Position numbers and translations under genes: made by a program. Positions 1 to 64,000 of a DNA stretch of 64,000 nt are shown here, one piece after another. The DNA is taken from NCBI GenBank assembly GCA_028681135.1, contig JAQUJC010000006.1, forward strand, positions 3,189-67,188. Reading direction: 5' to 3'. The stretch comes from Kiritimatiellia bacterium (GTDB lineage Bacteria; Verrucomicrobiota; Kiritimatiellia; CAIQIC01; Lenti-01). Position 1 is the first letter of the stretch. Each line of letters starts with the position of its first letter. The notes beneath the pieces were generated by a model. That model ran no database searches, was not told where the DNA came from, and saw only the letters and a program-made list of their open reading frames with translations.

Positions 1-70
1 ATTTTTTTTCGCGCGGAAATAAGAGCGTTACACTGATGACGATACCCGGGGGGAGCGAAGGAGCAGCACG

Positions 71-988
71 ATGAGGCGGATAAGTAACAAGGCGCAGCGG
101 ACTCGGTTTCACTGGCAGAGAAGCCCTGTTTGCACAATAGCGGGCCTATTGATTTTAGCGGCCACCGCGGCCTGGGGGCAGCAATCCCCCCTGGTGGTGG
201 GTAACAGCACTGCAATTCTGGACCCCATTGGACGTCCGTTTAAGGGGGAAGCGGGCCGTCCGGGCCGCTCAGGGCTGGTGGAAATCCGGGCGACCGCCTC
301 CGGGGGGGCGATTGTCCCCGCCACGGAGGAGCAAGGCCTAATCGATTTGCACAATCCCCTGGTGACCAATGCCTACATTGGACAGGGGATGATCGGAGCC
401 GATTCGGGAATGTTTTCCATCACGTTTACCGAGAGTGAACTGAGCAACTTGGTTACGTATTATGCGCGTGTCTTTGATTGGACGACCCCCGCGGGGTCTA
501 TTTATTACGTCGATTCGGCTCCCTTTGCCGGGATGGCCTCTGGCACCATTAATCCCGAGTTCAGCCCGCTGACGTTGACCGGGCCGGATAGCGACGGGGA
601 TGGGCTCCCGGATGCGTGGGAGTTAGAAAACGGGTTAGACGACGGCATCGCCGACACGGATGGCGATGGTTATGACGACTGGTTTGAAGTGTTTCATGGC
701 GACTACCTGCAGATGGTCGAGCCGGACCCGCCGTTGGCCATCCAGATCAACTCGCCGACCGAGGGCGGGGCAGAACCGTATTCTGTCTCCTGGTGGACCA
801 TTCCCGTCCCAAACATGTCGTATCACCTGCAATTCCGCCCGCTGTTGGAGAATGACGCCGCATATTCGAATGTCTGGAGCGGCACGGCAACGGACCATTA
901 TCTAGATGTCGATGTACATGACTGGGCCGGAACAAATAATCCGCCTAAGGGCTTTTTTCGGGTCATTGTTCCGTACAACAAGCCGTAG
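71..988 (+). CDS. secreted hypothetical protein with thrombospondin-type-3-like Ca-binding DxDxDG motifs and a C-terminal FN3-like domain
   Basis: Its N-terminal signal peptide reads LLILAATAAWGQQ. It carries acidic repeats (DSDGDGLPDAWELENG and DTDGDGYDDWFE), and its C-terminal beta-strand pattern ends in GFFRVIV. The DSDGDG(I/L)PDAWEL motif is shared with the CDS at 28633-29499. Confidence 0.6.
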   Translation: MRRISNKAQRTRFHWQRSPVCTIAGLLILAATAAWGQQSPLVVGNSTAILDPIGRPFKGEAGRPGRSGLVEIRATASGGAIVPATEEQGLIDLHNPLVTNAYIGQGMIGADSGMFSITFTESELSNLVTYYARVFDWTTPAGSIYYVDSAPFAGMASGTINPEFSPLTLTGPDSDGDGLPDAWELENGLDDGIADTDGDGYDDWFEVFHGDYLQMVEPDPPLAIQINSPTEGGAEPYSVSWWTIPVPNMSYHLQFRPLLENDAAYSNVWSGTATDHYLDVDVHDWAGTNNPPKGFFRVIVPYNKP

Positions 989-1237
989 CAAAACAGCGAT
1001 GAAACCAAACGAACAGATAGCCCGGCCAACTCCAGTGCGACTGCCGCGGGGTGCGCGACGCTGCGGCCTCACCGGGTGGTCCTCTTTTCACTGGTGGCCG
1101 GGGTTGCACCCCCGGCGCGATCACGCCATCCGCACAGGGCTGGTCGACATCCTCTTTATTGGAAAATTTCACCCCCCCCACCTATTTTCGGAAGATAAAA
1201 CCATGAATGGAACGATCCTGAGCAGGAGAATCGGTCG

Positions 1238-1501
1238 ATGAGCATCCTTAAGTATTTTTCGAGGCACCGGTCGGGCGCTGCCGCCTCCGGCCCAAAACAT
1301 CAAATCATAGGACTGACCCCTTTGCTGTGCGGTGCTAGGGTAGGGCGAACCCTCCGGGTGAGCCGGGCGGTTGCGTTTGGCTGTCCGAAAAATCCCGGCT
1401 CGGCAGGGATGCCTCGCCCTACCCTGCGCCACCCCCCCCACCTATTTTCGGAAGCTAAAACCATGAATGGAACGATCCTGAGCGGGAGAATCGGTCGATG
1501 A
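1238..1501 (+). pseudogene. truncated N-terminal cassette copy 1 of the giant surface protein gene (87 codons, diverges after LTPLL)
   Basis: Its first ~30 codons are near-identical to the start of the 2144 ORF. Its stop codon overlaps the next ATG (ATGA). Confidence 0.5.
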
Positions 1502-1875
1502 ACATCTTTAAGTACTTTTCGAGGCACCGGTCGGGCGCTGCCGCCTCCGGCCCAAAACATCAAATCATAGGACTGACCCCTTTGCTGTGCAGTGCTAGGG
1601 TAGGGCGAACCCTCCGGGTGAGCCGGGCGGTTGGGGCAGGGGAGCTCAATATTCAATATTCAACAATCAATGTCCAAGATTCAAGAGAACAGCCGAAAGC
1701 CAGACGGCTCGGGGTAGGGCGAACCCTCCGGGTGAGCCGGGCGGTTGCGTTTGGCTGTCCGGAAAATCCCGGCTCGGCAGGGACGCCTCGCCCTACCTTT
1801 CGGCCACCCCCCCACCTATTTTCGGAAGATAAAACTATGAATGGAACGATCCTGAGCGGGAGAATCGGTCGATGA
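1498..1875 (+). pseudogene. truncated N-terminal cassette copy 2 (125 codons, contains the AT-rich insertion)
   Basis: It has the same N-terminal 30 codons as the giant gene and is translationally coupled (ATGA) to the next copy. Confidence 0.5.
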
Positions 1876-2147
1876 ACATCTTTAAGTACTTTTCGAGGCA
1901 CCGGTCGGGCGCTGCCGCCTCCGGCCCAAAACATCAAATCATAGGACTGACCCCTTTGCTGACCCCTTTGCTGTGCGGTGCTAGGGTAGGGCGAACCCTC
2001 CGGGTGAGCCGGGCGGTTGCGTTTGGCTGTCCGGAAAATCCCGGCTCGGCAGGGACGCCTCGCCCTACCTTTCGGCCACCCCCCCACCTATTTTCAGAAG
2101 CTAAAACTATGAATGGAACGATCCTGAGCGGGAGAATCGGTCGATGA
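1872..2147 (+). pseudogene. truncated N-terminal cassette copy 3 (91 codons)
   Basis: It has the same N-terminal 30 codons as the giant gene, and its stop overlaps the ATG of the giant gene at 2144. Confidence 0.5.
2109..2147 (+). CDS. putative 12-aa leader peptide (MNGTILSGRIGR) translationally coupled to the giant gene; identical uORFs at 1203-1241, 1463-1501 and 1837-1875
   Basis: There is a GGAAG Shine-Dalgarno-like sequence 9 nt upstream. The TGA stop overlaps the main-gene ATG (atgA). The uORF is conserved in all four cassette copies. Confidence 0.4.
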   Translation: MNGTILSGRIGR

Positions 2148-5100
2148 ACATCCTTAAGTATTTTTCGAGGCACCGGTCGGGCGCTGCCGCCTCCAGCCCA
2201 AAACATCAAATCATAGGACTGACCCCTTTGCTGGTCTGCGGCCTGGCTTTGACGGGCGCATGGACGGAATCGGCCCGGGCCGAAGCTACCGTGTACTGGC
2301 GCAGCGGCGCCGGCGTGTCGAACTGGTGGGATGGCACCAACCCGTGGTATCGGAGCGAAGATACCTGGTGGGTGGATCGTCCGGACAAAGACACCAGCGG
2401 CAACTGGGATTCGGTCGGCCCGAATATTGTCCACTTCGATAACACCAGCGACCTGACCATGTCCGTCAACGGCGCCTATTTCCAGATTCACCAGCTGCTT
2501 TTCGACAACGGGACGGGGGCCCGGACGATGACGGCCCGGGACAGCGGCGGCATCGACATGAAAACCGGCAGTTCGACGACCAAAATCGAAAACAACGACT
2601 CGGATTCGCAGACGTTCAACACGCCGGTGGTTCTGTATACGGGCACGGAGATCAATCCCGTGAGCGGGGACATGACCTTCAACGAGCCCATCTACCTGAA
2701 GTCGAACTGGATCAACGTCTATGGCGCCAATCAGAATACGCTGTACCTGAACGGGGTGCTGAACGCGGACAGCGGCAACGGGGGGCTGGCGGTCAAGCAG
2801 AACAGCATTGTGGTGTTGACGAACAACAACACCTTTTCGGGGGCGATTTGGGTAGAAAAGGGCACAGTACGGCTGGATGGGCACACCAACGCGATCGGCG
2901 CGAGCGGGACCGTGAATGTGGGGACGAATGCGACGCTGGAACTCAACGGCAGTCAGAGCTGGCGTCCGGCGACGCTGAATCTGTACGGGACGGGGACCAA
3001 TGCCGGGAACGGCGCGTTGCGCAAGACGACCTCCGGTTCTACGCGCTGGCGGGGGAACATCAACCTGGGGGCGGATTCGCGCATCGTGGTGACCGGCGGC
3101 GGGTTGCAATTGTATGGGGCGATCACGGCGGCGACTCATACGCTGTACATCACCAACACCGTCACGGTGACGATGCAGAGCGGCTGTACGCTGAGCGGCA
3201 GCAAGACAACCGGGGACGGCGCGCTGCACAAAAGCGGCTCAAGCACGTTGTATCTGCGGGCGGCATCAAATCTGACGGGATCCATTTGGCTGCAAAAAGG
3301 CGAAATCCGGCAATACACCGACAATGATTCCACGATTCCAACCGGCGGCATTTTCCGGATGTCCGACGGGGTGACGTACCGGTCTGACGGGTCGGCGTCG
3401 CGCGAAAACGCCAAGGCGACGCAGATCGACGGGGATGTGGAACTGGGCTACAGCGGCGGCGGGGAACTGACCTTTTCCGGCAACGTGAATCTGACGGGTG
3501 GGCAGCGGGAACTGGATACGGTGAATGATGTCGTGATATCGGGTGCGGTCACAAACGGCGGACTCACGAAGGCGGGTTCGGCGACCCTGACGCTGTCGGG
3601 GGCCAACACGTATGCGACGGGAACGCTAGTGAGCGCGGGGACGCTGGAGGGGACGACGACGAGTTTGCAGGGGAATATCACGAACAATGCGGCGGTGGTG
3701 GTCAACCAGAGCGGCAACGGGACCTATTCCGGGGTGCTGAGCGGTACGGGGACGCTGACGAAGCAAGGGACGGGGACGGTGACGCTGTCGGGCACAAGCG
3801 GAATGAGCGGCAACACGACCGTCAGTGCGGGGGCGCTGCTGGTAAGCGGGTCGCTGAGCAGTTCGGCCGTGACGGTGTCGAGCGGCGCGACGCTGGCGGG
3901 GGCGGGGACGGTGGGGGCGCTGACGATGGCCAGCGGAGCGACGGTCAGCCCCGGGAATTTGTCGGGCGCAGCGGGAACGCTGGACGTGAGCGGAACGGCA
4001 ACGCTGGTGGGGACCTACACCTGCGACATTACGGGAACGGGGGGCACGGCGTGCGACCTGATCGACGCCACCGGCGCGGTGTCGGCCAGCGGAGCGCTGA
4101 CGATCAATTTGGGAACCTCGGCACCGAGCGGATTCAGCCAGTATACTTCCTATACCTGGACGATCATGAGCGGCAGTTCGGCCAATGCGGCGAATATGTC
4201 GATTGGCACAAAATGGACCAGCAGCGGTTCGTTTGGGGTGTCGGCCAGTGGGACAACGATTGTGGTGACCCACACGGCGGCGGCGCCGGGCAAACCGACG
4301 GTGGTGGCATCGGACGGGACGAGCACGGCACACGTAGCGCTGAGCTGGGGCGACGTGGCGGGTGAGACGGGATACGTGATCTCGCGCAACACGGTGGACA
4401 CCTATGCCACCGCGACGGCGCTCTACACCAACGCCGCCGGCGCGACGACCTACAGCGACACGGCGGCCGATCCGGGACAGCTCTACTATTACTGGGTGAC
4501 GGCCACGAATACCGGCGGCAGCACCGTCAGCGACTCGAACAGCGGCTACCGGCGGCTGACGCCCCCAGGCAACGTGGCGGCCACGGACGGGGCCTCGACG
4601 GCGAACGTGACGGTGACGTGGGATGCGGCGACGGGGGCAACCAGCTACCACGTCTGGCGCGACACGGATGCGAACCCGGCGGGTGCGACGGGGCTGGGCG
4701 CGCAGAGCAGCAGCTTTACGGACACGCCGACGCCGGGGCAGCTGTACTATTACTGGGTGGTGGCATCGAACAGCACTAGCAGTAGCACCAGCGATTGGAG
4801 CACGGCGAATGCCGGCTACCGTAAGTTGACCGCACCGGGCAGCGTGGCGGCGACGGAGAACCAGTCCGACAAGGTGACGGTGACGTGGGCCGATGGCTCC
4901 GGTGAGACGGGCTACAGCATTTGGCGGCATACGGCGAATGTGTCCGGTTCCGCAAACATTGTCGGCACGGCGGCGGCGAATGCCACGAGCTACGACGATA
5001 CGACCGGCGATGCGGGCACGACGTACTATTACTGGGTGCGGGCGACGAACAGCACCAGCACGAGTATGAGCGATTTCAGCGCGTCGGACACGGGCCTGAA

Positions 5101-8100
5101 GACCCTGAGCGAGCCGACGACGGCGGCCTCGGCGATCACCTTCAGCAGCCTGGACACGACATCCTACACGGTGAACTGGGCGCGCGGCAACGGGGACTAT
5201 GTGCTGGTGGTGGCGAGGCAGGGCAGTGCGCCAACGGCACCGACCGACAGCACGGTCTATACGGCCAATGCGGCGTTCGGCTCGGGCGACACGACGGCGG
5301 CGGGCAGCTACGTGGTCTACAAGGGCACGGGTACGTCGGTGCCGGTGACGGCGCTGTCGGCGGGCACGGAATACACGTTCGCGGTATACGAATTCAATGG
5401 CGCGGCTACGCCGAATTACCGCACGAGCGACGCGCCCGTGGCCAGCCGCACCACGCTGGTGGCGGAGCCGACGACGCAGGCGTCAGGAATTTCCGTGGGC
5501 ACGGTGAACGAAGCCTCGTTGGCGAACATTACGTGGACCGATGGCAACGGTGCCAGCCGCCTGGTGGTGGTGAAGGCGGGGGGCGCAGTCGACAGCTTCC
5601 CGGTGGACGGGGCGACCTATTCGGCGCACACGACCTTCGGATCCGGCACGGAACTTGGCACGGGCAATTATGTGGTGCATGACGGCAGCGGACCGCTGGC
5701 TTCATTGAGCGGGCTGACGCGCGATGTGATTTATCACTTCCGGGTGTTCGAATACAACGGCACGCTGGGAACGACGGCCAACTTCCTGACCGATGCGGCC
5801 AGCGGTAATCCGATCAGCCAGACGACCCGGGCGGCTAATCCCAGTTCGCAGCCGGCGAATTTGGCGATATCGGCTCTGAGCAGCAACCAGGTGACCCTGA
5901 CCTGGACCAAAGGAACAACGGGGACCAACACCCTGGTAGCGATCCGGGCGACCTATGCCCCACAGGACCCAGTGGATTTGAACAGTTATACGGCGGATAC
6001 CGCTTATGGCAGCGGTTCCGATCTTGGATCGGGAAGTTATGTGGTCTACACCGGCACGGGCGGAAGTGTGACGGTGACCGGATTGGAGCCTGGGAAATAC
6101 TATGTGGTGGAAGCTACCTCTTTCAACGGCAGTAACGGATCTGAAAACTACCGCGGTACGGACAGCCCGGCTTCTGTGAACTTCTACACGTTGATGCCGG
6201 AGCCGACGCAGACGACGGGGATTGAGTTCGGCACATTGGGCTCCACGAGCTATGCGGTATCGTACACGGCCGGCAATGGCTTGAGCCGCCTGGTGGTGGC
6301 CAAGGCCGGGAGCGCGGTGGATTGGACGCCAACGGACGGCACCGACTATCCGGGTGAAAACAACACCATTGGGTCGGCCCAGGAGTATGGGACTGGCAAC
6401 TTCCTCGTGCACCGCGGCACGAGTCCCTTCACGCTTTCGGGGCTGACGGCGGCGACGGACTATCACATCCGCATTTTCGAGTACCAGGGCACGAACGCGA
6501 CCTTGAACTACAACGTGGCCGGCGCGGCGGGGAATCCGAGCAACCGCTACACGCTCTCGACGGAGCCTTCGGCTCATGCGGCGACGTTCACGGCCACGGC
6601 GCTGTCGGATACCCAGATCGATCTGGACTGGGGCGCAGCCACGGGCGAGAGCGGCTTCATTATTGTGCGCAAAGTGGGTTCGGCACCGACGGGTACGCCG
6701 GTTGACGGCACCGCCTATGCCCAGGGGAATACCATTGGCGACGGCACGGTGGTTTATGTGAACACAACCGCCGGAGCGGGCTCCACGACCGACAGCTATA
6801 GCACATCCGCGGACACCGCCTACACCTACCAGATCTTCCCGTACGCCTATGACGGGACGCCGGCGCATGCCACCTACAACTATCGCACTGCCGCAACCGT
6901 GCCTTCCGATGATGCAACGACGGGGGCGTCCGAGCCCAGTACGAGTTCGACGGTGACCTCATTCCTGCCGGCCAGCGGTACCAGCGCAACCCTGATTTGG
7001 AACAATGCCGGTTCGGCCAACGGCACGATCATTTTGGTGAAGTCCGGCGGCGCGGTAAGTTCAAATCCGGCCGATTGGACCGGCTATAGCGCGAGCACGG
7101 TGTTCGGAAGCGGTGATCAGATCGGCTCAGGCAATTATGTGGTGGTGGCGGCGGCCGGCAAGTCCGGCAGCGTGACGATCACCGGGCTGAGTGCGGGGAC
7201 AACGTACCACGCGGCGGTGTATCCCTACAACGGCTCCGGGGCGTTTCTGAATTATCGGACGACGTCGCCGGGCACGGCCAGCGTGACGATTCTGCCGGAT
7301 CCCTCGGCGGCGACGGCGACGACGGACGGCAAAACCCTGATCGACCTGGCCTGGACGAAGCATGCCTCCTATGACGTGATGATCGTCCACAAAACCGGCA
7401 GCGCCTCGACTCTGCCGACGCAGGGTACGGCCTATGCCGTGGGCGACAACTGTGGCGGCGGCAAGGTGATTTACAAGGGCGGCGGGGCCGCACTGGAGCA
7501 TATCGTGGCTTCGGGGACCGCGCATCATTACGCATTCTATTCCTATAGTGGCAACTACTACTCGGCGGGGTTGACGGCCAACGATTCGACGACGTCCTTC
7601 GCGACCGACGAGATCGTGGAGACCTTTTCCTATACCAACAGCACGGTCTTGACGGGACTGAATGGCGAAAAAGGTTGGGGCGGGGGGTGGTACGGTGCCC
7701 AAATCGGGTTGTTTACCAATGTTTCCGGCAGTTTTGCGACGCAAACAAACTATCCGGCAACGTCCGGCAACAAGGCCTGGGTCTATCCGCCCAACAACTC
7801 CAGCGCCAAGGCGTATCGCTATCTGGGGAAGGAATACAAGAGCGGGAAAATCTACTTTGGCTACATGTTGAACTATACGTGGGACGGCACCAACAAGTAT
7901 GCGGGCCTGTCGCTGGCATGGAGCAACACCGAAGAAAAGGTGTTCTTCGGTGAAATCTATAACGACAACAAGATTCTCGGAATCGCCTACTCGAACAGCA
8001 ATACGGGGTCGTCCTACACGCTGGATAACGGATCGGGCAAGGACTACATCATTGTAGGGTATTACGACTGGAAAGAGGGGGAAGCCAAGGTCAAGGCTTA

Positions 8101-11100
8101 TGCAGTGGGGAGCCAGGCGGTATCGGCGTCGGAGCCATCGGCCTGGGATGCCACACTGTCTAAGGCCAGCAACGAGGTTGGGTGGGTGAATACGGTCTGG
8201 CTGTCGGCCGGCGCGGGGGCCACGGACGGCACGCCAGGCAACACCTATTTCGATGAAGTGCGCATCGCGACAAACTGGGCTGGCATCGTCCAGGTCCTGC
8301 CGACGAAGCCGGAGTGGCCGACCAACCAGACCGCGACGGTGGATGGCAACGAAATGGTGCGGTTGGCCTGGACGAAGAATGCGAACAGCGACAACGTCAT
8401 GATTCTGCACAAAACCACGGCGATCACGACCGACCCGACCGATGGCACGGGCTACAGCACCGGGAACACCATTGACGGGGCGACGGTCATTGCCAAGACC
8501 GCCGCCACCGCGCTCGAACATGTGGTGACGCCCGGCACGACCAATTATTACAAGTTCTACTCCTATATTGCCGCCAACTACTACTCGACGGGCATTGTGA
8601 CCAATGTCACCACGACAGCCTATGGCGCCAATGAGAATGTGAATCCCTTCAGTTATACCAATGCCACTTCGCTTGGGACTTCGACCAAGGGCGGGCAGGG
8701 TTTTGGGGCGAACTACTGGGTGATGGACAGCGGCACCTGGACCGCGCAGACGAACACCAGCACGGCGGTGACCGATGACACACCGAAGTTCTTCAATATG
8801 GACGGCTATCCAGACATGGCGGGCAATCTGGTGGTAGCTTCCGATCCGGGCAATGGCGGCAGTGCGCTGGCTCAGCGGTCGCTGGACAGTTCCATCAGCA
8901 CGGGCACGTTCTATGTCGCCTTCATGATGTCCTACCAGTATTACGGCGCCAATAAGTGGGCCGGATTGAGCCTGTTCAACGGCGCGACCGAGAAGGCGTT
9001 CTTCGGCAAGGGTGGCGGCGCCAACTGGAGTACCCTGGGCCTCAGCGATGGAACCACCACCTTCTGGTCCGCCTTCGATATGGGGCAGTTCAACTCCGGT
9101 AACGGCGATACCGGCAACGTCTATATGGTTCTGGGTAAATACGACTTTAGCAGCAAGGAACTGGCGGCCAAAGCCTATCGCATCCTGGATGGCGCCACCT
9201 TCCCTTCCTCCGAGCCGACCTGGGACGTGACCACGACCCTGGGTACTGGCATTGACTCCATCGACCGCATTAAGTTGAATATTGGGTCGAGCGATGGGGG
9301 GGCCAGCATCGGCAAGGTGTTCTATGATGAAATTCGCTATGCGACCAACTGGTCGGACCTGCTGGCGGTGACCTGCCCGAGCTGGGCGGGCAGCAACACG
9401 CTAAATGCGGCGGAGTGGACAGCGCCCGCCAGCACCTGGCTGGGCGACTCGGAAAATTTCACCTTCCAATCTTATCCGATCAGCCTGGGGCAGAGCGGCG
9501 GCATCGAATTTGACTGGGCGCGTGACGGCACATTCGCGACCTATCAGGATCTGCCGTGGCTGCAGAACGCCAACAACAACAGCTATTGGTCGAACCGGAT
9601 TCAGATGGTTACCGCTGGCGTGATCACCAGCCGCTATGTGGCGGCGGGCAGCGGTTGCGCCGAAGTCCTGACGAACAATCCGGCGCTGACGGTGCAGAAT
9701 CTGAATCCGCCATTCAATGCTGTGGCGATTCGGGACGCGGTCAACACCAACAGCCAGATCAACCTGACGTGGACCCGGGGGGTTTCGGGTGTGGCGAAGG
9801 ATACACTCATCATCCGGAGGGGGGGGGCTGCGCCGGCGTCTGGCCCGGTGAACACAACGACCTATAACGCGGGCGATCCCCTGGGCGGCGGCACGGTGAT
9901 CTATCGCGGGTCCGGCACCAGCTTCAACGACACAGGGCTGGCTCCGAGCACGACCTACACCTACCACTTCTATGCCGAAAACTGGACCTACTATTCGACC
10001 TACAACGACCGCGAAGTGGCCAGCGCCTCCACCGTGGCTGGCGCAAAAGACATCGTGATTGACGGGAATCCGGTCGACTGGGTCGGCACACCGTCGGCGG
10101 TACTCAACAGTTCGGCCAGTACGCTTCAGGAATACATCTGGACGGACAAGACGGGCGAGATGCGCACCGACCAGACGTCTTACTCCAATGCCGATATCGC
10201 CGAGTTCCGCGTCTATGCGGATACGGATTGGGTCTACTTCCTGATCGAAATGGGCAACATCACCGATGTGACCAATCTCCATATGGCCATTGGCATGGAT
10301 ACCCGAACCAATACCGCCAGCACGACCATGAACTGGCTGGGCGATGACGGCGCAACCTTTATCGGCGACCAGTATTTTGATGGCGGCGCGGCCCATTTCC
10401 CGGAGAATCAGCTCGGCATTCACTATGTCACCGCCGAAGGCGGCCTGCGGATTGAACAGTATGTGCAGGACGGGACAGCATGGTTTGCCCCACTCACCGG
10501 CGGCAACACGAATGTGGCCGCCAGCACAACTCATAATGCCATCGAACTCCGGGTGGCCCGCGCCGACCTCAATCTCAGCGGAGCCAAGACCGCCCGCTTT
10601 ACCCTGGCATCCTTCCTGAACACCGGCGTCTGGAACAATGATGGCGATGGAACGGTCCATATTGCAGACAACACGGCGAATGCGATGGACTCAGTCTCTA
10701 TTCCACCGTGGGGGAATCCGGATAACAACGCGGACATGTCGGCCTGGTTGGAAGATATCAGCGATGCGGATATCGACTTCTGGGTGGATGTCCAATTTGC
10801 AGCAGGGGGGCTGTCGGACAACGTCAGGCCGACGATGCCGGTGCTGGTGACGCCGACGAACACCGCGGCGGTGACGGCCAGCCCGAACCTGAGTTGGGAA
10901 AAGTCGACGGATTCAGACGGACAGATCACAGGGTATCTGCTGGAGATCAGCACCAATGAGCAGTTCAACGGAGTGGCGGGCACCGAGAACGGGCCGGTCG
11001 CCCTGCGGGTGCACCTGGATGCGTCCACGACAAACTACACGTTCACGACCTCGGCCGACAAATATTGGTGGCGGGTGCGCGCGCGCGATACGGCCGGAGA

Positions 11101-14100
11101 GTTGTCCGCCGCGACCACCCGCTGGTTCCAAGTAGTGGGCAAGCTGGATACCGAGGGGCCGCGGCCGACGCTGCTCTACATCGGCACCAACGTGGCCGGC
11201 TACCTAGCCGGGGACACGAACATCCTGAACCACATTGCAAAATACGGTCCCATCCAGAGCGTGCTGGATAGCGAAATCAGTGATACCAACAACGTGTTTG
11301 GATTTGTGCTGCGCTGGGAAGACCCCAGTGGGGTGTACGCCACGAACCGCAATTGGGACACGGGCGGATTTGCCTACAACATCATCGATACCGACGGACG
11401 TGTGACACCCAACTGGGACCTGGTAGAAATCGATACTGTTCATAACACCACAAACGAGTTGTGGAGTGTGGACAAGCCCTTCTATGCCACCAACACGCTG
11501 GCGACCGGCAATTCGGATGCCGTCATGACCAACTATGTCCAAGCGGCCTTCAGCGTGACCAACTACGATCCGACCATTGAGTACTATCTGACGGTCAGCG
11601 CCGAAGATGCCTACACCGATGGCGGAAGCTGGTGGGCCTACGGGTCATGGCCCAGTTTCACTAATTCAGCTGTCTCGATCCCGTATTACAGTGGGTGGTG
11701 CGCGGATGGACCGAACACGGCACGCAACATCACGACCAATTACCTCATCCGCATTCAGGTGGCCGATGACGACATTGTGCCGCCGTCGCCCAGCCAGGCG
11801 CTGGGGTGGGAGAATGACGGCACGAATGCCATGCTGGTAGTGTCCAATGCGGCGGGCCGACTGGATTACGTGGAAGGCGAAGGCCAGGACGTGCTCTACC
11901 AGATCACCGATGGTGCCTTGATCGGTGAGCCGCTTTCGTTCAGCTTCAACGCCTATGACTCGTATTACATGGGCGTGGCCCTCGGCACGAGCGCGACCTA
12001 CCAAGATCAAGGTCGCACCTTGACCAATACCGCCTTCGTGGCGGCCTATTGGCAGACTAACTGGGCCAACTATGATGTGACGCGGAGCTTGGTGGCCGAC
12101 ACGACCTCCGACGACACGATGCTGACCTGGCATTGGCCCAGTATCACCACCCAGGACGTCACCAAGCTGTGGGGGCCCACCAGCCTGGACGGCGAGTTGG
12201 GTGTCACAAATCTGATTCAGCTCGATCTCTTTGACCTCGATAACGACCGCGATGGCGACCAGGCCAGTGCGCGCCATAACTTTGGCCGCATCGTCCTCGT
12301 GGACGACGATGCCGTCGATCCGGTTGTCGATGAGCAAACGCTTTCGGTGACCGGCACCGGTTTGGCGCGCGAATACGTGCTGTCCAACCTGATCAACTGG
12401 GATTTTCTCGACGGCACAAATTCTCTGACATCCACCAATGTGGCCAGCGACATGACGGCCAGCGCTATTTCTCACGGTGGTGTGGGCGGAACCATCAATC
12501 TGCGGGAGGCCTCGGGGGTGCCGGAGCCCATGGCGCTCTACAGTGGTGCCCCGTACTACGACACGAATAACTATCGTTACTTGCAGTTCACGTTGGAGCC
12601 GACCACGACCACCAAGACCTTCAAGGCCAGCAGCATCAGTTTTGATAGCCGGGTCACCAGCTTGAACGGGCCCGACACCATTGAGCTGTGGGGAACCATG
12701 CCGGGGGGAGCTGAAGAATTGTGGGGGTCAACGACCATTGACCTCTCTGATTCAGAAAATCCGGTGGGAACGAACTGGAATGGCTATTCCATGGGTGTGA
12801 CCATGTCGGTGGCTTCGACGGGAACCGTCACGTTCAAGCTGCTGGCCCGTGTGGCAGACACGAACCATCTGGTTGCCAATGCCAATGCCAACTGGTACAT
12901 CGATAACCTGATCGTGTCGGGGTATGTCCTCGGTGAAGCGGGCGGCGCGCAGATCACGGACTATGACCTGGCGCATGGGACAGTGCAGTTCAATCTGCAG
13001 GCCTCCGACGTCTACAGCGGGATCGACGGCATGGTCGGCGCCACCGGCCGTGCTCCGCGGGTGGACTTCTGGAAAGATACAGCCGGTTATGATGTGCTGC
13101 CGGTCACCAACGCATTCATCACGAACGGGTGGTCAGCCGCAACAAATACCCTGCTGGACCTCTGGGGTACTGCGCCCGCGGCAGACAAAAAGCAAATTGC
13201 GCTGGGGGCGGGCGGGGCGTCGCTGACCTACTATGCACGCTTCACCGCGACGGACGCCGACGTGGACCGCAACGGCGACTGGCGCTCGGTGGCCTATATG
13301 ACGACGAATACGGTTTACGATGACGATAGCAGCCGGCCGACACGCGGCTACCTGTTCGGCGGACCGCTGGGTGTCTTTGTGGACGGTGTTCTCACCAAGG
13401 CGGTGTCCAGCGGCAATAATCGCGAGTATCGCATCAACGATGAGCAACTGCAGACGGCGTCGGCCACCTCCATCGCCGTCAAAGTCAACCTCTACGACTA
13501 TAGCGGCTGGACCGTGCCAACACTGTCTTTCTCCAATGCCACCGCTGGCGTGATGTCCACCAATCCGTGGTTGACGGCGGTGCATACCGACAGCGTGGAT
13601 ACGACCAACCAGCCCGAGGCCGCAATGGAATGGCAATTTGCCCGGGCACAGGCCAATACCCTGTTCGATTCCTACGAAAGCGTGGTGAGCGAATTCAGCA
13701 TTGTCTCGGTCTGGGACAAGGATGATGACCGTCAGGATATCGGAGGGAATAATATCGACAATCTGGAACTCGCCGATGCCCGGATCGGATACCTGACGTT
13801 CATCGACAACGATGTAGGCGCGCCCAATGTGCAGAGCAGCTACAGCACGACACGCACCAACTGGAACATCCCGACGGTTTATCTGGGTTTGCCGGGCGAT
13901 CCGGCGGCCAGCAACACGCTGATCAACGGCGCGGCCGTGCTGGATTCCAACGTGGGCACCGTTGCCTTGGCCGACCTGACCAACCGGGTCTATGACAGTC
14001 AGTTGGCCAAGGTGTCGACCGCCGCACCGCTGAGCGTCGTGCTGCCGATCTTCGACACGGGCGGCGGCGGCGGCGGGCGCACCATCAAGGGCGTGCAGCG

Positions 14101-16990
14101 CGGCACGGCCCTGACGGAGGTCTCGCCCAACGGCGGCTATGACATCACCAACTCGTCGATTTCCATCGGCTCCGTGGCGGCCAACAATGCCACCAACTAC
14201 CGTGCCGACCTGAGTTCGGCACTGCCGCTGACCCGCATCGCCGCGCAGTTCCCGACCAGCACGTGGGCGTTTACCTCGTTCTCCTATGCGCAAGTAGGCA
14301 CGTGGCTGCCGGGCACCAATCCGGTTGACCATGTCATGACTGCGAATATCTATGATGCCGATGACAACCGCCCTGAAGATCAGATGGCGAGTCAAGGCGT
14401 GGCTCTGGGCACGCTGCGCGTATTGGATAACGACACGGTGGCCCCGATCGCGCCGACCAATGTGAAGGTGAATGGGCAGGCGCTGGCCGGGCCGCTGACG
14501 CGTGAGACCGCGGCGTGGACGAACGACCCGGAATTCGTCGTTAGCTTCAAACCCGCCGTGGATGGCGACCCGACCGGAACCGATCTGGAAAAAACCGGAA
14601 TCGGTGAACACCGCATCGCCACGGACAAATCGGACATTGGCCCCGACACCGGCACCCCGCTGGCGGTTCCAGCCGAAAGTTCGCTGGCCAATTACGGATT
14701 CGAAAACGGCGCAACCAATTGGACGCTGACCGGCGCGGAAATCTCGACCGAACAGGCCTATGAGGGGACGCATTCGGTGAAGATGACGGGATCCACCGCG
14801 GTCCAGACCGTGGCATTGGTCAACACCAACGGCTACGTGCCACGGGTGACGGTCGTGGGGGCCCAATACATGGGCGCGACGGATGGCACCCTGACCATCG
14901 ACGGTCTGGACACCAACGACGGGGTGGTGGCGGGGCAGACGTTCGATGTGGTGATCACCGGTGCGGCCGGCCAGTGGACGACAGAGTCTTCCGCGGCGAC
15001 CTCACTGGATAGCTCGGTAGACCAGATTCGGGTGACGCTGACCTCCGGCGCCGCTACCTACTGGGACGACATTCAGGTGCAGATCGAACTGCTGGATGGT
15101 GGATCGCCGGTGGATGACGTGACCAGCCTCTTTACCGCCACCGAGCAGGGGCTCGTCACCAACTATCTCTTTGCGGTGGACCGCGACAATAACCGGCCCG
15201 GCGACCGCATGGCCAGCAGCGCGCCGGCAGACCCGGATATCCCGGCATTCGGCACCGCCTATGACATCACGCCGCCGACGCCGGTTCCCGATATCCTGGC
15301 CTCGACCGATGATGTGGGCGATCCGACCACCCAGTTCGATATTTTGTGGGATCCCAACAAACTGAACTACGAAGTCGGACCGGACAATCCGGCGGATACC
15401 AACCATCCCACGAAGATATCGGCCGATCGTGACCTGCTGTCGCCATGGCGCACCTATAAGATCTATTACGGCACCTTCAATCCCCTCGATGTGCCGGGCG
15501 GCGATGCGGGGCCCGGCAGTGGCGATGCCTATATCTACACGAACTACATTACAACCGGCGATTATCTGAGCTGGTCGAATGTGATCTCCTCATCGACGAT
15601 CGCCGACCCATCGGGGTCGAGCACGAATTATCTGGCCCTGACGAATCTCAACCAGAGTGCCATTCGTCTGTACGATCTGGACTTTGACCAAGACTATGCC
15701 GTGATCGTGGTTGGTGTGGACAAGGCCGGCAACGAAGGGTCGGCTTCGCCCTCCAGTTGGGCGACCAACAATACCATCAAGTTCTCGGTCACCCAGGGCA
15801 CCCTGCGCGCGTTTGCCCAGGCACCGAGTTTCCCAGCCGAGGGCGGCACGACTAATTTTACCCCCTGGACGGCTCCCAACCAAAAGGCGGCGACCTTGCA
15901 TTGGATTGCCGCAGGCCCGACCAATGCCCAGGGCAACTATACCCAGGTAACCAAGGACTACGACCTGATTCATTATACCGCCGGCTCGTTCCAGGAATCC
16001 GCCAACTGGACGTGGACCAAATCTGGCACCGTGCGTACCAATTGGTTTGTCGAAACGAATGCCTTTAACCTGCCTCGCGGAACGCTCCAATTCTATCGGG
16101 CGAGCTACAAGGACCGCTGGCGCCGAACCAATGTGGTCTCGGGCCTGAAGCAGCGCCCGCTGGCGAGCGAGGAAGTCTATGCCTTGCACAATGTGATCCT
16201 CTCGGAAGGCGTTAACTACGTGGGGCTGCACGGGCAGCCGTATACCAATACCTTTGCCGGGGTGTTTGGCGCCGATACCAATATCTGGCCGGCGGGGCCG
16301 AGCGCCGCCGCCGGTGCCACCCGGATCGAATTCTTTGTGGCCGGCACCAATCCCGTGGCGTCGGACACATACTTCTTTGGTTCAGATGCCAATTGGTACA
16401 AAGACAGTCCGCTGACAAAAGTGACAACAAACCTCCAGGCCACAAACTTCTTTACCCGAGGATTCTCGATTACCCTACCAACCAATCTGACGGGGCGGGG
16501 GTATGCCACAACAACCGCGTGGGATTTTGACCAGGAAACCAATGTGGCGGCGCTGGTGTGGCATCCCATCCTGCAAGTGCCGACCAATGGGGTGATGACG
16601 CACACCATCGCCTGCGGTGACTATGACCGGGATGCGGGTATCGATATCCCCGCATACACAGTTGTGGCGCTGAATCTGCCGGTTTCCGCACACCCGAGCC
16701 AGCTCAACTTCCCTACAAATTTTGTCCGCGGTCCACGGAATACTGCGGATAAAATCTATACGTGGGCTACCGAACAGAAAGCGGTCAGATCGGGTTACAT
16801 ATATTGCAATGCCAGCAACGATTGGTACTTCAGCGTTGGCGGGGGAACGACCCCCGTGCCCGCCGGATATTTCAAACCCAACGATGTTATTGTGATCGTG
16901 TCGCGAAATGGCGGTGTGGGCAACACGTGGCAATGGTCCTACCACCCGACCAACTTCTATAATCTCCCCACCCGTTGGATGGGCGAATAA
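2144..16990 (+). CDS. giant secreted multidomain surface/adhesin-like protein (4948 aa)
   Basis: It has a long N-terminal signal peptide (IIGLTPLLVCGLALTGAWTESARA). Residues ~150-700 are Gly/Thr/Ser-rich parallel beta-helix, autotransporter-passenger-like repeats (TLTLSGANTYATGT, GTLTKQGTGTVTLSG). Four FN3 domains each end in YYYWV. About ten ~100-aa FN3-like modules begin EPTT and end F.Y.G. Two lectin-like ConA/LamG-like regions (FGYMLNYTWDGTNKYAGLSLAW, FMMSYQYYGANKWAGLSLF) are present. Several Ca-binding-like Asp-rich segments occur in the C-terminal half. No recognisable C-terminal sorting motif was seen. Confidence 0.9.
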   Translation: MNILKYFSRHRSGAAASSPKHQIIGLTPLLVCGLALTGAWTESARAEATVYWRSGAGVSNWWDGTNPWYRSEDTWWVDRPDKDTSGNWDSVGPNIVHFDNTSDLTMSVNGAYFQIHQLLFDNGTGARTMTARDSGGIDMKTGSSTTKIENNDSDSQTFNTPVVLYTGTEINPVSGDMTFNEPIYLKSNWINVYGANQNTLYLNGVLNADSGNGGLAVKQNSIVVLTNNNTFSGAIWVEKGTVRLDGHTNAIGASGTVNVGTNATLELNGSQSWRPATLNLYGTGTNAGNGALRKTTSGSTRWRGNINLGADSRIVVTGGGLQLYGAITAATHTLYITNTVTVTMQSGCTLSGSKTTGDGALHKSGSSTLYLRAASNLTGSIWLQKGEIRQYTDNDSTIPTGGIFRMSDGVTYRSDGSASRENAKATQIDGDVELGYSGGGELTFSGNVNLTGGQRELDTVNDVVISGAVTNGGLTKAGSATLTLSGANTYATGTLVSAGTLEGTTTSLQGNITNNAAVVVNQSGNGTYSGVLSGTGTLTKQGTGTVTLSGTSGMSGNTTVSAGALLVSGSLSSSAVTVSSGATLAGAGTVGALTMASGATVSPGNLSGAAGTLDVSGTATLVGTYTCDITGTGGTACDLIDATGAVSASGALTINLGTSAPSGFSQYTSYTWTIMSGSSANAANMSIGTKWTSSGSFGVSASGTTIVVTHTAAAPGKPTVVASDGTSTAHVALSWGDVAGETGYVISRNTVDTYATATALYTNAAGATTYSDTAADPGQLYYYWVTATNTGGSTVSDSNSGYRRLTPPGNVAATDGASTANVTVTWDAATGATSYHVWRDTDANPAGATGLGAQSSSFTDTPTPGQLYYYWVVASNSTSSSTSDWSTANAGYRKLTAPGSVAATENQSDKVTVTWADGSGETGYSIWRHTANVSGSANIVGTAAANATSYDDTTGDAGTTYYYWVRATNSTSTSMSDFSASDTGLKTLSEPTTAASAITFSSLDTTSYTVNWARGNGDYVLVVARQGSAPTAPTDSTVYTANAAFGSGDTTAAGSYVVYKGTGTSVPVTALSAGTEYTFAVYEFNGAATPNYRTSDAPVASRTTLVAEPTTQASGISVGTVNEASLANITWTDGNGASRLVVVKAGGAVDSFPVDGATYSAHTTFGSGTELGTGNYVVHDGSGPLASLSGLTRDVIYHFRVFEYNGTLGTTANFLTDAASGNPISQTTRAANPSSQPANLAISALSSNQVTLTWTKGTTGTNTLVAIRATYAPQDPVDLNSYTADTAYGSGSDLGSGSYVVYTGTGGSVTVTGLEPGKYYVVEATSFNGSNGSENYRGTDSPASVNFYTLMPEPTQTTGIEFGTLGSTSYAVSYTAGNGLSRLVVAKAGSAVDWTPTDGTDYPGENNTIGSAQEYGTGNFLVHRGTSPFTLSGLTAATDYHIRIFEYQGTNATLNYNVAGAAGNPSNRYTLSTEPSAHAATFTATALSDTQIDLDWGAATGESGFIIVRKVGSAPTGTPVDGTAYAQGNTIGDGTVVYVNTTAGAGSTTDSYSTSADTAYTYQIFPYAYDGTPAHATYNYRTAATVPSDDATTGASEPSTSSTVTSFLPASGTSATLIWNNAGSANGTIILVKSGGAVSSNPADWTGYSASTVFGSGDQIGSGNYVVVAAAGKSGSVTITGLSAGTTYHAAVYPYNGSGAFLNYRTTSPGTASVTILPDPSAATATTDGKTLIDLAWTKHASYDVMIVHKTGSASTLPTQGTAYAVGDNCGGGKVIYKGGGAALEHIVASGTAHHYAFYSYSGNYYSAGLTANDSTTSFATDEIVETFSYTNSTVLTGLNGEKGWGGGWYGAQIGLFTNVSGSFATQTNYPATSGNKAWVYPPNNSSAKAYRYLGKEYKSGKIYFGYMLNYTWDGTNKYAGLSLAWSNTEEKVFFGEIYNDNKILGIAYSNSNTGSSYTLDNGSGKDYIIVGYYDWKEGEAKVKAYAVGSQAVSASEPSAWDATLSKASNEVGWVNTVWLSAGAGATDGTPGNTYFDEVRIATNWAGIVQVLPTKPEWPTNQTATVDGNEMVRLAWTKNANSDNVMILHKTTAITTDPTDGTGYSTGNTIDGATVIAKTAATALEHVVTPGTTNYYKFYSYIAANYYSTGIVTNVTTTAYGANENVNPFSYTNATSLGTSTKGGQGFGANYWVMDSGTWTAQTNTSTAVTDDTPKFFNMDGYPDMAGNLVVASDPGNGGSALAQRSLDSSISTGTFYVAFMMSYQYYGANKWAGLSLFNGATEKAFFGKGGGANWSTLGLSDGTTTFWSAFDMGQFNSGNGDTGNVYMVLGKYDFSSKELAAKAYRILDGATFPSSEPTWDVTTTLGTGIDSIDRIKLNIGSSDGGASIGKVFYDEIRYATNWSDLLAVTCPSWAGSNTLNAAEWTAPASTWLGDSENFTFQSYPISLGQSGGIEFDWARDGTFATYQDLPWLQNANNNSYWSNRIQMVTAGVITSRYVAAGSGCAEVLTNNPALTVQNLNPPFNAVAIRDAVNTNSQINLTWTRGVSGVAKDTLIIRRGGAAPASGPVNTTTYNAGDPLGGGTVIYRGSGTSFNDTGLAPSTTYTYHFYAENWTYYSTYNDREVASASTVAGAKDIVIDGNPVDWVGTPSAVLNSSASTLQEYIWTDKTGEMRTDQTSYSNADIAEFRVYADTDWVYFLIEMGNITDVTNLHMAIGMDTRTNTASTTMNWLGDDGATFIGDQYFDGGAAHFPENQLGIHYVTAEGGLRIEQYVQDGTAWFAPLTGGNTNVAASTTHNAIELRVARADLNLSGAKTARFTLASFLNTGVWNNDGDGTVHIADNTANAMDSVSIPPWGNPDNNADMSAWLEDISDADIDFWVDVQFAAGGLSDNVRPTMPVLVTPTNTAAVTASPNLSWEKSTDSDGQITGYLLEISTNEQFNGVAGTENGPVALRVHLDASTTNYTFTTSADKYWWRVRARDTAGELSAATTRWFQVVGKLDTEGPRPTLLYIGTNVAGYLAGDTNILNHIAKYGPIQSVLDSEISDTNNVFGFVLRWEDPSGVYATNRNWDTGGFAYNIIDTDGRVTPNWDLVEIDTVHNTTNELWSVDKPFYATNTLATGNSDAVMTNYVQAAFSVTNYDPTIEYYLTVSAEDAYTDGGSWWAYGSWPSFTNSAVSIPYYSGWCADGPNTARNITTNYLIRIQVADDDIVPPSPSQALGWENDGTNAMLVVSNAAGRLDYVEGEGQDVLYQITDGALIGEPLSFSFNAYDSYYMGVALGTSATYQDQGRTLTNTAFVAAYWQTNWANYDVTRSLVADTTSDDTMLTWHWPSITTQDVTKLWGPTSLDGELGVTNLIQLDLFDLDNDRDGDQASARHNFGRIVLVDDDAVDPVVDEQTLSVTGTGLAREYVLSNLINWDFLDGTNSLTSTNVASDMTASAISHGGVGGTINLREASGVPEPMALYSGAPYYDTNNYRYLQFTLEPTTTTKTFKASSISFDSRVTSLNGPDTIELWGTMPGGAEELWGSTTIDLSDSENPVGTNWNGYSMGVTMSVASTGTVTFKLLARVADTNHLVANANANWYIDNLIVSGYVLGEAGGAQITDYDLAHGTVQFNLQASDVYSGIDGMVGATGRAPRVDFWKDTAGYDVLPVTNAFITNGWSAATNTLLDLWGTAPAADKKQIALGAGGASLTYYARFTATDADVDRNGDWRSVAYMTTNTVYDDDSSRPTRGYLFGGPLGVFVDGVLTKAVSSGNNREYRINDEQLQTASATSIAVKVNLYDYSGWTVPTLSFSNATAGVMSTNPWLTAVHTDSVDTTNQPEAAMEWQFARAQANTLFDSYESVVSEFSIVSVWDKDDDRQDIGGNNIDNLELADARIGYLTFIDNDVGAPNVQSSYSTTRTNWNIPTVYLGLPGDPAASNTLINGAAVLDSNVGTVALADLTNRVYDSQLAKVSTAAPLSVVLPIFDTGGGGGGRTIKGVQRGTALTEVSPNGGYDITNSSISIGSVAANNATNYRADLSSALPLTRIAAQFPTSTWAFTSFSYAQVGTWLPGTNPVDHVMTANIYDADDNRPEDQMASQGVALGTLRVLDNDTVAPIAPTNVKVNGQALAGPLTRETAAWTNDPEFVVSFKPAVDGDPTGTDLEKTGIGEHRIATDKSDIGPDTGTPLAVPAESSLANYGFENGATNWTLTGAEISTEQAYEGTHSVKMTGSTAVQTVALVNTNGYVPRVTVVGAQYMGATDGTLTIDGLDTNDGVVAGQTFDVVITGAAGQWTTESSAATSLDSSVDQIRVTLTSGAATYWDDIQVQIELLDGGSPVDDVTSLFTATEQGLVTNYLFAVDRDNNRPGDRMASSAPADPDIPAFGTAYDITPPTPVPDILASTDDVGDPTTQFDILWDPNKLNYEVGPDNPADTNHPTKISADRDLLSPWRTYKIYYGTFNPLDVPGGDAGPGSGDAYIYTNYITTGDYLSWSNVISSSTIADPSGSSTNYLALTNLNQSAIRLYDLDFDQDYAVIVVGVDKAGNEGSASPSSWATNNTIKFSVTQGTLRAFAQAPSFPAEGGTTNFTPWTAPNQKAATLHWIAAGPTNAQGNYTQVTKDYDLIHYTAGSFQESANWTWTKSGTVRTNWFVETNAFNLPRGTLQFYRASYKDRWRRTNVVSGLKQRPLASEEVYALHNVILSEGVNYVGLHGQPYTNTFAGVFGADTNIWPAGPSAAAGATRIEFFVAGTNPVASDTYFFGSDANWYKDSPLTKVTTNLQATNFFTRGFSITLPTNLTGRGYATTTAWDFDQETNVAALVWHPILQVPTNGVMTHTIACGDYDRDAGIDIPAYTVVALNLPVSAHPSQLNFPTNFVRGPRNTADKIYTWATEQKAVRSGYIYCNASNDWYFSVGGGTTPVPAGYFKPNDVIVIVSRNGGVGNTWQWSYHPTNFYNLPTRWMGE

Positions 16991-17163
16991 GCGGTCTGGT
17001 TTGTTAGGCAGGGGGAGGCGCAAAGCGCGTTGGAGGGCGGTGGCTTGACACCGCTTTGGAGCGATTGTAGATGCGCCCGTTGGGCGCGTTGGATCGCAGA
17101 ACTGCGCTCAACGCGCGCAGCTACAGGGAGCGGGGAGATGGGCGGCGGTTAGAATGCGCAAGA

Positions 17164-18000
17164 TCAGCGCCACTTGCGCAACAGGTCGTCGAAGACCCCC
17201 CGGGCAGCGGGGCGGGCATCCGCGGATGCTGCCCCATAGGGCGGCGGGCTGACCCGGACGTCGGAGTCGGGAATGTGCCATTCGCCGCCGGCCTGTGCCC
17301 GGCGTCGCGCCTGGGTGGCTTCCCTGGTGGCCATCCGCGCTTCCGCGCCGGCGGCCTGATGGACAAAAAATGCGATCAGCAGAAGTGAAAAATGGATGCC
17401 CCCCCCATGCAGCAGGGGCCACAGCGCCAGGGCGCCGAAGACCCAAGCGATGCCCCGCCCAACCTTGGCGGCGAGTTGGGTGGCGGCCAGCCGCCCCAGC
17501 CGGGGAACCAGCGCCGCCCGGAAGACACGCCCGCCATCCATGGGAAACGAGGGGATCAGGTTGAAGATGGCCAGAATGATATTGATGCGGCCCAACTGAT
17601 GGATCATGAAGGCCAAGGGGGGGGTGAGCGGCAGCAGCAGAGGGGCGGCCCAGAGCCCGGCCAAGCCGAGAATGAAACTGACCGCCGGGCCGGCCAGCGC
17701 CGTTTGAATTTCATCGACGGGTCGCCGGGGCATCTGACTTAACCGGGCCATGCCGCCGATCGGCAGCAGCAGAATTTCCAGAATATGCGACCCCTTGGTG
17801 CGGGCAACCAGGGAATGACCGACTTCGTGCAAGACCACACTGCCGAAAAGGCCGACCGCACCCAAAATGCCGTAGAACAGGCCAGCCAGACCTGCCACGG
17901 GCGCGAAGGACAACGCAAACAGCGGCAGAAAAATCAACAGGGTGATGTGGACCCGGACGGGGATGCCGAAGATGCGTCCGATGGAATAGGAGTGGTTCAT
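17164..18000 (-). CDS. site-2 protease family (peptidase M50) zinc metalloprotease
   Basis: It has an HEVGHSL (HExxH) motif in a transmembrane helix. The second motif, NLIPSFPMDGGRV, is also present. It has multiple TM segments. Confidence 0.85.
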   Translation of the reverse strand: MNHSYSIGRIFGIPVRVHITLLIFLPLFALSFAPVAGLAGLFYGILGAVGLFGSVVLHEVGHSLVARTKGSHILEILLLPIGGMARLSQMPRRPVDEIQTALAGPAVSFILGLAGLWAAPLLLPLTPPLAFMIHQLGRINIILAIFNLIPSFPMDGGRVFRAALVPRLGRLAATQLAAKVGRGIAWVFGALALWPLLHGGGIHFSLLLIAFFVHQAAGAEARMATREATQARRRAQAGGEWHIPDSDVRVSPPPYGAASADARPAARGVFDDLLRKWR

Positions 18001-18137
18001 GGGGAGCTGGGAGGGGGGGGGCGCTGGGCGCGTTATCTCGAAAGATCGTGCGAATAATCAGATTCAGGCCAGCAGGTCCGTCTGGTGGCTTGTGACGGAA
18101 GGCTGATGGCTGAACCCTGATTTCGGGGCATCGTCAA

Positions 18138-19229
18138 TTATGTCTTTTTAGGTGCGTCGTCGCTTTTACGAGGCACTTCCTTGCCCGAGGGCTTGGCCCC
18201 ATGTTCGTCATGTTTGGCCAGCACGGCATCGCGTATTTTAGCGAGCAGTTCCGGGTCATTGCGCAGATTTTCACGGGCAGCGTCGCGGCCCTGGCCAAGC
18301 TGTTGGCCTTCATAGGAGAGCCACGTGCCGCGCTTGTCCAGCAGGCCAAAGTTGTTGGCCGCGTCAATAATGGCGCCTTCCCGGGAGATGCCCTCCGAAT
18401 AGAGAATGTCAAATTCCGCTTCAGTGAAGGGGGGGGCCACCTTGTTCTTCACCACCTTCACCCGCGTGCGGTTGCCCACGAATTTTCCGTCACCCCCCTT
18501 GATTCCGGCGATGCGGCGAATGTCCAGACGGACAGACGAATAGAACTTGAGCGCCCGGCCGCCCGGGGTGGTCTCGGGATTGCCGAACATCACGCCGATT
18601 TTTTCGCGAATCTGGTTGGTAAAGATGCAGCAGGTCTTGGACTTGTCGATGATGCCGGTCATTTTGCGCATGGCTTGGCTCATCAGACGCGCTTGCAGGC
18701 CCACATGCGAATCGCCGATTTGCCCCTCCAGTTCAGCGCGGGGCGCCAGCGCGGCGACAGAATCGATCACAATGATGTCGAGGGAATTGGAGCGGATGAG
18801 CTGGTCCGCGATATGCAGCGCTTCTTCGCCTGAATCGGGCTGTGAGACCAGCAGGTTATCAATATCAACACCGATTTTGCGGGAATAGCCGGGATCCAGG
18901 GCGTGCTCAGTGTCAATGAAGGCGCACATGCCGCCGGTCTTCTGCGCTTCGGCAATAATATGCAGCACCAGGGTCGTCTTGCCCGACGATTCGGGGCCGA
19001 AGACTTCAACGACGCGCCCCCGGGGGACGCCGCCAATGCCCAGGGCGATATCCAGCGTGAGCGCGCTGGTGGAAATCGACGGAATCTTGGTAATCGCGCC
19101 TTCGTTGCCCAGGCGCATGATCGCGCCGTCGCCAAATTCCTTCTGGATTTGCGCCAGCACAGCGCTCAAGGCGGGGGGCAGGTGGCTGGTGGAATCCTTT
19201 TTCGTTGCGGCGGGTGTTTTGGCGGCCAT
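18138..19229 (-). CDS. recA: recombinase RecA
   Basis: It carries the Walker A motif [10 protein letters not shown]. The [11 protein letters not shown] and [12 protein letters not shown] motifs and the C-terminal acidic tail are present. An AGGAGA RBS lies 6 nt upstream of the Met at 19229; the longer ORF to 19253 would overlap that RBS. Confidence 0.95.
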
Positions 19230-19395
19230 GGCGGTTCTCCTATTCTTGAACAATCGTTCAGCAACCTATCAGCGGGCAGCGAACGTGTCAACCGCAGATT
19301 ATGCACACAACACCCGCGCGGATTCAATGCTGGAGATAAGAACCCATCTCCAGCCCATTTCTAAATCTCCAGAGCCACCGCCATGTGGCCTGCTG

Positions 19396-21231
19396 TCAGC
19401 CAGCGTGAGTCCAGTCGTGGTCGCGACGACGTTTGCGCTCTACTTCGGTCAGGAAGAATTTGCGCAGGCGCACAGCGTCGGGGGTGGCCTCGACGAGTTC
19501 GTCATCGTTGATGTATTCAAGGGCTTCCTCGAGGGACAGGCGCACGGCGGGGGCGACAGCCAATTTGCGGTCGGAGCCGGACGCGCGCATGTTGGTGAGT
19601 TTTTTGCCGCGCTGGACATTGACGACGAGGTCGCTGTCCTTGCTGTGTTCGCCGACAATCTGGCCTTCGTAACAGGTGTCGCCGGGATCGATGAAGAAAA
19701 AACCACGGTTCTGAAGGCCGTCGAGGGCATAGGCGGCGGCCCTTCCGTTGTCCATGCTCAGGAGAACACCGTTGAGGCGTTGGGACAGATTGTTGCGCAT
19801 GGGATCATAGCGCAGAAATCGGTGGTGAAAAATGGCTTCGCCGCTGGTGGCGGTGACGATCTTGGTGCGCAGGCCAATAAGCCCGCGGGTGGGGATGGTG
19901 AATTCCATGGTGGTACGGCCTCCGGCCGTGTGCATCCGGTCCATGACACCCTGGCGACGCCCGACATTCTCGATGACGGGTCCGGTGCATTCGTCGGGTA
20001 CATCAACCAGGAGAGTTTCGACGGGCTCATGACGAACACCGGTGATGATTCTAATAATGACACGCGGACGGGAGATGGTCAGCTCATAGCCTTCGCGGCG
20101 CATGGTTTCCACCAAGACGGCGAGGTGCAATACCCCACGGCCACTGACCTTGAAGGAGCCTTCGCCGACTTCCTCGAAGGTGAGGGCGACATCCTTCTGA
20201 GATTCGCGGTAAAGTCGTTCGCGGATGTGGCGAGAAGTGAGATATTTCCCAGAGGAGCCGAAGCCGGGGGAATCGTTGATGCGAAAGACCATCGAGAGCG
20301 TGGGAGCGTCAAGGGCGATGGGGGCAAGCGGATCGGGAAAATCAATGGCCGTGAGCGTGTCGCCGATATCCACATCTTCAATGCCGTGGACTGCGCAGAG
20401 TTCGCCGCATTCGACTTGGTCGGTCTTTTTCTGGCCAAGTCCCTCAAAAATGTGCAATGCGCGAATCTTGCAGGGCAGGATCGAGCGGTCGCACTTGACA
20501 AGGGCCAGCGGCTGAGAGGCGTCGAGAACGCCGCGGCGCACGCGGCCAATGCCGATGCGGCCAGTATAATCGGAGTAGTCCAGGCTGGTGATCTGCATCT
20601 GCACCGGGCCGGTGTCGAGCTTCGGGGCCGGGATGAAGTCGAGGAGGGTATCCAGGAGGGGGAGGATGGAGTCGCGTGGGTCTTGTTCGAGATCGCGGAC
20701 CGCCCAGCCATCGCGGCCGGCGGCGTAGAGGATCGGGAAGTCGAGCTGATCATGAGAAGCACCAAGTTCGACGAAGAGGTCAAAGATTTCGTTGAGGACC
20801 GAGTCGTGGCGTTCAGCCGGCTTGTCGATTTTGTTGAGGACAACGATTGGCTTGAGGCCGAGTTGAAGGGCTTTATCGAGGACAAAGCGGGTCTGGGGCA
20901 TGGGGCCTTCGGCGGCATCCACCAGCAAGAGGACGCCATCAGCCATGTTGAGGACGCGTTCGACTTGCCCGCCGAAGTCGGCATGGCCGGGGGTATCGAT
21001 AATGTTGATTTTGACGCCCCGGTAAAGGACCGACACATTTTTGGAAAGAATGGTGATGCCGCGTTCGCGCTCAAGGTCATTGCTGTCGAGGAGGCAGTCT
21101 TGGGTGGCTTCGTCGCCCTCCGCGATGTGGAGTTGACGCAGAATGGCATCGACCAGCGTGGTTTTGCCGTGGTCGACGTGGGCGATGATGGCGATATTTC
21201 GAAGATGGGAGACGGTATTCATGAGTGGCAA
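19396..21231 (-). CDS. typA: translational GTPase TypA/BipA
   Basis: The N-terminus reads [18 protein letters not shown], with a trGTPase G domain. Its length of 611 aa is typical of BipA. Confidence 0.9.
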
Positions 21232-21506
21232 TTCGGAGAGATGGTGAAAAACGGGCGAGGGGTGGGGGCCTGAAACAGGGCACTAGAACGTGGGGAGGCG
21301 TCGCTTGGCGCGACAAGGGGCAGGGGCCGCGTTGCGCATCAAGCGCGATAGCGGTCCAGGGCGTCATGAAAGACGTCGCAAGGGAATGTAATAACGGTCT
21401 GCATGTTTCGGTGGCGGAACTCTACGGCAATTGGGGAAAATAGCAATGGAATAGTTTTACCAGAATGCGCCGTGAACGCGCTGGACGCAGGGGAGGGGGG
21501 GGGCGG

Positions 21507-22181
21507 TCAGGGGAGCACTCGATATTGCCGGAACGTACGGATCGGGCCGCTTATGGGTTGAATCTGATAGATGCCCACCTCGAAGATTCGACCGCGCCAC
21601 TCGTCGTTGTCCACCATGTTGAGGGGCAACCCTTCCACAATAATCGGGGTCTCCTCAAAAGTCTTTGTGTCCCGAGCGCGCCTGGGGATAACGCCGCCTT
21701 TTTCATACGTGAAGGGCAGGCATCGCCAATTGCCATCCTCCTCCATTTGCAGCAGCTTGAGGTTTCGTATCCTGGCTGCGCCCTGACTCCTCAAGGCCTC
21801 TTCTTTCAGTTTGATCTCATCGAGATGCTTCTGGTGTTCTTCGGCCTCGAGGCGGACAGCGTCTTGCTGGCGCTGTTCCCATTCCTGTTGGGCCTGCTGG
21901 GTAAAGTACCAATAGGTGACGGCCATGACCGGATCGTAGTTGTACCGTTGGCGAAGAACTTCTGCCAATTCATGGAAGTAGAGCTTGGTGACCCCCCGGT
22001 CGTGCATGTAGGAAAGACCATCCGGCTCTACCCGCATCACAAAAACATTGGTGAGGATGGTGCCGTCGGCCAGGATCAGGTCTTCAAAATACGCGTGGGT
22101 CGTAGTGGCCAGCGCGAGCAACGCCATGCAAATGAATTTTTTCACAGCGCCATCATAGGGGTGTCGGGTTGGCATCGCCAA
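21507..22181 (-). CDS. hypothetical secreted protein with coiled-coil segment
   Basis: It has a signal-peptide-like N-terminus (KKFICMALLALATTTHA). The central part is a Gln/Glu-rich heptad region. No recognisable catalytic motifs were seen. Confidence 0.45.
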   Translation of the reverse strand: MAMPTRHPYDGAVKKFICMALLALATTTHAYFEDLILADGTILTNVFVMRVEPDGLSYMHDRGVTKLYFHELAEVLRQRYNYDPVMAVTYWYFTQQAQQEWEQRQQDAVRLEAEEHQKHLDEIKLKEEALRSQGAARIRNLKLLQMEEDGNWRCLPFTYEKGGVIPRRARDTKTFEETPIIVEGLPLNMVDNDEWRGRIFEVGIYQIQPISGPIRTFRQYRVLP

Positions 22182-22293
22182 GAATAAATGCGAGTGGAAC
22201 TAGGCAACCCGCACATTCGCGACAGCTTAAAATGCGGTCAAAAAATTGGCCGCGCCTTTTAGGGGCGCGGCCATTGTGATGGGCTATTTGCGA

Positions 22294-23850
22294 TCAGCCG
22301 GCGATGGTTTTCAGGTCATCGTCAGCAGTCGTGATGGGGGTCAGGCCGAACTGTTCGACCAGGACATTGAGCACCGTGGGCGAGACAAACGCGGGAAGCG
22401 TGGGCCCGATACGGATGTTCTTGATGCCGAGGGCGAGGAGCGTCAGCAAGATGCACACCGCCTTCTGCTCGTACCAGGAGAGGATCAGCGAGAGGGGCAG
22501 GTCATTGACGCCGCACTCGAAGACCTTGGCCAGGGTGAGGGCAACCTGAATGGCGGAGTAGGCGTCGTTGCACTGGCCCATGTCCAGCAGGCGCGGAATG
22601 CCGCCGATGTCGCCGAGCTGGTCTTGCAGGTGGTTGAAGCGGAATTTGCCGCAGGCCAGCGTCAGCACGAGGGAATCCTTGGGCGTCTTCTCGACGAACT
22701 GGGTGTAGTAGTCGCGACCGAGCTTGGCACCATCACAGCCACCGACCAGGTAGATGTGCTTGATGGCACCGGATTTGACGGCGTCCACCACTTTGTCGGC
22801 GACGGACATCACCGCGTTATGGCCGAAGCCGGTCATCAGCTCATACGCGCCAGCCGTTTCTTCCGTCCAGCCGCCGAGATCGATGGCCTGTTGGATGATG
22901 GTGGAGAAGTCCTTATGACCAGTATCATCCGCAGCGATGTGCTGGACACCGGGCCACCCGACTTCAGCCGTGGTGGCGAGGTGCTGGATATAGGAGGGGC
23001 GCGGCGGCATGATGCAGTTGGTGGTGTAGAGGACCACGCCGGGCAGGTTGGCAAATTCCTTCTGTTGGTTCTGCCAGGCGGTCCCGAAGTGCCCCTTGAG
23101 GTGCGGGTACTTCTTCAGGCCGGGATAGGCGAGCGCGGGCAGCATTTCACCGTGGGTGTAGATGTTTACGCCTTTGCCTTCGGACTGTTCAAGCAGCATC
23201 TTGAGATCGAGCAAATCGTGGCCGGTGATAATGATGAAGGGGCCCTTGTGTTGCGTGAGCGAGACGCGTGTCGGTTCAGGATGGCCATAGGCACCGGTAT
23301 TGGCGGCGTCGAGCAGCTCCATGCAGGCGAGATTGATCAGGCCGAATTCCATGATCAGCTCGAGCCATTCCTCGACGGTATGCTCATCGCCGAGGGCCTT
23401 CATGCCCTTCTGGAACCAGGCGGAGACCTTGGGGTCGGTCTTGCCCAGGACGCGGGCGTGGGCGGCATAGGCCGCCATGCCGCGCATCCCAAAGAGCAGG
23501 GTTGAACGCAGAGAGACGACATCGGTGTCGCCGTGGAAAAGGTCTTCTGGGCGGTATGTGTTGGCCCCGCCGGCGGCCACAGCCGCCTGCAGAATACGGT
23601 CGCGCATCGCGGCATTGTCCTGGGGGTCAAAGTTGACGTTGGTGATCGTCATAAACAGCGCATCCATGAACAGCGCCTCGAACGTGGGGTTGGCGGGCTG
23701 GCCATCAATGGCGCGGGCGAGAGTAATCAGTGCCGCACTGATTTCATCCTGTAAGTTCGAGACTTCGGGGGGCTTGCCACAGACGCCGGTGCGGGTGCAG
23801 CCGGTGCCGCCTGCGGCTTGCTCGCATTGGAAACAAAACATTTCGCTCAT
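22294..23850 (-). CDS. hcp: hybrid cluster protein / hydroxylamine reductase
   Basis: The N-terminus reads MFCFQCEQAAGGTGC. NVNFDP, GKYGHPEPT, GHDLLDLKMLLEQSEGKGVNIYTHGEML and LGGCDGAK are present, and the C-terminal LSWYEQKAVCILLTLLALG is conserved. A GGAGAA RBS lies upstream. Confidence 0.95.
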   Translation of the reverse strand: MSEMFCFQCEQAAGGTGCTRTGVCGKPPEVSNLQDEISAALITLARAIDGQPANPTFEALFMDALFMTITNVNFDPQDNAAMRDRILQAAVAAGGANTYRPEDLFHGDTDVVSLRSTLLFGMRGMAAYAAHARVLGKTDPKVSAWFQKGMKALGDEHTVEEWLELIMEFGLINLACMELLDAANTGAYGHPEPTRVSLTQHKGPFIIITGHDLLDLKMLLEQSEGKGVNIYTHGEMLPALAYPGLKKYPHLKGHFGTAWQNQQKEFANLPGVVLYTTNCIMPPRPSYIQHLATTAEVGWPGVQHIAADDTGHKDFSTIIQQAIDLGGWTEETAGAYELMTGFGHNAVMSVADKVVDAVKSGAIKHIYLVGGCDGAKLGRDYYTQFVEKTPKDSLVLTLACGKFRFNHLQDQLGDIGGIPRLLDMGQCNDAYSAIQVALTLAKVFECGVNDLPLSLILSWYEQKAVCILLTLLALGIKNIRIGPTLPAFVSPTVLNVLVEQFGLTPITTADDDLKTIAG

Positions 23851-24037
23851 GGGGAATTCTCCTTGTGGGGGTTGTTATTTTAAAGAGGTCAGGTGTCAGG
23901 GGTCAGACGGAGTGGTCGCCGGTCCTGGTGGGGCCGGCTGCTGCCTGTATAGTTCCGCGCCTAGCAGGCGCATCTGTAATTGGCCATGATTTCATTTCGT
24001 TCGGACTCCTGAATTCTCAATTCTGTATGCTGTTTGC

Positions 24038-24769
24038 TCATTCCTCAAGCAGAGAACCGTCGGTGCTGACGGTGACGATTTGCCATGGTATCATTTTGCC
24101 GCTGGCTTGCAATGCGCGCTTGGCGGCATCGGCGATGCCGCCGCAGCAGGGGACTTCCATGCGCAGGACGGTGAGGCTCTTGATGTCGTTCGCCTGCAGG
24201 ATGGCGGTGAGTTTTTCCGCGTAGTCGCCTTCGTCGAGTTTGGGGCAGCCGATGAGAGTGACCTTGTTTCGCATGAATGTGTTATGGATGTCGGCATAGG
24301 CGAAGGCGGTGCAGTCGGCGGCCACCAACAGCGCGGCATTCTTCAGATAAGGGGCGCCCGGATTGACCAGTTTGATCTGGACCGGCCAGGTCGTCAGCTC
24401 CGAAACCGGTCGACCGGCCGGTGTGGAGTCAGCCGCTTCCGGGGTCGATTTGCGCTCAATCGTCTTGGCCATCTGGCCGGGGCAGCCGCAGGGCAGGGGC
24501 GGTTTTGGAGAGGCTTCGGCCGCCGTCTTCTGTTCGGCCATGCGTGCCTGGACTGCCGCTTCGTCGTACTCGGCGGCTTCGCGCTCGATCATCTGGATGG
24601 CATCAGTGGGGCAGGCGGGCAGGCAGTCGCCAAGCCCGTCGCAGTAGCTGTCGGACACGAGTTTGGCCTTGCCGTTCACCAGTTGGATGGCGCCTTCGTG
24701 GCAGGCGCTGACGCACAGGCCACAGCCGTTGCAGAGGTCTTCGTCGATGGAAATAATTTTACGTATCAT
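24038..24769 (-). CDS. 4Fe-4S dicluster ferredoxin-domain protein with a C-terminal Cys-containing domain of unknown function (hcp-associated)
   Basis: Two CxxCxxCxxxCP motifs are present (CNGCGLCVSACHEG and CDGLGDCLPACPTD). The C-terminal domain (ADCTAFAY...LIGCPKLD...MEVPCCGG) is paralogous to the CDS at 25303-25779. The likely start is the internal Met MIRKII at 24769, which overlaps the upstream gene by 4 bp. Confidence 0.75.
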   Translation of the reverse strand: MIRKIISIDEDLCNGCGLCVSACHEGAIQLVNGKAKLVSDSYCDGLGDCLPACPTDAIQMIEREAAEYDEAAVQARMAEQKTAAEASPKPPLPCGCPGQMAKTIERKSTPEAADSTPAGRPVSELTTWPVQIKLVNPGAPYLKNAALLVAADCTAFAYADIHNTFMRNKVTLIGCPKLDEGDYAEKLTAILQANDIKSLTVLRMEVPCCGGIADAAKRALQASGKMIPWQIVTVSTDGSLLEE

Positions 24770-25203
24770 GCGGGGACCAGTTGGGTTTTGTCTAACGATC
24801 TCGCCAAACTTGCGAGCGTGGTGTGTTTCATGGTTGTGTGGAGCCGTCCATTTTCCTGTTCGATGAGGCGGCCGATGCTGCAAGCGCGCCCGCCACAAAT
24901 TTTGGGATCGAGCAGGCAACGGTGAGGGTGCAGCGGGGGGCCGCCGGCGGCCTCGTAGATATCGAGCAAGGTGATCTGCTGGGCCGGGCGGGCGAGGCGG
25001 ATGCCGCCATGCCGTCCACGTGCGGTCTCAAGCAGGCCGCCACGCACGAGCCGTTGGACAATCTTGGCCAGATGATGAGCAGAAAATCCTAGCTCTTGAG
25101 CGAGTTGCGGAGATGGGCGATAGACACCGTCATCCTCCGCAATCCACAGACACGTGTGGAGCGCAATGGATAGCGATTCAGGAATTTGAAGTATACCGAT
25201 CAT
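24766..25203 (-). CDS. Rrf2-family transcriptional regulator (NsrR/IscR-like, three-Cys cluster ligands)
   Basis: It has a winged-HTH N-terminus and the C-terminal CLLDPKICGGRAC Cys triad. It sits next to hcp. Confidence 0.85.
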   Translation of the reverse strand: MIGILQIPESLSIALHTCLWIAEDDGVYRPSPQLAQELGFSAHHLAKIVQRLVRGGLLETARGRHGGIRLARPAQQITLLDIYEAAGGPPLHPHRCLLDPKICGGRACSIGRLIEQENGRLHTTMKHTTLASLARSLDKTQLVPA

Positions 25204-25302
25204 GGGTGGTTTCTAAACAGGTATTACAATACCAGATATAGGCTCACCCGCAACTATTTTTAGAAAAATAGGAACGCGGGGGGGGCGCGCTAATAGTGCA
25301 GG

Positions 25303-25779
25303 CTAGAGGGTCAGCCACTCGGACTGGCGGATCTCACCATTAATGCCGACGATGATCTCCTTGACGGGAACCTTGCGGGTGGCGGATTCCATGGCGCGGC
25401 GCGCGAGGGCGGACAGCCCGCGGCAGCAGGGCACTTCCATGATCATGACGGTTAGGGTGTTGATGTTGGCGTCGTCGAACCACGCGCGGATTTTATCGAC
25501 GTAGACCTCCTGGTTGCTGTCGAGCTTCGGGCAGGCGATGGCGATGGCTTTGTCCTGGAGGTGGTCGGTGTGGTAGCCGCCGAGGGCATAGGCTACGCAG
25601 TCGGCCGTTAGCACGACGTCGGCCCCCTTGAAATAGGGCGCCAGGGGCGAAATCAGGTGGAGTTGGACTGGCCACTGGCGCAATTGGGATGGTGCCGAGC
25701 CCGGGGCAACCGGTTCGGCGGCGGCTTGGGGTGTGCGCAAATCCATCATCTTTGATCCGGGGCAACCTTGGAAGTTCAT
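25303..25779 (-). CDS. Cys-containing domain protein of unknown function (paralog of the C-terminal domain of the 24038-24769 ferredoxin)
   Basis: Shared motifs include WPVQ.HL..P.APY.K.A..L.AADC.A.A, ...CPKLD... and MEVPCC.G. A GAGG RBS lies 8 nt upstream of the ATG at 25779. Confidence 0.55.
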   Translation of the reverse strand: MNFQGCPGSKMMDLRTPQAAAEPVAPGSAPSQLRQWPVQLHLISPLAPYFKGADVVLTADCVAYALGGYHTDHLQDKAIAIACPKLDSNQEVYVDKIRAWFDDANINTLTVMIMEVPCCRGLSALARRAMESATRKVPVKEIIVGINGEIRQSEWLTL

Positions 25780-25836
25780 GCGTGTTCCTCTCTTTTCATG
25801 CTCGTTTTTACAGGGATGTTGGCTGGAGTCCGGCGG

Positions 25837-26649
25837 TCAGGACGCGTCCTGCGGCGGGGGGATGCCCCAGCGGGTTTCCAGTTTCGCCACGAATTGCTCC
25901 AGTTGTTGGGGCAAGCCGCCGAAGTGGCGGTCCACCTCGGCAAATTGCGCATACATCTGGCCCACCTGAGCATCCAGCAATAGGCGGTCCATCCAGGGAT
26001 AGAGAATCTCGTCTTCCTTGCGGATGTGGTCCCGGAGCAGGTCGGCATAGGCCAGCAAGTGTTTTCCGGCGGCGGTGGCATCCCGCTGCTCGACCGCGGC
26101 GACGATGGCGCGTACGTGTCCGCGGGCAGTCTCGTGATCGGTCCGCATGGCCTTGAGGATGTCCATGTCCGGCGAGAAATAGCCGAAGAGGATGTCTTCT
26201 TCCTTGGCGTGGTGGAACTGGTCGGCATAGGAACGGATGAACTCCACGCCGTTGAGAACGAGTTGGTGGCCCTCGGCGGTAGCCAGATCGGCGCGCTCGA
26301 CCACGTGCGGGATCAGGGCCGCCCAGCGCAAGATCCAGCGGTGCTCGGTCATCAGCTTGCGAATAGGCGGCGAGGTGCCGGCCTGGCCTGTCGCAAAAGG
26401 ACGCCGTTTCCGCAGGGGAACGGGCGCGGTGCGGCCGGGCTCCACTACCCGTGCGATGCGTTCCATCATGTCCCGCTCAGCTTCCGGTTCGAGGTGGTGA
26501 ATGTCGACGATATCCTTGAGCAGGCAGGTGCCCACGCTGCAATCCACGCAGCCAATCTGGAAATCCCCCAGAATGACACCGATGGGCGGGTGCGCCGCAA
26601 TGACGTCCTTGATGGGGTGGTCCAGCGACATTTCGAAAGATGTGGACAT
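25837..26649 (-). CDS. RIC/ScdA/YtfE-like di-iron protein: N-terminal DUF1858 (hybrid-cluster-associated redox-disulfide-like, CxxC) fused to a hemerythrin HHE cation-binding domain
   Basis: The N-terminus carries DCSVGTC. Hemerythrin-like H...H/E...E spacing is present (HRWILRW, FHHAKEEDILF, EDEILYPWMD). The preferred start is the ATG at 26649 with a GGAG RBS; the track ORF begins at a TTG at 26664. Confidence 0.75.
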   Translation of the reverse strand: MSTSFEMSLDHPIKDVIAAHPPIGVILGDFQIGCVDCSVGTCLLKDIVDIHHLEPEAERDMMERIARVVEPGRTAPVPLRKRRPFATGQAGTSPPIRKLMTEHRWILRWAALIPHVVERADLATAEGHQLVLNGVEFIRSYADQFHHAKEEDILFGYFSPDMDILKAMRTDHETARGHVRAIVAAVEQRDATAAGKHLLAYADLLRDHIRKEDEILYPWMDRLLLDAQVGQMYAQFAEVDRHFGGLPQQLEQFVAKLETRWGIPPPQDAS

Positions 26650-26821
26650 GCTCCGGTTCTCCAATTAAGACAATGATGTCTTATATTAGCCCGCGCGGGG
26701 CCATGTCGCAACTGGAATTCCAAAAAAAACGATGGGCGGCCGCTGGCCGAGGGGGCGCTGCGGGGTCATGATTGACGTGATGGGGGCATCTGCTATTTTG
26801 GGAGCCAGGAGTCTGAATCAC

Positions 26822-27256
26822 ATGGCTATCATATCTAAAAGCAGTGAATACGGGTTACGCGCAGCGCTGTACATCGCCGCACGCCCGGTCGGGGACTATG
26901 TTTCGATCGGGGAGATGTCGCAGAAACTGGGCATTTCGTTCCATTTTTTGACCAAGATTCTACAAAAGCTCACCCAGGGCGGTCTGCTGAAATCGAGGCG
27001 GGGGGCCAAGGGCGGCATTGCGCTGGCCAAGCCGGCGGATACAATCTCGTTGTTGGATATTGTCGAAAACGTGGATGGGGCCGACCTGTTCGGCGGGTGC
27101 ATTCTGGGGCTGGTCGGCTGCGGGGTGAAACGCCCGTGCCCCTTGCACCAGCATTGGAGCCGTGAACGCACACGCATCGAAGCGATGTTCCGCAAGATGA
27201 CGCTGCAACGGTTAGCGTGTGAAACCGCGCGCAATCAGTTGCGGCTGGCGGACTAG
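26822..27256 (+). CDS. Rrf2-family transcriptional regulator (second copy)
   Basis: The N-terminus reads MAIISKSSEYGLRAALYIA, the typical Rrf2 wHTH. Its Cys residues are GGCILGLVGCGVKRPCP. It is divergent from the RIC-like gene. Confidence 0.85.
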   Translation: MAIISKSSEYGLRAALYIAARPVGDYVSIGEMSQKLGISFHFLTKILQKLTQGGLLKSRRGAKGGIALAKPADTISLLDIVENVDGADLFGGCILGLVGCGVKRPCPLHQHWSRERTRIEAMFRKMTLQRLACETARNQLRLAD

Positions 27257-27396
27257 CCTGGATTATTCATGCGACAAGCGGATTCACTCGCGACACAAGG
27301 GCGCGCGCGGGGGGGGGCTAAGTTCTGAATATTTGGCTGTGTCTTAGCGGAGGGGAGGATTTCAAAAGGGGTAAGACCCTGATGTGCAAAAGAAAA

Positions 27397-28518
27397 TCAG
27401 GGCCCTTTCGCGCAACGAAAACCATGGGAATTGCTTTTCGTGATCGGATCGAGGTTGGAACGGCGCGCGACGAACGCAGTGGCCGGGTAGTTGTTCCACG
27501 ATCCGCCCCGCCGTACGCGTTGTGCTCCCGTCGTGGGCCCCTGCGGGTCCGTTGTGTAGCCCGCCGAATAGGGGGCCTCCCAATCCCAGCACCATTCCCA
27601 GACGTTTCCAGCCATGTCGTGCAACCCGTACCCGTTTCCCGGGAAACAACCTGCGGGGCTTGTATACGGTATGCCGTCAGTCTGAAAGTCGGGATGCCAG
27701 CCCGATGCCGGGCTGGTGTCGTAGGAATATAGATTGTCGGCGTAGTAGTTCGCCCGCGCGTGCCGGATGGTGTCTTCGCCCCAAGGAAACAATCGGCGCT
27801 GTCGTCCGCCGCGCGCCGCTTTTTCCCACTCCGCCTCTGTCGGCAGCCGATACCCGTTCGCCGACCAGTTCACCCACGAGTTGCTGATGTCCACATTCCC
27901 GGTCTTGTACACGGTGAAGAAAAAGGGATCGATGTAATAACACGGCGTTAGGCCTTCGTATTGGCTCCGGGCATTGCACCATTTGACGCTATCGTGCCAG
28001 TTCACCATCTGCACTGGATGATTGTTCGTCTTGCCCGACCCTGGATTGTCAAAGGTGTAGCCGTTTGTACCCGCCCAGTTGTACACGTCTTTCCATTTTC
28101 CGTACGTCACTTCCATTTCGTCCATCCAGAATCCGCTGATGAAGTTCGTATGGACCGGTTCCGTGATTCCAATCTGCCCCAGTTCGACCTCGCCACCATC
28201 AATCCAAACCATGCCCAGCGGTGGGGAATGGGTCGCCATCACGACCCGGTAGAACATCGGCACCGAAACCGTGAATTCCGTCGCGCTATGGCCATCCAGC
28301 GAACCGATGTTGTCGAACGTCCGTTGCCACGGCCCGCCCGCCTGCGCGGCCCACTCCACGCGATAGAGCGCATTGCTGTCGATGGCGTTGGTCCATGACA
28401 ACTGCCCGTTGCCAGGAAACGACGTAATGACCGGGTCCTGCCCCAGTACGGCCGACGCCCAAAGCCCCATGATCATTCCGATGATCGCCATCACGCGCAG
28501 CTTGTTCTTCATAGTCAT
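27397..28518 (-). CDS. formylglycine-generating enzyme (SUMF1/FGE) family protein, secreted
   Basis: It has a signal peptide and an N-terminal FN3-like domain. The FGE-family motifs MDEMEVTYGKW, RLPTEAEWEKAARGG, GNVWEW and RGGSW are present. Confidence 0.85.
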   Translation of the reverse strand: MTMKNKLRVMAIIGMIMGLWASAVLGQDPVITSFPGNGQLSWTNAIDSNALYRVEWAAQAGGPWQRTFDNIGSLDGHSATEFTVSVPMFYRVVMATHSPPLGMVWIDGGEVELGQIGITEPVHTNFISGFWMDEMEVTYGKWKDVYNWAGTNGYTFDNPGSGKTNNHPVQMVNWHDSVKWCNARSQYEGLTPCYYIDPFFFTVYKTGNVDISNSWVNWSANGYRLPTEAEWEKAARGGRQRRLFPWGEDTIRHARANYYADNLYSYDTSPASGWHPDFQTDGIPYTSPAGCFPGNGYGLHDMAGNVWEWCWDWEAPYSAGYTTDPQGPTTGAQRVRRGGSWNNYPATAFVARRSNLDPITKSNSHGFRCAKGP

Positions 28519-28632
28519 TCTCCTTCTGTATTCTTCAGCGTGCGAACGGGATATCGATGGTGAACCGGCTTTGCAGGACCGTGTTGAATCCCGTCGCGCA
28601 TGGTCGCTCCATGGGGACGCAGTTTTCCCATG

Positions 28633-29499
28633 TCAAGGTGCTAGGGGCACGACGGCGCGGGCGCGGTAGAAGCGGTTGGTGGGGAAGGGATCGACGACCG
28701 CGCGAGTCAAGGTAGGGGCACTGCCGGGGGCGAGCAGGCCATGGCCGCTGTCAGCCCAGACCGCGCCGTTGGTCATGGCCGGCGAGACCTCCAGCCGATA
28801 GAGGCGTGTGGGTTCGACGGTCCAGGTCACCGTGTTGGTGGCAGTGGCACGGGCATAGTCGGTAATGGTGAGGTAGCTGGCGAGATCGTCCGGGTCGGTA
28901 TCGGCATGATATTCGTCCACGTCGGACGCTCCATCGAGATCGTGATCTGCGCCACCGTCGCCGAGCAGGGCCAGCGTACCGACCGTTTTCAGTTCCCAGG
29001 CGTCGGGGATGCCGTCGCCATCGCTGTCGGGTCCGGCGTCGAGGGTATCGGTCTGCACGAATGCCTGGCTGTTGCTCAAGCTGATCCAGCCGACATTGGC
29101 ACCCCAGGCGGACCCACTCAAATTTCCGGTCAGCAGGTTCACGCGTGGGTGGCCGTTGGTCTCGAAGACAATCCAACCGATGTTGGCCCCGTAGGCATAG
29201 CCACGCAGATTGCCGAGGCCGTCGTGATTGACACCCCAGTCGTCGGCCGAGGCATTGGAATACTGCCAGCCGTTGGTCGGACCGTTGCCGATCCCGATCC
29301 AGCCACAATTTGCGCTCCAGACAAAACCGGTGCAATACAACTGTCCGATCACCGCGCCGTTGGCTCCGTCGCCGCGCGCATTGATCCAGCCAATGTTGGC
29401 TCCATAGGCCTGGTGATTTACGACGTTGATCGTGGTGGCTGCGGCAGCGATGCCGCATGCGCTCCCGAGCGCTGCGCAGAACGTGAGTAACCGGTTCAT
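28633..29499 (-). CDS. secreted repeat protein (4x YGANIGWI-type repeats) with TSP3-like DSDGDGIPDAWEL motif and C-terminal FN3-like domain
   Basis: It has a signal peptide and repeats of the form Y.ANIGWI/AWGANVGWI. The Asp-rich Ca-binding-like segment is PDSDGDGIPDAWELK...DHDLDGASDVDEYHADTDPDD. Confidence 0.6.
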   Translation of the reverse strand: MNRLLTFCAALGSACGIAAAATTINVVNHQAYGANIGWINARGDGANGAVIGQLYCTGFVWSANCGWIGIGNGPTNGWQYSNASADDWGVNHDGLGNLRGYAYGANIGWIVFETNGHPRVNLLTGNLSGSAWGANVGWISLSNSQAFVQTDTLDAGPDSDGDGIPDAWELKTVGTLALLGDGGADHDLDGASDVDEYHADTDPDDLASYLTITDYARATATNTVTWTVEPTRLYRLEVSPAMTNGAVWADSGHGLLAPGSAPTLTRAVVDPFPTNRFYRARAVVPLAP

Positions 29500-29511
29500 G
29501 GCGTTCCTCCT

Positions 29512-31332
29512 CTAGAACGCGTTGTTACCCAGCGGATTCGTGCCGGCATCAATCGCCTGAAGCGGTGCCGTCACATTGCCGCCGGCGTCCAGGAACGGAA
29601 TTTGTGCCGCACCGCTGAGCGTGCTTTCGCGCATGGCGTTGTGAATCCCGACCAACTCGATGCCGACGATATTCTCACTGCATTGGTTGCCGGACAGGTG
29701 GTGACCGTTGCCTTCGATGAGGATGCCCGAGCCTACGTTGCGGAAGACAAGATTATCCGTGATGGACAGGCTCTCACCCGCGGAGACGATCCCGTGCTCG
29801 CCGTTGCCCGTCACCACGACCTTGCTGACAGAACCCGACTGGATGTCATCGTCAGCAATGATGATTCCCCCCGTGGCATTGCCGCTCACAAATCCGCCGG
29901 CCACGACGACTGTGCCGGTGATCGAACCGGCGACGGGTGGTACGCTCAGGCCCGCACCGCTGTTGCCGACCAGATCGTTGGCCTCGAAGATCATCTCACC
30001 CCAGCGATTCACGCCCGAAACGGGCAGTTCGGCGCGGATGCCGTCGCCGCCGTTGTCTGCCGCGCGGCAGCCCGAAAAGCGCCAGATGCCGCCGCGTACG
30101 CTGATTCCTTGGGTGCCGTTGCCGGAGGCGTTGACCCGCCGGACGGAGCCCGGCTTGATGCCGTCATCCCCGAGGACGATCAGCCCGTCCAGGATGTTGG
30201 CGGAAAAGTCAGAACCTTCCAAGTCGATCGAGCCCTTGTCACCCCCCTCGACGTACAGGCCATGCCCGCCGTTGCTGGTAAACTCGCCTTTGACATCCAT
30301 CAGTTTTATGAAGCTGCTCACGGGGCTCAAAACGATGGTCACGCCATTGCCGCCGTTGTCCATCGCTTTGTTGCTCTGGCCTTCGACGCCGGCGAACTTG
30401 ATAAACAAACGTGCGTCCGTTCCAGGCATGTCGATGTTGATCCCATCGCCGCCGTTACGGGAACACTCGCCCTCGACACCATCGATTTTCATGAAGCAGT
30501 CTGCCGCCGCTAAGTCGATATGGATGCCGTCACCACCGTTGTCCTCGAACGAAGTGCCTGAAAAACGGCAAGTGACGCGGACTGTATTCGCGTCGATGAT
30601 CTTCAGTCCATCGCCGGTATTGCCGTTCACCCGGCATGTGTCGAGATCGAGATCCAGCGCCTCGCCGACCGCGGTGGATACCCATGAAATGCCGTCTCCC
30701 GTATTGCCGGAGAGTTCCGACTGGCTGATCTGTATCGCGCCCATGCCGACCAAAACCACGCCGCCGCCGCCGTTGGCGATCGCACGAACGTTTTGGATGA
30801 TGCTCTTCTGCATATCGTGGCTCGTCCTGGCCACGCCGGCCAACCCAGCATCTTTCGCGATAGCATCGATCAGTTCGCCTTTGTTCATCGCCACGCCGTT
30901 GCCGCCGACGCCGTAGATCTGGATATCGCGGATGGAGAGAAAACCCGCATCGGGCGCATGGATGCCGTCGCCGCCCCAGTCGCGCAGCACGCCGTTCCGA
31001 ATCTTCACGTTCTCGACACCGGCCGCCACCTTGATGCCGTGGCCGCTGCCGAGAGGATCGCCGGTCAGGACGAAGCCATTGAGATCGATTGTCACGTCCG
31101 GTGCGGTCACCTCGATACCGTTGCCGGATCCGAGCGACAGATTGCCCGTGACGGCATATGCGCCGGGGTTGGTGATGCTGAACGGCAGCGCGCTGATGAT
31201 CTGGCGCGGCTCGATCTGCTCGAGCGTCCTCATGGTCGCGCTCGGCGCGCCCGGCGGGATCAAGTCCCCCTGCGCCAACGCCCCGCACACCCACACGCTC
31301 CACGCCAGCATTGCTGTCAGGTATTTATTCAT
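29512..31332 (-). CDS. secreted right-handed parallel beta-helix repeat protein (pectin-lyase-fold)
   Basis: It has a signal peptide and multiple NGGDGI/GNTGDG/GNGGNGV repeats spaced ~22-25 aa apart, typical of PbH1 repeats. Confidence 0.7.
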   Translation of the reverse strand: MNKYLTAMLAWSVWVCGALAQGDLIPPGAPSATMRTLEQIEPRQIISALPFSITNPGAYAVTGNLSLGSGNGIEVTAPDVTIDLNGFVLTGDPLGSGHGIKVAAGVENVKIRNGVLRDWGGDGIHAPDAGFLSIRDIQIYGVGGNGVAMNKGELIDAIAKDAGLAGVARTSHDMQKSIIQNVRAIANGGGGVVLVGMGAIQISQSELSGNTGDGISWVSTAVGEALDLDLDTCRVNGNTGDGLKIIDANTVRVTCRFSGTSFEDNGGDGIHIDLAAADCFMKIDGVEGECSRNGGDGINIDMPGTDARLFIKFAGVEGQSNKAMDNGGNGVTIVLSPVSSFIKLMDVKGEFTSNGGHGLYVEGGDKGSIDLEGSDFSANILDGLIVLGDDGIKPGSVRRVNASGNGTQGISVRGGIWRFSGCRAADNGGDGIRAELPVSGVNRWGEMIFEANDLVGNSGAGLSVPPVAGSITGTVVVAGGFVSGNATGGIIIADDDIQSGSVSKVVVTGNGEHGIVSAGESLSITDNLVFRNVGSGILIEGNGHHLSGNQCSENIVGIELVGIHNAMRESTLSGAAQIPFLDAGGNVTAPLQAIDAGTNPLGNNAF

Positions 31333-31494
31333 GGCGAAACCCTCTGTTTTTTATTTGTTTCATCGAGTCCGTCCTCCGCGCTTCTCCACCGGAATTAAGA
31401 CTACAATGTCTTAATATACCACAACACAAACCAGGTCAATAGAAATAGTGGAGAAAATTACGAAAAAAATAACACGGCCGTTATGCCGGCCCCT

Positions 31495-31971
31495 TCATAG
31501 CCAGCGGCGCACACGGGAGCAGTAGCGCCGATAGGTGTCTTTGAATGTTATCTCCAGTTGTTTTTCTTCTTGCCGGATGAAAAAAACCGCGAAGAGCGCA
31601 CCGAGCGCCGGAATCACCAACCACGGTGTCGCCGTTCCCAGCAAACCGGCAACGCCCGACAACATCAGTAGAATTCCGAGGTACATCGGGTTGCGCGAAA
31701 AGCGAAATGGCCCGCTCGTGACCAGCCGGTGCGGTCTGCCAAAGGGGGTGGGGGTTGTGCGATGACGACGGAATATTCGGAGGGCGTAAGCCGCAAGGGC
31801 CGCGCCGACCAGCAGGGGGACAGCACCCCATAGCGTCCACGGAAAAGAGAGAATCTGTCTGATGGGGACCAGAAAATGGGCTGCCAGCATGGCACCGAAA
31901 GCGGTCCACACATAAACCGGGGGCGTTGGACGCTTCATGGGGTCATCCGCCCCGCCGCAAATTTCGGGCAA
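31495..31971 (-). CDS. isoprenylcysteine carboxyl methyltransferase (ICMT)/phospholipid methyltransferase family membrane protein
   Basis: It has 3-4 TM helices. The conserved SGPFRFSRNPMYLG motif and the C-terminal EE..L...F motif are present. The start may be the Met at 31938. Confidence 0.7.
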   Translation of the reverse strand: MPEICGGADDPMKRPTPPVYVWTAFGAMLAAHFLVPIRQILSFPWTLWGAVPLLVGAALAAYALRIFRRHRTTPTPFGRPHRLVTSGPFRFSRNPMYLGILLMLSGVAGLLGTATPWLVIPALGALFAVFFIRQEEKQLEITFKDTYRRYCSRVRRWL

Positions 31972-32030
31972 AGACGCCCTGAGACGATGCGGCGGGGGAA
32001 TGGCGTTTATTTATTGTTGTTGCCCGGGGA

Positions 32031-32192
32031 TCAGGTGATTTTTTCGAAATCACTTTTGGGTACGCCGCATTCTGGGCAGACCCAATCATCGGGTAAATCG
32101 TCGAAGGACGTGCCGGGCGGTTGGCCGTTTTCCGGATCGCCTATCGCGGGATCATAAATGTAGCCACAAACGGTGCAGAGGTACTTATCCAT
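32031..32192 (-). CDS. rub: rubredoxin (53 aa; not in supplied ORF track)
   Basis: I translated the minus strand to [53 protein letters not shown]. It has both rubredoxin CxxCG...CPxCG knuckles and the DLPDDW motif. Confidence 0.85.
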
Positions 32193-32215
32193 GTCGGTCC
32201 TTTCGGTTTGTTATG

Positions 32216-33235
32216 TTAATCAATTCGCTCGGACGATTGGGCCATGAACCCCTCGGGGTCCATCAACAGTTTGATGTATTGGGCCCGAGTATAGACCCAC
32301 GGATCACGGGTGTTGCGGTGGCTGAGTTTGCCGCGGAAGGCCGACAGCGAGTCGTAGCCGTGAGACGCCATCCATTCCGTGAGCTGTTGGAGCATCACCG
32401 GAATGTGCTCCAGACCGTGACGCATCAGGGAACTGACGGTTTGGACCGTTGTGGCACCGGCCAGAATCATCCGGATGATATCGGTGCCGGAAAAAATGCC
32501 GGTACTGGAGCAAATATCCGCCTGGAGGCCCCCCGCCAGCAGCCCCGCGTAGCGCAAGGGCAGCCGATGGTCGGCTTCATGACTGAGAGTGAACGCCAGG
32601 GCGCTGTGTTCCTGCTCGATGTCGATTTCGGGATCGAACAGCCGGTTAAATAAAACAAAGGCCGCTGCCCCTGCCTCGTCCATGCGGTGGACAACATTCA
32701 GCGGATTGGTATAGAAATAACTCAGTTTGACGCTCAGCGGGATGCGAACGGCTTGCGTCAGATCGTGGATCAACTCCAGTTGTTCGCTCTCCACGGATTC
32801 TGCGGGTTGCTGTCCGTTGTGTGGGGAGGCAAACAGGTTGCACTCCAACCCGTCCACGCCCGTATCTTCCAGGCGTTTGGCATACTCCAACCATGTGGCC
32901 TTGGTCATGGCATTTAGACTGGCAATCACCGGAATGCCGATAGCCTCTTTGGCCTTTTTGACCCAAAAGAGGTGTTCTTTGGGGCCGCCGTGCTGCACCT
33001 GGGGTGCCACCGTGATCATTTCAGCGGAACGGGCCTCTTCGCGATGCAGGGTTTCGTCGAATTCAAAGCGTTCGAGCTGAATTTGCTCTTCGAAAAGCGA
33101 GGGGGTCACGATGGCACCGGCCCCCATGGCCTCGATCTGCTGGATGGTCTCCACATTGGCGGTCAAGGGCGATGCCCCGACCAGAAGGGGATTGCGCAAG
33201 GGAAGGCCCATATAGGTGGTGGTGAGGTCTGCCAT
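32216..33235 (-). CDS. dihydroorotate-dehydrogenase-like FMN TIM-barrel oxidoreductase (DHOD/DPD family)
   Basis: The N-terminus reads GLPLRNPLLVGASPLT. It has a TIM-barrel Gly-rich phosphate-binding end (GGLQADICSSTGIFSGTD). It lies in an operon with the FNR-like and flavodiiron genes. Confidence 0.6.
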   Translation of the reverse strand: MADLTTTYMGLPLRNPLLVGASPLTANVETIQQIEAMGAGAIVTPSLFEEQIQLERFEFDETLHREEARSAEMITVAPQVQHGGPKEHLFWVKKAKEAIGIPVIASLNAMTKATWLEYAKRLEDTGVDGLECNLFASPHNGQQPAESVESEQLELIHDLTQAVRIPLSVKLSYFYTNPLNVVHRMDEAGAAAFVLFNRLFDPEIDIEQEHSALAFTLSHEADHRLPLRYAGLLAGGLQADICSSTGIFSGTDIIRMILAGATTVQTVSSLMRHGLEHIPVMLQQLTEWMASHGYDSLSAFRGKLSHRNTRDPWVYTRAQYIKLLMDPEGFMAQSSERID

Positions 33236-33295
33236 GGTCTTTTTCCTTTCTATGAGATGGGCGGCGGCGGATGGCGGTCGCTGAGGATTTTCATA

Positions 33296-34045
33296 TCAGG
33301 TGGCCGGCGGATTTACGGGTGGCGCTTTGGGGGGCGGCGACGAGCTCATCACCTCGGTATGAATCCGGGCGGGATCGCTCCCGAGTGCCTGAATATTATT
33401 CAGCAGGAGGTTGTGCATTTGCGGTGGACCACAGAGATAGACCTCGGCGTTGGCCACGTCGGCATATTCCGCGATGGTGGCCGCATCCAGCAGTCCGGAG
33501 CGGCAGGTTTCGGCGCGGCCCGGAGTACAGGCGGTCACGGCCGCGTCGTCTTTCCACAACACATGGACGATCTGTAAGTCGATCTTCTCCGCGATGGCTT
33601 GCAGTTCCGCGCGATGAATGATGTCTTCAACGGTATTGTTGGCCCACAACAGGACCATCCGGTTCTGGGTTCCGACCCGTGCCCAATGGCGCAACACGCT
33701 GAGAAACGGCGTGACGCCAATTCCGCCGGCAATGAAGGTGAGGCGGGGCTGTTGTTCCACATTTTTACAGAATGCGCCATAGGGGCCGCGAACACGAACG
33801 TCCGTTTCCGGTGTGGCGTGTTGCAGCGCGGTCGTGAAGGGGCCAACTGCTTTCACTGTAATGCGGAGTTCATCCTCTTCCGGCGCGCTGCTGATCGTAA
33901 AGGTGTACTCGGACGACCAGGTCTCCCCCTGGCGGATGCTGAAACGGAGGAACTGTCCCGGCGTCCAGGTAGCAAACGGCGGATCCCCGATCGTCAGGGT
34001 GACAATCCGAGGATTCTCATTTACCACTCTCGTCAGGGTTGCCAT
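33296..34045 (-). CDS. ferredoxin-NADP reductase-like FAD/NAD(P)-binding oxidoreductase
   Basis: The FAD-binding R.YS/T-like motif (SSEYTFTISS) and the NAD-binding GGIGVTPF motif are present. It carries the C-terminal LCGPPQM. Confidence 0.7.
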   Translation of the reverse strand: MATLTRVVNENPRIVTLTIGDPPFATWTPGQFLRFSIRQGETWSSEYTFTISSAPEEDELRITVKAVGPFTTALQHATPETDVRVRGPYGAFCKNVEQQPRLTFIAGGIGVTPFLSVLRHWARVGTQNRMVLLWANNTVEDIIHRAELQAIAEKIDLQIVHVLWKDDAAVTACTPGRAETCRSGLLDAATIAEYADVANAEVYLCGPPQMHNLLLNNIQALGSDPARIHTEVMSSSPPPKAPPVNPPAT

Positions 34046-34080
34046 GGGGATGCCTACAGAATCCGGCTGATCAGAGGTGA

Positions 34081-35250
34081 TCAGAGCTCGGCGTGTTTGT
34101 CCTTGATTTGGTCCGCCAGTGCGTCCAGGGCCGTGAAATCATCTGCGCACGGAATGCCTTTGCACATCACCGTGCCGAGGAGGTCCACCTTGAGATTGGG
34201 GATCGCGCCGGCGATGTGTTCGACGGCCTTGGTGGCCCAGCCGTACGAGCCGATGACAGCGGCATATTTGACTTTAGGGCGCAGGGCATTGGCCAGATGG
34301 GCCGCATACACGACCGCGGGATGCGGGCCGACCTGCACGGTGGGGGTCCCGATCACGATCGTGGCGGCATCCACCATCGCCATGGCCAGCTTGCCGATAT
34401 CGGTGACGGTCAGATCAAAAACATGGACTTTGACGCCGCGCGCCGCCAGGGCCCCGACCAGGTGGTCGACCATTTGCTGGGTGCTGCCGTGCATGGAAAT
34501 ATAGGGCAGCACGACTTCATTTTTGACCGTATCGGACACCCAGTCGCGGTAGGCATCGAGAATGAACGCCGGGTCGTCATACATCGGCCCGTGGCTGGGG
34601 GCGATGATCTGGATGTCGCGCGTTTCGACTTTGGCGATGTTGGAGCGAATGATCGTCTTAAACGGCATCATGATTTCCGCATAATAGCGCTTGGCGGCTT
34701 CATAGACCGTGGGTGGGTCTGCCACGTAGAGGTCAGTGGTCGCCAAGTGCGACCCAAAGAAGTCGCAGGAAAAGAGGATGCGGTCTTCCGTGAGATAGGT
34801 GCACATGGTTTCCGGCCAATGGACCCAGGGGGTCAAGATGAACTCCAGTGTTTTGCCACCCAGATCGAGGGTGTCGCCATCCTGAACGATCATAAAGCAG
34901 TCCTCGGGCAGGTCGAGCAGGTCCATCAACATGCCCTTGGCCTTGGTATTGGTGACGACCTTGGCGGCGGGATACTTGGCCAACACATGCGGAATGCAGC
35001 CGGAGTGATCCTGCTCCGCGTGCTGCGCAACAATGTAATCGACCGTGTCCACTTCTTCGAGCTGGCGTTGGAGCACATCCCACGTCTCGGGATCGACCGT
35101 ATCCACCAGCGCCACCTTGTCGGTGCCGCGCACCAGATAGGCATTGTAGCTGGTCCCGTCCGGCAGTGGGATCAACGAATCGAAGAGCCGCCGGTTCCAG
35201 TCCACTACCCCCAGCCAACTCACGCCATCTGTGATTTTACGCAATTGCAT
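34081..35250 (-). CDS. flavodiiron protein (FprA/ROO-type O2/NO reductase)
   Basis: It has a metallo-beta-lactamase-like di-iron domain (SYNAYLV, HAEQDHSG) followed by a flavodoxin-like domain. The start was chosen at MQLRKITDGVSW, which aligns to FDP N-termini. Confidence 0.85.
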   Translation of the reverse strand: MQLRKITDGVSWLGVVDWNRRLFDSLIPLPDGTSYNAYLVRGTDKVALVDTVDPETWDVLQRQLEEVDTVDYIVAQHAEQDHSGCIPHVLAKYPAAKVVTNTKAKGMLMDLLDLPEDCFMIVQDGDTLDLGGKTLEFILTPWVHWPETMCTYLTEDRILFSCDFFGSHLATTDLYVADPPTVYEAAKRYYAEIMMPFKTIIRSNIAKVETRDIQIIAPSHGPMYDDPAFILDAYRDWVSDTVKNEVVLPYISMHGSTQQMVDHLVGALAARGVKVHVFDLTVTDIGKLAMAMVDAATIVIGTPTVQVGPHPAVVYAAHLANALRPKVKYAAVIGSYGWATKAVEHIAGAIPNLKVDLLGTVMCKGIPCADDFTALDALADQIKDKHAEL

Positions 35251-35405
35251 CTGCCAATCTCCGTTTAACTGTTCTGTGGACTCATTGGGTTTGAGTCCTC
35301 TGTGTTGTGTTGCGCCTACTTTACACAACGTCGACGAGAAGCGCAAACGGACAGATGAATTCGCTGCGAATACGGGCGGAAGCAACGACAACTCAACAGG
35401 GGGGG

Positions 35406-36674
35406 TTACTGATAAGGGCTGCGCTGGCCGAATTGTGGGCCGCGGTGAACGGCGGCATAGCTGAAATCCTTATCGAGCAGCTTGTGGCGGAAGCGGGATA
35501 CATCGACTTGATCGCGGATCAAGGCACCGTAAAAACCGGATTTCTGAATGTCGCCCACGAATACCATGCCCACGATACGCCCATCTTTTAGCACGAGCTT
35601 CTTGTAGATGGCATCCCCCTCGGACAGGCTGACCACTTCGACATTCTCCCGGCTATCGCTGTCCACCAGCACCTGACCAAGGGAAATCGCCGGAATCTGA
35701 TGAAATTGAACGGCATTCTGGATGCCGACAGCACCGGTATAGGGCCGAGTCCGGCCAGCCATGTTATAGGCGGCGTACTTGCCTTGCAACACGGCATTGA
35801 ACCAGGTGGCCGAGGGCATTCGCTTGCCGGTACTGACGTCATCGATTTCGATGGCGTCGCCGGCGGCAAAAATGTGGGGGGCCGAGGTTTGCAGCCGATT
35901 GCTCACCCGAATACCCCGTGCCGTTTCGAGACCGGCTTGAGCCGCCAAGCCCTTGTTGGGCTCGGTGCCGGTCGCCACGATGACGAAATCGGCCTGCACC
36001 TGGGGCTTTTCGGCGAGCATGACGCCGGTGGCGCGGTCAGACCCGTTAATCGCGGCTACGCTTTGGTTGAGAATGATCTGGACGCCCATCCGTTCCAGAT
36101 CCCGGTGGATAATGGTGGCGCCTTGGGCGTCGAGTTGGTTGGGCAGGATTTGGCCGCAGCGTTCGACTACGGTCACCTTGAGCCTCTTGCGTGCCAACGC
36201 ATAGGCGGCCTCCAGCCCGGCAAATCCTGCGCCGATGATCGCGACGGTTTGCGTCGGTGATGTTTGGGCGGTGATCGCCTGGGCATCTTTTAGGGAATGG
36301 AAGGTGCAGACGCCCTCGAGGTCGCAGCCCGGGATGGCGGGCAACCAGGGGCGGGACCCCGTGGCCAGCAGCAATTTATCGTAGACGACGGTTTCTCCGT
36401 TGTCACAGATCACCGTGTTGGAGCCGGGTCGAATGCTGGTGACCCGCACGCCGGAGGAATAGTGAATCCGGTGATCGGCCGCAAAATGATCGGTCTTGAA
36501 ATACAGGTCACGTTCCTGCAGGCGCCCGTCTGCGTAGCGTGAAATCAGGCAACGCGAATAGGGCGGTCCGGCCTCTTCGGTGAGGATGCGGATGTCTCCG
36601 TCCGGGTCGAGTTTCCGGAGGTCTTCGGCGGCTTGTGCGCCCGCCGCGCTGGCACCGATAATGACATAGGTCAT
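35406..36674 (-). CDS. FAD-dependent pyridine nucleotide-disulfide oxidoreductase, NAD(P)H:rubredoxin oxidoreductase (NorW/NROR-like)
   Basis: The start MTYVIIGASAAG carries the GxGxxG motif, and a second dinucleotide site VAIIGAGFAGLE is present. The true start at 36674 overlaps the cooF-like stop (ATGA). Confidence 0.8.
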   Translation of the reverse strand: MTYVIIGASAAGAQAAEDLRKLDPDGDIRILTEEAGPPYSRCLISRYADGRLQERDLYFKTDHFAADHRIHYSSGVRVTSIRPGSNTVICDNGETVVYDKLLLATGSRPWLPAIPGCDLEGVCTFHSLKDAQAITAQTSPTQTVAIIGAGFAGLEAAYALARKRLKVTVVERCGQILPNQLDAQGATIIHRDLERMGVQIILNQSVAAINGSDRATGVMLAEKPQVQADFVIVATGTEPNKGLAAQAGLETARGIRVSNRLQTSAPHIFAAGDAIEIDDVSTGKRMPSATWFNAVLQGKYAAYNMAGRTRPYTGAVGIQNAVQFHQIPAISLGQVLVDSDSRENVEVVSLSEGDAIYKKLVLKDGRIVGMVFVGDIQKSGFYGALIRDQVDVSRFRHKLLDKDFSYAAVHRGPQFGQRSPYQ

Positions 36675-37168
36675 GGTACATTTCCTTTGGCGTTGAAAAC
36701 TGGTTCGGGTACGTCGCTCACCGCCAGCACGTTCATGGGACAGGCGGCGACGCACGCCGGGGTGTCTAGGTTCGGGCACAGGTCACACTTCAAGGCCACA
36801 GCAAAGGAAGATTGATCTTCGCCGCCCGCGTCGTAGGACGGTGAAATAACACCATAGGGACAGGCCATGATGCACATCCAGCAACCTACGCACTGCTGCT
36901 CGTGGCCGACGTTGTTGACGATTCCTGTCTCGGGGTCTTTCTGCATGCAGCCAGCCATGCAGGCGCTGACGCACAGCGGCTCGACGCAATGGCGGCACAC
37001 CAGCGGCACGGGTCCGCGGTCGTATTCGATCAGAATGCGGCTCTTGGGCTCCGGCTTTTCCAGCGTGGCGAGGGCGGCGTTGCCCGCGCGAGAATGCGCG
37101 GCGATGCACGCTTGTTCGCATCGGCGGCAACCTGTGCAGTCTTCAGCTGTTACAGTCAGTTTTTTCAT
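36671..37168 (-). CDS. cooF: CooF-like 4Fe-4S ferredoxin (iron-sulfur electron-transfer subunit)
   Basis: Four Cys clusters are present (CTGCRRCEQAC, CRHCVEPLCVSAC, CVGCWMCIMACP, CDLCPNLDTPACVAACP). It lies immediately downstream of cooS. Confidence 0.8.
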   Translation of the reverse strand: MKKLTVTAEDCTGCRRCEQACIAAHSRAGNAALATLEKPEPKSRILIEYDRGPVPLVCRHCVEPLCVSACMAGCMQKDPETGIVNNVGHEQQCVGCWMCIMACPYGVISPSYDAGGEDQSSFAVALKCDLCPNLDTPACVAACPMNVLAVSDVPEPVFNAKGNVP

Positions 37169-37190
37169 TGCATGTCTCCTGGGGCTGGAT

Positions 37191-39080
37191 TCAGGACTTC
37201 TTGAGGCCGAGCGCTCCGCGCTTGGCGGCGATATGCGCTTCGATGGCGTCTGCGGCCTTCACGGGGTCCTGTTCAACAAAAACTCGGCCACCGGTCAGGC
37301 TTTCGACGTCCTGGGTCAGAATGCGGGTGACCAGCGGACTACCCATGATCGGTGGGGCCGGCGAGAGGTGCAGCGCCATCCCGAAGGCCACCGCTGTGAA
37401 CGCGTCCGCCACCGCCTTCTGTTCCATGTATTCGGGTGCCGATGCCACCACGGGCAGGTCCGGCACGTCCACGCCCAGCGCGTCTGCGACGGCCACGACG
37501 GTGGCGATGATCTTGCCGATGTCGGTGCAACTGCCGTAGGACAGGCAGGGCGGCACGCCCAGCGCGCCACACACTGAGGCGAGGCCGGGGCCCGCATGTT
37601 TGACCGAGTCGGTGCCCATGAGTCCCGCGTTTTGCATCGCGCTTGAGCAGCAGCCCGCGCCGATGACCAGGATATTGCGCTTGATCAGTTCACTCGCCAG
37701 CGTGGCGATATGCGCGCCCGACTCGCCTTCGCGGACCGTCGTGCACCCCACCAGGGCGGCAATGCCCTGCACCGAGCCGTTGGCAATCACGTCGATCAAC
37801 GGCTGGACGGTTCCGCCGAGCGCGCCGATTACGCTTTCCGTGGTGAAACCGGCAATGGCGGTTTGCTGGGTCGTGGGCACGTTGACGGCCCCGCGCTTTC
37901 CGAAGGCCGTGACAGCACGGTCGAGAATCGCCTCCGAAATGTCCACGGCCGTGTGCGGTTCGAATTCCAACCGTTCCACGCCGCCTTGCCGGATGACCTT
38001 GTCCGTGGAAATTAGGTGGGTGTGATATTTCGGAGCAAACTGTTCCGCGATGCTGGGCATGACGCAGTTATAGTCGAAGGCCAGCACGTCCACGGCTCCC
38101 GTGGCCAGCATCAATTCCTGCTGAATCCAGTTGCCGATCTGGCCGTAAAAGACGTCCTTGTATTCGGAGGCAATATTGAAGATTTGCTGGCCCTCGCACA
38201 GCGAGCCGTAGATTTTCAAGCCATTTTTGGCCCCGGCCTGCCGGGCCTTCTCCTGCCAGTTCTGCTTGCGCGCCGCCTCCAGAACCTTGATGGCCAGCAG
38301 GGGCTGGTGCCCGTGCATAATCACGTTGACGGCGTCCGGGTCGAGAACTCCGATATTGACCGAACCTTCGTTGGGCTTGGCCGTTCCGGTCAAGATTTCC
38401 TGCATGACGGTGATGCAGAATAGGCCGGCATATTCGTTGGCGATGCCCATGCGCAGGCAATGCGACAGCAGGTCTAGCACATCGTTGTTCACGTTGGTCA
38501 TCGTCTTCGACAGGCCGGTCGCTACTTCCGAGTTGGGACCGCCCGGAACGATGCCCAGCTTGCGCCAGACCGCAAGACGTTTCGGCGGTGCCAGGACGTC
38601 GACGAGCCGCATGGGGTCGTAGTCATTGCTGTTGATCTGCTGGATAAAGAGCGCACCGAGGTCACGCGCCATCTCCAGATCGGAGCCGCCGATGTCAAAC
38701 TGGGCCGCGAGTGCGCGCAATTTCTCCGGTTCCTTGATGGCATAGTCGGCCTGGCCTTCGCCGACAGCCTGCAGGGTGCGGGCCACATTGCGGGCATGGT
38801 AGACGTTGGCGGCGGTGCCCTGAGCACACTTGGCCAGCAGGTTGCGTGTCACGATCAGGTCGGCGGATGCGCCGCACACGCCGCGGTCGGCCTTGCGGGT
38901 GATCTGGCACGGACCGTCCGTGCACAGCGTGCAGCAGATGCCGAGTGTTCCAAAGGCGCATTGCGGCTGCTGGGCCGCGAACCGCTCATAGATCGTGGTC
39001 ATCCCATCCTTGCGGGCGACTTCATACATGTAATCGGACAGGCCGTCCGCCGGCTGGTTGCGATACTCAATGGTTTTCAT
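37191..39080 (-). CDS. cooS: anaerobic Ni,Fe carbon-monoxide dehydrogenase catalytic subunit
   Basis: The N-terminal cluster motifs are CAFGTLGICCTLCTDGPCQI and GVCGASAD. Its ~630 aa length, HGHQP, and the GCTTVREGESGAH and GAGCCS C-cluster regions are typical of CooS/CODH. Confidence 0.9.
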   Translation of the reverse strand: MKTIEYRNQPADGLSDYMYEVARKDGMTTIYERFAAQQPQCAFGTLGICCTLCTDGPCQITRKADRGVCGASADLIVTRNLLAKCAQGTAANVYHARNVARTLQAVGEGQADYAIKEPEKLRALAAQFDIGGSDLEMARDLGALFIQQINSNDYDPMRLVDVLAPPKRLAVWRKLGIVPGGPNSEVATGLSKTMTNVNNDVLDLLSHCLRMGIANEYAGLFCITVMQEILTGTAKPNEGSVNIGVLDPDAVNVIMHGHQPLLAIKVLEAARKQNWQEKARQAGAKNGLKIYGSLCEGQQIFNIASEYKDVFYGQIGNWIQQELMLATGAVDVLAFDYNCVMPSIAEQFAPKYHTHLISTDKVIRQGGVERLEFEPHTAVDISEAILDRAVTAFGKRGAVNVPTTQQTAIAGFTTESVIGALGGTVQPLIDVIANGSVQGIAALVGCTTVREGESGAHIATLASELIKRNILVIGAGCCSSAMQNAGLMGTDSVKHAGPGLASVCGALGVPPCLSYGSCTDIGKIIATVVAVADALGVDVPDLPVVASAPEYMEQKAVADAFTAVAFGMALHLSPAPPIMGSPLVTRILTQDVESLTGGRVFVEQDPVKAADAIEAHIAAKRGALGLKKS

Positions 39081-39466
39081 GGCTGCGCGTTCCTTTTCTG
39101 AGTTTGCGGCAATCTGTATGGGGATTCACATCGGGTTGGCTCGGGATTGCGAGGGAGGGGGGGGCCCGTCCCATTCTGCCGCTTCCGCGGCCCGAACCAG
39201 ATCGTCCGGGACAAATAAGACATTTTAGTCCGATATGTCAAGCGGGAACAGGATGACGACGGGGCGGTGGGGCGGGGACGGGGCAGGAGGCAAGTGCGGC
39301 GACTCGCAGATGTGTCCGGTGCGCTCCACCCTGACCGGAACGGATGATCCGGATTTGTTCTACGTTTTATAGCGGATATGGCCAGTTCCTTCTGTAAGGT
39401 GCGTCTGGTTGAGTGATCGGGCAAAATGGCCTGACCGGGTCCGCGAACTAGCCTGGATTATTCAGG

Positions 39467-39967
39467 CTAAGGTGTCGCCGCATCGTCCGTCTCCCTATCG
39501 CTTGGTCCATGGTACGCTTTCATATCCACGATCTTGCCGTGGGCGTCAAAAGTCATCACGTCGATGACTCGAATCAAAAGGGGGTGGCCGTCGGCCTGCA
39601 TATGGATGTCAAAGGCCATGGCGGCGGCGGCCCCGTACGACGTGCGGATTGGGGCGACCAGCTCGAGACGATCGACCTTGGTGACGGCCCTGCGATAGAA
39701 TTCATTGATCGCGGTGCGTCCCTCGACAATCGTCGCGCCTCCTACCGGGTCCTCGATCCGGGCATGGTCTGCGAACAGCGCCGCGAGCCCGCGGCCATCG
39801 TGACGGTTAAAAAGGTCGATATACGCCTGAAGCGCGATTCGCATCTGGTGTTCGCTGGCCATGGGTTCTCCTGGTGCTGCGGCCGTCGCGGCTTGCATCG
39901 TTATACCGATGGCGAGGCCCACTGCCGCAAAAAGGGCAATCACTCGTCTCGGCTTTATGCGGCTCAT
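39467..39967 (-). CDS. SnoaL/NTF2-like secreted protein
   Basis: It has a signal peptide (MSRIKPRRVIALFAAVGLAIGITMQAATAAA) and a ~130-aa NTF2-like fold pattern. The upstream part of the track ORF is likely non-coding. Confidence 0.55.
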   Translation of the reverse strand: MSRIKPRRVIALFAAVGLAIGITMQAATAAAPGEPMASEHQMRIALQAYIDLFNRHDGRGLAALFADHARIEDPVGGATIVEGRTAINEFYRRAVTKVDRLELVAPIRTSYGAAAAMAFDIHMQADGHPLLIRVIDVMTFDAHGKIVDMKAYHGPSDRETDDAATP

Positions 39968-40107
39968 ACTCGGAGTCTGCGGTTGGCATAGGTTCCTTGC
40001 TGTGGCATCCCGCACGTCGCCGGTTACGTCCGTCGTGTCCAGGTGGGTTTCGGGGGCGCTCATAGTCCGCCACATTGCGCTGTCAGGCATGCCGCTTTCC
40101 CGGGCCT

Positions 40108-40893
40108 TCATGGTTGGGCCCTGTACGTCTGCACAATGGCTGAAACCAAACGCACGAGAGCCGCGTTGCCATCCGATTCGCCCTTCTCGAAATCGTTTTC
40201 GACAACTCCCATCTGATTGGTTACGTGGGCAAAACAAATGATCGGATACCCTTTGGCCTCTGCCAGCGCATAGAGCGCCGCCGCTTCCATTTCGACGGCC
40301 AGCAGGGTTTCGGAACGCGCAAACGCAATGGCCTCGGCCGTCTCTCGAAACGGCGCGTCGGTCGTCCAGACCCCGCCTTGCACAACCGTAGCGGAGTCGC
40401 GCAATGCGCATTGTGCCAAGGCCAACGCCTCCGCCCCGATTCGCGCATAGGACGCACGAGGCCGATAGTGATAACTGGTCCCTTCATCGCGCAAGGCGCG
40501 GTCAACAAGCACGAAATACGGCGGTGGGCCAGCCGGAAGGATTTGCCCCGCCGAGGTCACGCTGATTAATAAACGGCACCCGGATGCGAATAACTCCTCC
40601 GCAACGAGCACCGCGAATGAGGCGCCAACGGCGCAGCCGAGCACCCCGACAATCGTTCCATCCACATCAAGCTCGTACAGTTCCGTGTGATAGCAGGCCC
40701 AATACGGATTGCGCTGCGCACCGGATTGCTGGAGGTGCCGGGACAGGTCGCCATCCGGATCCAGAACGCAAATATCCGGAACGCTGCCCGTCGGAATCGA
40801 CTTCTGCCTCCGCGCCTCGCGCAAAAGGCTCGTCGGTTCGAACACCGATGGCCGATCATGGTGTTTATGGTCGAGAATGGGGGGGGTGTTCAT
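40108..40893 (-). CDS. purine/uridine nucleoside phosphorylase family (PNP_UDP_1) protein
   Basis: The VEMEAAALYALA motif and the SVTSAG segment are present. The start MNTPPILD at 40893 lies 10 bp downstream of metY. Confidence 0.75.
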   Translation of the reverse strand: MNTPPILDHKHHDRPSVFEPTSLLREARRQKSIPTGSVPDICVLDPDGDLSRHLQQSGAQRNPYWACYHTELYELDVDGTIVGVLGCAVGASFAVLVAEELFASGCRLLISVTSAGQILPAGPPPYFVLVDRALRDEGTSYHYRPRASYARIGAEALALAQCALRDSATVVQGGVWTTDAPFRETAEAIAFARSETLLAVEMEAAALYALAEAKGYPIICFAHVTNQMGVVENDFEKGESDGNAALVRLVSAIVQTYRAQP

Positions 40894-40903
40894 TTCCGGT
40901 TGC

Positions 40904-42154
40904 TCAATCTTGGCGGTCCAGCGCCTGGCGGAAATCCTCCACGATATCCCGGGCATTTTCGATGCCGACCGATACGCGGATGGTGTCGTCCGTGGCCCCG
41001 AGCCGCGCTTTCTCCTCGTCGGAGTAATCGGCGCAGATGGTGCTGGCCGGATGGATGACCAGCGTCTTGGCATCGCCGATGCTGGTGAGGTTCTTCGCCA
41101 GTTTCAGCCGGTTGATGATCCGGAAAGCGGCGGCCTTGTCGGCGACGCTGAATGTCAGCAATCCGCTGGCGCGCCCGCCATAGAGTCGGGTGATCATTGC
41201 CCGGTGAGGAGAGTCCTCCAGCCCCGGATAGTTCACCCGGGCCACGCGGGGATGGTCCTGCAGGAATCGGGCCAGTGCCAGGGCGTTCGAGCAATGCCGG
41301 TCCATGCGCAGCGCCAAGGTCTGGAGTCCTTCGGTCAGCAGAAAGGAATTGAACGGCGCGGCGCATCCGCCCAGGTCCCGGTGCACACGCTTGCGGGCCT
41401 GCGCCGTGAATGCAAAATTCCGAAATGTCTGGTGGAATGGCGCGAAGTGCGGAAACGCGGGACTGTTCCAGTCGAAGACACCGCGGTCGATGATGGCCCC
41501 GCCGATGGTCGTGCCGGTGCCGTTGATGTATTTGCTGGTGGAGTACGCCAGCAGGTCGGCCCCGAGGCTGACGCCGGTGGCCAGAACCGGCGAAGTGACC
41601 GTCGTGTCGATCATCAAGGGCAGGCCCGCATCGTGCGCGAGTTGCGCCAGCGCGGGCACATCGGGCACGTCGAGCTTCGGGTTGCCGATCGTTTCCACGA
41701 ACAGCAGCCGCGTGCGGTCGGTGATCGCCTTACGGAACCCATCCAGATCCAGCGGATCCACGAATCGCGCGCTGATGCCGTATTGGGGCAGTGTGTCCCG
41801 GAACAGCGAATAGGTGCCGCCGAAGAGCGAGGACGACGAAAGAATCTCGTCGCCCGCGCGCAGGATCGTCAGCGCCGCCGTGGAAATGGCCGCCATGCCG
41901 GAGGCCGTGGCGATGGCCGAGCCACCGCCTTCCAGAAGGGCCAGCCGTTTTTCCAAGGCCCCCGTGGTCGGATTGCCCATCCGGGTATAGACCGGTCCCG
42001 CGGCACGACCGCGAAACAGGTTCTCCAGTTCCTCCGCCGTGGGCTTGGCAAAGGAAGACGATTGCACGATGGGCACGGCGGTGGCACCCCCAGGGCCCGA
42101 TTCCAATCCGCCGTGGACTAGTTGGGTTTCGATCTGATATGGATTTTTACTCAT
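40904..42154 (-). CDS. metY: O-acetylhomoserine sulfhydrylase (PLP-dependent Cys/Met metabolism family)
   Basis: It has the PLP-lysine motif YSTSKYINGTG. ETIGNP..DV and the N-terminal QLVHGG are present. Its 416 aa length is typical. Confidence 0.85.
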   Translation of the reverse strand: MSKNPYQIETQLVHGGLESGPGGATAVPIVQSSSFAKPTAEELENLFRGRAAGPVYTRMGNPTTGALEKRLALLEGGGSAIATASGMAAISTAALTILRAGDEILSSSSLFGGTYSLFRDTLPQYGISARFVDPLDLDGFRKAITDRTRLLFVETIGNPKLDVPDVPALAQLAHDAGLPLMIDTTVTSPVLATGVSLGADLLAYSTSKYINGTGTTIGGAIIDRGVFDWNSPAFPHFAPFHQTFRNFAFTAQARKRVHRDLGGCAAPFNSFLLTEGLQTLALRMDRHCSNALALARFLQDHPRVARVNYPGLEDSPHRAMITRLYGGRASGLLTFSVADKAAAFRIINRLKLAKNLTSIGDAKTLVIHPASTICADYSDEEKARLGATDDTIRVSVGIENARDIVEDFRQALDRQD

Positions 42155-42374
42155 GACCGCGGAACCTCAAACAGCGATGTAGATAAAAAGCGCTTTGCCC
42201 AATCGGGGCGTATCACGACGGTCGTCTCGTGGTGGGCCGAATTGGCCGGATTGCCGCGGGTCAGTTCGATGATCTCCATTCCCAGGCGAAGCGCGCCACG
42301 GACGTCGGCCTCCCACACCGTGGAAATATTTGTTTCACGCTGCGGAAAACAAAGAGAGGCGGGATGCACCGAAT

Positions 42375-42785
42375 TCATTCCCCCGCCCCCGGCACGTCGA
42401 TGGGCTCGGGTGTGGAAACACCGTCGAAGATGCGGAACGATTTCAAATCGGGAGCCGGCCCGGCCAGCGACAGGATGACGGTCGAGACGCCCGGGGCCTT
42501 GGCCAGGCGAATATCCTCTGCCGACGGCCGTGCGGGCGTGTCGGGATGGGTGTGATAGACCGCCAGCATTTCCTTTCCCTTCACGCGCAATTCTTTCGCA
42601 ACCGCGAACTGCTCCCGGGGCTCCATCAAGAAGTGAACGCGGCTTTGGTCCACGTTGGTCATGGGATGGAACTCGCTGACGACGCCACCGTTTCCGCTCA
42701 GGATTCCGCAGGTTTCCAGCGGGAATCCTGCCCGTCCGTGGGCAATCAATGCGTCTAGGATGTTTTTGGGGATGACCAGCATCAC
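42375..42785 (-). CDS. JAMM/MPN+ metalloprotease (Mec+/HcyD-like, sulfur-carrier C-terminal processing)
   Basis: The catalytic E (PLETCGIL) and the HTHPDTPARPSAED motif (HxHx7Sx2D) are present. It is adjacent to the E1-like and ThiS-like genes. Confidence 0.8.
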   Translation of the reverse strand: MMLVIPKNILDALIAHGRAGFPLETCGILSGNGGVVSEFHPMTNVDQSRVHFLMEPREQFAVAKELRVKGKEMLAVYHTHPDTPARPSAEDIRLAKAPGVSTVILSLAGPAPDLKSFRIFDGVSTPEPIDVPGAGE

Positions 42786-43597
42786 GTTGTCTCCAACTCG
42801 CAGACGTTCAGGGCGTCAGAGTTGTCTTTCAATTCCGTGAGGGTCGGCTGGCTGCCGCAAACCGGGCACTTGGGATTGCGCTGGATGCGGATTTCGCGGA
42901 AGGTCAGGGAGGTCGCGTTATAGGTCAGCAGGCGCCCGGTTAGGAGGTCGCCAATGCCAAGCAGATATTTGATGGCCTCGGTGGCCTGAATCGTGCCGAT
43001 CACGCCGGGCAGCACGCCGATCACCCCGGCCTCAGAACAGGTGGGAATGGCGTCCTTGGGGGGAGGGGCCGAAAAAATGCAGCGGTAGCAGGCGGATTCG
43101 TGCGGCTTGACGGTCAGTGTCTGGCCGTCGAAGCGCAGAATGCCACCATGCGAATACGGCTTGTTGCCCAGGACGCAGGCGTCGTTGATCAAAAACTTGG
43201 TGGCGAAGTTATCGGTGCCGTCGATGATGAAGTCATAGTCGGCGATAAACCCGGCGATGTTCTCGGCGCTGATCCATTCCTGGTGAGGATGCACCGTCAC
43301 ATCCGGATTGATGGCGCGGACTTTTTCGGCGGCCGAGACCACCTTGGGCTTGCCGATGTCCGGAGTGAAGTGGATGACCTGCCGCTGCAGGTTGGTCACA
43401 TCGACCATGTCCGCGTCGGCGATGCCGAGGGTGCCGACGCCCGCCGCGCCGAGATAGAGTGCGATGGGCGCGCCGAGGCCGCCGGCACCGATAATCAGTA
43501 CACGCCCCGCCAGCAACTTCTCCTGGCCCTTGCCGCCGATGTCCTGCAGCAGAATGTGCCGGGAATAGCGCTCGATCTGGTCCGCACGCAAACTCAT
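42782..43597 (-). CDS. MoeB/ThiF/MoeZ-type E1-like adenylyltransferase (HcyF-like)
   Basis: The N-terminus reads RYSRHILL. The ATP-binding motif GAGGLGAP, the catalytic Cys region, and the C-terminal CxxC zinc motif (CPVCG) are present. There is no rhodanese domain. Confidence 0.9.
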   Translation of the reverse strand: MSLRADQIERYSRHILLQDIGGKGQEKLLAGRVLIIGAGGLGAPIALYLGAAGVGTLGIADADMVDVTNLQRQVIHFTPDIGKPKVVSAAEKVRAINPDVTVHPHQEWISAENIAGFIADYDFIIDGTDNFATKFLINDACVLGNKPYSHGGILRFDGQTLTVKPHESACYRCIFSAPPPKDAIPTCSEAGVIGVLPGVIGTIQATEAIKYLLGIGDLLTGRLLTYNATSLTFREIRIQRNPKCPVCGSQPTLTELKDNSDALNVCELETT

Positions 43598-43809
43598 TGG
43601 CCTCCACCCCCCATGAAGTACAGGAATTCCAGCACGTCGCCGTCCTTCACTTGCGTGGTGCCAAAGGCTTCGCGCTCGAGAATGGTGCCGTTGAGTTCCA
43701 CGGTCACGTAGAGCGGATCGGCCACCTTCAGCGTGACGAGGGTCTCGTCGATATTCAGCGATTCCGTTCCCGCAATTTCCCTGGTTTCTCCGTTGACGGT
43801 CAGTTTCAT
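43594..43809 (-). CDS. ThiS/MoaD-family sulfur carrier protein with C-terminal GG-GGQ extension (HcyS/CysO-like)
   Basis: It is 71 aa with a beta-grasp pattern. It ends ...EFLYFMGGGGQ, so a Gly-Gly is followed by extra residues as in JAMM-processed carriers. It overlaps its neighbours by 4 bp. Confidence 0.75.
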   Translation of the reverse strand: MKLTVNGETREIAGTESLNIDETLVTLKVADPLYVTVELNGTILEREAFGTTQVKDGDVLEFLYFMGGGGQ

Positions 43810-44048
43810 GCGGGGCTCCCTTCCCGTTTTTGGATGACCAGCTTGTGGACGTTGTCTTTCACATGGACGTTCTCCACCACCGTGAATCCTTGCTCAATGG
43901 CGGTCTTGGGCACATTGCTCAGCGGCTCGCCCTCGCAGAGCAGCACTTCCAGCGTGTCGCCAGCGATCAGTTTTTCCAATTCCAGTTTGGTCTTCACAAA
44001 CGTCATCGGGCAGCGATCCTGGGTGATGTCCAGATGGATTGTACTCAT
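43806..44048 (-). CDS. tusA: TusA-family sulfurtransferase
   Basis: It is 80 aa with the CPMT (CPxP) active-site motif near the N-terminus (DITQDRCPMTFVKTK). Confidence 0.8.
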   Translation of the reverse strand: MSTIHLDITQDRCPMTFVKTKLELEKLIAGDTLEVLLCEGEPLSNVPKTAIEQGFTVVENVHVKDNVHKLVIQKREGSPA

Positions 44049-44524
44049 ATGAATAACGTTTCCCCTCCGTGGGACAGCTCGAGGAATGTCGCGACGCCCA
44101 GCACGTCCCGGATTTCGGGAATGAAATCGCCTTTTTTCAGGCCGAGCACGTGCATCGCCATTTCGCAGGCGTAGAGGTTCACGCCCAGCGCGAGGGAGGC
44201 ATCGAACAGCTCGTTCAGCGTCGCCACCTTGCGGCTTTTCATCAGGCCGGTCATCAGCTTTGGACTCAGCCCGCCGAAGTTCAGTCGACTCAGCGGCAGG
44301 GTCTTCCGTCCGCCCATCATGAAATTGAACGCACGGTCCAGGAAGCCCTTGCCCAGAAAGCGCCGCCCAGTCTTTTGCTTGATGATGTTCAATCCCCAGA
44401 AGGTGAAGAAGATATTCACCTCATAGTTCACCGCCGCCGCCCCCGATGCCAGGGTGAAGGCCGCGATCGCTTTGTCGAACTCTCCGCTCATGCAAATCAA
44501 AGACATTTTTTTCGTATCCGCCAT
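44045..44524 (-). CDS. DsrE/DsrF-like family protein
   Basis: It is ~159 aa and paralogous to the C-terminal domain of the 44872-47304 fusion protein (VNIFFTFWGLNIIK vs VSIFFTFWGLSVLR; ACEMAMHVLG vs ACDMAMGVMG). An AAGGAG RBS is present. Confidence 0.75.
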   Translation of the reverse strand: MADTKKMSLICMSGEFDKAIAAFTLASGAAAVNYEVNIFFTFWGLNIIKQKTGRRFLGKGFLDRAFNFMMGGRKTLPLSRLNFGGLSPKLMTGLMKSRKVATLNELFDASLALGVNLYACEMAMHVLGLKKGDFIPEIRDVLGVATFLELSHGGETLFI

Positions 44525-44871
44525 TACGTGCTCCTTCTCAAATGATACCTTCCACAGATAAACTAGATAATAGGAGTTATCAAATTCATTTCGGAAATTG
44601 TTCTGCCATGACTACCGGATTGAATCCTGGGAAATGGGACGAAAAATAGCTTAACTGGTTGTTTGTCTGTTAAGATATATAGGCAACCCACTTTTGGCGC
44701 TCTTCGCCGAGGGTTGCGCAATATCGAGTTTTTTGTCCGTTCAGACCTTCGGATCGGGGTGGTCGGGATGCCTCACCGAGACGTCCGTCTGGCGGGTCCG
44801 GAGCGAGGGTTTGGCGTCCATTCCCAGCCGTGATATATTTCAACCCGCTTTTACAAAGGAAGAGGCCTCGA

Positions 44872-47304
44872 ATGAAAACAATCATAATTGGCGGTGTGGC
44901 GGGCGGAGCAAGTACGGCGGCGCGCCTGCGACGGCTGGACGAGCAGGCCGAAATTATCATGATCGAGCGCGGGCCGCACATTTCCTATGCCAACTGCGGG
45001 CTGCCCTATCATTTAGGGGGCATCATTCCGGAGCGCGATTGGCTGCTGGTGATGACGCCGGAGGATTTTCGCGGACGGTTCAATGTGGATGTGCGCGTGA
45101 ATCACGAAGTCGTGTCGATTGACCGCGCAAACAAGACGGTCGTTGTTCTAAATCGGCAGGATGGTACAGAGCGCACCGACCGCTACGATAAACTGGTCAT
45201 CGCCACCGGTTCCTCGCCCATGACGTTAAACCTGCCGGGGCTGGACCTGCCGGAGGTGCTGCCGCTGTGGACGCTGCAAGACATGGACCGCATTGCCCGC
45301 AAATTGGATGCGGGCGTGAAGAGCGTCATTGTGGTGGGTGGCGGGTTTGTGGGGATGGAATTGGCGGAGAGCCTGCGGCATCGCGGGCTTGCTGTGACCC
45401 TGCTGGAAATGGGCCACCAACTGCTCCCGACCATGGATAAGGAAATGAGTTCGCTGCTGGCCGAAGAATTGCGGCTGGCGGGCATTGTGGTGGAACTGGG
45501 CGCGGCCGTGTCCGCATTCGCGCCCGCGCAAGACCATTCGGTGCAAGCCACGGTCAAGGATGGCCGGTCCTGGACCGCAGACCTAGTTGTCATGTGCGTG
45601 GGCGTGACGCCCACGTCGGGGCTGGCCCAGGCCGCGGGACTCGAGACGGGACCCAAGGGGCATATTCTGACCAATGCCCAAATGTGCACATCCGATCCAG
45701 ATATCTATGCGCTGGGCGATGTGGTGGCGGTGACGGACCCAGTGTTTGGCGGCACCACGGCCGTCCCGCTGGCCGGGCCCGCCAATCGCCAGGGGCGTAT
45801 TGTGGCCGACAACATTATGGGCCGCGAACGCAGCTATGACGGGACCTTCGGGGCCTCGGTCGTCAAGGTGGGCCGCTTGACGGCTGCCAGTTGCGGACAT
45901 ACCGAGGCACGCCTCCTGGAATTGGAAAAACCCTATCGCAAGGTCTATCTGCACCCCGGGTCCCATGCCGGGTATTATCCGGGCGCTCGCGAGCTGCATA
46001 TCAAGTTGTTATATGGCGATGACGGCAAAATCTATGGCGGACAGGTGATCGGGGCCGAGGGGGCTGACAAGCGCGCCGACGTATTGGCCACCGCCATGCG
46101 CGCCGGGATGGATGTGCGCCAGATCGCCGAACTGGAGCTGTGTTATGCCCCCCCGTTTAGCTCGGCCAAGGACCCCATCAGCGTGGCGGGCATGATTGCC
46201 ACAAATGTGCTGGATGGGACAAGCCGGGTGGTCCAGGCCGATGATCTGCCCCCTGATGCACTCTTCCTGGATGTGCGTGAACCCGCCGAAGTCGACCTGG
46301 GCGCGCTGCCGGGGGCAGTGAATATTCCCCTGCACCAGTTGCGCGCGCGCGCCTTCGAATTGCCCAAAGATCAGATGATCGTGATCTATTGCCACCAGGG
46401 CTTGCGTGGCTATGTAGCTGAACGGATTCTGCGGCAACTGGGATATGACGTGGTCAACCTGACCGGCGGCTACCAGACCTGGAAGCAGTTCCAGCCCGAG
46501 CGCTGGATGCCCACCGACGACGAGATCGCCGTATCCCTCACCGGCAGCGAAGGGGGGCCGCGCCTGGAGTCCGACGAGACCGAACCGGCGCTCGTGGTCG
46601 ATGTGAGGGGATTGCAATGTCCGGGCCCCGTGGTCCGGATCAAAAAGGAAATCGATGCCCTGGCCGCGGGCGGGATGATCAAGGTGGTGGCGGCGCCGGG
46701 CTTCACCCCGGACTTGACCAACTGGGCCAAGAGCTGCGGCCACAAGGTCATCCGGCTGACGCAGAAGGACGACCGCTTGGAAGCCGTCCTGCGCAAAGGC
46801 ACCGCCGTGGCACCGGGGGCGGCGGCCGGCACGGCGACCGCGGGCGCGCTCGTGCTGTTCAGCAACGATCTCGACAAGGCCCTGGCGGCACTAATCATCG
46901 CCACGGGTATGGCCGCGGCGGGGATGCAGGTGAGTATCTTCTTTACCTTCTGGGGGCTCAGCGTGCTACGCAAGCATCCGGGGCCGCAGGTCCGGAAATC
47001 GCTCATCAACCGCATGTTCGGCTGGATGCTGCCGCAGGGCGCCCCAAAACTCGCGCTCTCCAAAATGCACATGGCCGGCATGGGCACCGCAATGATGAAA
47101 CATGTCATGAAGCAGCAGCATGTGGCCTCGCTGCCCGACATGATTCAGAGCGCCCGACAACTGGGCGTCAAATTCATTGCCTGCGACATGGCTATGGGCG
47201 TCATGGGCATTACAGAAGAAGAACTGATCGAGGTCGACGAAGTCGCCGGTGTCGCCACCTTTATCGCCCGCGCCAAGGAAAGCGGCCCGACGCTGTTTAT
47301 CTAA
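44872..47304 (+). CDS. four-domain fusion: CoA-disulfide/persulfide reductase (FAD pyridine nucleotide-disulfide oxidoreductase) - rhodanese - TusA-like - DsrE-like
   Basis: The N-terminus MKTIIIGGVAGGASTAARL has the CoADR active Cys (SYANCGLPY). The rhodanese domain has CHQGLRG. The TusA-like domain has LQCPGP (CPxP). The C-terminal ~170 aa is DsrE-like. The start at 44872 is preferred because an AAGGAAGAGG RBS precedes it. Confidence 0.85.
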   Translation: MKTIIIGGVAGGASTAARLRRLDEQAEIIMIERGPHISYANCGLPYHLGGIIPERDWLLVMTPEDFRGRFNVDVRVNHEVVSIDRANKTVVVLNRQDGTERTDRYDKLVIATGSSPMTLNLPGLDLPEVLPLWTLQDMDRIARKLDAGVKSVIVVGGGFVGMELAESLRHRGLAVTLLEMGHQLLPTMDKEMSSLLAEELRLAGIVVELGAAVSAFAPAQDHSVQATVKDGRSWTADLVVMCVGVTPTSGLAQAAGLETGPKGHILTNAQMCTSDPDIYALGDVVAVTDPVFGGTTAVPLAGPANRQGRIVADNIMGRERSYDGTFGASVVKVGRLTAASCGHTEARLLELEKPYRKVYLHPGSHAGYYPGARELHIKLLYGDDGKIYGGQVIGAEGADKRADVLATAMRAGMDVRQIAELELCYAPPFSSAKDPISVAGMIATNVLDGTSRVVQADDLPPDALFLDVREPAEVDLGALPGAVNIPLHQLRARAFELPKDQMIVIYCHQGLRGYVAERILRQLGYDVVNLTGGYQTWKQFQPERWMPTDDEIAVSLTGSEGGPRLESDETEPALVVDVRGLQCPGPVVRIKKEIDALAAGGMIKVVAAPGFTPDLTNWAKSCGHKVIRLTQKDDRLEAVLRKGTAVAPGAAAGTATAGALVLFSNDLDKALAALIIATGMAAAGMQVSIFFTFWGLSVLRKHPGPQVRKSLINRMFGWMLPQGAPKLALSKMHMAGMGTAMMKHVMKQQHVASLPDMIQSARQLGVKFIACDMAMGVMGITEEELIEVDEVAGVATFIARAKESGPTLFI

Positions 47305-47463
47305 CGGACGATTCAACCACGGATGGATGCCGATCAGTTGAGCAGGTAGGGCGACTTGGCCCAAGTCGCCGGGATCGGAAAGTGCGGCGTGAATCCGCTG
47401 AGAGTGGGGTTGAAAAGATTTTATTAAAAAGATAGGCTCACCAGACAGAAACCGGAGGTACAC

Positions 47464-48153
47464 ATGAAGATCATTGGAAGATGGACAATCGGGATATTGG
47501 TTCTGGGGCTGACATCGCTGGCGTGGGCTCAGGTGCCTGTCCCCGCGCTGCAATTCGAGCCGTTGCCCTACGCGTTTGACGCGCTGGAGCCCTTCATTGA
47601 TGCCTGGACCCTCGAGGTCCATTATGGCAAGCACCACCAAGGCTATTTCAATAAGCTGGTCGCGGCCGTGGCGGGCACAGACCTCGAAGGCCAGTCGCCA
47701 GAGGCCTATTTCGGGCGCATCAGTCAGTATCCCGACGCGGTACTTAACAATGCCGGCGGGCATTGGAATCATACCTTGTTCTGGAGGGTGATGTCGCCGG
47801 ATGGCGGGGGCATCCCTGAGGGCGACCTGGCGGCGGCGATCGATGCGGCCTTCGGATCCTTTGACGCATTCAAAAAGGAATTCAACCAGGCGGCGGCCAC
47901 ACGTTTTGCCAGTGGCTGGGCTTGGCTGTCCGTGGCGGAAGATGGCTCGCTGTTTGTGTCGTCCACTCCCAACCAGATCAACCCGCTGATGGATGTGGCC
48001 GCGCAGCGCGGGACGCCGATCCTGACCCTGGATGTCTGGGAACACGCCTATTACCTGAAGTATCAGAACTTGCGCGGCAGCTTTATCGAGGCCTTTTGGA
48101 ATATCATCAACTGGCCCGAGGTGGCCGCGCGCTACGCGGCGGCCAAGCCGTAG
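47464..48153 (+). CDS. sodB: Fe/Mn superoxide dismutase with N-terminal signal peptide (periplasmic/exported)
   Basis: The metal ligands and the DVWEHAYYL motif are present. HHQGYFNKL and AGGHWNH match the SOD family. The N-terminus MKIIGRWTIGILVLGLTSLAWAQ looks like a signal peptide. Confidence 0.9.
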   Translation: MKIIGRWTIGILVLGLTSLAWAQVPVPALQFEPLPYAFDALEPFIDAWTLEVHYGKHHQGYFNKLVAAVAGTDLEGQSPEAYFGRISQYPDAVLNNAGGHWNHTLFWRVMSPDGGGIPEGDLAAAIDAAFGSFDAFKKEFNQAAATRFASGWAWLSVAEDGSLFVSSTPNQINPLMDVAAQRGTPILTLDVWEHAYYLKYQNLRGSFIEAFWNIINWPEVAARYAAAKP

Positions 48154-48288
48154 CTGGCGGTGACCTGATTCACCCGTGGGGCAAGCCCACGGGGGTCTGG
48201 ACCCCTGCGGGCTTTTAGCGGTGGGGGGGGGCTCGCTTAGCGCTGACCCCTGCGGGCTTGTCCCGCAGGTGAAAAAGATCTGTGTTGG

Positions 48289-49011
48289 TTAACGGTGGGG
48301 GGGGAAGTCGAGATAGAGGACGTCGGGGGTTGCGCACCAACCGCGGATGACTTGTAGATTGGCAAAGACGCGGATACAAAACGAGCGGATGGCGGCGGCG
48401 TCGAGAGGGGCATAGCGCGAGCGGGGGCGGGCCTTTTTTCGGCGGCGGGGGGAGGGGGCGAAGCCCACCGCGTAGAGACCGCGAAGCCCAAGCAGGCCGC
48501 GCCCGGCGGTGTCGTCCCACGCGGGCGCCAGTTGTTCGAGCAGCGCACGCAGGCCGGGCAGCAGCGTGATTTCCAACCAGCCGGCTTGCTCCTGGCGGAT
48601 GCGACGGAAGTCGAGGGTCCACAGAATTTTTCCTTCGGCGGTGATGGTGCGTGCGGGGCGCACGAGGCGGGAGGCGAAGAGCTGCCATACGAGCAGCGGG
48701 ACCGGCCCGGGCCAGACGTCGGGATCGAAGACCGGGAGCGGTTCCTGACCGGGCAGATGTTCCTCTACCCAGCGCGCAGCGGCCTGGTCCTGATGCAGGG
48801 TGCGCAGCGCGCGGTAGATCAGTAGGTGGAGGTAGTCGTCGGGCAGGGGGGGGGCCAGGTGCTGGTCGGCGAGATAGGTGATGACGGCGGACGATACGGC
48901 TTCGGCGGCGGCGGGGTCCAGTGGCGACGTTTTTTCCGTGGCGTGCAGCAGGGCTTCAAGGTGCTCGCGCAGGATGGCGCGAGTGGTGGCGCTGGTGGGC
49001 AGGGGAATCAT
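48289..49011 (-). CDS. hypothetical protein (Ala/Leu-rich, no recognised motif)
   Basis: This is a 240-aa ORF that begins MIPLPTSATTRAIL. I rejected the track extension to 49116 because it would translate the palindromic array. Confidence 0.45.
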   Translation of the reverse strand: MIPLPTSATTRAILREHLEALLHATEKTSPLDPAAAEAVSSAVITYLADQHLAPPLPDDYLHLLIYRALRTLHQDQAAARWVEEHLPGQEPLPVFDPDVWPGPVPLLVWQLFASRLVRPARTITAEGKILWTLDFRRIRQEQAGWLEITLLPGLRALLEQLAPAWDDTAGRGLLGLRGLYAVGFAPSPRRRKKARPRSRYAPLDAAAIRSFCIRVFANLQVIRGWCATPDVLYLDFPPHR

Positions 49012-49035
49012 GGGGACGCCTGAAGGGTGAAGGTT

Positions 49036-49155
49036 TTCCACAGTGTGGAAGAAAAGTTTCCACAGTGTGGAAAAACGGGGCGGATTTTTCCACGGTATGG
49101 AAAAGTGGTGGGCCAATCTTCCACGCTATGGAAAATAGTTTTCCACAGTGTGGAA
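49036..49155. promoter_or_regulatory. array of five 15-bp palindromic sites TTCCAC-N3-GTGGAA (3 perfect TTCCACAGTGTGGAA, 2 variants) at alternating 22/30-31 bp spacing
   Basis: The copies lie at 49036-49050, 49058-49072, 49088-49102, 49119-49133 and 49141-49155. All five therefore fall on one DNA face at ~2 and ~3 helical-turn steps. The array sits between the nrdR stop and the start of the 48289-49011 gene. Confidence 0.55.
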
Positions 49156-49203
49156 AACAGCGGTGGGACAACAGGCTGCGGCAGGCCGCGGGAGGGGGGG
49201 GGG

Positions 49204-49659
49204 TCATTGACGGCCGATGAGATTTTCGATCTCGGAGAGAAATTGCGAGGCATTGCGAAAGCGACGGTAGACGGAGGCAAAGCGCAGAAAGGCGACTTCA
49301 TCGAGCTTTTCAAGCTTGTCGAGGGCCTTGCGGCCAATGACGGTCGAGGGCACTTCCCGAGCATATTCGGCGTCCAGTTCATGCGCGACTTCATCCGCGA
49401 TCTGGTCGAGCTGAGGATCGGAAATAGGGCGTTTGATAACCGCTAATACGAGGGAGTGGCGGAGCTTGGCGCGGTCGAAGTCCTCGCGGCGGCCGTCGCG
49501 TTTCAAGACAATCAGGCTGGACTTGATGACTTCTTCATAGGTGCTGAAACGGTGGCCGCAGTGGGTGCAGACCCGGCGGCGGCGAATGACGGCCCCGTTG
49601 CGAATCGCACGGGAATCCACCACTTTGTCATCGGAATGAGCACACTTGGGACAACGCAT
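49204..49659 (-). CDS. nrdR: transcriptional repressor NrdR
   Basis: The N-terminus MRCPKC....DSR has a zinc ribbon (CPKC...CTHCGHRF) followed by an ATP-cone domain. Its 151 aa length is typical. Confidence 0.9.
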   Translation of the reverse strand: MRCPKCAHSDDKVVDSRAIRNGAVIRRRRVCTHCGHRFSTYEEVIKSSLIVLKRDGRREDFDRAKLRHSLVLAVIKRPISDPQLDQIADEVAHELDAEYAREVPSTVIGRKALDKLEKLDEVAFLRFASVYRRFRNASQFLSEIENLIGRQ

Positions 49660-49779
49660 GAAACCTAGTCTGTGCGGGGGGGGTGGGGGTTGTCAAGTGC
49701 GGAGGGGGGGCGGGGGGCGGCGGAACACACATCGGCGGTGTACATTCCGCTGCGCTTGCATTTTTTTGATGAGCTTGAA

Positions 49780-50607
49780 ATGATGGCGACCATGAATGAA
49801 CGCGATGACCATGGCATGCAAATTTACCTGCGCGAAATTGGCCAGGTGGATTTGTTGACCCCGGAGGAGGAGGTCAAGCTGGCCCGACGGATTAAGCGGG
49901 GCGACGAGGCCGCGCGTCAAAAAATGATCAGTGCCAATTTGCGCCTGGTGGTGAAGATTGCCGGGGATTATGCCCGGTTGGGTCTGCCATTGCTGGACCT
50001 GATCTCGGAGGGCAACTTGGGGCTGATGAAGGCCGTGGACCGCTTTGACCCGAAAAAGGGCGGCAAGCTGAGCACGTATGCGGCGTGGTGGATCAAGCAA
50101 GGGATCCGGCGGGCACTGGCCAACCAGAGTAAGACGATCCGGCTGCCGTCGCATATGGTCGATAAACTCTTTCGGATGCGCCGAGTACAGGAGGCCTTGA
50201 TCCACGAACTGGGACGGGCGCCCACCACAAGCGAATTGGCAAAGCAGCTCGAGGTGCCGGTGAAAACGGTCAAGTATTGGCAGGAGGTCTCGCAGCGGCC
50301 AACCTCGCTGGATATCCCGCTGGGCGAGGACGGACGCGAAAGCCTGGGCGATACCATCGGCGACACCAAAGCGCGGTCGCCATTTGATGAACTCAATGAC
50401 CAGCAACTGACCGAAGAGGTGGCGCAGCATATTCATAAACTGGGTGAGCGTGAACAGTTGATCTTGAAACGGCGCTTTGGCCTCGATGGGGTCGAACCGG
50501 AGTCGCTCGAAGAAGTCGGGGTGCGATTGGGCGTGACCCGTGAACGAATTCGCCAACTGCAAAATCAGGCGTTGGCCACCCTCCGGCAGAAAATGCTCGA
50601 TGAGTAG
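49780..50607 (+). CDS. RNA polymerase sigma-70 family factor, compact RpoD/SigA-like (regions 1.2, 2, 3, 4)
   Basis: Region 2 reads DLISEGNLGLMKAVDRFDPKKGGKLSTYAAWWIKQGIRRA. Region 3 begins TIRLPSHMVDKL. Region 4 reads LEEVGVRLGVTRERIRQLQNQAL. No RpoH box is present. Confidence 0.9.
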   Translation: MMATMNERDDHGMQIYLREIGQVDLLTPEEEVKLARRIKRGDEAARQKMISANLRLVVKIAGDYARLGLPLLDLISEGNLGLMKAVDRFDPKKGGKLSTYAAWWIKQGIRRALANQSKTIRLPSHMVDKLFRMRRVQEALIHELGRAPTTSELAKQLEVPVKTVKYWQEVSQRPTSLDIPLGEDGRESLGDTIGDTKARSPFDELNDQQLTEEVAQHIHKLGEREQLILKRRFGLDGVEPESLEEVGVRLGVTRERIRQLQNQALATLRQKMLDE

Positions 50608-50665
50608 CGCACGGGCCCCGACGGGCGTGCGCACGATAGCAACATAACCCTCCAAGGAGACGACG

Positions 50666-51037
50666 ATGGCAGATGAGGCAGGCAAGGATATCCAGATGGA
50701 TGCGACACATGTGTATCGCGAGGAAACGTATACCGATCTCAAGACCGGTTCGTTGCGCAAAATGGTGCCGGTGACGGCGGAGGGAGAACTGGACCCGACG
50801 CGCGACCCCATTTATACAGCGGTGGCGCAAGTGATGACGCCTGGCGGTGTGTTGCCCCTGAGCAGCGAAATCCCCGGTGCCAAAACCATGGCCGAAGCGA
50901 TGGCGGGGTTCCCGGCGGCCATCAAAAAGGCGTTGGCCGATTTGCGTACGGAAATGGAAACGATGCAGCGCGAACGAGCCTCGCAAATCGTGGTGCCGGG
51001 ACGTAACGAAACGCCCCCGGATTTGTTGGCGCGCTGA
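50666..51037 (+). CDS. hypothetical acidic protein immediately downstream of the sigma factor gene
   Basis: It is a 123-aa ORF with a GGAG RBS and no recognisable domain. Confidence 0.4.
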   Translation: MADEAGKDIQMDATHVYREETYTDLKTGSLRKMVPVTAEGELDPTRDPIYTAVAQVMTPGGVLPLSSEIPGAKTMAEAMAGFPAAIKKALADLRTEMETMQRERASQIVVPGRNETPPDLLAR

Positions 51038-51124
51038 GGCGGGGGACGCCGACACAAGGGGGGGGGCAGCGTCAAGTCAAGGGCAACCGAAAGAAATGAC
51101 GTGGGGTGATCGGCATGATGGTTA

Positions 51125-51268
51125 ATTAATCATCATGTGATGTTTGCCGGGGGGTGTTTTTTGGCGCCTATTTCGTATTCACTCTGATATCAATGATTTA
51201 AGGAGTGGTTGTGATAATATTTCCTTCTAAACTGCATGATGATTAATTAACTATCATGCGATTTTTGT
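51125..51268. repeat. AT-rich direct repeat pair, each copy a ~24-bp palindrome CATGATG-(G/A)TTAATTAA-(T/CT)-ATCATG followed by G-TTTG-CGGG
   Basis: Copy A is at 51125-51164 and copy B at 51245-51285. Both sit in a local AT-rich island upstream of fmt in an otherwise GC-rich region. Confidence 0.6.
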
Positions 51269-51385
51269 CGGGCAGATGAGAGGAACGGAGTTGCGGTGGC
51301 CGAGCCGGAGGATTGTAGATGGGGGGGGGGGGCGGATCCGACCGGAACAGCCCCCGGCCACCCCCGGCCATCTAGCATCTTGACG

Positions 51386-52360
51386 ATGGGAGCAGGGGAG
51401 CCTAGCGTGGGAGCTGTGAAAAAATTGAACCTTATTCTAATGGGATCGGGGGCGCTGGCGTGTCCGCTGCTGGAGGCTGTTTTGGCGGCGGGACACGACG
51501 ATCTGATGGCGGTGGTGACGCAGCCGGATCGGGCGGCAGGGCGAGGGTTGCAGTGTAGGGCGTGCGCGTTGAAAGCGCTGGCGGAGTCGCACGGCTTGCC
51601 GGTGCTGACGCCGGAGCGGGCGAGTGATCCGACGGTTGTGGCCGGGCTGGCCGCGCTGGCTCCGGATGTGGTGGTGGTGGCCAGCTATGGGCAGTTTTTG
51701 AAGCCGAACCTGCTGGCAGTGCCGACGCTGGGGACGGTGAATGTGCATCCGTCGCTGCTGCCCATCTATCGGGGGGCGAGCCCGATCCAGTGGGCCTTGG
51801 CCAATGGCGACACCGAAACGGGGGTGAGTGTGCTCTACGTGACGCCTCGAATGGATGCCGGGGATATCCTGGCGCAGGAGCGGATGGCCATCGGGCCGGA
51901 GGAGACCTTCTGCACCTTGGAGCCCAAACTGGCGGACTTGGGCGCGACGTTGCTGCTGCGGGTGCTGGATGAGTTTCGGGCCGGGCGGACGCAGGGGGTG
52001 CCGCAGGAGGAGGATCAGGCAACGCTTGCACGCAAATTGGTGAAGGTGGATGGGCGGGTCGATTGGCGGTTGCCGGCACGGGCGATCCTGAATCGCTGGC
52101 GAGGGTTTGCGCCGTGGCCGGGTGCCTATACGTTTTTGCCCGGTGGCGTATTGTTGAAGATTCATGGCTTACAGGTTGAGGCGGGTGTGGACGGTGCTGT
52201 GCCTGGCACCGTGCTGGAGGCGCAGGGGGAGGGGCCACTGATGGCGGCGGGGGCGGGGGCGGTGCGGCTGGTCGAAGTACAACCGGCGGGGAAAAAGGCC
52301 ATGTCGGGCGCGGCGTTTTTACGCGGGCATCGCTTGGCGGTGGGGATGAAGCTGGGCTGA
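51386..52360 (+). CDS. fmt: methionyl-tRNA formyltransferase
   Basis: The formyltransferase N-domain has HPSLLPIYRG (SLLP motif), and ASYGQFL is present. The C-terminal domain is also present. The start is uncertain: the alternatives are the Met at 51386, or a GTG near 51419 giving VKKLNLILMGSGA. Confidence 0.8.
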   Translation: MGAGEPSVGAVKKLNLILMGSGALACPLLEAVLAAGHDDLMAVVTQPDRAAGRGLQCRACALKALAESHGLPVLTPERASDPTVVAGLAALAPDVVVVASYGQFLKPNLLAVPTLGTVNVHPSLLPIYRGASPIQWALANGDTETGVSVLYVTPRMDAGDILAQERMAIGPEETFCTLEPKLADLGATLLLRVLDEFRAGRTQGVPQEEDQATLARKLVKVDGRVDWRLPARAILNRWRGFAPWPGAYTFLPGGVLLKIHGLQVEAGVDGAVPGTVLEAQGEGPLMAAGAGAVRLVEVQPAGKKAMSGAAFLRGHRLAVGMKLG

Positions 52361-52477
52361 CGGGGCGGAGGGCGCTGGCCGCAGGACACAAGGGGGGGTA
52401 TAGGCTTTGACGGCGGGAGGGGCGGCAGGTTATAGTCCTTCTTTATCCGGTGGATGCCGGGGTAGAAGGGATTGTGT

Positions 52478-53107
52478 ATGAGTTGGAATTGGCTATTGGA
52501 AGCAATGGGGTATACGGCGTCGGTGATCATCTTGGTCTCGATGCTGATGACCAATGTCTATCGCCTGCGTCAAATCAACTTGGTCGGGGCGCTGTTGTTT
52601 GCGCTCTATGGCTATATCATTCAGGCGTGGCCGGTGGTGGCCATGAACCTGATGATTGCAATGGTGGATATCTGGATTCTGCTGCAGATGATGCGCTATT
52701 ATGCCTATTTCGACCTGGCACCGGCCTCGAGCATCGGTACCGATTATCTCCGGCGTTTTTTTCTGTTTCACGAGCGTGAATTGATGAAGTATTCGCCCGG
52801 TCTGACATTTGACGAGCTGGTAGAGGCGCAGACGAATATCCTGTTTCGTAATATGCAGCCGGTGGGCCTCTTTTCGTATCGGCAAAATGGTGAAGACGCA
52901 GAAATCCTGATTGATTTCTTGATTGCGCAATATCGCGACAACAAAGCGGGGCGCTATCTGTACAAGACCAAGCGGATGTATTTCAAGGAGCTGGGGATTA
53001 AACAGTTCCGCGCGACGGCTCAGCATCCGACACAATCAAAGTATTTTCTTCGCAACGGATTTGTGCGCGACGGAGAGCGGCCGGATGGGTTCGTGAACGA
53101 GTTGTGA
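52478..53107 (+). CDS. hypothetical membrane protein (3 N-terminal TM helices + soluble domain); locally lower GC
   Basis: The N-terminal ~75 aa is hydrophobic (LLEAMGYTASVIILVSMLMT..., LVGALLFALYGYIIQAWPVVAMNLMIAMVDIWILL). The gene is visibly AT-richer (~50% GC) than its surroundings. Confidence 0.5.
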   Translation: MSWNWLLEAMGYTASVIILVSMLMTNVYRLRQINLVGALLFALYGYIIQAWPVVAMNLMIAMVDIWILLQMMRYYAYFDLAPASSIGTDYLRRFFLFHERELMKYSPGLTFDELVEAQTNILFRNMQPVGLFSYRQNGEDAEILIDFLIAQYRDNKAGRYLYKTKRMYFKELGIKQFRATAQHPTQSKYFLRNGFVRDGERPDGFVNEL

Positions 53108-53197
53108 GTCCAGACTGCCGAATGCGGTCGGCTGCCGAAGCGTGCGCGGATCATTTACGCCGTTTTCTTTCGGCCTGAGATGGGATAACCTGGTGGC

Positions 53198-54187
53198 GTG
53201 ACATCGAATCCAGCAAGTACCTGGCTCGAATTGGATCAGGTGGCGGTGCGCTTCCCGATCCGGCAGGGCCTACTGGCCCGGGTGCGGGGGCATGTCCACG
53301 CGGTGGACGGGGTCTCGCTGGAAATCCGGCGGGGGGAAACGCTGGGGCTGGCAGGCGAATCGGGCTGCGGTAAGACCACGCTGGGGCGTGTGGTGGCGGG
53401 GCTGGAACGACCTACGGCAGGCGAGATGCGCCTCGACGGCCAGACGGTGTTTTCTCCCTCGGGCCGCAATCGCTTGGCCCAAGATCAGCGGCGGCGTATT
53501 CAAATGGTGTTTCAAGATCCGCTGGCCTCGTTGAATCCGCGGATGACAATCGGTGAGCTGCTGGCGGAGGGGCTGGTGGTACACGGGTTGTTGCAAGGGG
53601 AGACGCGCGAAGAAGCGGCTACGCGTTTGCTGAGCGAGGTGGGCATGGAGGCGGGGGCCTTGTGGAAATATCCGTTCGAGTTTTCAGGCGGGCAGCGGCA
53701 GCGGATTTGTATTGCGCGGGCGGTGGCGCTGGAACCGGACTTGGTGGTGTGCGACGAGGTGGTGAGCGCGTTGGATGTGAGCGTGCAGGCGCAGGTGATT
53801 AACTTGCTGATAAACTTGCGGCGGAAGCGGGGGCTGGCCTACTTGATGATTGGACACGATTTGAGCGTGCTGCGGCATGTCTCGCATCGGATCGCCGTGA
53901 TGTATCTGGGGCGGCTGGCGGAGGTCGGACCCGCAGATTCCATGGTCGAGGCGCCCCGGCATCCGTATTCCCGCGCACTCGTGGCGGCGGTGCCGGTGCC
54001 GGGGACGAGCCGCCAACGGAAGGCGCTTGTCGGCGAACCGCCCTCGGCGGCGAATCCACCGCCGGGGTGCCCGTTCCATCCGCGCTGCCCCCAGGCGATG
54101 CCGATCTGCCGCCGTGAAGCGCCAGCGGTGCGCGAGGTCGATGGCCACCGCGTGTGGTGCCATTTGTATCCAGAGACGTCCGCATGA
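53198..54187 (+). CDS. oligopeptide/dipeptide ABC transporter ATP-binding protein (OppF/DppF-like); no permease or substrate-binding partner in window
   Basis: Walker A (GESGCGKTT), the signature FSGGQRQR, and Walker B ([12 protein letters not shown]) are present. The Opp/Dpp C-terminal extension [12 protein letters not shown]...GCPFHPRCP is also present. It has a GTG start. Confidence 0.85.
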
Positions 54188-54302
54188 AATTCAAGATTCA
54201 AGGGCTGGTACCAATGAGAATATTGATAGTAAAGTTGTTTGTGAAGGGCTGACCCCAATGGCGTATATCCTGCTTGAATGTTGTCGTGCACCTGTTTGGG
54301 GG

Positions 54303-55499
54303 TCAGAGGTCGGTGTCGTCGATGACGTCGGGGTGGTAGCGGGCGGGGGGGAGGGGGGGGTCGGGGAAGAGGATGCGGTCGGCGGTAGGGCCGGTGGTGT
54401 CCAGTTCGAGATAGAGGGTTTTGTGCGGGCCAGGGGGGAGATAGAACGTTTGGACGTCGCCAGAAAATATCTGCTGAATGGCATCTTGTTGCAGCCGGTT
54501 GCGAAGGATATCGGGATGGCGGCGATGCTGAGCGAGCAGGAGCTGGAAGCGGGCGGCGGCGGAGTGGGCTTGCTCTGTTGTCCGGGTGCGATAGGTCCGG
54601 GCGGCATTGATGATTTCGGCAAACACGCCGGAGGGCTCGGGGCCGTCCGGGGTGCCGACGATGGTCGGGCGGGGTGCAGCAGGATCGAGGGGGGTGTCGG
54701 GGCCAAGGGTGTCGAGGGTGGCCAGGAGATCGGCATATCCGGGGCCGGCGGTCTCGCTTAAGGTGGCCTCGCGGTAGCGGCGGGCTTCCTCGATATCACT
54801 GGCTTTTTCACTTTGGGCCTGGTTGACAAGGGCGAAATAGGAGAGGAGGCGGGGATGGACATTATAGGTTTTGGGGGTGACGTGAACCAGCCGCAGGCCG
54901 CAGGCCAGCGCATCGAGTGTGTCCTGGGCGGCGGTTTGAATGGCCTCGCTGTCGATACGACCCTGAATATAATCATCCACGGTCATGCCGCCGACGGTTT
55001 TGACAATGGCTTGTTCCATGGCGCGGTGGATGAGTAGTGCGGCCTGATCCAGATGGCCCACCGCAAGGAGATACTGATGGACCTGGGTGATATCGATCTG
55101 GAAATCAGCGGTCCACTGGCCCTGGACAAGATTTTTGTCGCCGGTGAGGAGTGAGCCATCGATGCCGGGGACGAGGGCATGGCGCTGGGTGGCATAGAAC
55201 GCGTCATCGATGGCGACGTTTTGCAGGGTGGTGGGGATGCGAATGACGCGGTCGATGGGCGCGGGCAGGGCAAAATAGGGCCCGCCGGGCGGCAGAAAAT
55301 GTCCGCCGCTGTCCTGGAGGCGTCCCCAGCGGGAGCGAATGGCGATGGTGCCTTCCTCAACCCAGAAGATATTGCTGAAGCAGAAGCTGATGGCCAGCAC
55401 CGCCAGCACCACCCGCAGGAGGATGGACCCTTTGTGCAGGGCGACATCCAGGGCCGGGCTGGAATCGACGTCGGGAGTTGGAACGGGCGCGGGGGTCAT
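54303..55499 (-). CDS. SPFH/band-7 family protein (HflK-like)
   Basis: It has a single N-terminal TM and then a band-7 domain (EGTIAIRSRWGRL...). Its C-terminus is Pro-rich. Confidence 0.7.
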   Translation of the reverse strand: MTPAPVPTPDVDSSPALDVALHKGSILLRVVLAVLAISFCFSNIFWVEEGTIAIRSRWGRLQDSGGHFLPPGGPYFALPAPIDRVIRIPTTLQNVAIDDAFYATQRHALVPGIDGSLLTGDKNLVQGQWTADFQIDITQVHQYLLAVGHLDQAALLIHRAMEQAIVKTVGGMTVDDYIQGRIDSEAIQTAAQDTLDALACGLRLVHVTPKTYNVHPRLLSYFALVNQAQSEKASDIEEARRYREATLSETAGPGYADLLATLDTLGPDTPLDPAAPRPTIVGTPDGPEPSGVFAEIINAARTYRTRTTEQAHSAAARFQLLLAQHRRHPDILRNRLQQDAIQQIFSGDVQTFYLPPGPHKTLYLELDTTGPTADRILFPDPPLPPARYHPDVIDDTDL

Positions 55500-56530
55500 G
55501 GCTGCGCGGCGGGGGTGGGAATGGCGTCCGGAGCCGGTTGTGCGGCGGGGACGGGAACGAGTGCGGGATGGGGCATCGCGGCGGCGTCGGGTGCTGCGGG
55601 GGCGGGGGCGGACATGGCGGCGGGGGCGGAGCTGGCGGAGTGCAGAGATTGCAGGAGGTCAAAGGGGGCCAGGCGGGTATCGAGCAGGAACGTGGCATTG
55701 TTGGCGAGGGAGATATGCAGGGCATCGAGATTGCGCAGGAAGATGGCGAGGTCTTCATCTTCTGCAAACACGGCATAGGATTCAGCGGCGGCGGCATCGC
55801 CCTCGGCGCGGATGCGCTGGGCTTCGCGTTCGGCGAAGGCCAGGATGCGGTCGCGGTCGCGGTCGGTTTTGGCACGAATGCCGCGCGCCATCGCCTCGCC
55901 TTCCGAGCGCGCCTGCTGGGCGAGGCGCTGGCGGGTTTGGCTCATGCGGGCAAAGACGGAGCGGGTGATTTGTTCGGGCAAAATAATGCGGGAAATACCG
56001 ACGGTGAGGACGTCGATGCCGGTGTGTTGGCCATCAAGTTCGCCGCGCATGCGTTCGAGGAGGGCGCGTTCGGCGTCTGCGATGCGCAGGTGTTCGGGAT
56101 CGGTATTGGTCAAGTCATCGAAGGTGAAGCGGCCGATTTCGGAGCGAGCCGAGCGCAGGCGTTCGGCCAGAAAGCGTTCGCCATAGGCCGGGGTTCTGAA
56201 GGAGCGGTAAAAATCGAGGGGAGCGGCGATGCGCCAGGCCAGATAGGTGCGCAGGATGACCACCTGCTTGTCCTGGGTTTCCTGCTGTTCGAGGGTATCG
56301 GTGAAGAGGTGGGTGCGGCGTTCAAAGAGCAGCACATCCTGAATGGGCCAGGGCCATTTGAGATGCAGCCCGGCACCTTGGCCGTCGGCGTTGATGACAT
56401 CGGTCTCGGTGGCGCGGCCAAAAGTGGTGCGGATGGCGGTTTGGTCGAAGTCCACTTGATAGGTGCAGAGCACGAGCATAAACACAGCCACGAGGGCGAT
56501 GGCGAAGGCAATGAGTAGGATTCGTTTCAT
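55496..56530 (-). CDS. SPFH/band-7 family protein (HflC-like)
   Basis: It has an N-terminal TM (ILLIAFAIALVAVFMLVL) and a band-7 domain with a coiled-coil region. It overlaps its neighbour by 4 bp. Confidence 0.7.
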   Translation of the reverse strand: MKRILLIAFAIALVAVFMLVLCTYQVDFDQTAIRTTFGRATETDVINADGQGAGLHLKWPWPIQDVLLFERRTHLFTDTLEQQETQDKQVVILRTYLAWRIAAPLDFYRSFRTPAYGERFLAERLRSARSEIGRFTFDDLTNTDPEHLRIADAERALLERMRGELDGQHTGIDVLTVGISRIILPEQITRSVFARMSQTRQRLAQQARSEGEAMARGIRAKTDRDRDRILAFAEREAQRIRAEGDAAAAESYAVFAEDEDLAIFLRNLDALHISLANNATFLLDTRLAPFDLLQSLHSASSAPAAMSAPAPAAPDAAAMPHPALVPVPAAQPAPDAIPTPAAQP

Positions 56531-56554
56531 GGCAATAGGGTCCCGGGTGTGGTC

Positions 56555-58501
56555 TTAAGGGTCAGTGGGGTTGGTGGTCAGGCGGATGATGAGCTGGTCG
56601 CGGTTGCCGACCAGCATGTATTTGCGGGCGTCGGCCAGAGCGGATTCGATGGTGGTCATGACGCGGTGATTGAGGTAGGCGCGCGGGGCGGCGCGGTACA
56701 GCAGGCGCTCGGCGATAAAGCGGCCGGCTTGGCCGCGTTCGGTGCTGGGGCGCTGCCAGCGGTAGGCCTGGGCCGCGGACAGAATCTGAGCGACCGTGCC
56801 TTCGCATGGGTCCAGGTGGGCGGTCAGTTGCGCGGTGTCCGCGGATGCCGTCATGGCGGCGAGTAAATCGGCGGACTGTTCCATGGAACCTGAGACGCCG
56901 ACAAGGTCGCGAATGGCAAATTGCTGGGCGGTCTCAATGGCGGTTTCCCGGCCTTGCTGGGCGGAGACGAAGGCCTCGAAGTCCGTGGCGACGACCTGCG
57001 GGGGATGGACGCCGCCGATGCCGACATGCAAGACCGCGAGACCGAGTCCGAACGCGTCGCTGGCGGATTGGATTTCAGAGCGGAGAATGTCGGGCAGGTC
57101 AATGCGGCCCTGGCAAAAAAGGGTGTCGATGTCGTGGCGGAGGAGGGCCCGGGAGGCGGTCGCCATGGCGATGGCGGTAAAACAGGCGTCGGGATCGGTT
57201 GCCGAAAGCAGATAGCGCTGCGGATCGCGTACGCGATAATCCACGGTGACATCAACCCCCGCCAGGGAAATGGAGGGGGTTTTGGCGGTGCGCCCAGGGG
57301 GGGGGGCTTCGCCGGGGAGTGAGTCGGCCAGCATATCAGCCGGCGGAGCCACAATCAGCAGTTCGTCGTGTTCGACACCATGGGCATTGGACCAGAGAAT
57401 GGGCTCGCCCTCGCGATAAATGGCGCCGCTGGTGTCGGTTTGGCGGTGGGAGCCGACGCGGGTTTGGCGTACCTGCCCGACATCGACCGTTCGAATGCGG
57501 TCAATGGGCCAGGGGGCTTTCCAGTGGAGCCCGGCATCGAGGAGGATGCCGGTGGGGCGTCCGAAACGAAGGACCAGCGCGCGTTCGCCGGGGGTTAACA
57601 GCACAGCGGATGAAAGGCTCCACAGCAGTAGGACGGAGGCCAGCAGAGCGGGGACTAGCCCACGGGCAAAGGTTTTGAAAAACTGACTTTGGCTGGCCTC
57701 GAACCCCAGTTGGCGATGGAGCAGATCACGGAAAACTCGGGTCGCGTTCGAGGGGTGCGCGAGCATTTCGAGGACAAAGAAATCGAGTCGTTCGCGTTGA
57801 TAGTGGCCGGGGCGGCGGGGGCGGAAGAAATGGGCCCCGGCCCGCAGGAGAAGTTCGGCCACCAGTACCAGGTTCAGGCTGGTCAGTAGAATCAGACCGA
57901 TGCGGCCCGCATGGGGGATGGTGAGGTGAAGGGCGATGGCGGAGAGGGTGGCCAGGATCAGCGCGCCCACCAGTATCCGCAGAATACGATTGGCGAGGGC
58001 GAGATGCGGATTCGGGCAGCGGGCGACGACTTCGTTGAAATAAAAGCAGGTGACCAGGCCGACCGACGCCAGGACGGCCAGCAGGATGATGACTTGTAGC
58101 GGGATGGCCAGGAGCGCGTCGCTGGGCAAGGGGCGCAGGCCGAGGGCATCTTGTCCCAGCACCAGGACGATCCAGGCAGCGGCGGCGGTGGCATAGGTGC
58201 TGTGCCAGCGGCGCTTGCGAGCCTGAAGCTGGCGGCGCATCTCCGGGGACATCTCGTCGGCTTCCTGGCGGTCGAGGGTGATCCAGTTACCGCATAGCCA
58301 GACCACGGGCAACAGTGCATAGGCCAGGTGGGCCAGAACCCGGAGAAGCGGAGCGGACGTGGCAATATCGAACGCCAGCAGGCCGACCGTCAGCAAGGCG
58401 ATGGTGATGTGTAACTGGCGGGCAATGCCGGGGGTGATCGGCGGGGGTATGGCGGCCGCGGGAGCAGTGGGAGCAGCAGCAACAGGAGCAGGAGTGGTCA
58501 T
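56555..58501 (-). CDS. polytopic membrane protein with C-terminal SPFH/band-7-like domain
   Basis: Its N-terminal half has ~9 hydrophobic segments. The C-terminal half has an HflK/C-like segment (ALVLRFGRPTGILLDAGLHWKAPWPIDRIRTVDVGQ). Confidence 0.6.
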   Translation of the reverse strand: MTTPAPVAAAPTAPAAAIPPPITPGIARQLHITIALLTVGLLAFDIATSAPLLRVLAHLAYALLPVVWLCGNWITLDRQEADEMSPEMRRQLQARKRRWHSTYATAAAAWIVLVLGQDALGLRPLPSDALLAIPLQVIILLAVLASVGLVTCFYFNEVVARCPNPHLALANRILRILVGALILATLSAIALHLTIPHAGRIGLILLTSLNLVLVAELLLRAGAHFFRPRRPGHYQRERLDFFVLEMLAHPSNATRVFRDLLHRQLGFEASQSQFFKTFARGLVPALLASVLLLWSLSSAVLLTPGERALVLRFGRPTGILLDAGLHWKAPWPIDRIRTVDVGQVRQTRVGSHRQTDTSGAIYREGEPILWSNAHGVEHDELLIVAPPADMLADSLPGEAPPPGRTAKTPSISLAGVDVTVDYRVRDPQRYLLSATDPDACFTAIAMATASRALLRHDIDTLFCQGRIDLPDILRSEIQSASDAFGLGLAVLHVGIGGVHPPQVVATDFEAFVSAQQGRETAIETAQQFAIRDLVGVSGSMEQSADLLAAMTASADTAQLTAHLDPCEGTVAQILSAAQAYRWQRPSTERGQAGRFIAERLLYRAAPRAYLNHRVMTTIESALADARKYMLVGNRDQLIIRLTTNPTDP

Positions 58502-60372
58502 GGCAGGGCCTCGCCTTCCCGGAAGAGCCGCGACGCATTGAGGACAACGGCCAGGGCACTGCCAGTATGGAATAGAACAGCCAGCAGGGGGGGGATGACG
58601 CCTGCGGCGGAAAGGAGAATCAGTGCCGCAATCGAGGAAAGGGCAAAGAGCAGATTCTGATGGATGACGGCGACCGCACGGCGGGCGAGGCCGATGACAA
58701 ACGGAATTCGGTTGAGCTTGTTGTTCAACAGGACAATGGAGGCCGAATGGATGGCGACGTCGCTGCCGGCAGCCCCCATGGCGATGGAGACATCGCCCGC
58801 AGCGAGAGCGGGCGCATCGTTGACGCCATCGCCCACGACCGCGACGACATGGCCCTGTCGGCGTAGCTCCTGGACATGGTCCATTTTATCGGCGGGGAGT
58901 ACCTCGGCGTGTACATCGCACTGGAGCGTGTCGGCCACCTGCTGGGCGACAGCCTGGCGGTCGCCGGTCAGAATGACCAGCCGTTGAATGCCGCGGGTCC
59001 GCAGGTTGGCCAGCGTGGCGGGAGCATCGTGGCGCAGGGCATCTGCCAGGTAAATGGCCCCGATCCAGGTTCCGTTGCGCCCGACATGCAGCACACTGGT
59101 CCCCGTGTTGGATTGTGCTTCCGGGACGGGGCAGCCGTTGTCTTGTAGCCAGTCGGCTCGTCCGCAATAGATCGTGTCGTCGAGAATGCGGGCGCGAACG
59201 CCGCGGCCGGACGTTTCCTCGAAGTCGGTGGCGGCGGGCAGCGGGATATTGCGTGCGCGGGCTTCCTGGACCACCGCTTGGGCAATCGGGTGGCGGGAGG
59301 CGTGTTCCGCGCCGGCGGCAAGCCGGAGCACCTCCTCGGGGGCGGCGCCGGGGGCGGTCACGATCTCTACCGGAACAAACGCGCCGGTCGTCAGCGTGCC
59401 GGTTTTATCGAATACGACGGTATTGACATGGCCGGCGCGTTCGAGAATGGAGACATTCTTGATGATGACACCGAGCCCGGCGGCCGCGCCCAGGGCGGCG
59501 ACCTTAGCGCTGGGCACCGATAGCAGGATGGTGCAGGGGCAGGCAATGACCAGTATGGAAATGGCGCGGTTGAGTTCCCCGGTGAAGAACAGCGTGATGG
59601 CGGCGAGGGCGAGGATGAACGGGGTGTAATAGTGCAGATAGCGCTGGATCAACTGCATGGTCGGGGTCTGGCTGCTTTCGGCATCCAAAATCAGTTGCTG
59701 GATTTTGGCCAGTGTGCTGTCGGCGCCGGCCTTGGCGACTTCCAGTTCCAGAACGCCGGCGAGGTTGAGGGCGCCGCCAAAAACGGAGTCGCCAGGTTGT
59801 TTGTCCACGGGCATGGATTCGCCGGTGATGCTGGCTTCATTGACGGCGCTGGACCCGGTGGTGACGGTGCCGTCGGCGGGAATGCGGTCGCCGGGACGTA
59901 CGCGGACCCGGTCGCCAGGCTGTAACTGGGTATCGGCAACGATTTCTTCGCGGCCGTCCGGGGTGAAGCGGCAGGCGGTCCGTGGGGCCAGGCGCAGCAG
60001 GGCTTCGATGGCTTTGCGCGCGCCGAGCTGGGAGCGGTATTCGAGCAATTGGGACAGCAGCATGAAGAAGGCAATGGCCGCGGCGGTCTTGTACTGCGTG
60101 GAACTGAAGGCGGCGAGAAAGCCCAGCGCGGCCAGTTCATTCATCTCGGAGGCCCCGCGCCATAGGTCGATGGCGGCCTGATAGAGCAGCGGGCCGCCTA
60201 GCAGCAGGGCGGACAGGGCGGCGAGTAGATCGGAAATTGGCTCCTGGGGAAACAGGATGCGGGCAGCAAAGGCATTGCCCAGCAGAACGACGCCCAGTAA
60301 ACAGATCAGAATACGGCCCTGGAAGGTATGGGTGTCCGCTCGTAACATTTTTTGTAGAAACCGGTGAGCCAT
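58498..60372 (-). CDS. P1B-type heavy-metal translocating ATPase (CPC motif; no N-terminal CxxC metal-binding domain)
   Basis: The TM CPC motif (VIACPCTIL), the phosphorylation site (DKTGTLT), the TGES-like loop (ITGES), and GDGVNDAPALA are present. The start was chosen at MAHRFLQK. Confidence 0.85.
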   Translation of the reverse strand: MAHRFLQKMLRADTHTFQGRILICLLGVVLLGNAFAARILFPQEPISDLLAALSALLLGGPLLYQAAIDLWRGASEMNELAALGFLAAFSSTQYKTAAAIAFFMLLSQLLEYRSQLGARKAIEALLRLAPRTACRFTPDGREEIVADTQLQPGDRVRVRPGDRIPADGTVTTGSSAVNEASITGESMPVDKQPGDSVFGGALNLAGVLELEVAKAGADSTLAKIQQLILDAESSQTPTMQLIQRYLHYYTPFILALAAITLFFTGELNRAISILVIACPCTILLSVPSAKVAALGAAAGLGVIIKNVSILERAGHVNTVVFDKTGTLTTGAFVPVEIVTAPGAAPEEVLRLAAGAEHASRHPIAQAVVQEARARNIPLPAATDFEETSGRGVRARILDDTIYCGRADWLQDNGCPVPEAQSNTGTSVLHVGRNGTWIGAIYLADALRHDAPATLANLRTRGIQRLVILTGDRQAVAQQVADTLQCDVHAEVLPADKMDHVQELRRQGHVVAVVGDGVNDAPALAAGDVSIAMGAAGSDVAIHSASIVLLNNKLNRIPFVIGLARRAVAVIHQNLLFALSSIAALILLSAAGVIPPLLAVLFHTGSALAVVLNASRLFREGEALP

Positions 60373-60450
60373 GTACGTGCCACTAAATGGGGTGGGCTGT
60401 CTCCGGGGACAGGGCGGCGGGCCCATGCCCAAAGTATCCAGAAACAAGGA

Positions 60451-60479
60451 TTGACAAAATAGGGCTTTCTAAGTATGTT
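60451..60479 (+). promoter_or_regulatory. sigma-70-like promoter TTGACA-17 bp-TATGTT for the DtxR-family gene, with a candidate operator (TAGGGCTTT ... ATGTTAGGC) in the spacer and overlapping the -10
   Basis: TTGACA is at 60451-60456 and TATGTT at 60474-60479. The same ATGTTAGGC and TAGGGCTTT 9-mers recur in the feoB promoter (61546-61585), where TTGACC-18 bp-TATAAT is present. Confidence 0.4.
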
Positions 60480-60514
60480 AGGCAAGTCTAATAAATACTG
60501 CCAAGGACAATGCG

Positions 60515-61288
60515 TTGACCCGAACCGAGACATTAAGTGAGAGCCTGGAAGATTATTTGGAGACGATCTTCCTGCTGATCCGCGAGAAAGCAGTGGCGCG
60601 TTCGCGGGACATCGCCGAGCGGCTGAAGGTCAGCCGGCCATCGGTGACGGGGGCCTTGCAGGCGCTGGCAGAACGCGCACTGGTCAACTATGAGCCCTAT
60701 GGGCATGTGACGCTGACGCCAGCGGGAGAAGTGGAAGCAAAGCGGGTGGTGCGGCGGCACGGGGTGCTGAAGGATTTTATGGTCAAGGTCCTGTCGATCG
60801 GCGAGGCGGAGGCCGATGCCACCGCTTGCCGTATGGAACACGCGGTCTCCAAGAACGTGGTGGATCGACTGGTGGAGTTTGCAGAATTTGTAGAGACATG
60901 TCCGCGGGCGGGGGCGAAGTGGGTGCATGGGTTTGGCTATCGCTGCCAGGAGGCGGCCGCCGATCCGAGCCAGCAGTCATGCGAACGTTGCATTGAGCAG
61001 TGTTTGACGGACGTGAAGAAACGGAAACAAAAAGGGAACAAGACGATCGCGAGTGCAACATTGAAGGATCTGAAGCCCGGCGAGCGCGGGCAGATCGAAC
61101 GCTTGTTGGGGGGCGGCCCCGTCAAGCGCCGGATTGCAGACATGGGGGTGATCAAGGGCAGTCTGGTGGAAGTGGTGCGCGTGGCGCCGCTGGGCGATCC
61201 GATCGACATAAAAATCAAGGGCTACCACCTGTCGCTGCGCAAGGAAGAGGCCGCGGGCATCGCGGTCTCGCGGTTGCCGGAGAAATGA
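60515..61288 (+). CDS. DtxR/MntR-family metal-dependent transcriptional repressor with C-terminal FeoA-like (SH3-like) domain
   Basis: It has an N-terminal wHTH (LEDYLETIFLL...RSRDIAERLKVSRPSVT), a metal-binding/dimerisation domain, and a C-terminal FeoA-like domain (LKDLKPGERGQIERLL...GSLVEVVR). It has a TTG start. Confidence 0.85.
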   Translation: MTRTETLSESLEDYLETIFLLIREKAVARSRDIAERLKVSRPSVTGALQALAERALVNYEPYGHVTLTPAGEVEAKRVVRRHGVLKDFMVKVLSIGEAEADATACRMEHAVSKNVVDRLVEFAEFVETCPRAGAKWVHGFGYRCQEAAADPSQQSCERCIEQCLTDVKKRKQKGNKTIASATLKDLKPGERGQIERLLGGGPVKRRIADMGVIKGSLVEVVRVAPLGDPIDIKIKGYHLSLRKEEAAGIAVSRLPEK

Positions 61289-61292
61289 GGCG

Positions 61293-61529
61293 ATGATGCA
61301 CGATGTGGTGCGGCGCCCTCTGAGCTGCGTTTTGCCTGGCTCTACCGTCAGGCTGCGCGGAATTCGGGCGGGACGCGAGCTGGCAACACGGCTGTCGGCA
61401 ATGGGGTTTGTGCCGGGCGAAATGCTGCATGTGCAGTGTAACGCACGGTCTGGGCCGCTGGTGGTCGCGGTCAAGGGGTGCCGGATGATACTGGGCCGGG
61501 GGATGGCCGACAAAATAGCGGTGGAATAA
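61293..61529 (+). CDS. feoA: ferrous iron transport protein A
   Basis: It is a 78-aa SH3-like FeoA (LPGSTVRLRGIRAGRELATRLSAMGFVPGEMLHV). Confidence 0.8.
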   Translation: MMHDVVRRPLSCVLPGSTVRLRGIRAGRELATRLSAMGFVPGEMLHVQCNARSGPLVVAVKGCRMILGRGMADKIAVE

Positions 61530-61605
61530 AGGGGGGGCTTTTTTTGACCCCAATGTTAGGCCCTTAAAATATAATTAGGGCTTTGCAACAAATAACGAGG
61601 ACCGA

Positions 61606-63666
61606 ATGGGCAGACGATTTGTGATGGCATTGGCCGGGAACCCGAATTCGGGCAAAACAACAATTTTTAACCAGTTGACAGGCGCGCGCCAGCAGGTGGG
61701 GAATTATCCGGGCGTGACGTTGGAAAAGAAGGAAGGGATCTCTTCCCGGGGTGGCGATGAAATTCAAGTGGTGGACTTGCCCGGTACCTACAGCCTGACG
61801 GCGTACTCGCAGGAAGAACGGGTGGCGCGTCAGTTCATCATCGAAGAAAAGCCGGATGTAGTGGTGGATGTGGTGGACACCTCTAATCTCGAACGCAATC
61901 TCTATTTGGCCGTGCAGTTGATGGAACTGGGAGTGCCTGTGGTGCTGGCCTTCAATATGAGTGATATGGCCGAGTCGCGGGGGCTGGAGTTTGATGTCGA
62001 TGCGATGTCACGGCTGATGGGGGTGCCAATTGTCCCGACGGAGGGGCACCGGGGCAAAGGAATTGACGAGATGGTGGCGGCAGCACGTAAGGCGGCCGCG
62101 ACCGCTTGCCGCCCGGCGGAAATTCGCTACGGGGCCGATCTCGAGCAGTCCATCAAACGTATCGTGGCGCAACTGAATGGGCAGATGCCTCAGATGCCAA
62201 CTCCACAGCAGCGATGGACAGCAATCAAACTGCTGGAGAACGATGCGGAGGTGCTGGCGACCGTAAAGACCGCGACGGTACAGGCGCTGGTGCGCAAAGA
62301 ACAGACGCGCCTCGAAGCGGTGCTGGGGGATTCGCCGGAGATGTTGGTGGCCGATGGGCGCTATGGATTTATCTCGGGGGTGTGCCAGGAAACGGTGCGG
62401 TCTACCGTGGAGGCGCGCCACACGGCATCCGACCGGATCGATGAAATCGTCATCCACCGCTTCTGGGGATTACCAATCTTCCTGGGACTGATGTATGGCG
62501 TTTTTTGGCTGACCTTCACTGTGGGAATGCCGCCCATGGAGTGGATCGAAGGGGCATTCGGCTGGCTGAGCGAAACAGTGTCGAGGCTGTGGCCGGCAGG
62601 ATCGGAGAGTCTGCTGTTGTCGCTGCTGGTGGATGGCGTGATTGCCGGCGTGGGAGGGGTGCTGGTCTTTTTACCCAATATCTTGCTGCTGTTTTTGGCG
62701 ATCGCCATCCTGGAGGACTCGGGCTATCTGGCGCGGGCCGCTTTCATTATGGATCGGCTGATGCACAAAATCGGACTGCATGGTAAGAGCTTCATCCCGA
62801 TGCTGACCGGGTTGGGCTGTTCCATTCCGGCGATCATGGCGACCCGGACGCTGGAGAGTCGCCGCGACCGCCTGACAACCATGCTCGTGGTGCCCCTGGT
62901 GAGTTGCGGGGCGCGCTTGCCCATCTATGCGCTGATCATTCCAGCCTTTTTCCCGCAGGCATGGCGGGCACCCATGCTGTGGATCATCTATGTGATCGGT
63001 ATCGCGTTGGCGATTCTGTGTGCCAAATTGCTCCGGGTGACGCTGTTTCGGGGCGAAACTGTGCCATTCGTGATGGAATTGCCGCCGTATCGGCTGCCGA
63101 CACTGAAGGGGATTTGGATCCATATGTGGGACCGGGGTGGGGCGTACCTGAAGAAGGCGGGTACCGTGATCTTGGCCATTTCGATCGTGCTGTGGGCGCT
63201 GACGACTTTCCCGCAACTCAAGGACGTGGAGGAGAGCCTCTCCGCAGAGGCGCAGCAGGCGGAGGTGCTGGCGCATACAACGGCAGGGCGGATTGGCCAT
63301 GCGCTCGAGCCGGTGATCCGTCCGTTGGGCTTCGACTGGCGCATTGGTACCGCGATGATCGGCGCGTTTGCAGCCAAAGAGGTCTTCGTGGCGCAGTTGG
63401 GCATCGTCTATTCCGTGGGCGAGGCGGATGAAGAATCCGAGCCGCTGCGGGAGAAGCTGCGGAACAATTATACCCCGCTCGTGGGCTTGTGCATCATGCT
63501 GTTTATGCTGATATCGGCACCGTGCATGGCGACGATTGCGGTGACGCGGCGAGAAAGCAACTCGTGGGGCTGGGCCCTGTTCCAACTCGCGGGGCTCACC
63601 CTGCTGGCCTATGTCGTGACCTTGGTCGTGTATCAGGCCGGGAGCTGGCTGGGCTGGGGAATCTAA
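61606..63666 (+). CDS. feoB: ferrous iron transport protein B
   Basis: The N-terminal G domain reads ALAGNPNSGKTTIFNQLTG and has a DLPGTYSL motif. The large polytopic permease domain is present. Its 686 aa length is typical. Confidence 0.95.
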   Translation: MGRRFVMALAGNPNSGKTTIFNQLTGARQQVGNYPGVTLEKKEGISSRGGDEIQVVDLPGTYSLTAYSQEERVARQFIIEEKPDVVVDVVDTSNLERNLYLAVQLMELGVPVVLAFNMSDMAESRGLEFDVDAMSRLMGVPIVPTEGHRGKGIDEMVAAARKAAATACRPAEIRYGADLEQSIKRIVAQLNGQMPQMPTPQQRWTAIKLLENDAEVLATVKTATVQALVRKEQTRLEAVLGDSPEMLVADGRYGFISGVCQETVRSTVEARHTASDRIDEIVIHRFWGLPIFLGLMYGVFWLTFTVGMPPMEWIEGAFGWLSETVSRLWPAGSESLLLSLLVDGVIAGVGGVLVFLPNILLLFLAIAILEDSGYLARAAFIMDRLMHKIGLHGKSFIPMLTGLGCSIPAIMATRTLESRRDRLTTMLVVPLVSCGARLPIYALIIPAFFPQAWRAPMLWIIYVIGIALAILCAKLLRVTLFRGETVPFVMELPPYRLPTLKGIWIHMWDRGGAYLKKAGTVILAISIVLWALTTFPQLKDVEESLSAEAQQAEVLAHTTAGRIGHALEPVIRPLGFDWRIGTAMIGAFAAKEVFVAQLGIVYSVGEADEESEPLREKLRNNYTPLVGLCIMLFMLISAPCMATIAVTRRESNSWGWALFQLAGLTLLAYVVTLVVYQAGSWLGWGI

Positions 63667-64000
63667 CGCGATGAAATCCATCACAAACAGGACCACGTCC
63701 AACAAGAACAACTCGATGGGCAGGGGGGGGGGGGGGCAGGAGGGTGGTGGCGGCCTTAGCGGCCGCCGAAGAGACGACGGACTGAGAGGGCATCGGGCTG
63801 GCCTCGGGCGTGAGCCTGGGCGTGCGGGCCGAGGTCGCGGCCTCACTCGAAAAGCAGGGCGGCGGCGAAGCGCAACGAAGGGTCGAAAGAGTTCAAGTCC
63901 GATTAGGTGTGTTCTTTCGTCCGCAGGTGGACTAGGATAACTGGGTTCAATGGTGGAAACTTCTAAATGAAATCTAACCGGGATCATTCAGGCGAAGTTT

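Follow-up and report, generated by a model that had tools for sequence, protein, structure and literature searches.

Gene neighbourhoods that unite a ThiS-type carrier, a JAB protease, an E1-like enzyme, SirA and an O-acetylhomoserine sulfhydrylase, that of Wolinella among them, were already described by Iyer et al. 2006 (PMC1779556), who placed Geobacter and Wolinella in one neighbourhood class. According to row 4e of their Table 1 these neighbourhoods “always contain a SirA” (i.e. TusA) in place of rhodanese, and SirA/TusA was predicted to act as the rhodanese substitute. Here we describe a related cluster in a 64,000-nucleotide stretch of DNA, referred to as the window, from a Kiritimatiellia bacterium (GCA_028681135.1, contig JAQUJC010000006.1, positions 3,189–67,188 of the forward strand). 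We read the locus as a putative sulfite-reductase-less version of the HcyS/HcyF/HcyD/MetY protein-thiocarboxylate route to homocysteine, equipped with a DsrE2-like/TusA-like pair, and assign this reading a probability of about 0.55. It would represent an uncommon form of a known carrier route, with sulfite reductase gone and the pair present instead; many uncultured bacteria show the same pairing.

Layout of the gene cluster

The features of the cluster and its flanks are as follows.

44872–47304, plus strand: CoADR–Rhodanese–TusA–DrsE_2 four-domain fusion, 810 aa (Pfam)
44525–44871: divergent intergenic region between DrsE_2 and the CoADR fusion, 347 bp (sequence read)
44045–44524, minus strand: DrsE_2 (DsrE2-like), putative sulfur-transfer protein, 159 aa (Pfam PF13686, E 2e-44)
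43806–44048, minus strand: TusA-like protein, 80 aa (Pfam PF01206, E 3e-16)
43594–43809, minus strand: HcyS-type sulfur carrier of the ThiS/MoaD fold, 71 aa (Pfam ThiS)
42782–43597, minus strand: E1-like adenylyltransferase of the ThiF/MoeB/HcyF type, 271 aa (Pfam ThiF)
42375–42785, minus strand: JAMM/JAB metalloprotease of the HcyD/Mec+ type, 135–136 aa (Pfam Prok-JAB, E 2e-27)
42151–42378, minus strand: decayed cysK remnant, 75-aa ORF (collinear CysK fragments)
40904–42154, minus strand: MetY, O-acetylhomoserine sulfhydrylase, 416 aa (Pfam Cys_Met_Meta_PP, E 4e-113)
40108–40893, minus strand: PNP_UDP_1-family nucleoside phosphorylase-like protein, 261 aa (Pfam, E 4e-25)

The ORF listing, Pfam, NCBIfam and gene calls made independently for public contigs of identical sequence agree on the minus-strand gene set, and every gene of the original prediction lies on that strand where it had been placed. 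The genes were also said to be joined throughout by 4-bp overlaps. This holds for DrsE_2/TusA, TusA/ThiS and ThiS/E1, while the E1/JAB overlap is 4 or 1 bp, depending on the start codon; it fails between JAB and metY, where there is a gap of 220 bp (42155–42374). A further 10 bp separate metY from the PNP gene. A scan of the minus strand from 44524 to 40904 found no terminator-like sites. In the divergent region 44525–44871, which has no match in Rfam, a sigma-70-type scan found promoter-like sites on the plus strand only; presumably the promoters of both DrsE_2 and the CoADR fusion lie there.

What fills the space between JAB and metY? It is occupied by a 75-aa ORF, overlooked in the original prediction, that has no Pfam, NCBIfam or Rfam match but contains three collinear CysK fragments, corresponding to residues 51–75 (E 2e-7), 149–159 and 295–315 (E 9e-7). 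In the closest relative (L101), JAB is followed by an intact cysK. Two degenerate TTCCAC-N3-GTGGAA palindromes (42311–42347) lie in the 5′ part of the ORF, and the RNA fold z-score of the spacer is −0.34. Judged by its sequence, the ORF is what decay has left of a cysK (cysteine synthase) gene. It follows that metY once came after cysK, and the present gene order would have arisen through decay of the gene between JAB and metY. The seven-gene arrangement is therefore the product of a recent rearrangement. The five-gene module DrsE_2–TusA–ThiS–E1–JAB recurs in identical order in related Kiritimatiellae/Lentisphaerae contigs; this arrangement is thus not due to chance.

The flanking genes fared less well as partners. 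The PNP gene had been proposed as an MTA/SAH nucleosidase-type step of the same unit, but it carries no MtnN/Pfs signature; its NCBIfam matches (DeoD, HpnG, Udp) are all sub-threshold, its PDB matches (DeoD, MTAP (1JDS), Udp) are weak, and such a gene adjoins MetY in none of about 175 related loci. Whether it belongs to the functional unit is doubtful. The rhodanese/CoADR fusion is indeed divergently encoded, but comprises four domains rather than two (Pfam Pyr_redox_2 and Pyr_redox_dim, Rhodanese, TusA and DrsE_2), with one motif-consistent cysteine in each, at 42, 507, 583 and 771. It scores 433 bits against the NCBIfam CoA-disulfide reductase model (cutoff 579), and its DrsE_2 domain shares only 38% identity with the separately encoded DrsE_2. 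The fusion is probably an NAD(P)H-dependent (CoA-)persulfide/polysulfide reductase that contains its own sulfur-carrier domains. It is not a conserved partner: it recurs in a single relative, is seen at 1 of 80 DrsE_2 loci and is missing from the other Kiritimatiellae relatives. Many genes in the surroundings of the cluster have redox or stress functions (SOD, hybrid-cluster protein, hemerythrin, flavodiiron protein and the CoADR fusion itself).

The carrier module and the DrsE_2–TusA pair

The pro-form of the carrier ends in EFLYFMGGG-GQ. Among the 120 carrier homologues listed, EFLYFMGGG is invariant and is followed by a variable tail of 1–4 residues; since this tail is family-wide, the carrier needs trimming. 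Its closest solved structure is 2K5P/3CWI (E 4e-24), and at 56.7 bits it exceeds the NCBIfam ThiS equivalog cutoff of 37.45. The E1 lacks rhodanese, as had been predicted: its only Pfam match is a ThiF domain at residues 11–246, it has the motifs GAGGLG, CYRC170 and CPVC244 and residue Cys187, and it is 70–78% identical to the E1 of canonical Geobacter clusters. In JAB, whose closest solved structure is 2KKS (E 3.5e-28), the JAMM motif E24...H78-x-H80-x7-S88-x2-D91 is intact. MetY falls in the NCBIfam OAH/OAS sulfhydrylase subfamily (454 bits), and its PDB matches are OAH sulfhydrylases, including 3RI6. It is 71–76% identical to the MetY of Geobacter ThiS–E1–JAB clusters but only 51% identical to the carrier-adjacent MetY of L059, the other Kiritimatiellia genome retrieved.

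How typical is this assembly? In a census of 47 well-flanked genome loci of the window's carrier family, E1 and JAB are present in 47/47, TusA in 45/47, MetY within 6 kb of the carrier in 43/47, a sulfite-reductase-like gene in 44/47, a nearby PALP gene in 14/47 and DrsE_2 in 2/47. The carrier/E1/JAB/MetY part falls, as proposed, into the same neighbourhood class as the Wolinella protein-thiocarboxylate methionine pathway. ThiG and MoaE occur in none of the Pfam-annotated neighbourhoods. The link to TusA and DsrE had been considered new; TusA was in fact known (Iyer et al. 2006, PMC1779556), whereas the DrsE_2 partner is unusual. Neither sulfite reductase nor sulfate-assimilation genes lie within the cluster or close to it, although sulfite reductase may be encoded elsewhere in the genome, outside the window. 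Two features alone set the window apart, its DrsE_2 partner and its lack of sulfite reductase.

DrsE_2 scores 80 bits against the NCBIfam DsrE2 equivalog, below its cutoff of 210. Its candidate active-site residue, Cys120, lies in the motif YACEMAM; the cysteine motif is kept in 110 of 120 homologues, and the cysteine aligns with those of the closest solved structures, 3PNX (E 2e-25) and 2QS7 (a DsrE2B). DsrE2B, the closest characterised type of relative, showed neither a reaction with any sulfur compound nor binding to TusA in vitro (Liu et al. 2014). The TusA-like protein carries Cys13 in the motif CPMT-FVK-x-K; both cysteines of the pair are intact. CPMT is found in 16/16 DrsE_2-linked copies and CP-x-[TN] in those linked to sulfite reductase; by sequence, the protein is of a cluster-specific subfamily and not the canonical CPxP type.

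The pair is a tight unit: of 80 loci, 74 have TusA directly beside DrsE_2. Among 25 well-flanked metagenome loci, 17 have ThiS/E1 no more than 10 kb from the pair (linked ThiS/E1/JAB), and in about 20 metagenome loci the pair is inserted between E1 and JAB. Such recurrent linkage, in several gene orders, supports a functional tie to the carrier module; that DsrE and TusA deliver the sulfur is suggested by gene linkage only. Equally often (18 of the 25) the pair is linked to a desulfurase encapsulin (SrpI-CyD), SAT and CysK, and in one locus (L098) it stands without carrier genes, so that it may have a different role in sulfur metabolism. Some loci hold the pair together with sulfite reductase and a second TusA; it is therefore not a simple replacement for sulfite reductase.

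A putative route to homocysteine and its rivals

How might these proteins act together? JAB would remove the carrier's variable tail and so leave a glycine at its C-terminus, as the family-wide pattern and the Wolinella precedent suggest, and the E1, with its motifs intact, would adenylate that glycine. The sulfane sulfur of a persulfide on Cys13 of the TusA-like protein and/or Cys120 of DrsE_2 may then attack the acyl-adenylate, one cysteine acting as donor while another thiol resolves the acyl-disulfide to leave the carrier thiocarboxylate; for this step we argue from gene linkage. In the final step, modelled on Wolinella HcyD and mycobacterial Mec+, MetY would condense the thiocarboxylate with O-acetylhomoserine, and JAB would release homocysteine. 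As a possible source of persulfide, the relatives have an encapsulated cysteine desulfurase encoded beside the pair; in the window the only candidate in the neighbourhood is the CoADR–Rhodanese–TusA–DrsE_2 protein.

Is a protein donor needed at all? Free bisulfide was reportedly enough for thiocarboxylate formation in the Wolinella system reconstituted in vitro, so a protein donor may be unnecessary. The thiocarboxylate pathway could then be fed by free sulfide, plentiful for an anaerobe, with DrsE_2–TusA merely co-regulated. The pair would handle sulfane sulfur, mobilising or buffering persulfide or S0 (cysteine desulfurase/encapsulin stores), or would join the neighbouring CoADR fusion and SOD genes in reactive-sulfur defence. 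The encapsulin linkage and carrier-free locus of the pair, the redox- and stress-gene-rich surroundings and the inertness of DsrE2B (Liu et al. 2014) fit this account, which we consider possible though rather unlikely: the position between E1 and JAB in some 20 independent loci and the 4-bp overlaps here are tighter than usual for co-regulation, and a rhodanese-less E1 normally requires a separate persulfide donor (Iyer et al. 2006, PMC1779556).

It is improbable, in our judgement, that the module mainly serves another acceptor, whether in CysK/CysM-type cysteine synthesis (the CysO route), PP-loop tRNA thiolation, thiamin or molybdopterin, with metY adjacent through rearrangement. The carrier's ThiS score, the former cysK, the PALP genes, the PP-loop or MnmA genes that follow the module in several Geobacter loci and the nearest Kiritimatiellae relatives, in which MetY does not adjoin the module, all speak for it. 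Yet MetY accompanies the carrier in most of the family, the window's copy resembles cluster-embedded Geobacter MetY far more than that of L059, and metY is intact where cysK has decayed. True ThiS, moreover, has a free GG terminus and requires no JAB protease, and thiG and moaE are absent from the annotated neighbourhoods. Least credible is a SAMP/TtuB-type ubiquitin-like conjugation system, with JAB as deconjugase and sulfur transfer secondary. E1 does score 337 bits against the SAMP-activating E1 model and JAB 70 bits against the desampylase model, but both fall under the curated cutoffs (450 and 130), E2-like and proteasome genes are absent, and sulfur amino-acid enzymes make up the neighbourhood in nearly all loci.

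Relation to known systems

The homocysteine route with its DsrE2-like/TusA-like pair, the reading that we favour, likens the window to the Wolinella succinogenes HcyS/HcyF/HcyD/MetY system (class 4e of Iyer, Burroughs & Aravind 2006) by neighbourhood class. The two share a carrier with residues beyond its glycine end, a JAMM protease, a rhodanese-less E1, an O-acetylhomoserine sulfhydrylase and a SirA/TusA-like protein. The window departs from canonical class 4e loci in its missing sulfite reductase and sulfate-assimilation genes, in its extra DsrE2-like gene and in the position of TusA, upstream with DrsE_2 rather than downstream of sulfite reductase. The Mycobacterium tuberculosis CysO/MoeZ/Mec+/CysM system for cysteine synthesis follows the same logic of carrier thiocarboxylate, PLP-dependent enzyme and JAMM hydrolase, and the ancestral operon of the window also had a cysK-type gene. 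MoeZ, however, has its own rhodanese domain, and the PLP enzyme that the window has retained is MetY.

In relatives, DrsE_2–TusA adjoins genes for SrpI-like shells, a long cysteine desulfurase, SAT and CysK, as in the Family 2B (SrpI-like, cNMP-binding) cysteine-desulfurase encapsulin operons of Nichols et al. 2021. No encapsulin or desulfurase gene was found within the window, nor any mention of TusA or DsrE in the encapsulin literature searched. The E. coli IscS–TusA–TusBCD(DsrEFH-like)–TusE–MnmA and Allochromatium Rhd–TusA–DsrEFH–DsrC relays likewise pair a TusA-family with a DsrE-family protein, each with a single conserved cysteine. There the DsrE partner is a TusD/DsrE heterohexamer subunit, the TusA motif CPxP and the acceptor tRNA or DsrC; in the window the partner is PF13686 DsrE2-like, the motif CPMT and the presumed acceptor an adenylated carrier protein. 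CoADR-rhodanese fusions such as Shewanella Npsr and Enterococcus CoAPR are persulfide/polysulfide reductases. The divergent protein of the window resembles them in its CoADR fold with Cys42 and its rhodanese, C-terminal to this fold, with Cys507, but differs in scoring below the CoA-disulfide reductase cutoff and in its added TusA and DrsE_2 domains.

The gene content of the locus

What does the locus encode? Open reading frames, Pfam and NCBIfam matches, independent gene calls on public contigs of identical sequence, and intact catalytic residues all bear out the gene list of the original prediction, set out here together with a 75-aa ORF.

Genes of the module and their divergent neighbour
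44045-44524, minus: DrsE_2-family protein; Cys120, in YACEMAM, intact
43806-44048, minus: TusA-like protein; Cys13 intact
43594-43809, minus: ThiS-fold carrier, 71 aa; Pfam ThiS
42782-43597, minus: ThiF/MoeB E1, 271 aa, without rhodanese; ThiF domain the sole match
42375-42785, minus: Prok-JAB/JAMM protease (JAB); Prok-JAB E 2e-27
42151-42378, minus: 75-aa ORF; cysK relic
40904-42154, minus: MetY; Pfam, NCBIfam and PDB matches
40108-40893, minus: PNP_UDP_1-family protein (PNP); Pfam
44872-47304, plus, divergent: CoADR-Rhodanese-TusA-DrsE_2 fusion, 810 aa; Pfam domains

The catalytic site of the JAB protease is intact (E24 with H78-x-H80-x7-S88-xx-D91, seen as H78THPDTPARPSAED91), as are the motifs of the E1 (GAGGLG for GxGxxG, two CxxC and Cys187). 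A sigma-70 scan found no minus-strand promoter upstream of the DrsE_2 gene, a result that says little for this phylum. The divergent fusion protein carries a motif-consistent cysteine in 4/4 domains, including Cys42 of the CoADR domain (in SYANCGLPY) and Cys507 of the rhodanese (in YCHQGL, a CxxGxR-type loop); it has the domains and cysteines of a putative CoADR-rhodanese persulfide reductase. The next gene after it encodes an Fe/Mn superoxide dismutase. The fusion gene is not a conserved partner of the module, which it adjoins in one relative only (locus L101). Nor are the DrsE_2 and TusA-like proteins recent duplicates of its domains, the DrsE_2 domain being 38% identical and TusA giving no match at E 1e-3.

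The genes had been described as all joined by 4-bp overlaps. This fails between JAB and metY, which are 220 bp apart. What occupies the gap? The 75-aa ORF fills it exactly. Residues 19-43 match CysK 51-75 (E 2e-7), residues 43-53 match CysK 149-159 and residues 51-71 match CysK 295-315 (E 9e-7): three collinear fragments, in which the full PALP fold, including the PLP-lysine region, is not retained. The ORF is a cysK pseudogene remnant, a collinear mosaic. As a new small protein it was rejected, having no homologue outside the identical contigs and matching cysK fragments instead. In L101, the closest relative (about 80% DNA identity), the order is CoADR fusion (divergent)-Toluene_X-DrsE_2-TusA-ThiS-E1-JAB-cysK. 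In L015, another related locus, JAB is followed by SAT-SrpI-SrpI-CyD-cysK-metY, where SrpI is a Family 2B encapsulin shell and CyD its long cysteine desulfurase. From these two orders, the ancestor of the window therefore had JAB-cysK-metY. At the window locus cysK was then lost by decay through internal deletions, and the ATGA overlap where metY begins is a legacy of the former cysK-metY junction. Loss of one large block (the 6.6-kb SAT-SrpI-SrpI-CyD-cysK segment of L015) was set aside; internal decay is the simpler account because the closer L101 has cysK directly after JAB. A riboswitch or leader in the 220-bp spacer was also rejected, since the spacer is without an Rfam match and has an RNA fold z-score of -0.34. 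Across the whole window no Rfam family reached its gathering score, and within 39900-45000 nothing scored E<1 except a spurious V_AS7, antisense to the CoADR coding sequence.

The palindrome TTCCAC-N3-GTGGAA has 11 matches in the window against a chance expectation of 2.4. Five copies lie just past the nrdR 3' end (49036-49157) and two degenerate ones in the spacer between JAB and metY (42311-42347). The same palindromes occur just 3' of JAB in the related loci L013 (9438-9535), L015 (9453-9554) and L101 (5881-5926), whatever gene comes next. Both halves agree with the DnaA-box consensus TTWTNCACA; REP-like elements, operators and DnaA sites are all candidate identities for the palindromes. 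Near 48 kb the GC skew rises from about 0.05 to about 0.2, and it remains raised as far as the window end; the step adjoins the DnaA-box-like array.

The PNP protein, downstream of MetY, belongs to a highly conserved, uncharacterised clade; its NCBIfam matches are sub-threshold (DeoD, HpnG, Udp) and its PDB matches weak (DeoD, Sulfolobus-type MTAP, Udp). The suggestion that it is an MTA/SAH nucleosidase (MtnN/Pfs) found no backing: there is no MtnN signature, and the gene stands beside MetY in none of about 175 related loci. In a Lentisphaerae relative (L181/L182, 3746-6669) a PNP gene, 76% identical, lies in an SQR/FCSD-like-PNP-SAM methyltransferase-DsrE cluster with 4-bp overlaps, near an ArsR-rhodanese gene. 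This second sulfur context of the clade makes a sulfur-related role possible.

Elsewhere in the window a single 4948-aa ORF (2144-16990, plus strand), whose repeats are of the fibronectin type III and PATR (autotransporter passenger-type) kinds, presumably encodes a giant surface protein. At 22294-26664 and 33296-39080 the flanks hold many redox and stress genes of the anaerobe type. Flank genes include those for a hybrid-cluster protein (518 aa), a ferredoxin, a hemerythrin-domain protein and a flavodiiron-type protein, a CooS-like (629 aa)-CooF-FAD oxidoreductase set, and an FGE-sulfatase-family gene at 27397-28518. A Prismane-family gene neighbours the module in L099/L100.

The carrier and its conserved neighbourhood

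Is the carrier a thiamin ThiS? It passes the ThiS cutoff (TIGR01683), yet has a C-terminal extension. Among hundreds of homologues at 60-82% identity, the C-terminus reads ...EFLYFMGGG plus one to four variable residues (R, RG, Q, K or AR, for example) in 25/25 of those aligned and in nearly all of the 120 listed. We take GGG with a variable tail to mark a pro-carrier that a JAMM protease trims, unlike the free GG of thiamin ThiS. ThiG, whose co-occurrence had been named as evidence that would overturn the homocysteine assignment, is absent from every Pfam-annotated neighbourhood. On the extension and the missing ThiG context, the thiamin identification was rejected.

Scanning GTDB genomes, one per species, yielded at least 590 carrier loci; the best 80 were retrieved and compared with the window proteins by tblastn. 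Our census covers the 47 loci flanked by at least 5 kb on either side, counting genes up to 6 kb from the carrier. E1 and JAB are each present in 47/47, a TusA-like gene in 45/47, a sulfite-reductase-like gene (Sir) in 44/47, MetY in 43/47, a cysteine synthase-like gene (PALP) in 14/47 and DrsE_2 in 2/47. The usual order, MetY-ThiS-E1-JAB-Sir-TusA, occurs in Geobacterales, Selenomonadales, Clostridia, Margulisbacteria, Planctomycetes, Armatimonadota, Nitrospirae, Actinomycetota and another Kiritimatiellia genome. The same neighbourhood class, including Wolinella succinogenes and Geobacter metallireducens, was described by Iyer, Burroughs and Aravind 2006 (PMC1779556, Table 1 row 4e); in class 4e the E1 is always without rhodanese and SirA (now TusA), probably its substitute, is always present. 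The link to TusA, proposed originally as new, was therefore already known.

In Geobacter-type clusters (L008, L010, L011, L025-L027, L099) a PP-loop ATPase, with weak Pfam matches to NAD_synthase/Asn_synthase, and/or MnmA often follows JAB/Sir/TusA. Such neighbours hint at a second outlet for the carrier, which may supply a thiolation enzyme too.

The DrsE_2-TusA pair as a candidate sulfur donor

In the window TusA and DrsE_2 form a pair of genes upstream of the carrier. Sir is missing there: tblastn with both Sir types found no sulfite-reductase-like gene in the whole 64-kb window, the sole match being a 54-aa ferredoxin-like stretch at 24.6 kb. The TusA-like protein scores 59.4 bits against PF01206 (cutoff 28.6 bits), and its Cys13 occupies the position of the cysteine in TM0983 and YedF. 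Its motif is CPMT, not the canonical CPxP: cluster-linked TusA proteins all have CP-x-[TN]-FVK-x-K, and the DrsE_2-linked copies have CPMT in 16/16. The best NCBIfam match, YedF, scores 34 bits (cutoff 79 bits); selenium handling was considered, and neither selD nor yedE is among the annotated window genes. DrsE_2, of a very conserved family, has 1791 homologues at E<1e-10, many of them 70-86% identical; among solved structures it resembles 3PNX and 2QS7 (a DsrE2B), with the conserved cysteine aligned. At 80.4 bits it falls below the 210-bit cutoff of the NCBIfam DsrE2 equivalog NF047629, and it lies within the wider Pfam DrsE_2 family (151.5 bits, cutoff 25 bits).

How closely is this pair bound to the carrier module? 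Searching metagenomes with DrsE_2 returned 80 loci, in 74 of which TusA adjoins DrsE_2. Among the 25 with at least 5 kb on either side, ThiS/E1 is present in 17, the SrpI-like encapsulin shell and/or its long cysteine desulfurase in 18, both in 11 and neither in only 1. In about 20 loci the pair sits between E1 and JAB (PALP-ThiS-MetY-E1-DrsE_2-TusA-JAB, then Sir-TusA or SrpI-CyD), and in Trichlorobacter ammonificans the order is DrsE_2-TusA-SrpI-CyD-SAT...ThiS-ThiF-JAB-TusA. Kiritimatiellae and Lentisphaerae relatives share the window order, with MetY adjacent in some and absent in others. Of the predicted seven-gene arrangement, DrsE_2-TusA-ThiS-E1-JAB recurs; the adjacency of MetY is variable and that of PNP absent. 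Because the linkage recurs in several gene orders across phyla, there is good comparative evidence that the pair is functionally tied to the carrier module. And because the encapsulin tie is equally strong and the pair coexists with sulfite reductase in some loci, these loci show an added sulfur-entry or sulfur-handling device, not a simple replacement.

In relatives the pair stands beside one or more Family 2B (cNMP-binding, SrpI-like) shell genes, the long cysteine desulfurase, SAT and CysK (L015 9584-16115; L097 9740-13951; L099 2493-8675; many of L101-L180). A FadL/Toluene_X outer-membrane channel gene lies directly upstream of DrsE_2-TusA in L005-L007, L013-L014, L101, L104 and L111; it is conserved in Kiritimatiellae-like relatives and absent from the window. 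The channel may import a hydrophobic sulfur compound.

What, then, might the pair do? In the best-supported reading, each chemical step of which is drawn from gene content and motifs, the carrier would be trimmed by the JAB protease and then adenylated by the E1. The adenylate would become a thiocarboxylate by way of a persulfide on Cys13 of the TusA-like protein and/or Cys120 of DrsE_2. MetY would make a carrier-homocysteine adduct, to be hydrolysed by the JAB protease.

Three considerations speak against the relay step. Free sulfide may suffice as the sulfur donor for the carrier, and it is reportedly what the only reconstitution of an HcyS-type carrier used. The pair may instead act in desulfurase, encapsulin or reactive-sulfur metabolism. 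The characterised DsrE2B, finally, showed no reactivity and no binding to TusA (Liu et al. 2014). We put at roughly 0.3 the probability that the pair is the dedicated protein persulfide donor, and possibly the resolving thiol as well, for the rhodanese-less HcyF-type E1, that fuller clusters would lead from encapsulin stores to thiocarboxylate-based cysteine/methionine synthesis, and that the window would hold a trimmed version.

Were this tentative persulfide-donor reading true, the sulfur pipeline would be fully protein-bound, free sulfide never being released; the window would represent it without the encapsulin and with a decayed cysK, and DsrE2-type proteins, poorly understood, would gain a first assimilatory role. 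To our knowledge the sulfur donor of HcyS-type carriers with a rhodanese-less E1 has never been identified, and a conserved DsrE2-like/TusA-like pair in or beside the carrier operon is a concrete, testable candidate. The relatives point, in turn, to a possible downstream acceptor for desulfurase encapsulins. Current annotation names the carriers 'ThiS' and the DrsE_2 proteins 'peroxiredoxin family', which hides the pathway in methionine-biosynthesis gap analyses.

Relation to the known homocysteine pathway

The pathway and its TusA partner are already known. In the searchable literature, which left key reviews beyond reach, we found no work linking DsrE with HcyS-type clusters, none mentioning DsrE or TusA with Family 2B desulfurase encapsulins, and no sulfite-reductase-less cluster architecture, although prior description of each is possible. 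The DsrE2-like partner, the Sir-less architecture and the recurrent Family 2B encapsulin tie are possibly new.

The Wolinella cluster, according to reviews that cite Krishnamoorthy and Begley 2011, makes homocysteine via the HcyS thiocarboxylate. The tie of the window proteins to Wolinella HcyS, HcyF and HcyD is indirect, running through Geobacter-type loci and class 4e. In Wolinella, sulfite reductase/sulfate-assimilation genes in the cluster are the sulfide source, whereas the window cluster is without them. What the window shares with the HcyS/HcyF/HcyD/MetY pathway is a carrier with residues masking its Gly-Gly end (FMGGGGQ in the window), an intact JAMM protease beside that carrier, an E1 without a C-terminal rhodanese, and an O-acetylhomoserine sulfhydrylase (MetY) in the cluster.

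Follow-up and report, generated by a model that had tools for sequence, protein, structure and literature searches.

A four-domain reductase–rhodanese–TusA–DsrE2-like fusion in a Kiritimatiellia bacterium: a further member of a described family and a probable sulfane-sulfur reductase

The window, the 64,000-nucleotide stretch of Kiritimatiellia DNA analysed here, carries on its forward strand a gene in which a flavoprotein reductase core is joined to rhodanese, TusA and DsrE2-like domains. The features of this gene and its downstream neighbour are given below, with residues numbered from the ATG at 44872.

44811..44839, forward: promoter-like site of the fusion gene, TTGGCG–17 nt–(TG)TATATT (consensus scan)
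44856..44865, forward: ribosome-binding site AAGGAAGAGG, 6 nt before the ATG (read from the sequence)
44872..47304, forward: four-domain fusion CDS, ATG 44872 to TAA, 810 aa plus stop
44875..46167, forward: reductase core, CoADR/Npsr-type flavoprotein (Pyr_redox_2 at 2–299, E 2.6e-64; Pyr_redox_dim at 331–432, E 2.9e-11)
44995–44997, forward: codon of the redox Cys42, motif SYANC42GLPY (read in the protein)
46255..46488, forward: rhodanese domain, residues 462–539 (Pfam E 2.5e-16)
46390–46392, forward: codon of Cys507, loop CHQGLRG, aligning with the loop Cys of the Npsr rhodanese (FCQVGLRG)
46489..46593, forward: linker 1, residues 540–574, acidic, predicted flexible (pLDDT <50 at 544–569)
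46594..46797, forward: TusA domain, residues 575–642 (Pfam E 1e-15)
46618–46620, forward: codon of Cys583, LQC583PGP, a CPGP motif (read in the protein)
46798..46845, forward: linker 2, residues 643–658, Ala/Gly-rich (pLDDT <50 at 646–655)
46846..47301, forward: DsrE2-like domain (DrsE_2), residues 659–810 (Pfam match 659–809, E 1.6e-51)
47182–47184, forward: codon of Cys771, FIAC771DMAM (read in the protein)
47464..48153, forward: Fe/Mn superoxide dismutase with a signal-peptide-like N-terminus (Pfam; conserved downstream neighbour)

The reading frame is open throughout 44830..47304 on the forward strand, with no internal stop. The first-pass annotation had given the protein 824 aa, a length counted from a GTG at 44830; the coordinates 44872–47304 give 810 aa. 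We consider the ATG at 44872 to be the real start because the ribosome-binding site ends 6 nt 5' of it, because the promoter-like site overlaps the GTG at 44830, and because full-length homologues, among those listed, are about 800–825 aa long and the close ones (74–100% identical) 808–812 aa. The GTG start was rejected on these grounds, the overlapped promoter being conserved: its columns TTGGC and GCGTG-TA show no variation in an alignment with four Kiritimatiellia relatives. An assembly artefact or frameshift, which had been raised as a possible source of the fusion, was likewise discarded, since the domains are joined without an intervening stop or frameshift, an identical (100%) 810-aa protein exists (P0001) and hundreds of homologues are colinear.

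The proposed CoADR–rhodanese–TusA–DsrE architecture was borne out by the HMM search, in which five Pfam domains matched in the claimed order and all domains lay far above the Pfam cut-offs. In the reductase core Pyr_redox_2, Pyr_redox and Pyr_redox_dim are all above cut-off, and the Rossmann motifs for FAD and NAD(P)H are present as IIGGVAGG (5–12) and VVGGGFVG (154–161). The TusA domain (PF01206) reaches 57.7 bits (cut-off 28.6) and has the C-P-x-P cysteine; the DrsE_2 domain (PF13686) scores 174.8 bits against 25, keeps its active-site cysteine and matches PDB entry 3PNX (E 1.6e-27). A Met-rich loop occupies residues 705–738 of the latter domain. The curated family NF047629, 'sulfur carrier protein DsrE2', has a cut-off of 210 bits, which is missed both by the fused domain (77) and by a free protein encoded nearby (80.4). 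By sequence, then, both are DsrE2-like and not equivalogs of curated DsrE2.

Every domain has its catalytic cysteine. Among 90 sequences that span over ten phyla Cys507 and Cys583 are kept in all, Cys42 in 89 and Cys771 in 89, the single exception for Cys771 being a truncated contig; Cys507, Cys583 and Cys771 also do not vary among 37 sequences with identities as low as 33%, so the loss of C-terminal cysteines that might have undone a relay is not seen. The two linkers are flexible and variable, with 23–71 aa for linker 1 and 14–37 aa for linker 2 across 90 homologues. Three distant family members (P0158, P0186 and P0199) lack the redox cysteine and its motif and keep all three carrier cysteines, so the carriers can be important in the absence of reduction.

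Residues 1–540 are, by the predicted model, structurally equivalent to solved persulfide reductases. The best PDB sequence match is Shewanella loihica Npsr (3NTA; E 1.9e-153, residues 2–538), followed by BaCoADR-RHD (6.6e-145), EfCoAPR (1.2e-137) and A. fulgidus NoxA-3 (6PFZ; 1.3e-97). An AF2 model of the fusion (mean pLDDT 78.6) gave Foldseek target TM values of 0.84–0.88 against Npsr, BaCoADR-RHD, EfCoAPR and 6PFZ, the last of which bears the name NAD-dependent persulfide reductase. Shewanella Npsr is an NADH-dependent persulfide and polysulfide reductase according to work cited in two later papers (PMC9405070, PMC9431562). The best NCBIfam match is TIGR03385 (E 1.5e-129), with 432.6 bits against an equivalog cut-off of 578.8; CoA-disulfide reductase is therefore the wrong name for the fusion.

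The same fusion proved abundant in other genomes. Colinear homologues of about 800 aa number more than 600 matches in over ten phyla and hundreds of bacterial species; the full set of Pfam domains is found in more than 100 homologues of full length, and matches across approximately residues 1–810 cover at least 50 clusters formed at 50% identity. In the best 80 genome loci nearly all matches end at 810 and start at 1–24; these loci include Bacteroides, Prevotella and Porphyromonas as well as the aerobic or facultative Paenibacillus, Actinotalea, Cryobacterium and Enterococcus. Homologues with 74–84% identity are many, and the few that carry a source name are Kiritimatiellia, Verrucomicrobia and Opitutae MAGs. 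The protein shares domain order, length and colinearity with this family.

The novelty implied for the fusion does not stand. The same four domains were described in 2012 for Pelobacter carbinolicus Pcar_0429, for which a relay and a role as terminal S0 reductase were proposed (PMC3543383), and the layout was described again in 2018 for Bacteroides fragilis BF638R_0572 (PMC6158253). The latter gene is repressed by the MarR-type BmoR; its deletion raises diamide sensitivity, and the study's authors prefer to place it in thiol balance based on CoA (PMC6158253). A literature search found no enzymatic characterization of any four-domain family member. The gene in the window is another member of this already described family.

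A second unit diverges from the fusion gene, and its remainder after the free DsrE2-like gene spans 40904..44048 on the reverse strand.

44045..44524, reverse: free DsrE2-like protein, 159 aa, first gene of the divergent operon (Pfam DrsE_2 E 2.3e-44)
43806–44048, reverse: free TusA (Pfam/NCBIfam)
43594–43809, reverse: ThiS, ending GGGGQ (Pfam/NCBIfam)
42782–43597, reverse: MoeB/ThiF, 271 aa (Pfam/NCBIfam; ThiF the only family in Pfam)
42375–42785, reverse: JAB protease (Pfam/NCBIfam)
40904–42154, reverse: MetY O-acetylhomoserine sulfhydrylase (Pfam/NCBIfam)

The free DsrE2-like protein had been put at about 45% identity to the fused domain in conserved blocks; we measure a lower but close 39% over 153 aa (E 3e-33). 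The two TusA sequences, one free and one fused, hardly align (25%, E 0.036). The free DsrE2-like protein is 75% identical to a protein of Trichlorobacter ammonificans (Geobacterales) and to orthologues in other phyla, so a recent duplication of the fused domain was rejected, the identity between the two being only 39%. Its orthologues are always paired with TusA, in Cys/Met clusters, and the order DsrE2–TusA–ThiS–ThiF–JAB recurs in one further locus (L091), with two Cys_Met_Meta_PP genes nearby. ThiS, MoeB, JAB, MetY and the free DsrE2 and TusA lie beside the fusion in none of 89 other loci, and a conserved linkage between fusion and operon was rejected accordingly. The slot opposite the fusion is occupied in relatives by a pullulanase-like (CBM_48/alpha-amylase) gene or by an Rrf2–ferredoxin–Hcp module. 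The weight that had been placed on the divergent DsrE and TusA paralogs is thus not sustained: the pair belongs to a separate, assimilatory ThiS–MoeB–JAB–MetY homocysteine operon.

The region between the two units (44525–44871, 347 bp) is AT-rich, as had been reported, with a GC content of 48% against 60.7% for the window. It was also said to contain a half-site of a palindrome family, TTCCACAG. The 8-mer is indeed present, once, at 44550; 1.6 chance occurrences are expected per window and at least four copies arose in 11 of 100 shuffles, and a single copy at this chance level is without weight, so we rejected it as a regulatory half-site. The sole inverted repeat of the region is a weak AT-rich 10-mer at 44646–44678. 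Neither a regulatory motif common to both units nor any riboswitch or other RNA, including a SAM riboswitch for the Met operon, was found in the 347 bp. The only Rfam match, V_AS7, is sub-threshold (41 against 90 bits) and lies on the antisense strand inside the CDS; we do not treat it as an RNA gene, and it may reflect conservation of the coding sequence.

The genomic context of the fusion points to stress. An Fe/Mn superoxide dismutase gene lies directly downstream in five of five close relatives, three close relatives have the Rrf2–ferredoxin–Hcp module upstream on the opposite strand, and an ArsR-type repressor adjoins the fusion gene in 20 of 89 loci. No regulator is adjacent to it in the window, which counts against a tie to a particular stress. 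Oxidative pentose-phosphate genes occur near the fusion in relatives.

Npsr, CoADR-RHD and CoAPR are NADH- and FAD-dependent persulfide/polysulfide reductases. Our preferred reading, to which we assign a probability of about 0.6, is that the fusion uses NADH to reduce sulfane sulfur delivered by a tethered relay and serves reactive-sulfur and thiol homeostasis; the protein is probably a cytoplasmic flavoprotein of the Npsr/CoADR-RHD/CoAPR type whose rhodanese is extended by TusA and DsrE2-like domains. From identities of 36–47% to these enzymes we infer a bound CoA and NAD(P)H-dependent reduction of persulfides or polysulfides, and a Glu terminates the second Rossmann strand, as it does in the NADH-dependent Npsr, which suggests a preference for NADH. 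Sulfane sulfur would come from persulfides (low-molecular-weight or protein), from polysulfide or from species derived from S0. It would be captured as a cysteine persulfide on Cys771 of the DsrE domain, Cys583 of TusA or Cys507 of the rhodanese, and relayed to Cys507. From Cys507 the sulfur would pass to a CoA that is bound tightly and serves as a swinging arm, and H2S would be formed at Cys42/FAD with electrons from NADH. In EfCoAPR the pair of active-site cysteines is approximately 27 Å apart and bridged by CoA, and persulfidation in vivo is seen on the rhodanese cysteine only (PMC9405070). The enzyme would dispose of reactive sulfane sulfur and restore reduced thiols under sulfur or oxidative stress, with an NADH sink as a side benefit where S0 is available. 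This direction of sulfur flow and these physiological substrates are what we infer for the fusion. The four cysteines and the flexible linkers make a persulfide relay on a single polypeptide, as the first-pass annotation suggested, a reasonable reading, but the idea is not new.

Several points count against the sulfane-sulfur reductase model, among them the family members that keep the carrier cysteines without the redox cysteine. The known relays run Rhd→TusA→DsrE, away from the rhodanese and opposite to what the reductase needs. DsrE-family proteins are typically trimers and CoADRs dimers (PMC11094781), which are at odds in quaternary arrangement, and the TIGR03385 score is below the CoA-disulfide reductase cut-off.

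The enzyme could instead mainly serve energy metabolism, with excess NADH passed to S0-derived polysulfide during fermentation and the carriers gathering and threading the sulfur chains. Kiritimatiella glycovorans and Pontiella spp. reduce S0 during sugar fermentation, they are without recognized sulfur reductase genes, and the authors of that work found it 'unclear how and why' (PMC7356697); the fusion would fit this unexplained activity. The proposal made for Pcar_0429 (PMC3543383), the persulfide and polysulfide activity of Npsr as the closest solved homologue, the Kiritimatiellia, Verrucomicrobia and Opitutae MAGs among the named 74–84% identical homologues and the pentose-phosphate genes nearby in relatives lend it further support. 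We nevertheless consider such a role unlikely: the cultured S0-reducing strains did not appear among the best 80 genome loci listed, an S0 sink is improbable in Paenibacillus, Actinotalea, Cryobacterium and Enterococcus, which carry the family, adjacent repressors and superoxide dismutase indicate stress control and not energy metabolism, and other S0-reducing fermenters gained no growth benefit (PMC7356697).

Less probable still are two further readings. If the reductase generated or edited persulfides that then left the fusion through TusA and DsrE, the protein would mobilize sulfur for biosynthesis, here for the homocysteine pathway of the divergent DsrE2–TusA–ThiS–MoeB–JAB–MetY unit. This would agree with the known direction of transfer from Rhd through TusA to DsrE (PMC11094781), with the divergence of both units from a shared 347-bp region and with the family members that keep the carriers without the redox cysteine; moreover the 271-aa MoeB, with ThiF alone in Pfam, has no rhodanese domain and would therefore need an external sulfur donor. 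The genes in question, however, adjoin the fusion in none of the 89 loci (ThiS, JAB, MetY and free TusA), five relatives of about 80% identity included; in relatives the slot holds the pullulanase-like gene or the Rrf2–ferredoxin–Hcp module, and a search of the intergenic region found no shared regulatory motif. The free DsrE2–TusA pair accompanies Cys/Met genes in genomes without a nearby fusion, so that the homocysteine operon already has its own carriers. A plain CoA-disulfide or general thiol-disulfide reductase, to which the appended domains add only regulation or redox sensing, has an equally small chance of being correct. Although TIGR03385 is the best NCBIfam match and the diamide-sensitive B. 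fragilis mutant led its authors to CoA-based thiol balance (PMC6158253), the score misses the equivalog cut-off, the nearest solved structures belong to persulfide reductases and not to CoADRs, and strict retention of three sulfurtransferase cysteines over more than ten phyla argues for a catalytic role.

For the window the outcome is mainly a correct annotation, not a discovery. A defined activity for the family would reach further, since the many homologues that now carry generic labels such as 'FAD-dependent oxidoreductase' or 'pyridine nucleotide-disulfide oxidoreductase' could be annotated. It would tell whether sulfur can move through a complete Rhd–TusA–DsrE relay in the direction of a reductase, and it could account for S0 reduction by fermenting Kiritimatiellales. 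Members are found very widely (gut Bacteroides, Prevotella, Porphyromonas, Clostridia, Enterococcus, PVC bacteria and Actinomycetota), and the family is genetically linked to thiol and oxidative stress. A bolder proposal is that the fusion is the missing S0/polysulfide reductase of the Kiritimatiellales and, further, is coupled to homocysteine synthesis in this genome. Here the DsrE–TusA–rhodanese chain may be an intramolecular conveyor feeding the CoA swinging arm, and the shared divergent promoter region may couple the enzyme to protein-thiocarboxylate-dependent homocysteine synthesis. We regard this proposal as doubtful; the S0 part, if true, would answer how Kiritimatiellales fermenters reduce S0 without a recognized sulfur reductase.

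Three known systems invite comparison. Npsr (3NTA), B. anthracis CoADR-RHD (3ICR), E. faecalis CoAPR (8A56) and A. fulgidus Npsr (6PFZ) are colinear with residues 1–540 of the fusion at 36–47% identity. The SxANC redox motif is common (SYANCGLPY here, SFANCGLPY in Npsr), as is the six-residue rhodanese loop C-x-x-G-x-R (CHQGLR here, CQVGLR in Npsr). The Npsr-type enzymes stop after the rhodanese, at about 550–590 aa, whereas the fusion has approximately 270 extra residues that place TusA and DsrE2-like domains on two flexible linkers.

The published domain coordinates of BF638R_0572 (Rhd 462–540, TusA 589–657, DrsE_2 671–825) compare closely with those found here (462–539, 575–642 and 659–809). 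Loci of Bacteroides and Porphyromonas align with the protein encoded here over 1–810 or 2–810, are 43–44% identical to it and have a MarR gene directly downstream, as in the BF638R_0572–bmoR operon, which suggests orthology with the BF638R_0572/Pcar_0429 type. Unlike BF638R_0572, the gene of this Kiritimatiellia-like genome has no adjacent MarR or ArsR regulator, and unlike both described genes it has a downstream superoxide dismutase and a back-to-back homocysteine operon with sulfur carriers.

Allochromatium vinosum has an established Rhd→TusA→DsrE relay, and the gene order rhd–tusA–dsrE2 of sulfur oxidizers (PMC11094781) mirrors the domain order of the fusion. Rhd_2599–TusA–DsrE2/DsrEFH of A. 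vinosum and DsrE3A–TusA of Metallosphaera cuprina present the same carrier families and order (PMC11094781, PMC4175335), and the active cysteine of each carrier, including that of the TusA CPxP motif, is conserved in the fusion and in both systems. Annotation of the window, which covered 28–51 kb, noted neither Dsr nor sHdr genes. The A. vinosum and M. cuprina carriers are separate proteins that feed oxidation by rDsr or sHdr, whereas here they are fused to a reductase, and the flow of sulfur through them is probably reversed.

We consider it most likely, with a probability of roughly 0.6, that the fusion encoded at 44872-47304 is a sulfane-sulfur reductase that depends on NADH and FAD. C771, C583 or C507 would pick up sulfur from persulfides and hand it to C507, from which it would move to bound CoA; the CoA-borne sulfur would then be reduced at C42/FAD to H2S. 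In its support, the domain architecture and the conserved cysteines are established, the N-terminal 540 residues are equivalent in structure to solved enzymes, the tethers are flexible and the neighbouring genes are of a stress type. CoA is probably bound, and a preference for NADH is suggested by the glutamate of TLLEMG, which matches TLLELA of the NADH-dependent persulfide reductase Npsr. The direction of sulfur flow and the substrates are likewise presumed. Caution is called for, since known relays run outward from the rhodanese and DsrE proteins are typically trimers, CoADRs dimers (PMC11094781), and since the redox cysteine is absent from a few family members.

Features of the fusion gene and protein (forward strand; residues counted from ATG 44872; cysteine counts among 90 sequences, the window protein plus 89 loci)
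44811-44839: promoter-like TTGGCG-17-TG-TATATT, overlapping GTG 44830
Ending 6 nt 5' of ATG 44872: ribosome-binding site AAGGAAGAGG
Residues 2-299: Pyr_redox_2, Pfam E 2.6e-64
Residues 331-432: Pyr_redox_dim, Pfam E 2.9e-11
Residues 462-539: Rhodanese, Pfam E 2.5e-16
Residues 575-642: TusA, Pfam E 1e-15
Residues 659-809: DrsE_2, Pfam E 1.6e-51
C42 (SYANC42GLPY): present in 89/90
C507 (C507HQGLRG): present in 90/90
C583 (LQC583PGP): present in 90/90
C771 (FIAC771DMAM): present in 89/90, the exception being a truncated contig

The first-pass annotation had read four domains (CoADR, rhodanese, TusA and DsrE), rightly so, as the five Pfam domains and every motif that it quoted are present. Its length of 824 residues counts from GTG 44830; its coordinates correspond to 810. 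The latter is correct because of the spacing of the ribosome-binding site, the promoter-like site lying over the GTG, whose core columns are invariant across four relatives, and the lengths of the homologues (about 800-825 residues for those listed as full-length; 808-812 for the close ones, 74-100% identical). The GTG was therefore rejected as a start in favour of the ATG. The upstream intergenic region is AT-rich, as had been noted (48% GC against 60.7% for the window). The TTCCACAG half-site at 44550, to which attention had been drawn, is a lone intergenic copy without significance: 1.6 copies are expected per window, and the total of 4 is reached in 11 of 100 shuffles. Neither a riboswitch nor any other Rfam family was found in this region. 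A sub-threshold Rfam match to the Vibrio antisense RNA V_AS7 (44891-45000, reverse strand; 41 bits, gathering score 90) lies opposite the N-terminal coding part of the fusion and may simply reflect coding-sequence conservation rather than an RNA gene.

The fusion is genuine. The stop-free frame (44830 to 47304) is unbroken and colinear homologues are plentiful, so that the assembly artefact that had been envisaged is rejected. Among 5.8 billion proteins, a word-indexed search turned up one identical 810-residue protein together with over 100 colinear homologues (55-84% identity), with the Pfam set common to all full-length matches and source names that include Kiritimatiellia, Verrucomicrobia, Opitutae and Lentisphaerae. 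When representatives of 50%-identity clusters were searched exhaustively with HMMER, at least 50 further clusters matched over approximately residues 1-810 (34-52% identity), some distant ones labelled Deltaproteobacteria or Bacillota. The same search gave shorter forms, CoADR-RHD (CoADR-rhodanese; ~550-580 residues) and CoADR-RHD-TusA (~640-666 residues), the existence of which indicates stepwise domain accretion. With each GTDB species represented by one genome, a scan gave at least 600 matches; nearly all of the best 80 start at residues 1-24 and run to residue 810. These 80 come from Verrucomicrobiota, Victivallaceae, Planctomycetota, Anaerolineae, Treponema, Rectinema, Omnitrophota and Cloacimonadota, many Bacillota (Clostridium, Paenibacillus, Enterococcus, Erysipelothrix), Bacteroides, Prevotella and Porphyromonas, and Actinomycetota, Betaproteobacteria, Myxococcales and Gastranaerophilales.

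A lack of the C-terminal cysteines had been named as fatal to a relay; given the counts tabulated here, the idea is not refuted. In a more divergent set (n = 37) three proteins lack the whole C42 motif (SxANCGLPY) and keep the rhodanese, TusA and DsrE cysteines. These four-domain members (P0158, P0186, which is locus L008 7001-9460, and P0199) may be pseudo-reductase carrier scaffolds.

Residues 2-538 align to the Shewanella loihica NADH-dependent persulfide reductase (3NTA, E 1.9e-153), followed by B. anthracis CoADR-RHD, E. faecalis CoA-persulfide reductase (EfCoAPR) and an A. fulgidus enzyme. With a mean pLDDT of 78.6, the AlphaFold2 model fits all four at a target TM of 0.84-0.88, and no solved chain in the comparison reaches past the rhodanese domain. 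The fused DsrE-like domain matches PF13686 strongly and PDB 3PNX with E 1.6e-27; at 77 bits it misses the curated DsrE2 equivalog cut-off of 210 bits, as does the free DsrE2 (80). The pLDDT falls below 50 at residues 544-569 and 646-655, and the two linkers differ in length among homologues (23 to 71 and 14 to 37 residues, respectively), as expected of flexible tethers. Within the DrsE_2 domain a Met-rich loop, LSKMHMAGMGTAMMKHVMK (residues 705-738; 46984-47085), is modelled with low confidence; a Met-rich segment here is conserved in the four-domain family consensus.

The divergent operon begins 347 bp from the fusion.

40904-44524, reverse strand: operon encoding DsrE2, TusA, ThiS, MoeB/ThiF, JAB protease and MetY

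The homology between free and fused DsrE domains, put at ~45% in conserved blocks, is clear, with an overall identity of 39% over 153 residues (E 3e-33); the TusA pair is barely alignable. ThiS ends in GGGGQ, a C-terminus that the JAB protease would trim, and MoeB/ThiF matches ThiF as its sole Pfam family, without a rhodanese domain. The operon has the appearance of a pathway for homocysteine synthesis by way of a protein thiocarboxylate, in which DsrE2 and TusA of the operon itself would be the sulfur donors. There is a precedent in Wolinella succinogenes MetY, which uses a thiocarboxylated carrier protein according to PMC8191291 and reference 23 therein; the papers searched do not appear to describe DsrE2-TusA as delivering assimilatory sulfur to a carrier of the ThiS type. 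Proteins of Trichlorobacter ammonificans and of Elusimicrobia and Verrucomicrobiota MAGs share 75% identity with the free DsrE2, and in these TusA always follows inside Cys/Met clusters (L090, L091). We therefore regard the free DsrE2 as part of an independent assimilatory module and reject a recent duplication of the fused domains. The DsrE2-TusA-ThiS-ThiF-JAB order recurs in a relative with an 86% identical DsrE2.

That the fusion mobilises sulfur for this adjoining operon is improbable, the idea being weakened by an adjacency that is not conserved: genes of the operon lie beside the fusion in 0 of 89 other loci. We give as little credence to a plain CoA-disulfide or thiol reductase; the NCBIfam CoA-disulfide reductase model scores the fusion at 432.6 bits, below its 578.8 cut-off. 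A fermentative sink for S0 or polysulfide, still unlikely, gains appeal from the fact that S0 is reduced by cultured Kiritimatiellales in which no reductase for it is recognised, the authors finding it 'unclear how and why' (PMC7356697).

The neighbours agree with a stress-related sulfane-sulfur reductase. Among five close relatives (~78-83% identity) an Fe/Mn SOD gene lies downstream in all five and a divergent Rrf2-ferredoxin-hybrid-cluster-protein module upstream in three. Farther out are oxidative pentose-phosphate genes, a conserved unknown gene, NrdR and a sigma-70 gene, the last three of which are kept in the window. The SOD of the window (47464-48153) has a signal-peptide-like N-terminus, MKIIGRWTIGILVLGLTSLAWAQ, and the 159-bp gap before it (47305-47463) holds a perfect 10-bp hairpin, GGCGACTTGG-C-CCAAGTCGCC, which is not followed by a T-run. 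Upstream, 35406-39080 (reverse strand) encodes a Pyr_redox_2/Rubredoxin_C reductase, a 165-residue ORF (36671-37168) and a 629-residue Prismane-family protein; by position and length the ORF occupies the slot of the 165-residue ferredoxin of relative L007. The gene order is that of L007, which indicates that conserved flanks enclose a variable position, here taken up by the sulfur-carrier operon.

Between the NrdR gene and the conserved unknown gene, a cluster of five near-perfect TTTCCACAGTGTGGAAA palindromes occupies 49030-49160. We take their half-site, TTTTCCACA, to resemble the DnaA-box consensus, TTATCCACA. GC skew steps from ~0.05 to ~0.2 near 48 kb, and relative L006 has dnaA-dnaN ~9 kb upstream of its own fusion gene. 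The palindromes possibly form an array with an origin-related or a regulatory role.

In more distant genomes the fusion gene is usually alone. Its commonest neighbour there is an ArsR-type winged-helix repressor of ~100 residues (20/89 loci: L003 10421-10759, L042, L070 and 17 others), often co-oriented and tens of bases away; in the window none is adjacent. Many have a conserved cysteine, in 'CNVS' near helix 3 or 'ILNC' near the C-terminus, and are possible persulfide- or thiol-sensing repressors. One locus has a thioredoxin gene 5' of the fusion.

The implied novelty of a four-domain relay does not stand: the fusion is common and has been described with the same mechanistic idea. It is a member of a known family, commonly given generic annotation in public databases; our literature search found no report of the enzymology of the four-domain protein. 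The main value of the present case lies in that enzymology and in the possibility that the fusion is linked to S0 reduction by Kiritimatiellales. Both a relay from Rhd->TusA->DsrE and the gene order rhd-tusA-dsrE2 are well documented in sulfur oxidisers (PMC11094781). In EfCoAPR the catalytic cysteines are ~27 Å apart with CoA as the bridge, and only the rhodanese cysteine is persulfidated in vivo (PMC9405070). For Pcar_0429 of Pelobacter carbinolicus a relay with NADH-driven reduction was proposed, as an S0 reductase (PMC3543383). BF638R_0572 of B. fragilis has the same four domains at nearly identical coordinates, and its loss increases diamide sensitivity (PMC6158253). It differs from the window fusion in sharing an operon with the gene for BmoR, a MarR-type repressor, and in being derepressed ~50-fold in a bmoR mutant (PMC6158253); Bacteroides and Porphyromonas fusion loci carry a MarR gene immediately downstream.
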